NCBI GenBank assembly: GCA_051294375.1
Contig: CM119263.1
Location: 22,408,833 to 22,472,832 of the forward strand
DNA from: Paraspadella gotoi
Taxonomy: Eukaryota; Animalia; Chaetognatha
Length of the DNA: 64,000 nt
Direction: 5' to 3'
In this document: positions 1-64,000 of the stretch, in pieces
How positions within the stretch are numbered: the stretch's first letter is position 1
Layout: every line of letters begins with the position of its first letter
Translations under genes and position numbers: made by a program
Notes under the pieces: generated by a model
Databases searched by the model: none
What the model saw: the letters and a program-made list of their open reading frames with translations, nothing else
What the model was told of the DNA's origin: nothing

Positions 1-580
1 TCTTTTTCTCTCTTTTCTCCTGCTGCTTCTGCCTTTTGTTTTATTTCTTTTTGTCTCTCTCTTTCTCTCTGCGTTTTTATTTAAAAAAAATTGAATTAGG
101 ATTGAACTCGTAAAATTAGGCATCGCATTTGTGCATGTTATCATTTTGCTATCGCAACATCGGGTTTTTATTTCGTTTTTGTTCTCAGGGGCTGCATCTG
201 CTGATCAGTTTCTTTTTGACAATGAAAATTTTTTTTTCTTGTTTTTCCCTTTTTTTTTCCAGAAACTAACTTGAATTTTCCTCGGTACTTCATTATTTTT
301 TTTAACTGACAATCGCAAAATATAATTTTTCTTTCTATTTATAAATTAATTTTCTTTTCTCAAATTTTATTTTTTTTGGTATCAAAATTTGTCATCAATC
401 CAGATTTTTCTTATGCGATTGCGACGATCCTTCTAAGATTTTTTTCTTAACGTTTTGAGCTCTATCAGAATCAATTAAAAAAACTTAGAATATTCCCAAA
501 AATTTTTGACATTATATAGCAATATAATATTTAGAGAAAAACAAAGTGTTTTTGAATTTATTACGATTTATTTTTAATAG

Positions 581-623
581 ACGGACATGTTTCGACTCTT
601 TGAGTTCGAGTCTCCATCAGCAT
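581..623 (-). ncRNA. Hammerhead motif copy with A9-to-G change
   Basis: aug-CUGAUGG-a-GACUC-gaacucaaa-GAGUC-GAAAC-AU-GUC-cgu on the minus strand. Confidence 0.65.
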
Positions 624-1541
624 TAAATATTAAAAAACAATGAAAAGAAAGGATTATCACATGTAGCAATATAATAAAATTAGCGAATTACTCATGGTTC
701 GGAACATTTTTGCAAAAAAATATTTTAACACAATAATTAATACCAATAATGGATAAGTTTAATGCTGTTCCCATTAAAATTTGAATTCGGTCGGCTACCG
801 CTCCTTTGACATTCAGATTGTTCAGACATATACTCCAATGTTTGTATCTATAAGACAAACCAAAATTTTAAAACTTTTTTTTTTATAAAAATATATCTTA
901 TAACAAAAAGGTCCTATTCAAATGTAAAAAATTTGCCTTTTTAAAATTTGATCATGCCATTGATGAGCATATAACTAAGAAAGTAAGCAAGCTGGATTAC
1001 TGGGAGTTAAAAAATAAAAAACGTCAACAATTTTTTAATCAGGATAACCAATTTGAAGTCGCTATATCAGATAATTTGGCTATAGTATTTGATCCTTTCA
1101 TTTTACTCCCATTTGAAATCCGTGTAAAAGTTTCAGAATCTTTTTATCTTTCATCGTACGTTTTAATAACCCTAAGATTATTATTTAGGGATCTGGGTCA
1201 ATACAGTTATCCAGCTATCCCTCCGGATATCCAGTATAATTTTTTTTTCATTTTTAATCTACTTCAAGTATAGTAAAATATCAGAAGAAAAAAGATTAGT
1301 CTTAAATCTATCAGATTTTTTTTGCTTCAGTTTTGCGGTAGAGTACTTCATTTTAAAAAATGTTTGCTCCTAAATGCACGGCCCGATTTTAATAAAATTT
1401 ATGCCAAACTTCCAATAAACTTTATATCACTTTTAAAATTTTTTAAAAAGTAAAATTTATACGGTGATTTTTCAAAGTCTGAAATAAAGTGGCGCTTTTT
1501 TTTTTGCACAGGACTGTATAGTATATGCGTATTATTAAGTA

Positions 1542-2096
1542 CAGAAGGCTTCATATTATAAAATGTGGTAACCCTTTTTTGTGACCAGAACACGTTCCGA
1601 GAAAACTACTGGACCAAATTTATTGAAATTTAGTATGAACGATCCCTATGTGAATATAAATAGAACTATCGAGGCGAATTTCAATATTTGACCCCTGAGC
1701 CGAGATATGGGGCCCCGGAGGGGTCACCCTTAGGGGCAATAAATGGTCAATTTTTTCATTATTTTTGTTTTGAACAGTTACATATACGTTTACTTTTCCA
1801 CAAAAACGTTTTAATTACCACAGAAATATGTTTAAAACGTCAATGCGCCTGATGCCACTAAAAAATTTCAAAAAATTTCAAAAAAAATTAGGTTTTTTTT
1901 GCCCCCCAGGGGTTCACCCCCAGGGCCCTGTATCTGTTGTCAGGGGTTGAATATTAAAATTTGCCTCGATAGTTCCATTTATATCGTCATTAAGACTCTA
2001 AATGTAAAATTTCATGAAATTCGATCAGGTAGTTTGGTAGGAACAGATTCTGGTCACGAAAAAGGGGTACCACATTTTATAATATGAAGCCTTCTG
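1542..2096. mobile_element. MITE with ~50-bp TIRs and TA target-site duplication (Tc1/mariner-type)
   Basis: TA-CAGAAGGCTTCATATTATAAAATGTGGTA...TACCACATTTTATAATATGAAGCCTTCTG-TA; no transposase ORF. Confidence 0.85.
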
Positions 2097-2116
2097 TATA
2101 TACGTAAGTATATATA

Positions 2117-3105
2117 CATTAATGCGGGTCAAAATTGATCACTTTTTATCATTAGGAGTTCTGTAATATAAAATTCATTTGTCAATCATATACTTAATCA
2201 ATATTTACTCTCACTTTTTTAACTAGTGAAGCACCGTATAACATTGAAGCATTTAAATATTTATCAATGCATAGTTAATAATTTTTTTTTTATTATATTT
2301 ATAAGATTTATTCAGATAGCCCATAAAAAAGTTTCTTCACAAAGTATAATTTGTTTTTCAATTTTTTGAGAATGTCGAAAAACAGGAACCGAACCTGGTC
2401 TCGGTGACGCCTCCTCGCGTGTCGACCCGTCAGGCTACTACTGAGTGAAGCCTTGGACTTCACCTCGCGTCTCAGCCGGAAGTGGGCGCGGTCTTGTCTT
2501 CGGAGCCGTCGTAGCCTCTGCTACCCTGTTGTGGTGGTGTGGAGAATCGAAGTAGCTTGCGAAGGAACCCAAGTCCGTTGAAGGCGAGGGTGTCGAGCCT
2601 TGTGACGCCGTCTTTGCTAGGAGTCACGAGTCCATAGTAAAGTCTGAGGCTAGTGACTTGTGGCCTCTCCGCGCCTCTTTTTCCCGCGAGTCCCTGGGCT
2701 TGCAGTGTCTCTGTGGGCTGTCTCGAGGCCCTTGATGTAGGAAAGTTGGTGACGTAAAGCTTGACGTGAATGGCGTAAGGACTTCATAGCCCGTAATGAC
2801 TCGAGAGCCGATTGGAGACGGGTCTAAGTAACTCTCTAACTGAATGAAAAGGAGAGAATGCTTACAAAAAAGGAATAGAAAAAGCAGACGAATGTAATAG
2901 AAAAGTTACGTGACAATGAAATGGAATAAAATGAGCAATGAGAAAATGAATAAAACAGCGCCGTCTTTCATCAGAGGATAAGTGGGTTAATAAGGGAAAA
3001 CCATTAAAAATCATCATCATCATCATCATACCATAATTTTTAAAGTTTTTGCTATTTTTAGTTTTTAATAAAACATAAAAATTTGGAAATCTTGTAATAT
3101 TATTT
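2117..3105 (+). repeat. Diverged AT-rich interspersed repeat, second copy at ~30917-31300
   Basis: Collinear blocks shared by both copies: ATTAA.GCGGG.CAAAATT, TGAAGC.TTTAAATATTTAT, GAAAACC.T.AAAAATCATCATCAT, TAATAAAACA.AAAAATTT. Confidence 0.6.
2373..2973. mobile_element. Probable solo LTR, 601 bp
   Basis: TG...CA ends with an imperfect inverted repeat (TGTCGAAA / TTTCATCA) and 5-bp flanks GAGAA/GAGGA. It interrupts an AT-rich repeat that is uninterrupted in its second copy near 30917-31300. Confidence 0.65.
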
Positions 3106-3449
3106 TTTATTTATTTTTTCATGCTCTACCAGAATCCGTTTTTAAAAATTCTGAATTGAAAAAAAAAAAAAATTTTATGATTTTGTAGTAATACGATAAA
3201 CCTTAAATGCTTCTCTGTTATAACCTATACATAAAATCTTAAAATTTTTTTTAATTTCGTTATCCCACAGGGATGCTCTAACGTTATTTATATTACAAAA
3301 CTTTTTACTTTGTTCCGCCTTAGTACCATCATATAATATATAATACATATCTATTTATATGCATAAATTTCGGTATTTTTCGGCATGCATTTCGCGAGCT
3401 CTTTCCTCGTCAGGACATGATATTCGATTCAATTACCTCTTTTTTGTAG

Positions 3450-4457
3450 GCACGGCGTACACGTTTTTCACCCAGTCCAACGCACCCAAAGCCAAGGATC
3501 TCATCGACGTTTTAAAAGAAGCGAATCAAGTCGTCAATCCCAAACTCTACGAAATGGTCGAATCCGCGAAATTCATGAACAGAAATAAATCTCGTAAGTT
3601 TTCTGACCGGAGGTAGACGAATTTTCTGCTCAGCGTTTGCTCATAGATTTTGAAAATTTTATGTCAGATTATATTTTTTTAATGTCATTGTCCCTTCGGA
3701 AAAGATTCGTTCTACTTCGTTAAAAATTGTTTCATGCATTCAACAGGCGGTCGTTGGGGCGGCGGTGGTGGCGGTGGCGGTTCTTATGGAGGCCGTAGCG
3801 GCGGCCGCGGCGGGTCCTTCGGGGGTGGTCGCGGTGGTTTTGGAGGCGGATATGGCGGTGGCGGTGGCCGTGGAGGAGGATCTGGAGGTTATGGCGGTGG
3901 CGGCCGTTACAATGGCACTCCCACGACCGGTTCCGGTTATGGTGCCAAAAGGCCGACGGGAGGATTTGGAGGTGAGGCTTTTTTTTTGTTTTGTTCAAGT
4001 TGAGACTTAAAATTTTTCATTCGCCTTGGTTCCATTTTCGCCTCTTTTCAATTTTTGAGTTTTTGTCAACTTTATCGAATAGTGCGGGACCAAGAATGAG
4101 AAAACAAAAGTTAAAACATCAACTTCATTCGTAGTTTGTAGCAACTTTTCGTAAAACCTATTTAAATTTAACAACATTTTTCTCGCTCTTTCCCACCGTT
4201 CCATAGGTTGGCAGTAAGTTGTCGGCAAAATCAGCCAATCTTGCCCGCTCTGACTGTCCCCCTTCCCAGGTGTCCCAGATTCTCAAATGGCTAAGCCACC
4301 ACGGCCCTCCAATCATCAACTGAACCCGGCTTCGTTGCCCTTTCAACCAGCGCCACGTCACCCTTTTCAGGGGGCACCCCCGGGCGCGTTCGCCCCTAAC
4401 ATGTATCATTTTTGGAGTTCTAACCCACCCCCTGCCCCCGAGCCCATGCAAGAGTAG
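3450..4457 (+). CDS. DDX5/DDX17: 3' exons of a DEAD-box helicase of the DDX5/DDX17 (p68/Dbp2) family; the 5' part lies upstream of the window
   Basis: Exon 3450-3593 encodes GTAYTFFTQSNAPKAKDLIDVLKEANQVVNPKLYEM, typical of the p68/Dbp2 segment after motif VI. Exon 3747-3971 is RGG/Gly-rich. The last exon is either 4270-4457 (Pro-rich tail, TAG) or 4207-4217 (GWQ*). All junctions are GT-AG and phase-compatible. Confidence 0.88.
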
Positions 4458-6041
4458 TTGGTTGAAACGACGTAAAATTTTTCTTTTTTGCACGTATAAA
4501 CCCTTCCAGTTGGACTGTATTTTAAATAATATTCTATACCCTTTATTGTAGTATGTTTGTAGTCGTTAGTAAAAATATTCCATTAGATATCATGACGAAA
4601 ACTTCCCGAGCAATTACGAATTTAAGTTAAAACTACGTCTTTTTCTTGCTTGTAAACATCGATCTTTAGGTAGTATCTTCTACCTATTGCGTATATTCAC
4701 GAGTTAAGACATCTTAATCATTTTTCACTGTCAAAGCAACAACTTTTGGTTGAATCATGTTTTCACATGATAATTTATTTATTTGACATTCCGATATTTT
4801 TTTTTTGTTTCCAAGTTTTTGCCTGTGTTTCAAGGCCCCCAATCTGTGATCTGATAATTGTTAGGTTCACTCCATTTTTTGCTGTTTAAGCCTTTGTTGT
4901 TATAGGAAATATTTTAGTAAAATTTTTTATGCGAATTTATGCGTGAGGATCGCTATGTTAATTTCTAAGTTAAAAGTGCGCTTTTAATTTGCCTATGTGA
5001 TGGATTTATTAAAAAAACAGCAATTTATGATGAGCCATTAGACTTATGGCACAATGCAGATGAATGGGAATAAATTTCTTGAGTGCCTTGTTTTTATGCC
5101 TTAAAAACTAAATAATTAAAGTTAAAAAATTACTAGTCTTCACTCATCTAGTTAACTGATGAACAAAGTTTTAACGAATTCTTTGTTATTAATTCTCGTT
5201 CTAGCTGCATTGGGCCTGAAAGTTTTGGACGGGTGCTTAATAATTCTGACTTTATTGATCATATCTGTGCCGAGGTCGTGATCGGAGCCTAAGCTAAATA
5301 GTCTTTAGTTTTTTCTTTTTTTTTAAATTTCAAGGCTTCTCTGTCATGATCTATTCGTTGGAACCTATTCTCTAGTTTGAGACATTGACATCTGTGATCG
5401 TTAATTGATGTTGGAATGTATTTTCAAAAATTGTTATCTTCTTTGTTAAACAAAACTGAGCATCTCGCCTTTGTCTGTTATTTCTCATTGTGAACCCATC
5501 ACATTTGATATTTATATTTTTATCATTAATGTAAGATTTTCTTTCAATAGTGACCCCCTCCTCAATATTAAGTTTTTAAGGGTGCCACTATTTATTAAAG
5601 TGTGTGATGGTTTTATTAATTCACCAAATCAATTGGTGAACTGCTGGTGAAGAACTGGTAGCCGACATTTGGCAGTCAATTCAAGCAGCAACAAGATGCT
5701 CTCCTATGTTTTAAGATGCTTTGTTTTCTTTATTTAATGAAAAAAAAACATTAAAAAGATAACAATTGATTTTCTAAGGACAAAATCGTATTGGCTGACC
5801 CCTAAAGGTTTGAATAACAGAGGAGCGGGGTCATGCGAAAGTCTTCACACTATGATCAATCGATAGAAATGTAATGGGGGATCCTTGGATAAGTTTTTTG
5901 TCAAATCTCGTATTTTACCTAGATATTTGTACAATTTTTTCGACCAAAACGGTAAATTTCTTCAGAACTAGTTTCAGTTTTAAATCCTCTAAAAGAATCG
6001 TTTTGGTATCGTCCTTCTTTTCAGTTATTACATACTTTCGA

Positions 6042-6569
6042 ATGTCTTCCTCGACGTCGATAGTGACTGATGACGCCATCTCGGTCGCCACGGATGTAGA
6101 GGCGCCTAAACGAAAGCCCAAACGGATCTTGTACTTTTCGGACGGCGTCCTGGAAGAGTACAGCGACGATGAAATAATCGATCCGATCCACGATCCGGTC
6201 GTGGTTAAAGACCAACCCGTGAAGGAAACCCGAAACATGGACTGGGGAGAATATCTTTTTCATCTCTCTTTACGAGCGGGCGTCAAGTCTCTCGCCGTCT
6301 GCGACTACCTTGGCGAAAGGTTCGCATGGATCCTGGGCATCACGTCGCCTAAGTTTCAGTCGGCCATCGACGAAAGAGAATGGCGGCAGAGGGAGGAGGA
6401 GGCGGAGAGGCAGCGGGAGGAGAGAGAGAGAATGGCAAGACTCAAACGCAACGCCGTCGACTTTGTCAAATCCGAACTCACCGTTGATAAGGAACCCGTG
6501 GCGCCGGGGAAAGGTCTTGATTTGAACAAAGATGAGGACATTTTGGCGACTGAAAAAGAGAGATACTAA
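6042..6569 (+). CDS. FAM177A1: FAM177 family protein, single coding exon
   Basis: Contains PKRILYFSDGVLEEYS and CDYLGERFAWILGITSPKFQSAIDE followed by a charged coiled coil. Likely start is ATG 6042, just after a TTTTCAG acceptor-like site; ORF-track start 5874 is an alternative. Confidence 0.88.
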   Translation: MSSSTSIVTDDAISVATDVEAPKRKPKRILYFSDGVLEEYSDDEIIDPIHDPVVVKDQPVKETRNMDWGEYLFHLSLRAGVKSLAVCDYLGERFAWILGITSPKFQSAIDEREWRQREEEAERQREERERMARLKRNAVDFVKSELTVDKEPVAPGKGLDLNKDEDILATEKERY

Positions 6570-8051
6570 GCCTTCTATACGGAAGAGAATTTTTAACCGC
6601 TATTTATTTTGTTGTCTTCACTAGATGGCCTTTTTCTCAAACAATCAAAAGCTTAATTATTTACATTTCTTTCCAAAAAGACTCTGCTAAGTCACTTATA
6701 ACCATTCCGACATTTTTCTTTGTATTGTTTTGTCATTTATGGGAAATTTGCTTAATTTACAGACACAGTTACGTATTTCAACAAAAATGTAAAACATTAA
6801 CTCCTATGAAACTGTTCGACGAACACTTGCTGGACTCGGGATGAGGTAAGTTAAGGCGGTGGGTAGTAAATTTTTATCTATTCGCTTTCACAGTTTCTAT
6901 TTTCTCTGGCTGCACGCTATCATTGTTATCTGTCCTAAAGAACATCTGCTTTCATACATTTCATTAATTTCCTTTAAAACACATGGGTGTAGGTAATAAT
7001 AAAAATAATAAGAATACGACATAATAGAAAATTAGATATTTACTGAGGGAATATTGACCTAAAATATTTTGATTAATTTTTCTTGTCTTTTTTTTTGTCC
7101 TATAATATGTGAGGGGAGGTTAAAATGTTTTTGAGAAAATTAAAGTGTACTAATAAGCTTAAACATTGAATAGTGAGCAAAGACACTTAATGTCGCTGGT
7201 TGATGACAACGTCCTAAACAAATATAATTACATCAATACTGCAAAGGTTAAAACAACCGAAGTTTTACTTTGATTTTTCGGGAATGCGAAATAGGTAAAA
7301 AATTGTCGTAATATTTGTAAGACACGTATGTAAAATATATGTACTACGTAATTTGACTTTGCTTTTCCTATTATGTCGTAATCTTCAGAAGATGCAGCAC
7401 GTTTGTACATGATATCATGGCGGAGTTAATATTACGTAAACATTTTATTTTCAGATAATAATTTTTTCTTTTTCTTTCGTTTTTTCAGAATGAAACTATG
7501 GCTTAAGTATTGTAAGAACTAGTTTAAAGGGATATACAATATTGGCCATTAGTTTATTGCGCGTCAACCTGGCTTCCAAAATTCAAGAGATGGTTTTGCA
7601 TCAACGATATATCATCATAAGCGATTTCGTTTGTCAACGATTTCAACTTATCTTTAGACTACGGTGAAACTTTCAATTTACTTTCAGTTGTTTTATTTAA
7701 GTATCAGATTATGGTTTTTCTTGGTAAGAACATATCAATTAATTATTACTTTATAATATCAGTGACTTATTTAAATTTGAAAATCTGAATGTTACGAAAT
7801 TTTATAAGAAATGTTTTATTTTGAAGCCTTGGCCGAAGATAATACTTACTACACTTATCCCAAAACACTAATTAACTCTTATTTCAGTGAAACTGTATAT
7901 TAAATAATAATTTCCCGCCATAGATTATTCAAACCCTTCTTAAAATCGAAAACGACACTTGTAAATCGGAAATTAGTGATTTTTTTTAAAAATCAAAAAC
8001 GTCTGCTGTATTTTCTTTTAACCAAAACTAAGAAGAAAAAAACTTTTAATC

Positions 8052-8873
8052 ATGGTGGAAGTCGATTCGTCGACTAACGGGGAATCCAACGGGGATCTTA
8101 TCAAAGCTTCCATTAACGAAAATGACGACCGAAAACTGTTCGTTGGTTCCCTCGCTTGGGAAACGACTGAGCCTCAGTTCAAAGAGTATTTCGAAAAATA
8201 CGGTGCGATCAAACAGGCCACTATAAAGATGGATGGCATGGGTCGTTCGAAGGGATTTGGCTTCATTCTTTTCGAAGACGGCGGTTCCGTAGACAAAGTT
8301 CTCGCCGAGGAATCTCACTCCTTGGGAAATAGAAAAATCGAGCCGAAACGAGCCACGCCCAAAGAGAAAGTTAGGAAAATCTTCGTCGGTGGCGTCAGCC
8401 CCGATCTTCCCGAGGAGGACATTAAAAAGCATTTCGAAAAGTTCGGCGAGATCGAGGAGATGGAGACTCCAATGAACAAAGAGAAAAACATTCGCAAGGG
8501 ATTCGTCTTCATCACTTTCAAAACTCCCGAGGCGTGCGATGCCGCCACCGCCAAAGGCATGCTGAAACAGGACTTGGGCGACCGTAAGGTCGACGTCAAA
8601 AAAGCCGTTCCTCAAGAAGTCCACCAGGGGAACTTTCGCGGCGGCCGGGGCGGCGGGCGCGGGGCTCGGGGAGGCAGGGGAGGTTATGGGGCTCCTAGCT
8701 ATTATGGGGCGTCAATGGCCGACCCTTACGGCGCCTATTACGGGTACGATCCCTGGGCGCCGTACTACGATCCCATATATCACGGTGGCGCCGCCTATGG
8801 CGGACAAGTTGCTCCGGGCAAGTCCCCCAGAGGCAGAGGGAGGGGTGGTCGGGGACGCGGTCGCCCCTATTGA
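8052..8873 (+). CDS. hnRNP A/B/D (squid-like) two-RRM protein, paralogue 1, intronless, 273 aa
   Basis: RNP2 motifs KLFVGSL and KIFVGGV, RNP1 motifs KGFGFILF and KGFVFITF, RGG/Tyr-rich tail, C-terminal RGRGRPY (PY-NLS-like). Confidence 0.92.
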   Translation: MVEVDSSTNGESNGDLIKASINENDDRKLFVGSLAWETTEPQFKEYFEKYGAIKQATIKMDGMGRSKGFGFILFEDGGSVDKVLAEESHSLGNRKIEPKRATPKEKVRKIFVGGVSPDLPEEDIKKHFEKFGEIEEMETPMNKEKNIRKGFVFITFKTPEACDAATAKGMLKQDLGDRKVDVKKAVPQEVHQGNFRGGRGGGRGARGGRGGYGAPSYYGASMADPYGAYYGYDPWAPYYDPIYHGGAAYGGQVAPGKSPRGRGRGGRGRGRPY

Positions 8874-9186
8874 CTTTTCTCTTCCATTCCTTTAGATTTT
8901 ATTTAATGTAATCTTTTTGAAAATTCTTTTTGTTGCCGTTTTTCCTTTGTATTATTTTGTTATGTTCTGGTTAATCGAGTGCAATTTGGGGGGGGGGCTC
9001 CTTTGCTAGTATGAAATTATATAATATGGTCCCATTATTTGTCGTCATGTTTGTATTCTCCGTAAGATGTATGATATATAACTTTAAAATCATTATAAAA
9101 GTTTTGTGGGTCTTAAATTTTTTCAGAACTTTGCTTTGTTTAGAAATTATATAAAACATACATTTGTTCCAAAAACAAAGGGGGAA

Positions 9187-10177
9187 ATGGCTCAAGCCAC
9201 AGAAAACGGGGAGGCAGAAAACGGGAAGAAAGACTCGATTATGGCGACCGCGAACGAAAACGACGAACGAAAGCTGTTCGTCAATAGCCTCTCTTGGGAA
9301 ACTACGGAGGAAGAGTTTAGGGAATATTTCGAACAGTTTGGAGTCGTGAAGCAGGCCACAATCAAATTAAATGAGTTGGGACAATCCAAAGGATTTGGCT
9401 TCATTCTTTTCGAGGACTCGGGCTCGATTGAGAAGGTCAACAGTCAACAGTCGCACGTCATCAACGGGCGGAAGGTCAACGCGAAGAAGGCAACGCCAAA
9501 AGAGCGTATCCGGAAGATCTTCGTCGGCGGCGTCAGTCCAGATTTGCCCGAAGGGGATATCCGGACGCATTTTGAGCAGTACGGAGAAATCGGTAAAAAA
9601 TTTAAAAAATTCTAAAAAAACATGGTAAACTACGAAAAAAAAGTTCACGAAACAACTATTTTGTATTGCGTAAAATCACATCACTCTTTTGGTTTCTTTT
9701 TTCTTTCTTTCGATACGTATACATTCGTCGTCAGAATCCATGGAGCTTCCGATGAACAAGGAAAAAAATCCTCCCATCCGCAAAGGGTTTTGCTTCATTA
9801 CATTTAAAGACGCGGCCGCCTGTGACGCGGCCACGGCCAAGGGCAAACTAAAACAAGAACTCGGCGACCGGTCGGTCGACGTAAAAAAAGCAGTACCCCA
9901 AGACGTTCACCAAAGCAGAGGGGGCATTTTGCGAGGAGGCCCTCGGGGAAGAGGGGGGGCGCCCCGAGGCGTCGGTGGCTTCGCCACCTATGGAGGGGGA
10001 TACCCCGATCCCTACGGTTATTACGGTTACGACCCATACTACGGATACGACGCGTACGGATACGGCTACGGTTACGGCTACCCCCCAGCCCCCCTTGTCG
10101 GTGGCGGGAAAATGCGGGGAGGTCCGCGGGGCAGGGTCGGACTACGAGGTGCTAGAGGTCGAGGCCGGCCTTACTGA
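9187..10177 (+). CDS. hnRNP A/B/D-like two-RRM protein, paralogue 2 (exons 9187-9592, 9735-10177)
   Basis: Same two-RRM plus RGG/GY tail, ending RPY. Phase-1 GT-AG intron 9593-9734 inside RRM2 (GEI-E-SMELP). Confidence 0.9.
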
Positions 10178-10828
10178 CAATGACATTTTTCTTTTTATTA
10201 AATTTGTTTCCATTAGAACCATTCCATCGTATTTAAGTGATTATTTTTTAATAAAGCGTTGGTTTAACAATGCTGAGCAAATTGTTTCTTAAGTTGAATT
10301 TTGTACTAGTATTAAATTTGATCTCTTCATTACTCAAACCTTGTTAAACACTGTTGAAGTTTTTAAAGTAACCGGAATTTCATGCGGAGCTGCTAAATTG
10401 TCTTTTTAGATCTATTTGTAGTTTATTTATAGTGCCTGTGTATCTGTTAATGAAAACTGTTAATATTTAACAGCTGAAACTATAATTTACCCGAGATTTT
10501 CTAGAACTTGCCATACTCTGCAACTCCGCATGCGTACCTGAAATCTCAGCCTTTTTGTTCATTGAAAATTTTTTTATGAACTGTGGTAAAAAATTTTTCT
10601 AGTCTATGTTAAGAACTATTATTAGTTCAAACAAACTCATTGAGAAACTTTAAACTATATCATTAATCCAAATGTAAAAAACATTTTTCATTGTGTTTCA
10701 GAAGTTTGTCAGAGTCAGTTTTACCTAAGTGGTCGCACCTAAAACTCTTTTTTGAAGAATCCGTAAAGAAGCAAAATAAGAAACTGTTTCTTCGTTTTTT
10801 GGGGAGAAAGTTTATTTGGCGGAAAAAA

Positions 10829-11913
10829 ATGGATCCTTCAACTAACGGGGTAGGGGGTTGTGCCAAGGCTGAAGGTGAGAAGCAGTACGCCGATTCCATC
10901 ATGGGATCCATCAACCAAAACGACGACCGGAAACTCTTCGTCGGGTCCCTGGCGTGGGAGACGCAGGAAGAAGAATTCCGCGAATATTTTTCCAAATACG
11001 GAGCCATCAAAGAGTACACCATCAAAAAAGACGAGATTGGTCGTTCCAAGGGATTCGGCTTCATTCTCTTCGAGGAACCGGCTTCCGTTGACAAGGTCTT
11101 GGCAGAGGAGAACCACTCACTGGGCAACCGAAAGATTCAGCCCAAAAAAGCCACCCCGAAGGAAAGGGTGCGAAAGATCTTCGTGGGTGGCGTCAGCCCC
11201 GAGCTACCAGAGGATTCCATCAGAAAGCATTTTGAACAGTTCGGTGAAATCGGTACGATCATCTTACAAAATTATTTTCCGGGGGAATGGTGTTGGAAAA
11301 GGAGTAATGAGGAGCGAAACGATATAACCCTGTCATCCTTAATACAGAATGCAGTTATTTGTACATAGCTTTTTTTCCGCACTATAGTTTCATTTGTTTC
11401 CATCCTTTGATCATAACCTTCATTATTGCGGATATTTGGGGGATTTCTTTTCCGCTTTTTATCTATTTCTAACCTCCTTTGTTTTCGACGTCAGAATCGA
11501 TGGAGCTGCCCGTGAACAAAGACAAGAAGGGTCCCTCTGGCGAGACCATCCGCAAGGGATTCTGCTTCATCACCTTCAAAGACGCCGACGCTTGCGACGC
11601 GGCGACGGCCAAGGGCAAGCTCAAGCAGGAGCTGGGCGAACGCTCCGTCGACGTGAAAAAGGCCGTCCCGCAGGAGATCCATCAGGGCTGGGGCTACTAC
11701 GCTCGTTTCGGTACGCCCGGGAGGGGCCGCGGTCGTGGTGGCGGAAGGGGTGGATACTACGGTCCCCCCATGGATCCGTTCATGTACGGGTTCGGGTACG
11801 AAGGATACGGTTATCCCGGCTACGGCATGGACTATGGTTACTCTGGGAATTACGCGATGATGCCACGCGGCATGCCGCGTGGGCGGGGCAGGGGCGGCGG
11901 CAGACCATTTTGA
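10829..11913 (+). CDS. hnRNP A/B/D-like two-RRM protein, paralogue 3 (exons 10829-11252, 11495-11913)
   Basis: Same architecture. Intron 11253-11494 is at the identical codon position as in paralogue 2. Ends RPF. Confidence 0.9.
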
Positions 11914-13471
11914 GAGGAAATAGAATAGTTTTCTTTTTTTTTTTTTTTTGCGCGAAATATTGTTGGTTCTGATTCATTCCATTTTTTTTCATTTTCGGTA
12001 TTATTTCGTTGTTCATGATTCGGGGATGGTACCCGCAAAGTTACCAGCATTGTTAATGAGGTCTTTGCTCTTTTTGTTTGTTTAAAACAAAACGCATATT
12101 TACCGTTTCCGTGTCTATTCACGAAAGATTTACTTTTTTGTGCATAAAAAAATTCTCAAAATGCCATGGAGACTGCCTAAAATTATTCTTGCTAACACGG
12201 AATTATTTCGAAACATGACATAACGTATCTAGAAACAACGAGATATGAAATTATCGGGTCGGCCTTATTTGTTAGCAAGAGTGATTTGTGGACGTCTTAT
12301 GTGGCAGACTGGGACGATTAACAATCAAGTAGCAAAGTAAATGTAATTATTCAATTCGAGATATCCCTGTATTGAAGAGTTAGTCGAGCAATTTCAGATG
12401 TTCAGTACATTTTCATTAAGAATTGTAATATAAGTCGCTGCTGATCATCTTCAGCTCTGTCACCCATTTGTTTTTGTTTTCGTTAAAACAGGTTTTCCCC
12501 AACGAGTCAGCGATTTTGAAGCTAGCTGATGAACTTAAACGAATAAAAATGAGAAAAATAGCCGATCGATGCAAAATAGGTGGTGTCCTCGATATTTCCA
12601 ACTTGCAAGTTATTAACCATGTTAATTCAACTAAAGAGTTATTTTTCGACGATTTGCTTTTACTGAGATGAGGAGAGAACTAAAATTGTCAATGAATTAC
12701 ATTACATATTATATTATTAGAATTATGTAATAAAATTGTTTAATCACAGAATTATTATATACCTGTTCCCAAGGATCTCAGTGCAAAGAGGCGCTCCTTG
12801 ATCCCTGATTAGAAATGTGTATCATTTAGTAATCGTTTACGAGTTATTTCGTTACAAAAGAGTTACGATCTTTCAATGGTTGTTCCAATCAAGAGATTCT
12901 GAAGAATTAGCTGTTTTATTTAGTGTTATAAGGATAGATTTTAAATGCAATTTGAAATAAATGTATTATTACCTTGATTTAATTCCTAGCTGGTTCGCGT
13001 TTGTTTAACTTTAATTACGCGCATGTTGGTCGTCCACTGCAGAGGGCAGATATGGCGAAACATTTGGTCTTCAAGCAGACTCCTCAATCCGCATGTCATC
13101 AATTTCGAAACATGACCCGCACGTTTTACTGTCCAAAAAACTGTTATTTTTCTAAAAAGCTATATAAAATGTGAACATTTTGAATAAGATTACAGCATAT
13201 TCGTGTTAATAAGTCGATTATAGAAGTAGAGTGGCTTTGATTAACTTTATTTTGCCATTCATCTAAAAAAAAACTTGGCATCTGTAATCTTTTCTTTGGA
13301 TTTCTCGTTCGGTGGCTTTCTTTACGCGTGGTCACCATATCCAGTACCAAACTATATTTTTCCATTGTTCTCATCGATTTTGAGGTTTACGTTTCGCATT
13401 TTGTATTCCGTTGAATGCTAATTTTGGTCGTCGTCGTCGATTTGATTTATTGTAGAAGTTTTGGACGGAAA

Positions 13472-14469
13472 ATGTCGATATTCACGCCGACGAACCAAAA
13501 ACGGCTGACAAACGTGGCCTTAGTTCGAATGAAAAAAGGAGGCAAGAGGTTTGAGATCGCCTGCTACAACAACAAAGTCACGAGTTGGAGAAGCAAGTTG
13601 GAAAAAGATATCGACGAGGTGCTCCAAACTCACACAGTCTTCACTAATGTCTCCAAGGGTCAAGTCGCCAAATCCGAAGATCTCAAGAGGATTTTCGGAA
13701 CGGAGTCGCACGAGGAAGTTTGTCTACAAATTCTGAGCAAGGGAGATTTGCAAGTTTCCGAAAAAGGTTGGATAATTCGCGTGTAAACTCAAATTTGAAA
13801 AAAATTTAGAATTAAATTTTATTTTTACAAATAAGTCAATTGTGAGTTTTCGCATAATTAAAAAGAAATAATTGCGTTTCTTCTTCATCACTTCCAACAG
13901 AACGCGCTCTGGACCGCGGGACGATGATGAAGGAGATCGCGACAATCGTGGCGGACAAATGCGTCAACCCTGAAACACTTCGTCCCTATTCGACGACGAT
14001 GATCGAAACAGCCATCAAGAACGAACTCCACTTCAGTCTCAATCCCAACAAAAACTCCAAGCAGCAAGCGCTAGAAGTCATCCGACAGCTCAAGGAAAAC
14101 GGGAGTTTGAAGATCGACCGGGCGCAGATGCGGTTGAGGATAGGTGAGGGTCTGTTAGTCAGTGATGGTGTTGCTAGTATTCATGGGTTGGTTCTCTAAT
14201 CTACAATTTTTTAAGTATCGTTAATTTGTTCCCTTTTTGCAGAGGTACCGTTAAAAGACGGCAAAGTCATCAAGGAACGAGTGTCTCGTCTCGCCTCCAA
14301 AGTAGAGGAGGAGAATTTTTCCTCGGACTCTCTGGAGATGGTTTTCCTCGTTGACCCCGGAACTTTTCGCGAACTCGACGAGGTCGTTCGGAGCGGAACC
14401 AAGGGAAAGGGGAGACTCGAAGTTGTGGACTTAAAAGAGGCCGCCGAGGGAGACTCCTACTTTAATTGA
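13472..14469 (+). CDS. SBDS: Ribosome maturation factor SBDS (exons 13472-13766, 13901-14143, 14243-14469)
   Basis: Diagnostic N-terminus [32 protein letters not shown], plus [19 protein letters not shown] and [15 protein letters not shown] junctions keep frame. Confidence 0.96.
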
Positions 14470-14868
14470 ATTCGTTTTCTTCTCTCTTTTCTTTGCTTTT
14501 ATCTATTGCTCTACTTATTCAAACTCGAAGTCAAAAAGACTTCTTTATTACTAGGGGTCGGAGCACTGCTTGATTCCAGCGGAGACGTAAATTGTTTTCG
14601 AGTTCTTAAATTTTAGATACCGAAGTATTACAGTAGCTAACATCTAGGAAAAGATTATAAAAAATGCCTCCAATCTTATGATCGTCATGCATTATGCCTC
14701 TTGGAGATATAAAATTCGGTGCGACGTTGTTCTTCCATTCCTATCCTAGCTGTCCTCATCTCTAATATCTCTCCTCTCTAAAATTCCTTTTTTGAAACTT
14801 TATTTGTATCTCTCTCTCTTTTTTTTCCATTTCTTTTTCTCTCTCTTTCTCTCTCTTTCTCTCTATAA

Positions 14869-15365
14869 AACAAGTTTGAGCAAACAATGTCGGATCTGCC
14901 TACGATAATTAAGCGGTAAACAGCTAATCAGATGATAAATCACTATAGTTCATAATTCAATACATATTGATCGCTTGCAATAGATTAAACTGAACTTTTA
15001 GTATGGTAGAAATAATTACAAATAAAGCAATTATTATTATTTTTTCAACTTGCATCATGTTTTCACCTCGCATCATTTTCTTAACTTCATCATTTTTTTC
15101 AAATTGCATCATTTTTCATTTTAATTAATTAATTAAAACAGTTATGAGTAAGCATAAATAATAAAAATTCAAGTCAACTTGACTTTAGTTGGTTGGACTC
15201 ATTTCCGGACGGATATCGTTTTTTTTTTTTTATTTGCATAATTTATCATAATTCAATGTTCTGATATGTTCTGATATGATCCGACAAGATTTGGGGGGGT
15301 GGACAGACGGAGCGACAAAGTTGATTATAGAGTCGCAATCTGCGATTAGCAGATCCGACTAAAAA
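14869..15365 (+). mobile_element. Helentron/DINE-1-like non-autonomous element, copy 1
   Basis: Starts AACAAGTTTGAGCAAACAATGTCGGATCTGCC, has a GACA/GACG simple repeat, and ends in a hairpin GCAGATCCGACT-AAAAA that is complementary to the 5' subterminal sequence. Confidence 0.7.
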
Positions 15366-15387
15366 TTTTATTACAATCTTCCTATTT

Positions 15388-15429
15388 CGCGCTGATGAAG
15401 TCTCGCAATTAGAGCCAAATCATGTCCGT
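15388..15429 (+). ncRNA. Decayed hammerhead motif copy
   Basis: gcg-CUGAUGA-a-GUCUC-gcaauua-GAGCC-aaauc-AUGUC-cgu; the GAAA half is mutated. Confidence 0.45.
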
Positions 15430-15634
15430 TTTAAATAAAACGTTGTTTGAAAAAAAATAAAAAATTTTAAGATTTTTCTGCCTTTAATAAGAGAAATAAT
15501 TATTAAGTAATTTGGGACCTCCCGTCCGGTCATTTTTCCTTGGTCGTTTCAGTTGACCTTTTCAAACCAGTCTTTTTACCGTTCCAGTCTCTTTCTCATG
15601 ACTTTTTTTATAATAATTGTTTCAGTAAAAGATC

Positions 15635-16528
15635 GGCCGTATGAAACCGTAGTTTTTAGTTTTTATGATATCTAAGGATTTTCAAAAAAAATTTTGTATA
15701 ACATTTATTTTGCCAGTCATTTATTCTCTATGAAAAACGTATTCACGATTTATTCGTCATTTATTCAACATTTACATTATTTGTGATTTAGAAATCCTTG
15801 CTCTGTTAAATTATATGAAGCCTATTCATCCTACAGCCGATGCATTGAACGCTAGAGTGGAGCACTCAAGAACAAAAAATTTATTTGAATGATCGAACAA
15901 TGATATTTAGAGTGAGATAGTATGATTAACTAGTACAAAAATATTTTAGTTCATATTATCTCGGGAACAGAATAGTAAAATATAATATATTTGTAGTAAT
16001 ATCCTTATAAAATAGTAAATTTTAAAAATAATTTTTATAAAATTTTATTAAAGATTCAGATTCTTCATAAAAGTTGAATCAAAAATATAAAACATGTATC
16101 AAAAATTCTGTCATCTTCAATGTTAAAATAAGAAAAAAGGTAAAATTCTACTTTTTTATTCTCTTAGTAGAAACTTATATATGTTAAAACGTTTTGTCAT
16201 TTTTTATAATCTAAACATTAAATATCATATAACATATTTTATAAAAGTTTCTTAGTTTTTTCGCGAATCCAAAATGTTCTTAAAATAAAAAAAAATTATT
16301 TTGAAATTTATGATTTTATAAGGATATTACTAATAAAAAATTAATTTGATACTGTTATGCAATTTTTTTTAAAAAGGATTTAAAATTTATTAATTATATG
16401 CAAGGCAGCAAAAAAATAATGTTCAATCACTCAATCTTTTCATCACTCCACCCTATTGAACGCGCGACTCTCGAGGCATAGAAAATAATAAATATTTTTT
16501 ACAGTAAAAACTACGGTTCCTGAAGGCC
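15635..16528. mobile_element. Older TIR element hosting hAT MITE copy 1
   Basis: Imperfect 26-bp inverted ends GGCCGTATGAAACCGTAGTTTTTAGT / AGTAAAAACTACGGTTCCTGAAGGCC; TSD unclear. Confidence 0.45.
15853..16455. mobile_element. hAT-type MITE, copy 1
   Basis: Termini TAGAGTGGAG...CTCCACCCTA with a perfect 8-bp TSD TTGAACGC (15845-15852 and 16456-16463). Confidence 0.88.
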
Positions 16529-16894
16529 AATAAGTTTTTTAAATTTGATTTTTTGTGAATGATCAATTTTACCTAATTTTGGTTAAAAGAAACCTCAAGC
16601 CAGCAACTTGAAAAGCGGCTAGAAATGGTCATATAAGGTCACGTGAAAAGTGAACGTTTTTTATTATCTGTTTTGTTTATGAAGATTTTTTTTTTAAATC
16701 TTGACTTGCGCAGCAATTTTTGTAGTTTTTACTGCAGAAAAATTGTTAGTTTTTTTACGCCAGCAAGTTTGAGAATTCGAGATCGGCCGTCCAGTGAACA
16801 GATTTTTTTTTTGTGGCTCTCCAAATCTTGAGAAGTGAAAATTACGAATAAATTCACTCGCCATTGTATTATTCCTTTCTTTTTCGTTGAGTTT

Positions 16895-16935
16895 AAGATG
16901 AAGATTCGCAACCAAAAGAGTCGAAACATGTCCGT
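16895..16935 (+). ncRNA. Decayed hammerhead motif copy
   Basis: aaGAUGA-a-GAUUC-gcaaccaaaa-GAGUC-GAAAC-AU-GUC-cgu; C3 and U4 are lost. Confidence 0.5.
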
Positions 16936-17190
16936 ATATAAATTAATTCGTTGATGAAACAAATTTTCAAACTTTTTCTAAATAAATTCACAAAATCTTA
17001 TATTTTTGAAGACACAAATCATGAATAACGAGGGAAGTGTGGTTTGGAGACTAGCAGGCGATATTGAATGCTCGTCTCTGCAGGCGTGAAAAGAAAAAAC
17101 CTTTTCACAGAGGAAGTTAGTTTAATTAGCTCATACTGTTTTCGAAGGTGAGAAAAAGACTATTTAAAATAAAAAGTTGGAAAATGGAAT

Positions 17191-17366
17191 TAGTATAAAA
17201 AACGGACATGTTACGGCTATATTGTTAGCCTTCTTCCGCGCAAAATTTTGATTTGAAATTCTCACAGATTTTTTGCCAAAAAGTAATGGTTAGAGAGAGG
17301 AAGAGAGAGAGAGAGAGAGAAAAGAAGGCTAACAATATAGCCGAAACATGTCCGTTTTTCATACTA
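17191..17366. repeat. Inverted pair of hammerhead-type repeats with a different stem II (GGCUA/UAGCC)
   Basis: 17202-17241(-) reads gcg-CGGAAGA-a-GGCUA-acaaua-UAGCC-GUAAC-AU-GUC-cgu. 17322-17355(+) reads AAGA-a-GGCUA-acaaua-UAGCC-GAAAC-AU-GUC-cgu. Together they form ~45-bp inverted arms. Confidence 0.65.
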
Positions 17367-17864
17367 ATGACATTCGTTGTATGACATAAAAATAAAAACT
17401 TTTTACTTTAATGCTACCTACCCAACGAAATGAAAGAAATAATACAAAGACTATTTTAAAGTTTGATACGCATGTAATTCTTTCCTTTCCTTTCTCAAAA
17501 AAAATAACTTCTAAACTAAAGCATAGAGTTATCACCTTTTGATTTACTTTGACAAAGATACATATAGAAAACATTTGAAATGAATGACTTTGTCAATTTT
17601 CTTGATTGTATGAGGCTATGCCATAATTCTCTTGTTCGCAATAATATTTGAAATTAATTTGTTTAGTTTTTGGCTAGAAGTTAAAATAAAAACTTTATGC
17701 TTTATACACGAATTCCGAAACGCAACGAAAAGAAAAAAAATTACATAGCTAGGAGTATGTAATTAGTATATTTAGATAACAATTATTTCATAAAAGTTGT
17801 TAATTTAGAGGTTATTGAGCTTGTATAGATTACTTTGAACTAGTTTAGCATTAGATATAGTCAT

Positions 17865-18484
17865 TAGAGTGGAGCACTGGGGAACATAAATTTTATTTGA
17901 GTGATCAAACAAGGATATTTAGACGTGAGATAGTATGATTAAGGAGTACAAAAAATATTTTGCTTATATTGTTTGAGGAACAGTATCATTAATTACAATA
18001 TATTTATAGTAATATTTTTATAAAATCATAAATTTTTAAAATAATTTTTTAAAAATTTTTATTAAAGATTCTGATTCTTTATAAAAAGTTAGATCAAAAA
18101 TATAAAATATGTTATTAAAAATTTTAATGTCTTCAGCATCAAAAATGGAAAAAAAAGGTCAAATTCTTTACTTTTTTACACTTTGTAGTAGAAACTATTA
18201 TATGATGAAACGTTTTGGTCATTTTTTGCAGCTTTAACCTTTATGTAACATATTTTACAAAAGTTTTTCAGTTTTTCCGGCGAATCCAAAACTGTTCTTG
18301 AAATTAAAAAAATATGATTTTGAAATTTTATGATTTTATAAGGATATTACTATAAAAAAAATTTAATTAATGATACTGTTATGCAATTTTTTTTTGAAAA
18401 AGGGCTTAATTATTTTTTATTACATATACAAAGGCAGCAAAAAAACATTATTCCATCGCTTAATCTTTTCATCACTCCACCCTA
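17865..18484. mobile_element. hAT-type MITE, copy 2
   Basis: Same termini, collinear with copy 1, and a different perfect 8-bp TSD ATAGTCAT (17857-17864 and 18485-18492). Confidence 0.88.
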
Positions 18485-18751
18485 ATAGTCATTATTTATC
18501 ATAGTTGATCTAAAACTTTCAATTTTTGTAATTTTAGTTTTCTTCGACCTAATTTGCATATTACAGTAGATTTACTCGGATGGCGCAAAGAATAGTGTAA
18601 TTTCATTGGGCTGAATGGCGCTTAAAAATCTTGTAATTATACTACTACGTCATTTAAAAACGTTCCCGCTGGGATAATGAATAAAATAGTTTTATTTTAG
18701 GTATTGCTCCTCCCCCTATTATTACGCTATTTATTAGTTTTTTCAGTCGAG

Positions 18752-20221
18752 ATGTCCGTCGGTAGCCGACCAGAAAAGGAAGCCTTTTACTCCAGCGACG
18801 AGGATTTTGAGAGCGAGCCTGAGCTGTTTCCTACGCCGGATCCAGTTGCCGCGCCTCCCCCAGATACCAAATATCAATCGCCGGAGGTGTCTCCCTCGCG
18901 CGCTTCGTCCAAATCCTCAAAACCGGAAAACCCGACCGAAATCACTCCAGAAACTCACCTTCGCCGCGCCCACCGTCGTATTCGCCTGCTTCTGGCGTCG
19001 GAACCGGCGCTGGGCCAAACTCCAGTCGATGTCACTGTCCTTGACGACTTCATACGCTGCGTCCCACTAGCGCGCATCGTCTTCGGTGACTTTCATTGGC
19101 GTGTCGGTCGCGCCCACGCTGATCTCGCACTAGCATACCTCGATGTGCTGGCGCTACCAACGCAGGCTCACGACCACGCCCTAACCGCCAAGTCGCTCCT
19201 CGCACAGAACGTCGATCTGCCCGAGCATCATCCCCGTGAAAAGGCGGGAATTTTGGAGAGTTTTCTCGTCGCCTACTACGCGCTAGGCCGTTCCTGCGCC
19301 CGTCTCGACAAAGATGTCGAGGCGGAGAAAGCGCTCTTAAAGTGTGAGAGGATTCATGGCGAGTTCGCCAAGTTGACTTGCGTTCCCGACGCCGTGGCGA
19401 GGGACTGGGAAATAAAAATCGTGCTCGCTGTTGCCAGACTCTCCGCCAAGAGGAAGAGCTATGACACTGCTGAGGACGAGTTTCGACGCTGCCTCGACTT
19501 GATAGGGAAAACTGGTAACGGTGGCGAAGACGAGGACGCCGAAGGGATCGATGATGATGTTGCTCTAGTTCCGGTGCTGATGGATTTGGCGCGAATGAAG
19601 CAGTCGATAGGGTCGTCGACTCAGATCGAAGCCAGCATCGACATCTTCCTAAAAGCGCACACCATCAACGTCCGCGAGCATCCCGAGGATCATCACTTGT
19701 CCACGGCGCGGTCGGCTCTCGCCGTTGGACGTGCCTACGCGGCCCTGGACGGAGAGGACGCGAGAATCTCCGGAGAAGCGCACATGAGGAAATCGGTTGA
19801 GTCATTAGAAGTGTTGCTCGGATGCGCACACGAAGAGACGCAGGTGACGAGCAATTTAAATAATTTTTCGAAGACGCCAGAATGTTGTGATAACCTCAGA
19901 GGTAATTTTTTTGAAAATTTTTACTAGGCTGGGCTAGGATATCTCGCGAAACTGCTGATTCGTATGTCGAAAACTCCGGAAGCGGTCGAAGTCTTGAAGA
20001 AAAAGATTCGCGGCCGTTTCGAAGCCGAAGGAGGAGAATTCTCTGATGCCATGGCTGCCGACCATCAACTCTTAGGATCTCTATTTCTCGCCAACGGTCA
20101 ACTTGATCGAGCGCACGCTCACTTAAAAAAGTGCCACGCTATACAGCGCGTGGTACTAGGACCAAATCACAGAAAGACCAAGGCCACGCTTGATACCATC
20201 AACTCTATTCCCATGCAATGA
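18752..20221 (+). CDS. TTC23: TTC23/TTC23L-like TPR protein (exons 18752-19843, 19928-20221)
   Basis: IRCVPLARIVFGDFHWRVGRAHADLALAY resembles the TTC23 N-terminal TPR. C-terminal kinesin-light-chain-like TPR AIQRVVLGPNHRKT. Phase-0 intron. Confidence 0.72.
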
Positions 20222-20370
20222 AGATAAAACTCTCACTTTCCAGTTCACTTAATTCATGCCTTTTTTCTAGTCAGGATTTACACATTCAAATTCCGTCCAA
20301 ATTTTATTTACACGTTATTTTTTGTGTTGCATGCTATTTTTCAGAAAGTAATTTGTTTGCGATTATTAAT

Positions 20371-21785
20371 ATGGATGGATTCGCGTTAGGAGTAGACATT
20401 GGAACGACCAATGTAAAATGTACTGTCCTCGAAATATCTAGCAAATGTGTTGTCGCTTCAATGTGCCAAGAAACCGATGCTTATATTAATTATTTACGAC
20501 CTCATATGGAGCAGGATGTTTCAAAAATATATGCTGTCATCGACACGCTATTGCGTTTAATACCCGGGGAGGTTAAGAATAAAATAGTGACTATAGGTAA
20601 AGATGATAGAACGTATCTACATTTAAACAAGCCATAACATTTGTACTCAACCTGCAAGGTGTTTCTGGTCAGATGCATGGAATCATTCTGTGGAACGCCG
20701 CTTCTCAAAAGAATGTTGTACGTTTGGATTTTTCGGGTATTGGGGAAGACTTGTCTCATCTTATTACTTGGGAAGACAGTCGGTGTGACGAGACATTTTT
20801 GCGTTCTCTTCCCATATCACCCAGCGGCCCTATTTCAACCGGCTTTGGTTGCGCCACCCTTTTCTGGCTACAACATCATTCTTCCCTAGAACGGTACGAC
20901 CGTTGCGGAACTGTCCAGGATTTGTTCGTCTCGTGCCTTTGCGACAGTTTTCCTACAATGACGGATCATAACGCCTTTTCTTGGGGATATTTCGATCCCA
21001 TCTCGCGAGCTTGGGAAAAGAAACTTTTGAGCTCGACCGGTTTTCCCACTGGGCTTCTTCCTTGTATCATTCCAGTCGGATCCGTGGCCGGTCACCTCAA
21101 GGCCTCTTGGTTAGGCTTGCCTCTGGGAATCCCGGTTCACGCCGCCGTCGGCGATTTCCAAGCCTCCCTCTTTGCCGCCTTGAGAGATGACACGAACAAA
21201 GCTCTCCTCAACATCGGCACCTCTTCCCAGCTGGCCATTTTGAGTACCAACACAGCGGAGTCTTGTCCCACGGCCGACAGAGTTCCTTACTTGGACGGTA
21301 AAAACGCGCTGGTCGCGGCCTCCCTCAATGGGGGAAACGTTTTAACGGAGTTGGTTCGTGCACTCAAGGATTTCGCCTTGAAAATGGGAAGCGACGCGAC
21401 CGTCGACGATGTTTGGCGCGTCGTGTTGGAGGAAGGTGCTTCGGTCCCCACCACCGACCTCTTCGCCACGCCTACCCTCTTTGGCGAAAGGAGCGCTCCG
21501 TCTTCTAGAGCGTCTCTAGCCAACTTGTCTTCGAAGAATTTTACTATTGGTCATTTGACTCGCGCGTTTTGTCGCGGATTAATCGTCAATTTAGCGGGAA
21601 TGATTTCGCCTGATTTTCTGCGTGGGCGCGGAGTCGACGAAATTGTCGTCGTGGGAGGCGCGGTGTCGAAAAACCCCATTCTTTTCAGCGAAATTCAAAA
21701 CGTTTTTGGTTTAAAATTGACGCCGTTCGATGCCTTAAAGGACACTGCCTACGGTGCAGCCTTGTTTGCTGTTACTAAAATTTAG
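20371..21785 (+). CDS. SHPK: Sedoheptulokinase, FGGY kinase family (exons 20371-20596, 20659-21785)
   Basis: LGVDIGTTNVK, IGVSGQMHG across a 62-nt intron, LITWEDSRC, TGFGCATLFWL, GDFQAS, LNIGTSSQL, AASLNGGN, GER. Confidence 0.92.
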
Positions 21786-21885
21786 CATTTCATCGTTTTG
21801 ATTTTTCTATTTTATTTTTAGAATTTATTGACTATTGCATTGGTCTTAACTTGATTAGAAAGAGGAACAACGACAGTAAATAAAA

Positions 21886-24546
21886 ATGTCCTACTCTTTG
21901 AGAAGCAAAGGTGAGCACAAAAAGGAGGATGAGTTAGAATCAAGGGGTAAAGTATGGAGTCCCATAAAAGAACACATTACATCACTTCGTCTTCTTCAAG
22001 GTCGGGCTCCGATGACGCATACGCCGCCAGTGGCGGAAAAGACGAGGCGGAAGTCCAGTCGTCGATTACTTCAGTCGGAGGAAACGCCTTCGGTGGAAAC
22101 ACCCTCGGGAGCTTCGGACTCGGAAGAACACAGCAGCCAGCTCTTATCGCCGAGCGGAGAGGCGACTTTGACGGCTTTCATCGAAGAATCATGGAAAAGC
22201 GGAGTGGCGGATCTTATCAAAGAAGCCGAAGATGAAATGGAAGAAAATCTTATTCCTCTCGGCGACGAGACGACCGTGAAGACTCCAGATGCCGAAGCGG
22301 TAAATGATCCGGTGGTGGAAGATGAAAAGGGAGAAACAACCGCGAGACTGGAAGTCATTGTTCTTGACTCTGAAGATGAAGTAAATATTAAAGACGATGA
22401 AAAACACAGGCCAACGGAGAAAAGCCCAAGCAAAACAAATAACAGCCCGAGGAAATCAGATATTGTGGAATATGAGATTCCCTCCAGTCCGGATGTCATT
22501 GAAGAAAAATCTCCACCATCGGATATTGACGTTGACATGGGCGAAGACGTTGAACCACTTTATGATACATTAGCAAGTTGCGATTCCGTTCAGCCCGTTC
22601 CTAATCCGACTTTGTCTCTAAACCCAGAAGGGGACAATGAATTACCCGTCACTAAGCCAATAATAGCGGATTCTTCCGCCATGGGGATAATAAATGATTA
22701 TGGAGCAGAAAATGAGATCGACTCGTCTATTTCCAAGGATTCCCAGATTGTTTCAGAAAAAGACGAAAATCTCAACTTGTGGCACAAAATGAACGAACCG
22801 GGTCTCACCAAAGTTCCCATCGATCCTTCTGCAACTGGTAAAATCAACGAGAAAGAGTTAAGAGCGACGAACTACAACGAGAGTTTATGTCCTACAGATA
22901 TGGATGTCGGCGATGAAGAAGCGGAAGCGCAGAGACTTGCAGACCTATTAAAGGACCCCGAAGAAGCCGCCCTGGAGAGCCTCGTTTTCGGCGACGACGG
23001 CGAGATCCTCGACGAGTTTGAGAAGAAAGAGCCTTCATTAAAACAGATATCCGGCGACGACATGGACCAAGAGCCCGCTGCGGCTTGGCTCGACGAGGAC
23101 GACGAAGAAGCAGAGATTTCCGCCAAAGATCCTCGCCATCGAAAGTGTTTTCGCCGGAAAGGCGGCGACCCTAACGCCGTTGTCAAGGGGCCCGCCTTGA
23201 AGAAGAAGTTAAAGCGAGAATTCGAGAAGGTCATGGGCGAAGCTCCGTCGTGGGCGCAACCTTCAAAGAGGAATAAGACGGATCCGGACTCTGACGACGA
23301 GGCGTCGAATCTCGCCATGCGCGCCGGAAGTTTCGTCAAAACCACCAAGCCTAAGAGTCTTTCCTTCGCCCAGGGATTGCTGGACTTTAAAAAGTGTCGG
23401 CGGGTCAATTCTCAGCAACCTGGAAGGAAAATTAAACGGATTCAATTTCATCCAACATCGCAGGTGAATAGAATTGCCGGAAACTTAGTTTTACGTATGA
23501 ACAAATGTGACAGGAAGAAGAACATCCTTCAGTTAGATTTAATTTCCTTTTTTTGCGTATTATTATAATTTGATTTAAAAACGTTTAAAAAAAACTTTTT
23601 TAGGTGATGATGTCAGCTGGCTTGGACCAGATTCTTCGGCTCTACCAAATTGACGGCGTTGATAATCCTTTGATTCAATCCGTGGCTTTCGAAAAGTTTT
23701 CCATTCACTCGGCGGCGTTTACCGTCGACGGTTCTAGCGTTGTTCTCACCTGCAACAAGCCGTGGTTCAAGATTTATGACCTGATTGGCGGAAATACGAC
23801 TCACGTACCGGTCCTAAAAAGTGAGAAAGTTCTTTGACCATATTGTATTTCGTTAAACTCACTCTAATCTCGTCATTCGTTTTTTAGAACAATTATCACT
23901 GAAAAAGTTTCGGTTAACGCCGGACGGAAAATCTGCTGCGTTCTTAGCGCCCTACGGTTACGTCCACGTCATGGACCTTTCCTCCAAAGAAATTAGCTCT
24001 TCGGTCAAAATGAACGGCGCCGTCAAATCTGTTTCTTTCATCCAACGGTCCGGCCTTCCTCGCTTACTGACCCACGGCGAGGGCGGCGACGTTTACGTCT
24101 GGGACGTGCGAAACACGTCCGCCTGCCTTCACCGCTTCGCCGACGACGGCTGCAACGAAGGCAGCGCCGTCGGTGTCTCTTGCGACTCCTCGTTGATCGC
24201 CTGCGGTTCGGCTAACGGCATACTCAACGTTTACGACGCCGCCGCAGCGCTGTCCCAACGATACCCGACGCCGAAGAAGACTTTCAAAAATCTCCTGACC
24301 ACAATTCACGACATCAAATTCAATCATTCGGGGGAGATCATGTGTTTCGCCAGCGGCGAAGGGGCGGGTTCCGTCCGCCTCGCCCACGTGCCGACTCTTA
24401 ATGTGTTCGCCAACTTTCCCCCGGTGGGACTCGTAATGGGGAATCCGCGCGACGTGGACTTTTCTCCGCACAGCGGATACTTTGCCGTCGCTGACAGCAA
24501 AGATAAGATTCACCTCAATCGGCTGAATTATTATGACAACTTTTAG
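21886..24546 (+). CDS. UTP18: U3 snoRNP WD40 protein UTP18 with a long acidic N-terminal extension (exons 21886-23463, 23604-23820, 23888-24546; ~817 aa)
   Basis: LESLVFG, AAWLDEDDEE, PSWA, IQFHP, AGLDQILRLYQIDG, HRFADDGC and VFANFP motifs. Junctions keep frame. Confidence 0.9.
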
Positions 24547-24743
24547 GGAGATTTATTTTGGATGTTCGATCCAGTGAAAGAAAAAATAACTTTGTTTTGG
24601 CAATCGAGTTACTTTCTAATTAATGTTAAAGTACTACGTTTTCTAGTGAATTTATTATTTTATAATTACTTAATGTTGTTGTTTTCAGATGGCCAACCCA
24701 AGAAATACTCTTTGATCATTGTAATAAAAATGAACGTCAAAAA

Positions 24744-26216
24744 ATGGCGTTGGGAATCGGAATTGCTCGCGGCCGACCAATTTCGAGATTGCCTCTCGGG
24801 TTTCCCTTGATAGAAGGGCGCCGCCCGTCTTCCGCCCATCTCGTCGCTGACTACAAAGAATGGTATCTACCTTTGACTCGTCGTCAGCTCATCGAGCAAC
24901 TCTTGTGGGACGATCGATTTTGTCTTTCTCGCGTCGATCGAGGCAACCTGAAATGCTTGGCCGCCGAATTGGACCTCGCCGCCTCCAACAAATATCACGA
25001 GGTTCTTCACGATCTCAAGCGCCTCTACTTGCCCGTGAATCCCGACAAGGAAGCTATTGTGTCGACCAGGGGCGGAGGAAGCGACACCGATCTGGTTGTG
25101 CTGGAAACTAGGTTCCTTACACTTTTCCGTCGGGTTTTGAAGCAAGCCAATTTTCAGCAACTTTCTCACGATGCCATGACAAAGGCCCTGAAGGAACACA
25201 ACGTTGGAGACGGTGTCATGGTGAGCATTAATCCCCACAAATATGTCACTCTGCTCTTCTGGGTACAGGGTCTTCATACGGTTAGATCTGAAGACCTAAA
25301 CTGGCTGAAATCTTTTCAAGAGCGGATTAGGACTTTGACTGGGAGGCCCACGCCCAAGGAACAAACATTTTATAGGTTAGCTTTTAAATTTGAGAGTGTA
25401 AAACTTAGTTTGAATAACTACTATAAGGTGTCTCTAGTATCTCTGTTAAAATCCCTAAAATTTCTATATAATAATTTTCATGTACGAAATGGCTTTGTTT
25501 TGGCATTTGAAGGTTAATATAATTTTATTTTATTTAATTTGTATTGTTTTTTTTTTTTCAGTCGCGTTGTCGTCGCGGTGCGAAAGAAAGGATCCAAGCA
25601 CCTCCGCCTCAAGGGCTACAAAGACGTACCAGTCAGCGGCCTGGAGCAGCTTCTTCCCGACGGAAAAGTTCGAATGGGTAGCTTCGACAGATGGGTGCTC
25701 GTCTCCATGTGCCTTCTGGGATCCGCCTCCCTGGCGGCCCGTACCTCGGCTCAGATGACCTCTATGAACATTAAGTCAGGTGCCCTCATCTCTTTGGTCG
25801 TTTCTGGGCTCATTGGCTTTAACTCTTATTTCGCCTACGGAAACCGTCGCAACTCGTACCTCCTCGAGCTCTCCGGGATGCACTATTATCGCAATTTGGC
25901 CAACAACCTGGCGCTGGTGACGATGCTCGTCGATCGCGCGCAGGATGAAATTTTCAAAGAAGCGCTCGTCGTCTACGCGCTGCTTTCGTCTGGCGATGGA
26001 GAGAGTGGCGCCTCCCTTGTCCAGCTAGAAAGGATGGTGGAGTCTTTGGCCGATTCGAAGCTCAACCAAAGCATCAAATTCGATTCGAGAGAAGCCGTTG
26101 ATTTTTTGCTTGAAAATAAACTAGTCATGCGAAGAGGACACTTGATATTTTCGAAGAACGTGGATGAAGTCGCTCAAGAATCAACTATTAAGGAGCATCG
26201 GTATTTGGACATCTGA
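24744..26216 (+). CDS. TMEM143: TMEM143 / DUF3754 family membrane protein (exons 24744-25375, 25562-26216)
   Basis: YLPVNPDKE, LKQANF, LKGYKDVPVSGLEQLLP, YYRNLANN, LVDRAQDEIFKEA and two hydrophobic segments. Confidence 0.85.
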
Positions 26217-26316
26217 CCGAAATGACTCGGTCCAATTCACCTTCGTTGAGTTTTGATATACACAGTTATACACAGTTGACATTTATTTATTACTTGTTTT
26301 TGTTTTTGATCGAATC

Positions 26317-27879
26317 ATGACAGAAGGCAATATGCATTGTGCCAAAGCTTCAAAAAGTCTCAGGAGAAATTTAGTTTCGATCAATGAACCTTTTTCCCGA
26401 TTTTACCAAACCGTTACATACACTAAACCCTGGAACTATGTCAACGGAAAGCGGTGCGACCCTATCGATAGTCCTTCCTCCTTTAAACATCATGAACCTT
26501 CGACCGGAAAGGACGTTTGTGAAATCCGCGAATCCGGAATCAAGGACGTGGACAACGCCGTCGCTTTCGCCCAGAATGCCTTTGAAACTTGGTCCCGTCT
26601 CGGCGGAATGGAGCGCGGGCGCATCCTGGTCGCGGCGGGTCAAAAGATTCGAGAGCGGGCCGAGGAGATCGCCCACGTGGAAACTGTAGATACGGGAAAG
26701 CCCATTTGGGAGTCGCGGTTCGACGTCGCCGCTGTCGCCGAAGCCTTCGAATATTACGGCGGCGTGGCTGGTTCCATTGGCGGGCGTCACTTGCAGCTTC
26801 CTGGAGACAATTTCGCATTCACTCGGCGTGAGCCCCTCGGCGTTGTCGGCGGAATCGGCGTCTGGAACTTTCCCGCCCTCACTATCGGCTGGAAGGCTGC
26901 ACCTGCTCTCGCTTGTGGTAACACTTTTGTTTATAAACCGTCTCCCTTTACTCCCATGTCCGCCTTGTTCATAGCTGAGATTCTTACGGACTGCGGTTTG
27001 CCCGATGGGGCAGTCAACGTTGTTCAGGGCCAAACGCTGGCAGGCCAACGTATGTGTAGTCACCAAGGTATCGCGAAGATATCCTTTACCGGGAGTGTGC
27101 CTACGGGAAAGAAGGTTATCGAAGCTTGTGCTGGTACAATGAAGCACATGACTATGGAATTGGGTGGCAAGAGTCCTTTAATAATCTTCGAGGACGCCGA
27201 CTTGGACAACGCCGTACGCGGCGCCCTCATCGGCAACTTTATCACCCAAGGTGCTGTCTGTTCCGCCGGTACGCGGATTTTTGTGCAAAAGAGCATTTAC
27301 GACAGATTTTTGGAGAAACTCGTAACTGCGACTAATCGAATGAAGATCGGCGACCCTATGGCCGACGACACGATGATCGGCGCCACCATCAACGAGCCTC
27401 ATGCGCGAAAAGTGCTGCGCTACATCGAGGACGCTCGCAAAGCGGGGGCTCGGATTTTGTGCGGCGGCGAACGAGTCTTGCTTCCGGCACCGCTGGACAA
27501 AGGCTGGTTTCTTTCCCCTTGCGTCTTCGACCATGTAAACGACGATGACGTCATCGTGAAGGAAGAGGTCTTCGGCTGCGCCGCGGCCGTCCTTTCCTTC
27601 GACACCGAGTCTGAGGCCCTGACGCGCGCCAACGCGACGCCTTTCGGCCTAGCGGGGGGCGTTTTTACCCGAGACGTGTCTCGGGCACACCGTGTCGTCA
27701 ATCAACTCCAAGTCGGAACGGCTTGGATAAACACCTACAACTTTTACCCGACCGAAGTTCCTTTCGGAGGATACAAACTGAGCGGCTTCGGAAGGGAGAA
27801 TGGGCTCGAAGTGTTGAGTCACTATTCCCAAATTAAAACCGTTTTTGTCGAAATGGGTGACGTCGATTTTCCGGCGTGA
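26317..27879 (+). CDS. ALDH9A1: Aldehyde dehydrogenase family 9 (TMABA/betaine-aldehyde dehydrogenase-like), intronless, 520 aa
   Basis: DTGKPIWE, TRREPLGV, WNFP, KPSPFTP, FTGSVPTG, ELGGKSP, catalytic Cys in QGAVCSAGTR, EEVFG, PFGGYKLSGFGRENG, terminal VEMGDVD. Confidence 0.93.
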   Translation: MTEGNMHCAKASKSLRRNLVSINEPFSRFYQTVTYTKPWNYVNGKRCDPIDSPSSFKHHEPSTGKDVCEIRESGIKDVDNAVAFAQNAFETWSRLGGMERGRILVAAGQKIRERAEEIAHVETVDTGKPIWESRFDVAAVAEAFEYYGGVAGSIGGRHLQLPGDNFAFTRREPLGVVGGIGVWNFPALTIGWKAAPALACGNTFVYKPSPFTPMSALFIAEILTDCGLPDGAVNVVQGQTLAGQRMCSHQGIAKISFTGSVPTGKKVIEACAGTMKHMTMELGGKSPLIIFEDADLDNAVRGALIGNFITQGAVCSAGTRIFVQKSIYDRFLEKLVTATNRMKIGDPMADDTMIGATINEPHARKVLRYIEDARKAGARILCGGERVLLPAPLDKGWFLSPCVFDHVNDDDVIVKEEVFGCAAAVLSFDTESEALTRANATPFGLAGGVFTRDVSRAHRVVNQLQVGTAWINTYNFYPTEVPFGGYKLSGFGRENGLEVLSHYSQIKTVFVEMGDVDFPA

Positions 27880-28124
27880 TAATTTCGCTCTGAAATATAA
27901 AAATTTTGAAAAATGAACAATGAAGTTTCGTTTCTAAAAATTCCGCCATTTTTTACTCGAATATTGGTTGTGATAAAAGTGCTTTTGCTCTACATAAAAC
28001 TTAATATAAGTATGTTTCTGAGATATTGTTTCATAAATATTGTTGATAATGATGTTACTTTATTTTTTTTAAAGCATATTTGAGATTTCCCTCGAAAAAC
28101 GCTTTCTATCCCATTCGGGGAACA

Positions 28125-31100
28125 ATGGGATTCTCAGCGTACTTTTTCGAGTTTTTGGTTACCCCTAATGGGACAACCACCCTTGAGATTATCGCTTGGT
28201 TCGTATTATATGGCCTCACGCTGGTCGTCCGTCGAAGTTGCCTGTCGAAACGCGAGCAAGTCGACGATAGTGCGACTGAAACTACAAGTATTATCCCCAT
28301 TAATAATGGCATTACCGACGGGAGCGGCACTTTGAGACGAAGACGACCCCAAGAATCTCATGATGGTGGAATGGAACTGCCTGTCAGTAATTCCGAGCGA
28401 GACCAAGTTCCCAGTCAAACTTCCTCCATTATTTATTTCATGCAGAATGTGATTTTCGCTTATTTCCTCAACGTGATATTATTCACTTTGATCTCACTAG
28501 CTATGCATCAGTCTATCTTATTCATTCCAAATCGGTGCGACAATACGTCTCAGGAGCATTGTAATTATACTTTTTATTTCGACAAAGAATATTATTTAAC
28601 TAATCCGTCCACAAATGATACGCTTCATCTTATTTATATAAAAGGAAAAGGTAAGCGTTTTAACTGGTTTTATTGTTCAGAAAACAGTTCTCACGAAAGT
28701 AAAATTTTTAAATCATCTGTTAGGTGCTATTAACAGGCCCCTACTTTTCTCACATGGCAATAGCAACAATTTAGCTTACGAAACATTTGTCCATGAATAT
28801 CAAAGTTTTCTTCTTCTCGGTTTGGATGTTTACGCGTGGGATTATCCTGGATATGGTAATTTCAAAACTTTATCAAAACTTTATCATTATACATTAAACC
28901 ATCTTTAAAAACTAATTTTATTGTTTGGCTTACTTTTAATAGGGAAAAGCCGTTTAGATCCTACCAGTTCGATGTCACTCGAAAGGTTTCAAGATGATGC
29001 ACACTTTATTTTGCATCAGGTACTATTTTTTTTACTTAATATTAGAAAATGCGCTTTCGTTTTTTCCAGCCCAGAATCGATCCCGACCAAACCACAACCG
29101 ATTTTGATGGTTTTTAGCATACAGTATCCTCATGGCGGTGCAAATTGAACTATCAGGGCGAATTTTTCTGGAAGAATAAACGTCTGTGCTTCTGTTAAAA
29201 TAAACAAGTTTGAGCAAACAATGTCGGACCTGCCCACGATCATTATCGGTAATTAATTAATTAATTAATTAATTAATAATTAAGTTATTCAAGTTAATTA
29301 ATTAATTAGGCAATTACCACGACAAAAGCAATGATGACGATGAGAATAATGCCGATGATTTATTAATTATTTATTAATTGATTAATTAACTGATTAATTA
29401 TTTGATTCATTAATACATCTTGCATTTACATTTAATATAAAAAGAAAAAAAAGCATAATCAATTAGTGAAACAGGTTTTTTGTTTTTTCCATTTAAACTC
29501 ATTTCCACTCAAACGATTACATCGAAACTTAATTTCCAGCTTAATTACACACTTTTCTACCCACATACAAATTTCAAGTCAATCGCCCCATCCACTCGTG
29601 AGCAATTTGTGTTCAAATAGTGAAATATATTTTTTTGTTTTTTCCATTTAAACTCATTTCTACTCGCAACTTCATATCCAGCTCAATCACACACTTCCCT
29701 ACCCTCACACAAAATTTCATTCCAATCCATCCATCCAATCACGAGTAATTGGTGTTTTTTGCTAAGGTGGGACGGACGGACTTTTTTTTTTTTTTTGCAT
29801 AATTTATCATAATTCAATGTTCTGACATGATATAAGTGAATGCCTGACAAGATTGAGGGGGTGGACCGACAAAGTGAATTATAGAATCGGAATCTGCTGA
29901 GAAGCAGATCCGACTAAAAATACCGAAAATATTGTTTTTAAAATTTTGCCTCGTATCTCAGCGTGGGTTGAATTTTTACATTTGTATCTTTATTGACACC
30001 ATCTATCCTAAATTTCATCCAATGAAGTGCGGTAGTTTCCATTGAACTGATTCTGGGCTCGAAAAATTGAAAGCGCATTTTCAAATATGAATACTTCTGT
30101 ATTCATTATTAGTTTTCTTTAAATTTTTTTTGACAGTAGGTAAAACTAGTTTATTAATATTTTTCATCCAATTATTGTGCATATTCTTCAAAATAACTGC
30201 CAGGGCTTTATTGATCAATTTTGGGCAATGGTTAGATTAATAAAAATTTATATGAAAATTTATTCGTGTTTAAAAAAATCGTAAATTTTGTATTTTCCGT
30301 TTTTTTTTCATTTTTACACGGAACTGGTAATAAGGTCTCACTTTTATCTAATACAAAAATCCAAGAAGTGGTGCTCTGGGGATTTTCTATGGGTGGAGCC
30401 ATTTCTACATCTTTGGCGGTTCATCATTCATCCCGGTTCCTCGTTTTGCAGTTTCCTCCTGACCGGTGAGAACTTGTGTTCCGATAACCGTTAACCGTTA
30501 ACGGTTATTAACGGTTAAAAATAATTTTAACTTAACTGTTAATATATTTATTTTAACGGTTAAATTCGGTTAATTTTCAAGTATGATTTTTGTTATTTTT
30601 TGTTATGAAAACTTTGATTTTTTAAAAGAAAAGTTTTTTTTCCTGTCCTCTCTTATTTTCCTTTCCCTTTCTCACTACATTTTTCCCCTCTCTCTCTTCT
30701 ACATTTTTTTTCCTTTTTCCTTTATTTTCAACCCTTTTATTCTTTTTTCTATCCTTATTTATTTTCCTTTTTTCTGCCCTTCCAGTTTTTATTTTTTACT
30801 TTCTCCCAATTGTTTTCGTTTTTTCTTTCAACTAATTTTATACATTTACATCAAAGAACATTTTGAAATATAATATAATATGTATATATAATATTTATAT
30901 ATAATATTGTCTATTCATTAAGGCGGGCCAAAATTCAACACTTTTAATAACTTCTAGTTCTCTCAAAAAAAAATTTTTTTCCTTCTATTACTAAATCGAT
31001 TTTCAATGCAACTTTTTGAATTAGTTTTTTGGGTTGTTGCACTGAAGCTTTTAAATATTTATTAATACATAATAAATGACGAAATTTTTTTTTAAATTTA

Positions 31101-32934
31101 ATTTTTTAAGAAAAGATTCTTATAAAGCTTGAAAGTTAAATAAAAGTTAGTACTATAATTTTTTTAAAATTTTGATAATTAATTGGTTAAAAGAAGAGAA
31201 AACCTTAAAAAATCATCATCATTGGCTGAATTTTATGTTTTTTTTTATTTTCGTTAATAAAACAAAAAAATTTAAAAAGTTGTAATAATAACCTTTATCG
31301 AACTTCTATTTAATCTATTTAAAAAAATCAAATTCTTACATGCAATAATATTCTATTTAGCTATTAATAAATAATTAATAATCCTTTTTATTTTACTTTT
31401 TTTCGCTTTTTCTTTTTCTTTCTCCTTCTTTCTTTAAAACGAACAAAGTAAATTAAATTAAAACCGAATGAATGAAAAAAATTAAAAAAGACTAAATAGA
31501 AATTATTATAAAACATTTAAAAAAATAACAATAGAAGGAATGAATCTTTGAAATTAAGGCTAACGAAAACTATCCTTCAATGATGATATACTTAATATTT
31601 ATTAATTAACTCTTTTGATCAATCGATCATTCAATTAATAAATTGATATTCATAATTAGAAGAAAACAAAGTTTATTTGTTTACAAACAACGGGTTTTTA
31701 TTCAAAAAAACGGACATGTTTCGACTCTAGTTTTTTCGAGTCTTCATCAGGGCATGAGAGTCGAAACATGTCCGTTTTTTTGGATAAACTTTTTTTTCTC
31801 TTATCTATAAACGCAACGAAAAGAAAGTCTTAAGACTTAACACAATATTCATAATTATGTTTATGTTCATGGTTTATGAAAGACTAATGTGGAAGACGAT
31901 GCCGCTTCACTAACAGTAACAACAAAACAGTAACAGTAACAACAAAAAACAAGCTTTCAAGAAACCAACAACTATAAAAATAATGAGGAAGAGAAATAAA
32001 GCAAGAAAAAGCCAAAGCGAAAGAAAGAGAAAACAAAATATAGTATTAGAATTACATTGTGCTTTTTCTTTCATTGTCTTTTTTCATTTTTTTATTATGC
32101 TATGAGGCAAAAGTAAGATTTAATATAATTCTTTATTTGATTAGCTGATAAGGTAAATTATCATGCGTAGATTCAAGATAGTTTGCTCAAACCAATTTTA
32201 TCATTTATCAACTATGTGTACCTCATCTATCTGAAATAGATAAAGATAAAGACGATTCAGGAGCCAGAGTTAATGAGAAAATACCATAAAATACTTTAAA
32301 TTTAAATAATTAATATTTTAAATTTAAATTATAAAATTAACCGATTTTAACGGTTAACCGTTAAAAATGTTAGTTTTAAGCGAAGTTCCTCAAAAATTAA
32401 CTGTTAACGGAACTCGTGAGAACCGGTTTCATGATTGTATCCAATGATAATCTCTTTTTAAATTTCACCATTAAAATTTCTTTTTTCGTTGTTTCTTACT
32501 AACTGGAGTAATTTTAGTCATTTGATCTTATTAGCTTAAATTGCTCCTTTCTTAGGTTTCCCATTTTTATTTCCTGTTGATTTAAATTTAATGACTTGTG
32601 GAAAAATGTTTTATTTCACAGCTTTGATTGGATTGTCAAAGAAGGCACGAAATTAACCGGCTGGTTCTCAACTTTACCGCAATTCAAAGTTCTTAATTTA
32701 TATGACTTGCTTCCTTCCCTAAAATCTCCTACTTGTGTTTATCATTTAGCCGCAGAAAAAGACGTTTATGTAACTTTTAAGAGGCAAAAAAGCCTATTCT
32801 CACAATTATATTTTGCTGTTAAAACTTGTTCTGTATTTCGGGAAATTAAATACTTAGGACACAATTCTAATCCTTTTCAAGATATTTTCTTATCTCATGA
32901 GCTCCTGCTGTTTTTGAATCCAAAGACGGCTTAA
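28125..32934 (+). CDS. Membrane-anchored alpha/beta-hydrolase, ABHD12/13/17-like (exons 28125-28650, 28724-28855, 28943-29019, 30335-30465, 32622-32934)
   Basis: Splicing by eye gives LLFSHGN, WDYPGYGKS, nucleophile elbow WGFSMGG, AAEKDVYV (Asp) and LGHN (His) in one frame. Two N-terminal hydrophobic segments. The exon-4 acceptor (AAG at 30332-30334) is the weakest junction. Confidence 0.78.
29039..30099. mobile_element. Decayed TIR element hosting Helentron-like copy 2
   Basis: Inverted arms GAAAATGCGCTTTC..TTTTTC.AGCCCAGAATC (~29046-29078) and the complement at ~30049-30083. The right end CTTCTG-TA resembles the 1542-2096 MITE. Confidence 0.55.
29203..29920 (+). mobile_element. Helentron/DINE-1-like element, copy 2, in ABHD intron 3
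   Basis: Same termini and (TTAA)n tract; long internal identity with copy 3. Confidence 0.72.
30474..32415. mobile_element. hAT-like non-autonomous element in ABHD intron 4
   Basis: 8-bp direct repeat GTGAGAAC at 30466-30473 and 32416-32423, imperfect TIRs GTGTTCCGATAAC / GTTAACGGAACTC, and clustered subterminal TAACCGTTAA/TTAACGGTTA repeats at both ends. Confidence 0.7.
31710..31753 (-). ncRNA. Minimal type-I hammerhead ribozyme motif, intact catalytic core
   Basis: Minus strand reads gcc-CUGAUGA-a-GACUC-gaaaaaacua-GAGUC-GAAAC-AU-GUC-cgu: core, 5-bp stem II, palindromic ACAUGU stem III and GUC cleavage triplet. Stem I has a mismatch next to the core. An inverted half copy follows at 31757-31780. 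Confidence 0.8.
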
Positions 32935-34228
32935 TCTGTACTGTAACTACTTTACTACTGTCGCTTTTGTGGCGAGAACGGCACTATCGAAATTTTGAAA
33001 ATTACTTTGCTCAATTCTCATAAATTCCTTTTCCTTTACCGATAACGGTTAACAATAGTGTTTCGTTTAGCGCTATTTTGGAAACCGATAATTTGGCCAT
33101 TGATAGGAAAAACAGCCTGGTGCTACACGCCAGAAATTGTGTATAGTTTTCCTTTTTAAACTTATGTGAAAATAAAAAAATATATATATATATTTTCTTT
33201 TGAGATGAACATGGTTTAAAGCGGACTTCATTGATTTGAAGTAAAATTCCTTTAAAAAATCGTGAGGCGGTAATATCTCAAAACAGTTTAAAATTACGTA
33301 TAAGGCAGAAAAATCGGAAAACTTTTTGTTTACAAACAAATGCAATGAAAAAAAGTAAAAACACAAAATACGAAAAAAAAAATTTTACTATTAGGATTTA
33401 GCCTGCTCTTTTAATAATTTTTTTAAGTTTTATAAATTATTTATTACCTGCGCTAGATCAACATGATCAAAATGTAAATGGAAATTAAAAAGCATTAATC
33501 AATCAGTTAGCGACTTGATTTCATGTTTTATTTTGTTTATACTGAGAGATAATACTTACTTTTAATCTCTTCGCTGTTCTCTTATAGGAGTTCTGGAAGG
33601 ACCGAATTGAAAGACTCATGACTTAGCATTTTTGTGAAAATAAAAAAACGCAACGGTTGTGCGACAATCTGGATGGTAACCATAATAATAATAACAATTT
33701 TTTGTTTTTGTTTTTGTATTGTTATTTAATAAAGTTAAAACGGTTTATTTCTCTTTGTTATTAGCATTTAGATTTACCCCTCTCGTATTATTTCAAACAA
33801 ATATAACTTTGAATTTTATTTAGAAGCCAATTATTTATTTCGAAACATTAATCTTCATAATAACTGCACCGTCATTTAATTTATTTTAAAAATAAATTTG
33901 TTTGTGAAATGTGTATTCGAAAACTCGTGCTTATGTAGAGACAATGTTATTTGTTTGATTATGAAATGATTCTGAATATAATTTTGAGAAATATCTCAGC
34001 ATAACTGCTAAATTACATTAATACTGTTCCTCAATGAGCCTTTGTTCTTAGATTAGCGTAAGAAGCAAATCTGCCATTATATTGAGTTTTATATTCAATT
34101 AATTATTATTTTCAATTATTTATTATTCGAATGTGTTTTTTACTTTTAAAATATTCGGAGGTTTAGCTTTGTATTTCTGGTATTAATCTATCCTAATAGT
34201 CGTTTATCCATCTAATCATCAGTATTCT

Positions 34229-34961
34229 AACAAGTTTGAGCAAACAATGTCGGATCTGCCCACGATCATTATCGGTAATTAATTAATTAATTAATAATTA
34301 ATTGGAGTTAATTAATTAATCAAATGAATTAATTTGATTAATTTTTGATCCGAAATGTTTGTTTTGATTAATTGATTATTGATTAATTAACTGACTAATT
34401 GATTAAGTAACTGATTATTTGATTAATTAAACATCTTGCATTTACATTTAATATAAAAAGAAAAAGAAGCATAATCAATTAGTAAAACAGGTTTTTTGTT
34501 TTTTTTTCATTTTTTCATTCATTTCCACTCAAACGATTCCATCGAAACTCGATTTCCAGCTTAATAACATACTTTCCTACCCACATAAAAAATTTCAGGT
34601 CATGAGTAATTGGTGTTCAAATAGTGAAATATATTTTTTATTTTTTCTAACTAAACTCATTTCCACTCGGACAATTCCATCGAAACTTCATATCCAGCTC
34701 AATCACACACTTCCTTACCCACACACAAAATTTCATTCCAATCCATCCATCCAATCACGAGTAATTGGTATTTTTCGCTAAGGTGGGACGAATGGACAGA
34801 CAGACTGAGAGACAGACGGACGGAAGGACACTATTTTTTTGCATAATTTATCATAATCCGATGTTCTGACATTTAAGTTAATGCTCGACAATATTGAGGA
34901 GGCGGACCGACAAAGTGAATTATAGAGTCGGGATCTGCTAATAAGCAGATCCGACTAAAAA
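34229..34961 (+). mobile_element. Helentron/DINE-1-like element, copy 3
   Basis: Same 5' end, GACA/GACG microsatellite near 34790-34830, terminal hairpin AGTCGGGATCTGCT-AATA-AGCAGATCCGACT. Confidence 0.72.
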
Positions 34962-35188
34962 GTGACCATTTTGTCATTCCCTTTAAACTTAAAGCATTGC
35001 AAATTTATAATAAAACGTTTTAATTTTAATTTACAAGACGTGAAAAAATAAAATCATTAATAATTATAATAATACACAAGTCAAAACGAAACGTATATAA
35101 CCTAAATAAATCGCGGCTTTAAATTTTTAAAGATCTCACGATATAGGAAGAAGGGAAGGGAATGAAAAAAAAAACTTCGTTCCTCATC

Positions 35189-38100
35189 TCATGTGTTTTG
35201 AATAAAATTTTTGTCCGACTTGCAAAGGCTGCTTCTTCGCGGGGGAGGTGGTGGTTTAGATTTCAACGGCGAACCGTTTGGATGGCGCGAGGGAGATCCA
35301 GAGTGGTACGAGTCTCTTCCGGATGCGGAAACTTCTGAATGACCGGACGAGACGGACAACTGGGATTGATTGCTCAGTCTTCTGCGATCCCCGTTGTAAA
35401 TATTGCCGCGTTGAGATTCTTCCGACTCTTTTCCGGCCGATAACGATGATAACCCCCTCTCCCTCTCGACGGGTTGGTGAAGAGAGAAGGGAGAATTAAT
35501 CTCGACTCTGTTTTTTCTGATGAGACCGGGGGATCCCGTGGGAAGATAGGGGTTCGCTACGGTTTTTACAGCGTGATTCAATCGAGTTTTGCAGGAGAGG
35601 GGTCCTGGGGAGGAATAGGAGGCCCCGAGGCCAGGGTTATGGCTGGCGAATTTCTCCCCAAAGTCTCCATCCTCCTTTCCGTCCAAAAATGGATTTCGCT
35701 CTCTCAAAAACTCAGTCTGCGACGTTTTAAGTTTTCCCGCCAAACTGCTTCTTGGCTCTGGGGGAACCGCAACGGGCATGGGCGGTGGGGGAGGGGGAAG
35801 CGGCAAGTCTTGATCTGCGAGGAGTTCTTCTTCGGGTGGCGGCGGGGGCAGGTCTTCAAGAGAGAGGACCGATAAGCGATTCTCTTCCCTCCTTTCTGCC
35901 TCTCCCCGCCAATACTCCAATGGAGAAGAGGTTCTGGGCAAGGCTGATCCATCTTTACTGGCGCTGCAGTCAGAAGGCGTCGTCTCAAGCTCCCCGTGGG
36001 TCGTCGACACGTAAGCGGCCGCCCACCGAGCCTCCTCGTTAAAAACGTCCGAGACAAAAGAGATATCCTTCGATAGCGCGTTTATCTCTTCCTCTAGAAT
36101 GAGAGTATCTCGGTAACCCGAATCCACGTTGCAAGATCCGCGTTTTGCTCTTCCGAGAGACGACGACGATGATGAGTTGGATGAAGTATCCGAGTTTCTC
36201 CGTTGAAGTTCCCTTAGCTTCGCCCGTTCCTCGAAGGACGATTCGGTTTTCTCCCTCGGAGCGACCTTGGCGACGGGAACATCATCGGAAAACCCCGTCC
36301 GTGCCAATGTCCTTGTCACGCCGACAGTGAGAGGGAGTTTAGGTTTCGTACCCACGCCGCTTATGAGGGAGGAATGGGCAGGCGTGGACGAGACGTTCGG
36401 AATGCATTGGCGCGCAATCCCCGTTTCCCTTGGCGTAGAGCTTTGTTGAGGCGGAGTGGCTGTCAATCCGATAGTAGACGGGTTTGTCACAAACTTTAGC
36501 TGGGCATAAAGATTTTCGTTTGATTCTGGACAGAAGCCATCGTGGCCCGATTTTACGTCCCTCGAAAGCCCCGATGGCGGTTTCCAGGTGGGCCGACTTT
36601 TGACACCGAGGTCAGACACGTCCGCCTCGCATCCTGACGACTGAGTTAATTCCGAGTACGTGCTGCTGCCGGAATAGGTGCTGGAGCTGCACTGAGAGCT
36701 GCCGCTGAATGACGTCTTCCGGCGTCTGTTGTTGATCAACGGACTCCAGGTAGCGTAATTCATGTTGACCGGCGGCAGAGGGATTTCTGGTGGCGAGAGG
36801 GACAGCTTCGAATCACCTTCTCCGACAGAGTGAAATTTGTCGTTGTCCTGTCAAGAAATTCGTTTCATTTAATTTGTATTGCATTTAATCATTTTATGAT
36901 AATCCTTTCATTTCGTTGTGTTAATGATTAGCGAAAACGAAGTTTAAATTGTTCAACAACGATTTATTATAAATCGTTAAATAATTTAAACTTCGTTTTC
37001 GCTATGCATTTAATCAATAACCTTAGGAATTGTTTTTCATTAAAAAATCAGGTAAAAAATATTTCAAATTATTTGAATTTTAATTTGTATAAAATCAGTG
37101 CATTAATAAAAGAAATAAGCAAATATTAAAAAATAAAAATTGATAAAAATATGCTAATTAATTTGATATGTAAATTTTATTATTTGAAGTTTTGAGCGAT
37201 TGAATCATTAAGCTATTTATTGCTATTTATTCAATAAATTATTATTATTATTATTAAATCAATTAAAAAAGTAATATGAACATAGAACAAGGTAAGTAGA
37301 TAATTTTAAAAATAATGATTACTGCATTATCAAAGCTCTGCAACTATATATATGAGGTAATTTCTTACTATCCTGCATCTAAAGAAAATATTTAAAACAT
37401 TATTTAATCAATATTATAAAAAATATTTGATAAATATTAAAAAATATATTTAAGAATTTTTTTTACCAATTGCTTTATGTAATAATTAATTTATTCTTAA
37501 CCATAATTATCGTAACCTTAATTTTTACCTAAATATATAATAAAAATAATAAAAAAATTATGATATCTAAATTTCTTTATTTTTCTCCCCGAAAAATTAT
37601 CCTCTTCCATTCCGTTTCGTTCTTCTTTTTCCGTTAATTCTTTAAGAAAAACCTTGCTCGTTTTCCCATGGGCCTCCAGAGCCTATTGATCTCCAGGAAT
37701 GCCCCACAAATTGTTGTTAAAACGAAATTTTCGTTAAATCTCTTATCAAAATTCGATAATAATAATAATGACCTTCCCAAAAAGTTATTGAACATCGATT
37801 AGCCATTAGCAAGTGGTGTCAGTTAATAGTTTGATTTCAAAGTGGAGTTTATCCTTTGACATTTACTGTCCTGTGTTATTAGCAAAATTTTAATTGACCT
37901 AACTCACCAGCAACGCTTTTTCCTTATTCTTTGCTTCTTTCTCGGCGACGGTCGCTGTAAAGGCTTTAAAGTCGTCGTATAATTGCCGACCGTACTTGGC
38001 GAGTCGCAGGGCAGCCATCCACCTTCGGTACAGGCCTTCCTCCTCGCAGCAAAAATAATGCAGGGTATCGCAGTCTACTTTTTGACCTCTGGCCGAAAAA

Positions 38101-41050
38101 CGCAAGGCGAATCCGAAATCTCCGGGCGACTTCAATCTCTTTTTCCATTCGACTCCCTCGAAAATCTGAGCGCGGTCGAGCGCGGTTAGAAAGAGCAAGT
38201 CTTTGTCCGACTTTGGCTTCGTCTTAGAACAAAAGTACAAACCAGAATTTCGCAGCACGAGGTAGTTTTTTTTCCACGACTTTTTGGCGTCGGATCGAGC
38301 GTGAAAGTAGCCTTCGACGTGGGGCAATTGAAAGTCGGCCGAGGAGGAAGAGGAGAACAACTGTTGGATCAACCCTTCCTTCTCCGCTGTGTCGAATTCT
38401 TGTTTCGCTGCGGACGGGGAGAACAGATAATTCTGCGGCTGAGAGAACAAGTCGTACTTGTCCCACCTCGTTTTGAAGACAAGTCTGTTCTGAGTGTCCT
38501 TGGTCCAATGACTGATGCTCTCGCTGACGTTCCAGGAATCCTCGAGCAACTGTTCCAAGTGCGTATCGGGAAGAGACTCGACCACGCTCCAGTTGACCGA
38601 TTGCCAGCGACCGTTTTTCTGGATCAGAAGCTGCACCATCTCGGCGACGGTCATTGATTCGTGGGCGAGGATCGTTTTTGAGCTTCCATCCTCGTTGTAG
38701 ACTTTGACCAAGAACTTTCCCAAGGGCGACGTGGAGGGCGCTTCGGACGTCATGTTGCGATTGATTCGATCCGCTTCGGTGGACGTTCGACCTGTAGGAT
38801 CGACGGTCGAACGTTGACTGCCCTGAATCCCGGCGTTGTCGGAAGTCGGGGCGTCGAAGCGGAGCCCGTTGCTGAGTTCTCTGTCCATGAGTTCTGAGGT
38901 GCTAAGAAGATTGGCCATGATGGAAGTCCACTCGGACGAACCATGTAGTGGTTCTCGATGAGATTCCTCGAAATGAGCGTTGTTGTCGCCGTCCGAGTCT
39001 CCGTTTCCACTGGAGACTTTGTCCGAGTTAGAATCGGACGGTAAGGGCGGATCGCGGACTCCTTCGACGTCTTCGTCGCTGCACGAGCTGCGGCAAGAAA
39101 GGCCTTCGGGCGAGAGTCTGTCCAAGTAATCTTCCAACATTCCCGCGTGACAACTCTGCGTCATCGTCGCGCTCGACGCGGCGACCGAGGAACGGAGGAA
39201 GGGGTTCTTGAGCGGGCGATCTGTAGGGGGCGCATCCCCGTCGAGGACGAGTAGAGATCTTCGACGTTGTTGTGGCGCGAGACGTCGATTCGTCGACGGC
39301 GACGAAAAGGGGGCCAAACGGGTCTTGATCGTGTCCCGCGAAAAGGAAGTAGCCGACGGATTAACTCGATTAGTGGAGTTCAAATTTTCGGATCGCGAAG
39401 CGTCGGCGGCGTGAGTTCGAAGTTTTCCGTCGTCGTCGTAGTCGTCGTCGTTTTCGTCGGGGATTCTATCTTCGTGAGCCGGCTGTCGCGACCGGCGGCG
39501 ACTGCTGCCGCTCCCGCCTCCGCCGCTGCTCCAACCGGGAAAGTCCGGGCTGAGTGAATCCAAAGATGCTGGTCGACGAAGAGCGAAACCGACGGCCGTC
39601 CAACTCGAGGGCCGACCCTTCGCCGGAAGTTTGGGAGAAGCAGATAACGTCGATGGGAGGGAGTCGTTCGGTGGTCCGGCCAGAGATTGGCGTTTTACTT
39701 CTGTTTCGATGGCGGGAAGAGAGAGGGGGAGGGGAGAGAAAGTTATTGTACATATTTTAGTTTCAACCTTTAAATTCTTGTCAAGATTCTTTACGAATCA
39801 GCCATTAATCGCTTTATGACTTTTTTTGAGGCGGGGATCCTCGCTTCTCACGAAAAAGTCATTTAACTTTCAACCGCTGAAAATTCTTAGAAGACTCTCC
39901 CAATAAAAAAAAAATTTTCGGTAATTTGCCTGCGGGCGTTTTTTTTTTTTCCGAGAGAGAGAGAGGAGAGGGAGAGGAGAGAGAAATAAGTCGCGTTATA
40001 TTAGGTTTTCTGGCTTCCTCAATTCGCGAAGGTTTTTAACTCTTCATGCGAGATAAAAACTTCAAACTGGGCTATCATCTCAAGTTTCTGCACTAAAAAA
40101 AAAGATTTCAGCGTTCATGCTTGAGGGTTTTTTTCCTGCAGCTTTAGATGTGCAGCGTTTTTTTCTTTTTTTTTGTTTATTTTAACTTAAAAAATAACAC
40201 AGTTTTAGGTTTTCAAATGAGGAAATGTTCGTTAAAGACTTTTTCGCGATAAAACTACACGGATTTCCGTGAATTTTTTTTCTTTTCGTCCAATATGGCG
40301 ATGCTCTTTTGCTTTTATAGATCTTTCTTTTAAAGGTGACTCATGTTATTTCATCGAAACTGAGTCATACGTAACATATTTTTTTCCCTTTTAAATAGAA
40401 AAACTCTTTGATTCGCCAAATCAACATCCATTTCATCCTGCCCTACTTTAATAAAATTATAAAAAATAAAAAGGAAAAACGACAAACATACCCAAAGCGG
40501 CCGTCCGCAGGCGCGCCTCTCGAGGAGTCAGAGCCTCGACGGCTGAAACTGTTTGACCGCCGTATCGTCGTCTCGAGGCCGGAGAACTGTGGCAGGAAGT
40601 CGAGAGTAAGGATCCCGGTGTCGGGGGCTTGGAGCCGATTTTACGAAAGTCCAGTCGTTGATAAGGATTAAAGATTTTCGATGATGACGACGAGCGCGTC
40701 GAAGCGATAGACGAGTGGCTCGCGGAAGCGTTGGTCGGTTTCGACCGAGATGGGCGCGTGTAATGATTACTGGTCGTTCGTTCGGAAGAGGAGGAGGAAG
40801 AAGAGGATGACGACGATGCGTTTTGGCTCAGGATTTCGGGATGAATCACGATTTGGCTCGGTGGCTGAGGGGGAAGGGGGGCGGGAATGGAGGGAGGTAG
40901 TGGGAGGCGTCGGTGAAGGAGCGCAGGGTTGGGCGGTGGTGGATGAGAGGGGGGAGGGCCTCGGGCGGTAAGCGCGTCGCCCGATCGTGCGGACCGAGAT
41001 TGCGACGCCTTGGGCATCGTAAACACGTTTGTGTCCAATATATCCTTCAT
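35189..41050 (-). CDS. MRL-family adaptor (RAPH1/lamellipodin, APBB1IP/RIAM, MIG-10-like); exons 41050-40492, 39700-37908, 36847-35189; ~1336 aa
   Basis: RA domain (VKVYNEDGSSKT...WSVVE..P..LEQLLED) followed by a PH domain (KKSWKK..VLRNSGLYF...WMAALRLAKYGRQLYDDF). C-terminal LPPPP motifs and no SH2 domain. Phase-1 then phase-0 introns join in frame. First exon and start codon are less certain. Confidence 0.85.
36929..37004. repeat. 76-bp near-perfect inverted repeat (hairpin) in the last MRL intron
   Basis: TAGCGAAAACGAAGTTTAAATT...AATTTAAACTTCGTTTTCGCTA (22-bp perfect arms) plus an inner AACGATTTA/TAAATCGTT stem. Confidence 0.85.
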
Positions 41051-41147
41051 TTTTTTATATTTTGCGTGTGCTCACCTTCCTAATGGATTCGTAATCGAAT
41101 TATGAAATTTTTAAAAAAGAGAGAAAAAAAACGAAAAAGGTTAACGG

Positions 41148-41157
41148 NNNNNNNNNN
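41148..41157. other. Assembly gap (10 N) with a ~50-bp flank duplicated on both sides
   Basis: GAATTATGAAATTTTT...AAAAAGGTTAACGG occurs immediately before and immediately after the Ns, consistent with an unmerged contig overlap. Confidence 0.9.
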
Positions 41158-42120
41158 GAATTATGAAATTTTTTAAAAAAGAGAGAAAAAAAGCGAAAAA
41201 GGTTAACGGGAGGAAACTTCATTTATTTAATGTTTTTCTCGAAGGCCGATTTTTTGAAGCCGAGTCACCGATGGCCTTTTTTTTCCTTTCTTCGCTTCTC
41301 TCCTTTGCTTTGGGCTTTGGCGCAATGACAAGGTTTTTCGAGAGATTTCTTCCGTCGGAACCTTTTTTTTAGTGTAACGAAAACCCAATTTTTTTTCTTT
41401 ATTCTCTTTCGCAGCTCTCTTATTTTTTTCCCTGCTGGTTTTTTTTATCGTCGTAATTTGTCTTTTCTTTCTCTCTCCTCTCGCTGAAACCTTCGCGCTG
41501 CGGTCGTCCGGATAATCTTGGCCAGCCGAAGGCGAAGATCTATGAAGATTGGGGAGAAAATAGAGAAAAAAAAAGGGGATTAGAAGTTGTCTTTTGTTTG
41601 CTCGTTTAAATTGTGCCGGGGATCGCGCGGTTTGTCTTTGTAGTCGGCTTAGTCGACTTTGTTACAGTTTTTCAATGATTCGGTCGGTGAAAACGAACGA
41701 AAAACCGGACGTTCAGGACTTTAGGCACATTTTCGAGATGTCAAAAACGTGAGGCATTTTTTTATTCTAAGATATTGGTTGTACCAATTTCATAAAATTC
41801 AGCTGCTTGTATTTTGATGATAGTGCGGAGTACATTACAGTAATACTGTCAGTATTTCCCGATCTTATACTCAAGGGAGTGGTCTTTTCATGCAATTGAA
41901 GCATTCTTTGATAGGGAAGCTAGGTACTCCGGGAGTGAATAAACAAGAGGGCTTTGATTACATGCTTGCTGAGACCTGCTATGTCATTATCTTCTAACCG
42001 TGATAGAGGCCTTAAACGACCAAAGCCTATCCAAAGTCAGGGGCAAGAAAGCTTATTTATTAAATGAATGTTTAATATTTATATTGTTTGTACCAATTTC
42101 ATAGTGATTGCGCGCTTCTG

Positions 42121-42165
<45 letters not shown>

Positions 42166-45100
42166 GGAAACTCGATGGGAGAGGGGGCTTAACGTTTAAC
42201 ATTTCGAAGATCCAAAAACGGGGACGAAAGGATTTGGATTCTGTTCTTTTAAAAAATTCATGAAAAGTCAAAATCGGTCACAAAAGCCTGAATGGAATCG
42301 AGATATTTCTATTTTTTCATCAGTCAAAAAAAAAATTTTTTTTAATGAAAAAAGCCCCAGAATATTTACTTTTTATTTTCGTCCCAGCCGATTTTCATCG
42401 AGATTTTTAATTTTGATGTGAACATGGAATTTGTGCGTTGGTATTTAAATCACCTCAGTGTCACCCGCGGATCGAGGACTAATGGGCAATGTTTCAAGCT
42501 TTTAAGAATATTAGAAAGCCCACCAAAACAACCCCTTCTCCTTTTGGTGTCTGCTTTTTGTTTCGATCTTACAACCACCCCCCCAACCCCCCCCCCCTTT
42601 CTTTCCCCTAACAAAAAAGGCAGGAAGGAAGCTGACGGCCGATTTGATTGATAAGGAATTCGAGCTGCTCGCCTTTTTCTCAAAATTTTCTTTTTCTTCG
42701 CCAACAAAATGTCCAAAGTTCGAGCCGGGGGCTGGGAGAGCGACTCGGAGAGAGAGTCGAGTGAGAGTGAGAGAGAGAGAGAGCGCTAGATTTTAGAAAG
42801 GGAAATGGAGAAAGATAATCGCGCCAGACAGAAAAAGAGCAAATTTCTGAAGAAAAAAAACTCACGTTTACAATCAAACCAGCATTCAATTCAATTAAGC
42901 AAATTGGTTAAAAAAAAGATTTGAAAAAAAAAAAAAACCGAAAATAGAGGGCGAAAGATAAAGCGAGTTGAGAGAGTGAGATCAGGGTCATCCGAAACTG
43001 GATCGCCGTTCGCGTACAATCCCGTTCTGTTTTTACGATACATTTTCGCCAAGAGTCAGAAACGAAAGAAAGAAAAAAAAAAAAAAGAAAGAAAGTTAAC
43101 GAATCGGTCATCGCGAGTAGATTTTTTTTTTGTTCTTTTATTCGGGGCCGACGTTTCCTGAGAAACGAAGATCGCGGTGAAGTTGGCAACTTGGCACGGG
43201 GGTCAATTTCAGAAATAGTCGATGAATTAATCATATTCGCGCATTCATTAATGTTTATCTGAGAAGCGGTGTTTCATCATTTTATTTTTATTCTTCATAG
43301 CAGTTGACTGTTTGAAAGCTTTCAATCAATCATCTTTTGACTTTTATGAAATTGTTAATAACCTAAGGATCTTTTAGAGCATTTCCGTTTTGGTTATTAC
43401 TAAATTTTTAAAAATGGTCTGACACAAATGTTGTTAAAAATCTATTCACGGTTCCCCCCCCGACTTGCTCCGCGGGGTGTGCCGCATTCGCCTCGGGTTC
43501 ACCAAAAGATTTCGTCTTTCGCGACGAACAAAACTTTAAAACAAAAAGGCATCGATTTTTTTTTTCTTTTTTTCGATCCGCGGATTTCGAAAATCGGAGG
43601 TGAGCTTTTCCGGTCGAATGCATCGTCAATGACGACGAAGATGACGTTGATGGGCCGCTGCACCTTCGTTGTACCCAAGAAAAGGAGCGGATGAGAGGGA
43701 AGTCGGAAGCGGATGGAAGAGGACGGGAAATGCCGAACACATTTTCGGAGGCGTGAACGAGTTGGTTGAGGAAGATTGAAATGTACGGAGGTGAATTTGA
43801 TTCGAGTGGGTGGCTTAGTTGCTTCACCCTGGTAGTAATAGTGGTGAATGTCTTTTTTTTCCTGTGAAAAATTCTGTTAGTTTCTTTGTCTTTCTTGATT
43901 GCAAAAATGCTATCCGATACCTTGAGACGACGTGTTGCTTGTCACTTGAGAGAGAGAGAGAGAGAGAGAGAGATCGCTGTCACTTGTTGAAGTCACGCTG
44001 AAAACGATTCGCGACTGAATTGCACGTGCGCGATTCTCTCTTGCATTAGCACTTTTTTCTTTTTGCTGCATCCCGCATGACGAGACGCGATGACCCGCGG
44101 CAGCCGCGTGAGTAAAGCGAGAGAGAGAGCAACTGCGAGAGCGAGAGAGAGAGAGAGAAAGAGCAGAAGGCGTAAGGCCTCTGCGAAACTCCTGAGATCC
44201 GTCTCCAACTTTCTCGATTCACGAATCCATCCCCCCCCTTCGGAACAGGGGGTGGAAAGTCGGGGTCGGCGTGAAGAAGAGGATGATGATCGACGTAGCG
44301 TGGCAACGGGAGGAGGAAGAGCACCGTTTTCGAAAGAGGGACTAAAATGAGTCATCCTCAGATCGTACTCGCGGGGTCTTTGTTCCTTCAAAGGTAGGGG
44401 GAAAGAGTGGGGGGGCAGAAGGCGATGCCAGCTCTCGAGTCCCGACCCTCGAGCTTTCTCCGTGGAGCAGCCTCTCTCTGTCTTTCTCTCTCATAACTCC
44501 GTCTCTATCCTCCCGTTCGTGAATTCGACGGTTATTTTTACAAGATATTACGCATTAATGATTTCGGATTATCTCTCATCGAGGACGAGGACGAAGACGA
44601 CGAGTTCAGGCCTTGCTGCTTCTCTGCCACCTGGCATCGAGGAGGAGAACCGATCACGAAATTTATTTTCCAGGGTTTGAGTTTTAACGATTTCCCGATT
44701 GGCTAATTGCTCAATTGGTGATAATAGGTTTAATTCGCTGGAAATATATGAAGAGACATTCTTTTTTTGAGACGACTATATTTCATGATCATATTTTTTT
44801 CCCTTTGTTAGAAACGTTTTTTTATTTTTAATTAAAGCATTCAGTATAAAATTAAATGTTCTTAAAAACTAAAAAAGATGATAGAAAATTAATTCTAATC
44901 TGAGACTGTTTTCCCTCGACAACCAGCACGTTTCTGTTCAAGTTAAACCGGTCTATTTATATCATCTGTTCCCATATTAAGTTATGTCTAAAAACTGCTA
45001 ATCATGATTGTCATAGCAAAATTCTTTTTGCTAATAAAAATCAACAATGTGAGAGCAAGAAAATTAAAAAAGCTTAAAGAAGAGAAAATATTTTTCAAGG

Positions 45101-45399
45101 AAAAGTTTAACTTTCGCGTTTGATCGAAAAAAAAAAGTTCATCTTGAGACAAAAGGCGGGGATGTCGGTGCATCGAGTTCGCAGACGGGGAGTCCGGAGA
45201 CGAAGAAGACATTCCTCACTCGCCCTCACCTACCCGAACAAAGACTCTCTCACCCGGAGTCGGGAAAGGCAGCTGCAGCCGCGCAGCCGGTCCGAGCTGA
45301 CCTCCAGGATTTCTCAAGGCCCGGGGAGATGTTTAGCTTCGAAACCCCCACAGCGGCCTCTCTGATCTGATGGTTGCGTGTGAAATACGAATCTGCGGA

Positions 45400-45445
<46 letters not shown>

Positions 45446-46444
45446 TTGTTTACTGAACGCCCGGACAATCGACATAACGCGTCCGAGTTCGAACTCGAGT
45501 CTTCAAACTCCCGAAGGGAAAAATCAACGAATTCTTTCTTTCTTTCTTTTTTGTATCTTTTGTTTTTTTGGCGTGATTTAGCGAATTCTAAAACCGCAAG
45601 ATTGTAAAAAGCCATAAAACTCTGTCGAAGAGAAAGAATTTTCTTTTTTTTCTCCTCCGCTGGCATTCCGATCGTGTATCGCAATTCGGCCGTTGAAATC
45701 ATTTTTTGGGGGGCGCCCAGGGGTCGAATCCCACCTAAAAGCGAGATAGTTTTTTTGATATTTAATGAGAATTAAATATTTTCTAAATGAATTAATTTGT
45801 AGTTAAACAAAAAACGATAACTACGGAGTACGGACGTACATAGTTGAAAGAATCGTGCTGTAGGAAAATAGTTTTTGTAGTTTGTAGTTTGTAGTTCGTA
45901 GTTTTTGAATTTTTTAAATTCGTTTTTTGTCTGCTGACTTTTTTCTCATGGCAATTTAACTAGATAAAAAAAACTATTAAGAGCTTTGGGGGTATTCATA
46001 TTGACTCTGATTAAGACTCCTCGGGCTTTCCCTCTTTTGGTGACCATTTTAAAATACTTTTGTTTCTAGCTTCGTTTCTCGACGCTAGGAGCGGGTTAGC
46101 TTGGAGCTCTATGCACCTCCGATTGATAACAAAAAGCAAACGTTGGCAGCGAGATTCATAATTATTTCATCACCCTCGTTGGCTCTTTGGCGTCTTTAAA
46201 ACTGCGAAAAAAAAGACGTCTCTTAGTTTTATTTACTACTGAAATAATTTTTGAAAATGAATCTGTCAAATACTAGGATGAACGCAAAAGTGGTGTTTAT
46301 ATTTTAATTAAAATATTTAATGCGACTTTAGACAGCAATAACTGGAAAGATTTGGTTAAAAACGGAAGATTCAACACGTCGACTTTAAAAGGAAAACAAT
46401 CTTTATTTACAGGAGACACAGAAGACCGCTATCGTCTCGTCGTC

Positions 46445-48854
46445 TCAAGTAAGGCTGTTGTCGGGGAATTTAAAGGCGTCTGATTTGCATGCAAGCTTGC
46501 CCTGCTTGACGAGATCCGCGATGCGAAGGTGGTACATCTTGTCCTGCTGCAACATTTCTCTGTAGCGACATCTGACGTTAATATGCGCGGCCAAAAAGTA
46601 GTAGAGGTTGTAGAGAAAGACGAAACCGAAACAAAAGGCTATGAAGTAACGCTCCTGCAAGAAATAGAAGTCGGTAATGTCACTATTTCTACCCTAGAAT
46701 ATTTTTTTGTAATTCTACTTCCAAAATAAAATTAACTATATTTAACTAAACTTGATTCATTAAATCAAATCATTAATGCTTCGTTTACTTCTAACGGCAA
46801 CAACAAACTCATTTTTGAAAAAAAAATCAGTGAAAAAATCCACTTTGGTCAACAAATCCGACCTTTCGCCCTCCCCCTTCCTCAATCACCTGCAGCAGCG
46901 TGAACGGATACTTGCAGTTGGAGTAGTTCCCTCTTCCCGGCGCCAACCCTTCCGGCGGCCGGGCGCCCACGTGGAAGAAATGAGCGTACATGACTTCGGC
47001 GTTGCAAAACTCGAACCAATAGACGATTCCGTGCCAGAGGGAGATGACGCCGTTGAAGAGGATGGAGAAAAAGATGTAGTAATCGAGGCGCGTGAAGTAG
47101 GAGACTCGCGGGAGATTCTCCCCGATGTAGAACTTGTAGGAGACCGAGGTCAACATCAGCAGGTAGGAGAGACGCAGCCGACGTTCGTAGCCGGATTCCG
47201 GAGGGTAAGGTCGATAGTCCGGCGGATTGTTCCTCACCGCGAACGAGGTGAAGGTCATGAAGATTATGAGCAGGAGGCAAAAGTAGGCGTGCCAGTAGTA
47301 GTAGCCCAGGCGTCGCGAGACGCGGGTGGTGAAGGTAATGAAGGGCTGAGCGAAGGGAGGTTGAGTGTACCAATGGTTGATGGTGTTGAAGGATACTTCG
47401 ACGTGGTCGTGGAGGAACCACTCTTGCTCGTCGATGAAGTTGTCCCGAATGACGGCAGAGGGCAGGGAGGTATCTTCCACCAACGCCACCTCCGGCATTC
47501 TTCGTCCGCTCCCGATGGTCACGCTCAGGTCCTGCGTGTCGAAGGGAAAGTCCCAAAGCTCCAGCGTTTCGCTCCAGACGGAGTGAATGATCCGCTGCTC
47601 GTGGACGTAGCGCTCCCCCTGGGGACTCGTCCACACTTCGTACCACTGCTTGATCTTGGGGGCGCCCCAGGTGTTCTCGAGGAAGAGCTGGGGATTCCAG
47701 AGACCAGCGAAATACTCCTGATCGATGGCGCCGGTTTCGATGAGCGGAAGTTCGTCGAGCGCCTTCTCGCGCCACTTGGCCCCAACGTAGACGTCGCAGG
47801 TGTATTTCTCCTTGGCCGTCTGGATCTCGCCCATCTTGAGGAAGCCGACGCGAAGGAGAACCTCCACGCCCTCTCGTTCCCCGACGTCCGTGCTCATCGT
47901 CAGCTGGTAATCCTTGGGCCCGGGCTTGGGACGCGGCGGGGCGAGCGACTTGAGCAAGGTGGGCTCCTCCAGCTCCTCGTTGATCGTCTTGGCCTCCTTC
48001 AGCGTGGATTTGAGATTGGCGAAGAGGTTGAAGACGTCCTCGATCCGTTGGGCCGGTTGCCCGCGGAGCATTTGAGAGATGGCGGAGCGATCGAGGGAAT
48101 CGTCGCCGGAGGCTGGGATCGGGGGAAAAATCATTGCATTCTTCTTTTAGTTAAAATATCATTGTGTTAAGAATTTCTTTTCGTTGCGTTTATAGATGAG
48201 AGAAAACAAAGTTTATTTGCTTACAAAAACAAAAACGTAATGATGAAGACTCGAAAAAACTAGAGTCGAAACATGTCCGTTTTCTGGAATAAAAACCGTT
48301 ATATGATATAAACTTTGTTTTCTCTTGGTTAAAATATCTAATATAACAATATAGACCATAGTTTATTCAAAATTAACATAATCATCATTATTTTTTATCA
48401 CTGGGAAGTAAACCAAACAGATTACAGTATTTTATCCTTGCGTTCAGTATTATGCATTAAAATCGATATAACATTCATTACTAACTGAGAAAACTTTGTA
48501 TACCAGTTATATTAATTTGAAAGACAGATATGTAAAGTAATATTTTATTCGTGTTTTTACAATTTCAGATTCTCTAGTCAGCTTATCTTCCTGATTAGTC
48601 TTCGGTTTTTGAGTAAAAACCACATGTAACGAGAACTATTTCACTATTAATTTCATTAACTAGATCATGATAAAAATCCCACCTTGTTTTTCATCGCCAT
48701 ATCCTTTGTCTGTATCTTCAACTTCGTCTTCTTCCAAGTCTTCGTCGTTCGCCTCGAAGGAAGTCTCGGAGATGGTCGTGGCTTCCGAGAGACCCGACCT
48801 TGCCGATGTTCTGGATTGGACCGAGGCCGGTCGAGATCCCTCGCTCGTTGCCAT
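46445..48854 (-). CDS. Pentameric ligand-gated ion channel subunit, Cys-less (Pro-loop) type; exons 48854-48683, 48112-46890, 46654-46445; ~534 aa
   Basis: Loop-A-like WNPQLFLEN, Pro-loop LELWDFPFDTQDL without flanking Cys, pre-M1 RR, four TM segments, M2-M3 LPRVSYFTRLDYY. GT-AG junctions in frame and a GCCATGG start. Confidence 0.88.
48167..48325 (+). repeat. Hammerhead-bearing short repeat in intron 1 of the channel gene (motif at 48240-48280, C3-to-A)
   Basis: aUGAUGA-a-GACUC-gaaaaaacua-GAGUC-GAAAC-AU-GUC-cgu. Flanks (TTTCTTTTCGTTGCGTTTATAGAT, AGAAAACAAAGTTTATTTG) are shared with the 31660-31833 copy. Confidence 0.7.
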
Positions 48855-51800
48855 GGCGACTGGTTAATAAGGCGCGTATAAGATACGCGGCGCTTTACAA
48901 CAAATCTTGACTCCCGCTTCGACGAGCGACGCCGTTCTCGTCGACGCGGCGACGATCAGCTCGAGGATTCGAAGCGACGGAGCATTCGGAGCATCACTCG
49001 ATCGCTCCGACGATCTCGAGAATCGCGAGTGTCTATTGGAGGATCGAAATATTCGAACGAAAGAAATACTGAGCGTTTCTCTCTCTTCTCTCTCTCTCTT
49101 CTCTTCTCTCGCCCCCTCCTCTCTCCACAATTTTTTTAATTTATAATTCTCTGACGTTTTCTCCCTCTCTCCACCTCCTCCTCCTCATCCTCCTCCCACC
49201 CATCCGACTGATCCGACTGCTTTCGTTCGATATCGACCTTCGTTGATGCAGTGGATTATTGGCTTTTGCTTTGTCTTTGGTGGTTGTCGTTGTTGTCGTT
49301 GTTGTCGTTGTTGTCGAGGTCTTCATCGTCGACCTCATGAGAGCAATTTTATTAATTTTTTTCCCTATAGGATCAAATAAGTAGAAGTGATGAAAAAAAA
49401 TATCGATGTAGTAGGAAAAAAAACTTCTTTTTTTTTTTTGAGAATGGCTTGTCGATCTAATGAACGAATGAAAACATGAAAGAAAAAAAGAAGAAAAAAT
49501 TGAAAAAATGAATTTAGCTCACGAGAAAATTATATATAAATAAATATAAATATATATATATATATCTAAATATATATATATAAAACTTTGAAGCCGTAGT
49601 GCAAGGAACACTGTGCCTTTTACTTTGAGTTGTTCGGCCGATGTCTATATTTTCCTCTTTGGTAGCTTTTCTTTTTTTATCTTAATCTAATGATATATAT
49701 ATATATCACGGTCAGGGGTTACTAACTTACAAACGATAGTAGCATAGTACAGTAAAAATTTAAAAAAATTCGGTCATTCTTAATCAGAGCAAGCACAAGG
49801 AGAGTGTGTGTACACGTACAGGAACACGTAAAGGAACACCATCGACCTATAATAAAACATTCGTAATATATTATCGCGCCAAACTCGAGGCGCTCAAAGC
49901 CTGCTTCTTTTTCTGAGCCTCTTCTAAGCCACAAAAAAAAAAAAAAAAAGAAATCTCGCGCCCAATAAATTCTTTTTTTGTGGCTCAGGTTTTCTCGCTT
50001 GACAAATCGACTGGAAAGCAGTCGGTGACTCCGCCCATGCCGCTGCCGACGCCGCCGCCGCCGCCGCCGACGCCGCCGCCGGCTCGCTTCTGGCGCCATC
50101 GCCGCTCCCGCCACCGTCTGCGTTGGCAATCAACACTCAACAGTCCTGGTTTTTCCCATTCAATCCTGACTCAACAAATGCGCTTCAACCTCTCTTTGGG
50201 CCTTCTCTTTTCTTTTCTTTTCTTTTCTTTTCTTTTCTTTTCTTATTCTTTCCTTTCTTTTTTTTCTTTTCTATTCTTGTCTTTTCTTGTCTTTTCTTTT
50301 CTTTTATCTTCTTTTAACATGAAATTGGTACAACCAACATATTACTTTTCTTTTTTAAATTTTTATTTACAATTATTTTTTTCAAATAATTTATTTCCTT
50401 TTCTCACTTTCTTTTTGTTACTATTTATCTCCTTCCCTTTCTTATCTTTTTCTATTTTTTTCATTTATTATTCTTGTTACATACTTATTTTCCTCTTTAT
50501 CTTCTTATAATTTTTCTTTTTTTCTTTTATTCATAGCCATATATAGGTTTTTATATCTTACCGTTTTTTTTTCCAGTTTTTCCTTTTTTTCTCTTCTACG
50601 AGAATCTTTTTTCTTATTTTTTTCTTCTTTTTTTCTTTTTTTCTTTTTTCTTTTTTTTTTATCTTTTTTCTTCTTTTTTTTTCTTTTTCCCTCTTTTTTC
50701 CCCCCTTTTTCTTCTTTTTTTTCTCGACATTCCCCTTTTTCCCCTCACTCGGTCTCAAATCCTCGATTCAATTCCCTTTGCGTTCATTCAGCGCGAAGAC
50801 TGAATTTTCGCGCTGCGTCTGCGGCGTCAAAGCTGCAGCATGTTGCAGCAACAAGACTTAATAGCTCGGAAAAGGAGCAACTCCTTGCTTGAAAATTATA
50901 TATTTGATGAAGATACGTATAGTCGTTTACAATTCCTTAATATTACCAGGTATAAAATAATGATATACGATATCTATCATTCGAAATTCCTCGGTGATAC
51001 TAAGCTGGTGGGAATAACTTCGAATCTTAATATCACAGAGAAAATTAGTTTAGAAGAAAAAACAAACGCTTTGTCTCTTTTCATGTCGAGTATTCTCGGC
51101 ACACAATCGAGAAGCCTTTAAACCATCGCGCTTCCTCGATAGATTTAGTCGGCGCCGTTTCAGCGCGTCACCTTTCTCGGTCGTTCCAACCAAAACAATC
51201 GCGACAAATTGATGTTCTAACGTTGGACACGACGACGACAACGACGACGACGAAGACGACGCCCGCGAGGACGAAAACCCTTTGGGGATCGAGTCTCTCA
51301 GCTCTCGTCTTTCCTCTGCACTCTTGACCTTTTGACCTTTCTTCGCACTCCTTCTCACTCCCGTCATCAGACTCATCACTCCCGAAGTTCTTAACGATTT
51401 TTTTTGAGAGACGCTTCCGGAATCCAGTTTCAAGGCTGCGCAGTTTTTAGGCTTTGCGAGATTTTTGGGAGAAATTTTAAACTTAAAAAAAAAAGAAAAT
51501 TAAAAATTATTCAGCAGAGAATTAAAACATATATCCACCTCTCCGCTCGGCGTTTTAAGACTCCTTCTTTTCTCTCCTTCCCAAGTTCCCAGTACATCAG
51601 TATTCCGCGTTCGGTCGTGTTCGCTCCCCCCCCCTTTTACACCCCCACCTCGTCGCTGCCGCCGCCGCCGCCACGCACGCCGCCGCGCCGCGCTTCGGAA
51701 GCGGCGTCGTTTCGCCCGCGCTCGCTTGCTCGCGAGAGGTTTTTTTTTTTAGTGACGCGGCGCAAGAAAACTCGCGCGACCGGAAACGGCGCCTCGGGGC

Positions 51801-51946
51801 GCGAAAGAGAGAAGAAGAAAAGAAAGAAGGAGATTAGAAAAAATATTAGGAAGATAAAAAAAGGGAAAAAAAGGAAAGAGAGATAAAAAAAAGACTTCGA
51901 AATGGGATTCGTTTCCTCGCCCGACGTCACATTCGTCCTTCAGAAA

Positions 51947-51996
<50 letters not shown>

Positions 51997-54083
51997 GACC
52001 CCGGTTCGCGGGCCATAAATAAGGCCTTAATGTTTTGGCCGCACTTTCTCTCGGTCGCTCACGCGTCTTCGTGTTTGAAACGTCGCTTATATGTTCTCTT
52101 ATTATTTCCGGTCGGGTCGGCGTCGGGCAGTGTCGGGACGATGTCGGGCATTGTCGGTTCCTTCTTTATCTTTTTAGCCTCGTGGAAGACAGAGAATCGA
52201 GTTAGGAGTTAAATTAACCGTCATATATATTTGTTTATATAATTTTACACTTTTCTTGTTATCCTTTTTTTCTTAATCCTTTTTCCCTCATCAATCTTCC
52301 TCCATCGCTGCCATCAATCATTTTCTTTCCTCAACCTCGTCAGTTCATCGTTAGTCCCTCATCAATTTCCGACTTCTTGTTTCGCAGTTTGACTTTTTTC
52401 CTTCCGCTCTTTGCTTCCAATGCTTCCTCTCTTTCTCTGACATTTTCTAATAATCACCAAGCATCAATCATCAACAATCGTTGCTTTTCCCTATTCTCTG
52501 TTTAGCCTGACCCGTCCTCGTTTCATTCACTTTTGTACCTTTTGAGTACCTGCTGAGTCATTTAGCAAGTCCAATGAATGGATAATTTTTCTATGTCTCG
52601 CACTAATTTCATAATTAATACGCAGTTTTTCTATTTTTAGTTTAATTCCTTCGCCTTCCTTCTCTTTATTCTTTACTTTTCACTCCTCGCTTCTCTTTTC
52701 CTTTCTCTAACTTCATTTTGTCTTTCAGCTCCTAATGTCTTCAATTTATTCTTAGCCGATTCCGTCCTTTGACGCTTCACGGAATTTTCTTCCTCAGTTT
52801 TATTTTCTGTCGCTTATCTCTTATATCTTCTTTCATTCCCTTCTGTTTGTTCTCTTACCCCTTACCTACCCTTTCATTCAATTCTTTTATGTCTTCCCCT
52901 CTTCTTCCCGCATTCCCACGTCTTTACAACCCTGACCAATCAGCATCGACTTCCATGCCTTGCCAATCATCTCTTATCTCTCGCCTTATCCTCCCATCTC
53001 CCCCCATCACCCTCTCCCCATCCCCTCTCCACCCTTCCCAACATCCCAGCTCCCTCGAGTTCGAGTCGGTCGTCCGGAAATTCTTTGGCCGCTTCGTCGA
53101 ACGGAAACGTGATTTCGGGCGCGCGTGCACGCCGTGGGAAAGCGAATTGTGCGCGCGCGCGAGTGCGTGCGCCTTTGAGCTTCGCACGCGCGGGGATATA
53201 TTTTTGCTTCCGCCCAAAACAATTTTTTTTTCTTCCTTCTGTCACAAAAAAAAGGGAAAAAAAGTCTGTTTGGTGGAAACGAGAGAAAGAAATCAAGTCC
53301 CTCCTTTCTACGGAAGATAAAGAGTTGTGCGGAGAAAATGATATATATATTAATAATACTTCCAGAAGACAACACTAACATCTCCATCCCAATAATATAT
53401 AAATATTATTTAATTTAGATAATTTAACATATGGGTTTTAAGAAATATAAATGAAATAAGGATAACTATCAAATAATAATAATAATTAAATATCAGATAT
53501 TTTAAAATCTAAAAATTTGAAATTTGCAATTTTTATTAAACCAGGTGACCATTATGAGAAATCATCTTTTTTTACTAAGTATTAAAGTTTTGTTTTTTTT
53601 ATTTTACTAACAGTATCTTATTTTTATGATACTACAAGAGCTCGCGAATATTTAACAAATCACCTCAACGATAGTTAATTTGCCCGACGGAAAAAGTTAC
53701 TTAGAAACTCAGCCGTTTCTTGCAAATCGGGAAATTCGCAGCACCACCAGAAATAGTGGCGCCGTGCGTTAAAACGGAAGACGCCGTTTGGAAGCGGCGT
53801 CGTCGCGTTTGATGGTCGCTCGTTGACTCGACGACGGAACCGACCTTTACGACGCGAAAGCAAATAAGGCGTCGAAATATGATGGAACTAGAGACGGAAG
53901 AGAGACGACGACGACGAGAAAGACGATGAAGGCAACGGCGACGACGACAAAAACGACGAAGGCTCAAGACCAGAATCCAACGTATTCCAAATCTTCACCA
54001 ACTTACTTCGCTTCTCTCTCTCTCCCTCTCTCTCCCTCTCTCTCTCTTCTCTCTTACTAAATATAGAAAGTGAGAAACTCACA

Positions 54084-54132
<49 letters not shown>

Positions 54133-54331
54133 GTTTGAGTTTCCTGCTTCATTTCTTTCGCAAAAGGCTGTTGGCGTTGGGAGATGGTGGTGAGGATTTA
54201 GGTGGGGCTCTCGATTTGTATTTGGGTGGTTGGGTGGAGACGGACCAGGCGTGTGGTACTACTTGGTGGAAGGCTGTTTCCACTGCAGAATCCATTCCCG
54301 ATATTTCGGGCAAAGAAAAAACTGAGAATGG

Positions 54332-54414
<83 letters not shown>

Positions 54415-54535
54415 TAGCCCCATGAATGACGTCAGCAGGGAAACGGGCGGTTGGCACGCGCCGCTTCGTCGACGGCAGCGGACGCGGCGGAGCTGCGACC
54501 GCGCAGGAGCTGAGCTCGTGCGGTGCCGGTCTCTT

Positions 54536-54618
<83 letters not shown>

Positions 54619-56556
54619 CTCTCTGCCTTCCTTCTATCCTACGTCGTCTTTGATCGCTGAGCAGAAGGTTTTTTCAAAACTCTATGTACGAAGAGGTTAG
54701 AAAGATTAAACCCATTTTTTAATGAAGGACGGGAGTTATAAAGTCGAGCTTATCGTGAAAAAATCCGGGGCGGGAAAACAATTAGAGCGTCCGATCGTCA
54801 GGGCAACCAAGCGAACGCTTACGACCATAGATGATGAAGTGAAAAATATTTTTTTTTGTTCTCGGGGGAAAAAAATGTGGAAAGATTTGGTAAATGAAGT
54901 CAAAATTTTTTGTTTTACATTTATGAATACAGACGGAAGGGATAGCAAAGTTGTTCGGGGTACGTTAAATTATGAACTACTCCATGGTACTGCAGACTAA
55001 AGCCTTACCTATGCTTCTAATCTAGATGTAGAAACCGCTTTAAACCAGCCACGGTTTCAAGGAGCCTATTTTCTATATATTATAAATAATTTACAGGCTT
55101 TTTTAAGACTTCATACTCCACACCTTTCCCAACGAGAAAGCACCTCGCCCGCTTCCCGTGAGTAAACAGAAAAGTTGTCCAAAGGCAAATCGTTTCTTCA
55201 TCGGCCAACTCTTATAACTGTCTTTGTCTTTCTAATCCATTTAACCATTATTCTCGTCCGCCCCCCTATCCCGGCCCAACCCTTATTCGGAAGTTGCCTC
55301 CTCCTCTTCCTCCTCCTCCTCTTTCTCTTCCTCCTAAGACTTTTTTTTTTCTGTTCGGAGAGGCGCGGCTTCTGGCGCCATTCATGTTGGAAATTCTAGT
55401 CTCCCACTTCCCACTTTCACCCTCTCTCTCTGTCTCTCTCTATCTTTGTCTCTTCCTCTCGCTCTCTCTCTCTCCTCTTCTTCCGATCAAGCGCGCACGC
55501 GCTCTAATCTTCTCTCTCATCCTCCTCTCGTCTCTCCTCGTCTCTGTCTTCAGTCTTCTCTCTCTCCTCCAATTCTTTCATCTCTCTCTCTCTCTCTCTC
55601 TCTGCTCTCATCTCACTCGCTCCTCCCCTCTTCCACCTCCACCGACGCCGGCGCGTTCCTGCGCGTGATTTTCTTTCCCGAACGCCAGTCGCGGCTCGGC
55701 GTTCTTCGAGGCCGGAAGCGTCGGTCTTCGCCGTCGCCCGCCGTCCGAGAGGGCGGTGGCGGTCAATTTCGATGGCAGTCTGCGCCGCCGCCTCCGCCGC
55801 CAAGGAGGCAAATCTTCTCCCCTCCGAAAGGACGCGCGTTGGCGGATTCTTCTTGGCGGCAAATGATCTCCAGACTCCGTCGGACGCGTTTAGTCTCAAC
55901 AAAAAAAATGATAGAAAAAAACAAAGCTAAAAAAAAAAAAATTCGGGGGAAAAAAAACTTTCGCGATATCATCTAGCGTCCACTTTTAGTGTTAACTTTA
56001 CAGAAAAGAAAAGTAACTTTTAATTTGTAAACAATAAAAAAAATGATAAAATAAACAAACTTCTAAAAAAAGTTCAAGAGAATTTGTTTCTGGGATCCGT
56101 TGCTTCTTTTTTTTTCTTTCTTCATTTTTCTCTTCAATTATTTCCTCTTTCTTCGACGCCCGAATTTCTTTGCCCCTTACTGTCGCCCCCGTCGTCGTCG
56201 TCGTCGTCGTCGTCGTCATCGTCCCTTTTTTTTCGCCTTTCGTCGCTTTCGTCATCGTCGCATCGTCTCCCTCCCCCTCCGTCTTCGTCTCACTCTCAGT
56301 CTCTCTCCTCGCACAAAGCCTGCTGCGAAAGGGAGGCCCGCTCGTCCATGGTGCCTCGTCGTGAGAGATGAGCCGCTCTCTCTCGCTCTCTCTCTAACTT
56401 CCTTCATTTTTGGGTGAGTGAAAATCGGCGTCGGGACTCGTGGTTCTAACGATGTAAACTCGTTACACGAGCGGGACGCTGGAGAGTGAACGGGAACGAG
56501 CGCTGCTTTTCTGGTAAACAATTGTCGGAAACGAAAAAAATGTCGTTACGTACTTT

Positions 56557-56603
<47 letters not shown>

Positions 56604-57560
56604 AGTAATACCTATAGTCTAATACGCAATCTGATTTTCAAGACAAATCTGAAAGGGGTCCATTAAATCGTATGTAAATATATCGAAATTACGGTCTTCG
56701 TGGAAGAGTCTATAGGTCACTGTTTTTTTTTAAAAGCTGGTTGGCAAGATGTCACTGATCTGGCAGTTTGCCTGCACTATGTTTAAAATCCTCGCTGCGT
56801 GATTCAATGCGTTCCGACAGATTTAAAGTAATGTAAATTTACTAAATTTTTAAAAGCTTCCGACTTGTATTCTAATCTCTAACATTCGCCAATACAGGCT
56901 ACAACTCCCGTTTCTTCCCTGTTTTACGTTTTTATGACGTGTTTAAGAAAATCACTCGAAACATTTCTTCGACGTCAAAACCATTAAAGCTAATGTAGCG
57001 ATCGACGCAATAACAATTTCTCAGATGGAGTCGAGCAGCTTGAGGGGAAAAAAAACCAAGTTACAACATGGTTACAGCGACGACAAGATATCCTCGTTTT
57101 ATGTACGATTCCCCATTTAGTAAATTTAAAATTAATTAAAACAAGATGGAAAGAGAGAAAGACGGAGAAAGAGAAAGAGAGAGAAAAAAATTTTCCAGGT
57201 TTAAATATATAAACCTGACTTTCACGTCTATTTCATCATTGTTTAGTAGTCACTTATAAACAAATGAAGTGTCTGATGAGCCAATGCGACTCACAATCCT
57301 AAATTTCCTCGTTAAGTAAAAAACAAAGAGGGACGCGATTCACTAATTCTTGAGACATAAATTCTTTCCCTAACTTTTTTACCGATCCGGAGTCCGGACC
57401 GCCTACTTCGTTTAGAACCTTGTAGTTTTGTTGAAAAAGAAACGAAAAGCCTCTCAGCGTCATTGACGAATGGCATTTCGATTGTATTCATTTTCCATTT
57501 GATTTATAATTTATTTTTTAAACGTTGAAAAGTATATAACTCGATTTACCATCGTTTTTA

Positions 57561-57604
<44 letters not shown>

Positions 57605-58318
57605 TCCGTGTTTACAGTGATGAGTCCCGACTTTTGACTGGGAATCAGAGCAGAGAAATTCTCTCTCCGATAGATTTTCGAGGACGTTAAAAAACAAATC
57701 GTTGAAAATTCTCTCTCAAATCCGTCAGCGCGTCTGTTCCGCGTCCAATAAAAAAAATCTGAAAACATTTTTAAGACGTTTGAGTTTTCTTTAAGAAAAT
57801 CCTTTGTATATGTCTCAAAGCGAAACTTTTTGATACAAAGATTTTCTTGTCACAATCGAAATGGGTGATTTTTTTTTCGTTTTTACGACATTTTTTTTCT
57901 CTTAGTGATTCAAAGCCGCTGTGACCTTTAGCTTATATATATGTTAATCCTTTATAGTGATATAGACGTATGTCTCCTCAGTAGATCCGTCATGTTCTCT
58001 CTGGCAGTAGAGATGCTGACGTGTTGAAACGTCTTTTTTTATAAAATCGGTAAACTTCTCTAAATAATTTCATATTTATTCAAAATTTTAAAATTGTGAA
58101 ACTTTCAGTCCGATAACGGAACTTTTTTTAAAGTTCGAAATGTTTATTCGATTTCGTTATTTCGATGTCAGTTTATCGTAAGTTTTCCAAAATATGTACC
58201 GGTCGTTGAACCTTAATTATCGCGAGTTTTTAATAATTCTTAAGTGACATATAATTTTCAAGGTTTGAAAGACACTCCTATTAATAGAATATCTTTTTTC
58301 AAACGACATTCCTGATTC

Positions 58319-58364
<46 letters not shown>

Positions 58365-58694
58365 GCGGTGTGTCAGGAAATAGTAAAATAATGATTCACT
58401 CTGTAATTTTCCTACCGATTTTTTCGAATCTGTTATTTCGTACTTTTAAGTATCCAAATTGTAAAAAAAAGAGTTCCAAGTTCAACTGGAGCCCGAGGTG
58501 TTTGCACATCATTACTTTTACTTTATTTTAAATACCTATCGATGAATAGGTTAAAAAATATAATAAATAGATGAAACTTATACAATACTTTAAGATAAAA
58601 CAGTATTTCCTGCAGCACTCTCGATAGTGATAGTTCTAGAGGAACTCGAAGAAGAACCGAAGAAAGATCGAAATTCTTTGGCTCGGAGCAGATG

Positions 58695-58794
<100 letters not shown>

Positions 58795-60129
58795 AATCTC
58801 GATTTTTTTTGTGTACATTTTCTCGACTCTTTGGTCTCGACAACGACCCAGTTTGTTTACGCTCGTACGTAACAAATAACTTTGGCCTCTTCTATCTTTT
58901 TCTTTCTCTCTCTGTCTTTCTCGCGCTCGTTTCCGTCCACCGAATGCCGGCTCCGACTCTAAGGCAACGTCCCGTTTCGCCGTCAGTCTCTTTGACCTCA
59001 AACACTTTTTTTTTGTCAGACGCGAAATCGAGTTTTTTGCGCCATTTTCTTTTTTTTTTGAGACGGTAAAACTTGCGGCATCGTGGTCTGAAGAATTTTT
59101 AATGGCGCCCGATAAAAGATTTTGAAATTTGAAAATTGAAAATTGTGAAAAGCGAAACGTTTCTATCTTTTTGAGAGACGAGCTCATTTCGTAAACATTC
59201 GAAATTAATTTTTTTTTCTAATAAAAAACCGTGGCTGTTATCTGCATTAAGAAATCCCAAAAGAAAAAAAATTAAATTTGTTCACTGGGAAATGTGAAAT
59301 GCGAAATGTGTTTAAATTACTATATTTCTTTAACACAATAAACTAACTCGATAAATTAATAATAACTATATTTGATATAGTCGTTGTTTTGTTGTTGTTA
59401 TACTAATTATATAATACAAATAAAATCGAGGCGTCGCGCTCGCGTCTCAACGTCCCAGCGGCGCCATATTCTGATTCGCTATTCTCCTCGCATTAAAAAT
59501 TCAATCAACGCTATTTTTTATAAATGAAATATTTTTTTTAATTATTCAAAGATATACATTTTTTGGAGATGAGATTTTATAAATTCTTCAATTAAGTTTC
59601 AATCACGACCGAATTGAAGATTTCAATTTTTTATTAATCAAAAGTAAAATTTTTTTGGATTAATTCGAACAGTCGAAATTAAATTTAAATTATTTAATGA
59701 AAACGGCTGGGAAGGACAGAGGTTTTCCGAAGATTAAAACGTCCTTCCGAGCTTAAAAAGAAATAAAGAAATAAAATGAAAAAAAGAAAGATGGCAGCTG
59801 CATCTCGTTTCCATCGATAAAGCGAAAAAATTCTAAGCTAATTTTTTTTGTTTTTGTTTTTTGTTTTTTGTTTTTTGTTTTTTTGTTTTTGTTTTTGTTT
59901 TTTCCAATTTCCAATTTAGAATTTTTTCAATAATCGCCCAAACGCGAACCAATAAAACCTGTAAAAATTACCAATTTTTTTACAGGGAAATAAAATAAAT
60001 TATTATCAGTCTCCTCTAGCCACAAAATTCAAATAATACCTAACACCTAGAACCTCCAATATTTTTAGCCTTCATTCATCGATTTCCCTTTTTTTCTCAG
60101 CTTAACGGAATTTTTGTCAAAACGGCAAG

Positions 60130-61402
<1,273 letters not shown>

Positions 61403-64000
61403 ATAACAAAAGACAACGACAAACGAAAGGCAGTTTAGCTGAAAAAAAAAAAAACTTTACCATAAATAGGAGATTCATCGATTTGCCTCATCACACCCGG
61501 TTTTTTCTTTCACTAAATTTTTTTTTAAACTAAATTACAGTTTAAGTCGTTACTTTAGTCAAACGACAAATTATTTCCCTTTGTTTTTAAAAGGCGTCTC
61601 TCTTTCTGCTCTCTCTCCTTTTTCTCTCTCTCTTCTTCTCTTTCTCTTCGTTTCACAAACACAAACTTGTTTCGTTGTCACGAAAATTGAATGACATCAC
61701 AAGCATCATTGTCCCGTAACCGAGTCAATTTTTCACCGCGTCCGTATGTGGAGTCCTGTTTCTTTACGACATTGATTGAACACCAGTGTCTTAACTCCTA
61801 CTCAAAAAAAAAGTATTAATAATGAATGCCGACTTTTTTTGGTTCCCATGGTTTATTAATTTTTTAAAAGAAATTTTCTGTCTCTCTTACCGTTGTTTAT
61901 GTTTTATAAACGATTCAATGGAAATCTCGCAGGGCGATTGTTAATTTAAAAAAACTTTACAATATGCAATATTCTCTCTTCGTCTGCGCAGCTTGAAGAG
62001 AGGCAGCGAAAGAGAACTAAGATAAAAAAATAAGTAAAAAAATTAAATAAAAATAAGGTGCCGTTATTTTTTTGCGTTATTTTCTTACAGAGAAAAAATA
62101 TTATTGTTATTTTTTTGATCTAACACCAACAATGAAATGAGAAAGTGCTCTTCTCGATCGGTGAGAGTTTGAAACAAAAGAATGGAATGATAACGACGTT
62201 TTCAGACTTTAGATTTAAGTTTAAATTTTGAGTTAATCTTAAATAACCAATGATGCTCATCATTATCTTCGTTAAAATTGCTCTTTTTACAGTTTTTTTT
62301 CAGATTCTGGAGTTAATACTAAAACATCAGAGCTCAATGCGACAGACTTGTAAAATGAAAAAAAAGTTACCATTCCGCAATTATCCTAAATTTTTGCAGT
62401 AATGTTTTCCCTCTCTCTTTTACTTTTAGCTGTACAACACAGTCACTTCTACATGTTGTAAATGCATGCAAATAAGCATCGTTTGTGTCAGATTGCGTCG
62501 TTTTAAATCGTTTAATAATTTTAAACATTTTTTTAAATCGACACGACAAAGAGTATTTCAGGATAAAGAAAGTTTCGTTGGATCAAATATTTGTCTTTGT
62601 ATTTCGTCTGCCAACTATACTTGGTCTTATTCTAAATTTACGGTTTTTGTGTGCGATTTTATTTCAAAAATCTCATATCACAAACACACAAGTGTATCTT
62701 CACCTAAAATGACAATAATTACAATTTTATCCACCAAGTGTTCGTCCTACTGCATTATTTCAAAGCCATCACATATGCTGAAATGGAGAAAATTTTTGTG
62801 AGCATTTTTGTTGTGATCATATGGACATCGTACCTGTAAAACTGTAATTTTGCACAGATACCAGTTTCAATTTAACCCTTCAGTCCCATTTTGTGCTGTT
62901 ATGGGGGAGTGATACATTTTTGAAGGCAATTATCATGGTACATGAGTGTCGCCGTTTCCATAAAAAGAAATCGTTAAGGAGGCAAATTTATTGTGCCTTT
63001 AAAAACGTCGGCATATCAAAGTGTTGACAATTAATTCGTGAAAAAAAAATTTAATACTCCTTTAATTCCAATTTAAAATCTCGCAAGATCAGCATAAAGA
63101 ATGGGATGGCATCAGGACAATAATTAAGAGAAACCGTAGTGACCTTTAGTGCGAAATTGTTCTAATGGCTTTCAATATAAAACTAGAGACAATTTCCTTT
63201 TTCTTCGCTTGTTTTCATGGCCTACCCGACGACGACGATTATTTATACATAGTTCTTGACGTAAGAGAAAAGATATGTAAATATTTTTTACAGGATCATA
63301 CCAAAGTTAAAAAAACATTTTTAGAAATATATTTTGTTCACCATAAAATTAAAATTTCTGATATAATCTTTGTAAAAAAAGTACAACAATTGAAATAATG
63401 TAAAAGTTTTAAAGTAAAAAAATGTTAAAATATTTTTTAAATCTGAAGTATGGAGCTGCACAATCTTTTAAAAAACATAAAAGCAACGTATTTTGTAACA
63501 TTAGAACACTGTCGTCGGGTTATTACATCCAGTAGACCGCGCATTTAGCTTTACCTAACCTTTTTCCATGTAGAAACATGATAATCAGTCTATAAGTTAG
63601 GTTTTCAAATTGTTGTAGTGTTAGAAATACCAATTTTCTTTCTCCCAAAAAATTTAAAAAAATACGAACCTTCTAGTTGTCCATTCAGCCTTTAAAAGCT
63701 TCTGCGCTAGAGATTTCTTGTGGCCTTCAAGTATCTACAAACCATTTGCTATACCATAACACATGAGTGCTTTTTGTCAACTCTTTTCATTTTACAACGA
63801 GTAAGGAGTTAATCAAGTTGTTATAGGACAGTCCTGATGTGTTACTGACTTATTTAAACCCAAGTCTTACAACAGTACAGCAATTTGTCTTTGAATATTT
63901 GTAAGTTGTATTCAGAAATGATGTTTTGATACCTGCATGTGCCGTTATTGTAAAACCGTACGGTGGTCTACTTGTCGTTCAGTCTTCCGCACATTATTTT

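Follow-up and report, generated by a model that had tools for sequence, protein, structure and literature searches.

The channel subunit encoded on the minus strand at 46445..48854 of the window (the whole 64,000-nucleotide stretch of Paraspadella gotoi DNA that was analyzed) belongs, judged by its sequence, to the known eukaryotic Cys-less ("Pro-loop") clade of pentameric channels (pLGICs). We propose that this clade member inserts into the membrane upside-down, leaving the sensor domain as well as the N- and C-terminus on the cytosolic side, and that it would be opened or tuned from inside the cell. We put the probability of this reading at roughly 0.7, and the inverted topology taken by itself appears highly probable from the comparisons presented below, which are strong though indirect. 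The case for inversion is stronger at the level of the family than from the single gene.

Gene structure and domain architecture

Enumeration of the GT-AG combinations followed by the use of a transcript contig gave a gene of three exons on the minus strand with a product of 534 aa; before the transcript evidence this model was one among many open GT-AG combinations. Exon 1 (48683..48854) carries the ATG and an acidic, Ser/Thr-rich N-terminus without hydrophobic leader, exon 2 (46890..48112) the N-terminal helices, the beta-sandwich, M1-M3 and most of the M3-M4 loop, and exon 3 (46445..46654) M4 (46648-46583), a basic helical tail (46582-46448) and the stop codon. Intron 1 (48113..48682, 570 nt) and intron 2 (46655..46889, 235 nt) are both GT-AG on the coding strand and both correspond to joints of a 1752-nt contig which spans 48878-46322 and skips the two introns precisely (blocks 48878-48683, 48112-46889 and 46653-46322; the sequencing run was labelled RNA by guess, the contig itself is spliced). 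The contig starts 24 nt 5′ of the ATG with no loose end. This 5′ UTR (48855..48878) contains an in-frame TAA four codons upstream of the ATG (48866-48864) and an unspliced AG (48861-48860), which the first-pass annotation had flagged as the possible border of an upstream signal-peptide exon. Since the contig reads unspliced through the AG to the in-frame TAA, such an exon is excluded for the assembled isoform. The transcript support consists of one contig from one study, with reads examined as far as position 52000, and rare variants drop out of contigs; two further sequencing runs contained short stretches of relatives only. The gene is transcribed and conserved in orthologues. A gene with RA and PH domains, an architecture of the animal type, is also present within the window; taken with the invertebrate species among the named relatives it points to a probable invertebrate host.

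The protein has the architecture of the pLGIC (Pro-loop) superfamily, that is a beta-sandwich and four transmembrane helices. Exon 2 matches Pfam Neur_chan_LBD (PF02931) with an E value of 8.8e-7, and the best solved-structure match by sequence in the PDB is ELIC (E 5e-13). The AlphaFold2 model of the orthologue P0001 (77% identical; 87-sequence alignment; pLDDT 84) begins with two helices, which are followed by the beta-sandwich and the four membrane helices, M4 running unbroken into a long tail helix. Foldseek matched it to glycine, GABA-A and ELIC structures with E about 1e-19, a monomer model being silent on orientation. The signature residues of the superfamily, as listed in Table 1 of the accessible text of PMC4795631, are present: F246, P247 and D249 of the F/YPxD loop, R324 before M1, W289 in beta-9 and P392 between M2 and M3. 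By homology alone, the subunit would be expected to assemble into pentamers and to conduct ions.

Both Cys-loop cysteines are absent from the Pro-loop (residues 237-253, 47526..47576), as had been noticed in the first-pass annotation together with the fold. A Cys-x13-Cys disulfide loop is found in 0/77 Cys-less sequences, this protein included, compared with 30/30 nicotinic controls. The second disulfide (loop C), a mark of the secondarily Cys-less members of the anionic clade (nematode lgc-34 type, grouping with GABA/glycine/GluCl receptors), is absent as well, there being a single, unpaired Cys across the whole beta-sandwich (residues 140-327, 47304..47867); the tree described below covers eukaryotic Cys-less, bacterial and nicotinic sequences. 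In loop B (positions 259-262) neither the query nor the residues common in the clade include an aromatic one, so that the loop B aromatic of the box for amine transmitters is lacking.

Ahead of beta-1 there are 139 hydrophilic residues with a best 9-residue Kyte-Doolittle mean of 1.04, and residues 1-133 contain 28 D/E vs 15 K/R, in agreement with the earlier description of an acidic N-terminus without signal peptide. The beta-sandwich, predicted to be cytosolic, has no sequon. M1 (47235..47303), with three basic residues before it, is the predicted signal anchor, of the N-cytosolic type. The subfamily-specific M1-M2 loop (47178..47234) has 19 aa, compared with a family median of 8, with 4 K/R and 3 D/E. 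In the pore helix M2 (47124..47177) there is Arg at -1′, 0′ and 2′, Leu at 9′, Lys at 15′ and Phe at 16′, and M3 is positioned at 47013..47081. The M3-M4 loop (46649..47012; 43 aa, split by intron 2) contains C427 (47006-47004), C457 (46916-46914) and, in between, N453 (NYS; 46928-46926), which is the sole sequon of the 534-aa protein. This loop is predicted to lie outside, with a likely C427-C457 disulfide. The tail after M4 has 45 aa with 9 K/R and 5 D/E. The sequon-free nominally extracellular domain, the location of the only sequon and the long basic tail were therefore described correctly in the first reading of the sequence.

Family placement and marks of orientation

A family search gave 15 matches from 3215 candidates, namely 13 close orthologues (51-83% identity), one distant member and one bacterial-type protein. 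The wider search gave 1706 representatives with E values of at most 0.001, of which the best 150 were used. Named relatives among the clusters listed are Tubulanus, Rotaria, Branchiostoma, Helobdella, Opisthorchis, Echinococcus and Pinctada, thus covering a nemertean, a rotifer, a leech, flukes, tapeworms, a pearl oyster and amphioxus, a spread of species that agrees with the one given for the Cys-less clade in the available text of Jaiteh et al. (PMC4795631). In a FastTree analysis of 119 sequences the protein falls within a subclade of 62 members (support 0.986), and all 81 eukaryotic Cys-less sequences fall into one clade with weak support (0.62), apart from the 18 bacterial and 20 nicotinic sequences; the 119 consist of these three groups. 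Matches to eukaryotic clusters in the ESM Atlas at 0.87-0.90 are a lead only.

The test set was built from 163 proteins and the query. After dropping the bacterial protein, sequences shorter than 330 aa and those without Pro-loop motif, 129 were left, of which 127 could be aligned from beta-1 on and 102 were complete up to and including M4; a set of 77 was mutually less than 60% identical. The nicotinic control was seeded by a DNA pattern: from 120 of 314 matches listed, 88 had at least 420 aa, 85 were complete and 30 non-redundant. For the bacterial Cys-less control, 43 loci yielded 31 complete frames and with the seed 18 non-redundant sequences. The controls thus represent, besides the bacterial channels, only the nicotinic type of Cys-loop receptor and not the GABA/glycine type. 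A leader was scored in all sets alike by a hydropathy rule of our own, not by SignalP, as an uncharged 8-residue stretch with a mean of at least 2.3 before beta-1. Because the sequences are related and not independent, p-values overstate the case.

A signal-peptide-like leader was found in none of the 71 Cys-less relatives starting with Met, compared with 21/30 nicotinic and 18/18 bacterial sequences; a looser cut of 2.0 brought the relatives to 3/71. When only sequences with at least 40 residues before beta-1 are considered, the counts are 0/47 for the Cys-less and 20/25 for the nicotinic set. Seven of the 30 nicotinic models are without leader even at the lowest threshold, most of them being visibly truncated. 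The orthologues located on transcript-sized contigs have long and hydrophilic N-termini.

The distribution of charges is reversed with respect to the controls. More K/R follow M4 than precede it in 70/77 Cys-less sequences, but in 0/30 nicotinic and 0/18 bacterial ones. The difference in K/R between the beta-sandwich side and the other side of the membrane is positive in 77/77 Cys-less sequences (mean +7.3), whereas this is the case for 0/30 nicotinic (mean -2.5) and 4/18 bacterial controls (mean -0.8). This signal originates at the M4 flanks and, as the controls are nearly without tail, part of the contrast is tail length. The ends of the M3-M4 loop have a net charge of -1.2 in the Cys-less set vs +2.1 and +2.7 in the nicotinic and bacterial controls, respectively, and short M3-M4 loops of similar length differ from bacterial ones in their K/R fraction (0.11 vs 0.24) and D/E fraction (0.21 vs 0.11). 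The balance of the query itself (11 K/R vs 6) is weaker than that of the clade, its M3-M4 loop being neutral (4 K/R, 4 D/E) and not acidic.

Some candidate marks were discarded. The charge difference across M1 has one and the same sign in the Cys-less, nicotinic and bacterial sequences and is uninformative, and the basic residues located ahead of M1 and between M2 and M3 do not discriminate, being common to N-out bacterial channels. The first-pass annotation had also read inversion from the lengthened M1-M2 linker. Its length stands, but it is found in only 1/77 non-redundant members and is basic, its 4 K/R falling on the side predicted to be the outer one, so that we dropped it.

Sequons were counted over the beta-sandwich and the 35 residues before it. 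Here the ratio of observed to expected sequons is 0.84 for the Cys-less and 1.59 for the nicotinic sequences, and 29/77 compared with 0/30 are sequon-free. In the beta-sandwich alone the depletion is marginal (0.81, p 0.05), and since composition alone predicts about one sequon for each sequence, a single sequon-free beta-sandwich is weak evidence. The eight M3-M4 loops of at least 30 aa contain 14 sequons vs 4.6 expected, with at least one in 7/8, while the cytosolic M3-M4 loop of the nicotinic receptors is at chance (37 sequons vs 34.8 expected). The beta-sandwich of the Cys-less sequences has no conserved Cys pair.

The M3-M4 Cys pair, whose conservation had been raised as a check together with that of the NYS sequon, is kept in 13/13 orthologues, but the position of the sequon is kept in 1/13 only, and 10/13 are without any sequon in the loop. 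In another 2/13 a sequon follows M3 at a distance of about 4 residues, which is probably too near to the membrane for use. N453 itself lies 15 residues before M4, a spacing which would permit use according to the glycosylation distance rule. NYS as a conserved orientation marker was dropped. The inverted topology suggested in the first-pass annotation therefore receives its support from the leaders, charges and sequons of the clade, whereas the original arguments from NYS and the M1-M2 linker fail.

Proposed insertion and gating, and the alternatives

As a signal peptide is lacking, the stretch of 327 residues ahead of M1 would be made and folded in the cytosol. A folded N-terminal domain is described as forcing N-cytosolic insertion, and N-out anchors as having nearly always less than about 40 residues ahead, in the accessible parts of PMC6269167 and PMC8745461. 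M1 would then enter as N-cytosolic signal anchor aided by the preceding arginines, and the M1-M2 and M3-M4 loops would face the lumen or the outside, where the C427-C457 disulfide would form and glycosylation of N453 would be possible. M2-M3 and the basic tail would face the cytosol. Five subunits, same or mixed, would surround a pore lined by M2 as usual, but with the opposite direction. As to the history, the arginines ahead of M1 and within the M2-M3 loop would already have favored the cytosolic side, so that loss of the leader could have flipped the protein. Later, selection would have stripped K/R from the M3-M4 loop and added a basic tail, and glycans and disulfides would have arisen in M3-M4 where this loop expanded.

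If the inverted topology is right, it would entail gating from the cell interior, brought about by a cytosolic signal acting on the beta-sandwich. The coupling residues P247, D249 and R324 (the Pro and Asp of the Pro-loop and the pre-M1 Arg) are kept in 77/77 sequences and the beta-sandwich therefore probably still drives the gate, whereas loop B without aromatic residue argues against an amine transmitter. Acidic residues are conserved at positions 153 (in 65 of 77), 239 (68), 242 (72), 285 (55) and 288 (65), which are located in the beta1-beta2, Pro and F loops. These loops hold Ca2+ in DeCLIC and other pLGICs according to the text available of PMC9897478, and cytosolic Ca2+ bound to this acidic cluster is, by analogy, our best guess for the ligand, although a doubtful one. 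At M2 positions -1′ and 2′ the clade has mostly Asn and Gln where the query has Arg, and this might weakly hint at anion preference or at heteromeric assembly. An informative fusion to a recognised cytosolic domain was not found among 30 long relatives (one carries DUF4706), nor in the 2 matches from a search of longer proteins, where a blank is weak evidence. The consensus patterns for EF-hand and IQ motifs were absent from all 102 sequences.

In the N-terminus (48759..48833), an R-x-x-S is followed by a (Ser/Thr-x-x)8 run (residues 11-32) with Ser or Thr at every third residue over 8 positions and then by an acidic tract. The run has a p of about 0.0003 when the N-terminus is shuffled and of 0.0006 with local shuffling, and with spacings of 2, 4 and 5 the 534-aa protein has only runs of 2-3. 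Within this otherwise divergent region 7-8 repeats are kept in the six orthologues P0002-P0007, which include two near-duplicate pairs; the run is absent from P0001, P0008 and P0009-P0013 and is not clade-wide (at least 5 repeats in 1/77). Casein kinase 1 works in the cytosol. The run fits its sequential consensus pSxxS, as given in the available text of PMC7012598, and is predicted to resemble a casein kinase 1-type phosphorylation relay which could tune the channel. General enrichment of kinase motifs across the N-termini is weak (1.2-1.3).

Could the protein instead be N-out in the normal way? Its beta-sandwich would have to be exported without cleavable signal, by a post-translational flip or an internal signal, and the channel would, as ELIC or GLIC do, answer pH, a small molecule or a similar cue from outside. 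The solved relatives are without exception N-out, the accessible text of PMC4795631 and PMC9874803 treats the clade as N-out, the coupling residues are fully retained and the M1-M2 loop of the query is basic. Nevertheless we consider this unlikely, as 327 residues would need to be translocated without signal, far from the short stretches ahead of N-out anchors, and the reversed charges of the M3-M4 loop and tail, the sequon-rich long M3-M4 loops and the Ser/Thr relay would be left unaccounted for. An ordinary channel whose upstream signal-peptide exon was missed, here as well as in the models of the relatives, is very improbable. The AG just 5′ of the ATG, the single contig from one study, which leaves room for rarer isoforms, and the leaderless control models speak in its favor, but the contig passes this AG, the orthologues on transcript-sized contigs begin with long hydrophilic N-termini, leaders are absent from the relatives with long N-termini and frequent in the controls, and the reversed loop charges are independent of the 5′ end.

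The channel might also be inverted and not ligand-gated, with the beta-sandwich serving as a scaffold or tether and the pore either being opened by force, lipids or phosphorylation or being located in an internal membrane and not at the surface. The clade-wide absence of a loop B aromatic would suit this, as would the phosphorylation-like relay and the basic tail, which fit control by kinases or lipids, and planarian Cys-less homologues are reported from mechanosensory neurons, with RNAi leading to sensory loss (accessible text of PMC9874803, citing Ross et al. 2018). The residues that couple the domains and the acidic cluster at the interface are, however, strongly conserved, as if the beta-sandwich drives gating, and we see little chance for this explanation. 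The inverted channel opened or tuned by a cytosolic signal is therefore our preferred reading.

Relation to known channels and meaning

With the eukaryotic Cys-less clade of Jaiteh et al. (PMC4795631, available text) the protein shares the F/YPxD loop without Cys, the pre-M1 Arg and the M2-M3 Pro. Its subfamily adds to the features of the rest of the clade the 19-aa M1-M2 loop, the Cys-paired M3-M4 loop, the Arg at 2′ and the N-terminal Ser/Thr relay. According to the accessible text of PMC9874803 the clade includes the schistosome Cys-less channels and planarian gabrg1/gabrg2. ELIC and the bacterial Cys-less pLGICs have the same fold (TM-score 0.72 over the target), and the Cys-loop cysteines are absent from both; the M3-M4 loop is short in the bacterial channels and in most of the eukaryotic clade. 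The bacterial controls have, however, a leader in 18/18, a basic M3-M4 loop and nearly no tail, which is reversed in the eukaryotic Cys-less clade, and the loop-B aromatic of ELIC has no counterpart in the query. The Cys-loop receptors (nicotinic, GABA-A, glycine) have the beta-sandwich and four-helix fold in common with the query, but the nicotinic controls differ from it in that they have the disulfide (30/30), leaders and glycans on the N-domain, with an M3-M4 loop that is long and basic and a tail that is short. The acidic beta1-beta2 and loop F residues of the clade correspond to the Ca2+ interface of DeCLIC (PMC9897478, available text), a likeness by loop location only; DeCLIC is, unlike the query, a bacterial N-out channel inhibited by outside Ca2+.

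In the literature searched, which mostly did not extend to subscription papers, we found no proposal of an inverted or leaderless pLGIC clade. Judging from the text available, Jaiteh et al. (PMC4795631) removed the termini before their analysis, assumed an N-out orientation and stated that the biology "is not documented", PMC9874803 calls the beta-sheet domain extracellular, PMC13174522 ran a signal-peptide prediction and gives no result for the Cys-less clade, and PMC11085791 and bioRxiv 10.1101/2025.04.02.646353 (the latter with 41 channels tested against 18 outside ligands) simply list the clade or use it as root. The clade is already known; new here is the Ser/Thr run of the N-terminus.

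Possibly the eukaryotic Cys-less clade, which ranges from protists to flatworms, molluscs and amphioxus, is inverted as a whole and forms a flipped branch of the neurotransmitter-receptor superfamily. Loss of the leader would then have given cytosolic sensors and second-messenger-gated pentameric channels, with Ca2+ as lead candidate and a casein kinase 1-type relay tuning the subfamily of the query. We offer this generalization tentatively. The pLGICs that we found described all sense from outside, and a natural inverted branch would, if true, be a well-studied receptor fold working in reverse, with a sensor domain that works without glycans or disulfides. It would also explain the orphan status of these channels, because transmitters applied to the bath would never reach the site. 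The clade includes channels of parasitic flatworms which have been proposed as drug targets (PMC9874803, accessible text), and their orientation decides how a screen should be designed.

Neighbouring genes in the window

Downstream of the channel gene, the nearest recognisable gene encodes a protein with RA plus PH domains and proline-rich stretches (35189–39797, minus strand), which we take to be of the MRL/Grb7 type. A compact and intron-poor run of genes is found on the plus strand at 18701–27879, comprising an unnamed helical protein, an FGGY sugar kinase, a WD40 protein, a DUF3754 protein and an aldehyde dehydrogenase (540 aa, in one frame). Three similar RRM-domain genes, presumably hnRNP D/squid-like, lie in tandem at 8022–11972 (plus strand). 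The first of them (8022–8873) is a single open frame with two RRMs, and each of the other two is apparently broken by one intron at a similar place. Possibly these genes are tandem duplicates with intron loss.

Frames and contigs around the channel gene

Exon 2 of the channel gene is overlapped by two long stop-free frames, one of 468 aa on the plus strand (46764–48170) and one of 422 aa on the minus strand (46882–48150), and GC-rich codon usage is the likeliest cause of both. In the read run X1 two short contigs of low depth match exactly or nearly exactly at 43579–44011 (minus strand), about 2.3 kb downstream of the end of the channel transcript; they may represent a minor transcript or DNA.

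Channel relatives and M2 position 15′

Two relatives from the family search, P0016 and P0017, are each a single predicted protein containing two channel-like stretches, and these are likely tandem genes joined by gene prediction.

In the family alignment, position 15′ of the pore helix M2 (47124–47177) is Lys or Arg in 76 of the 77 Cys-less members; in the bacterial Cys-less set it is Arg in 16 of 18 and none in 2. A possible function of this conserved basic residue is to bind lipid head groups.
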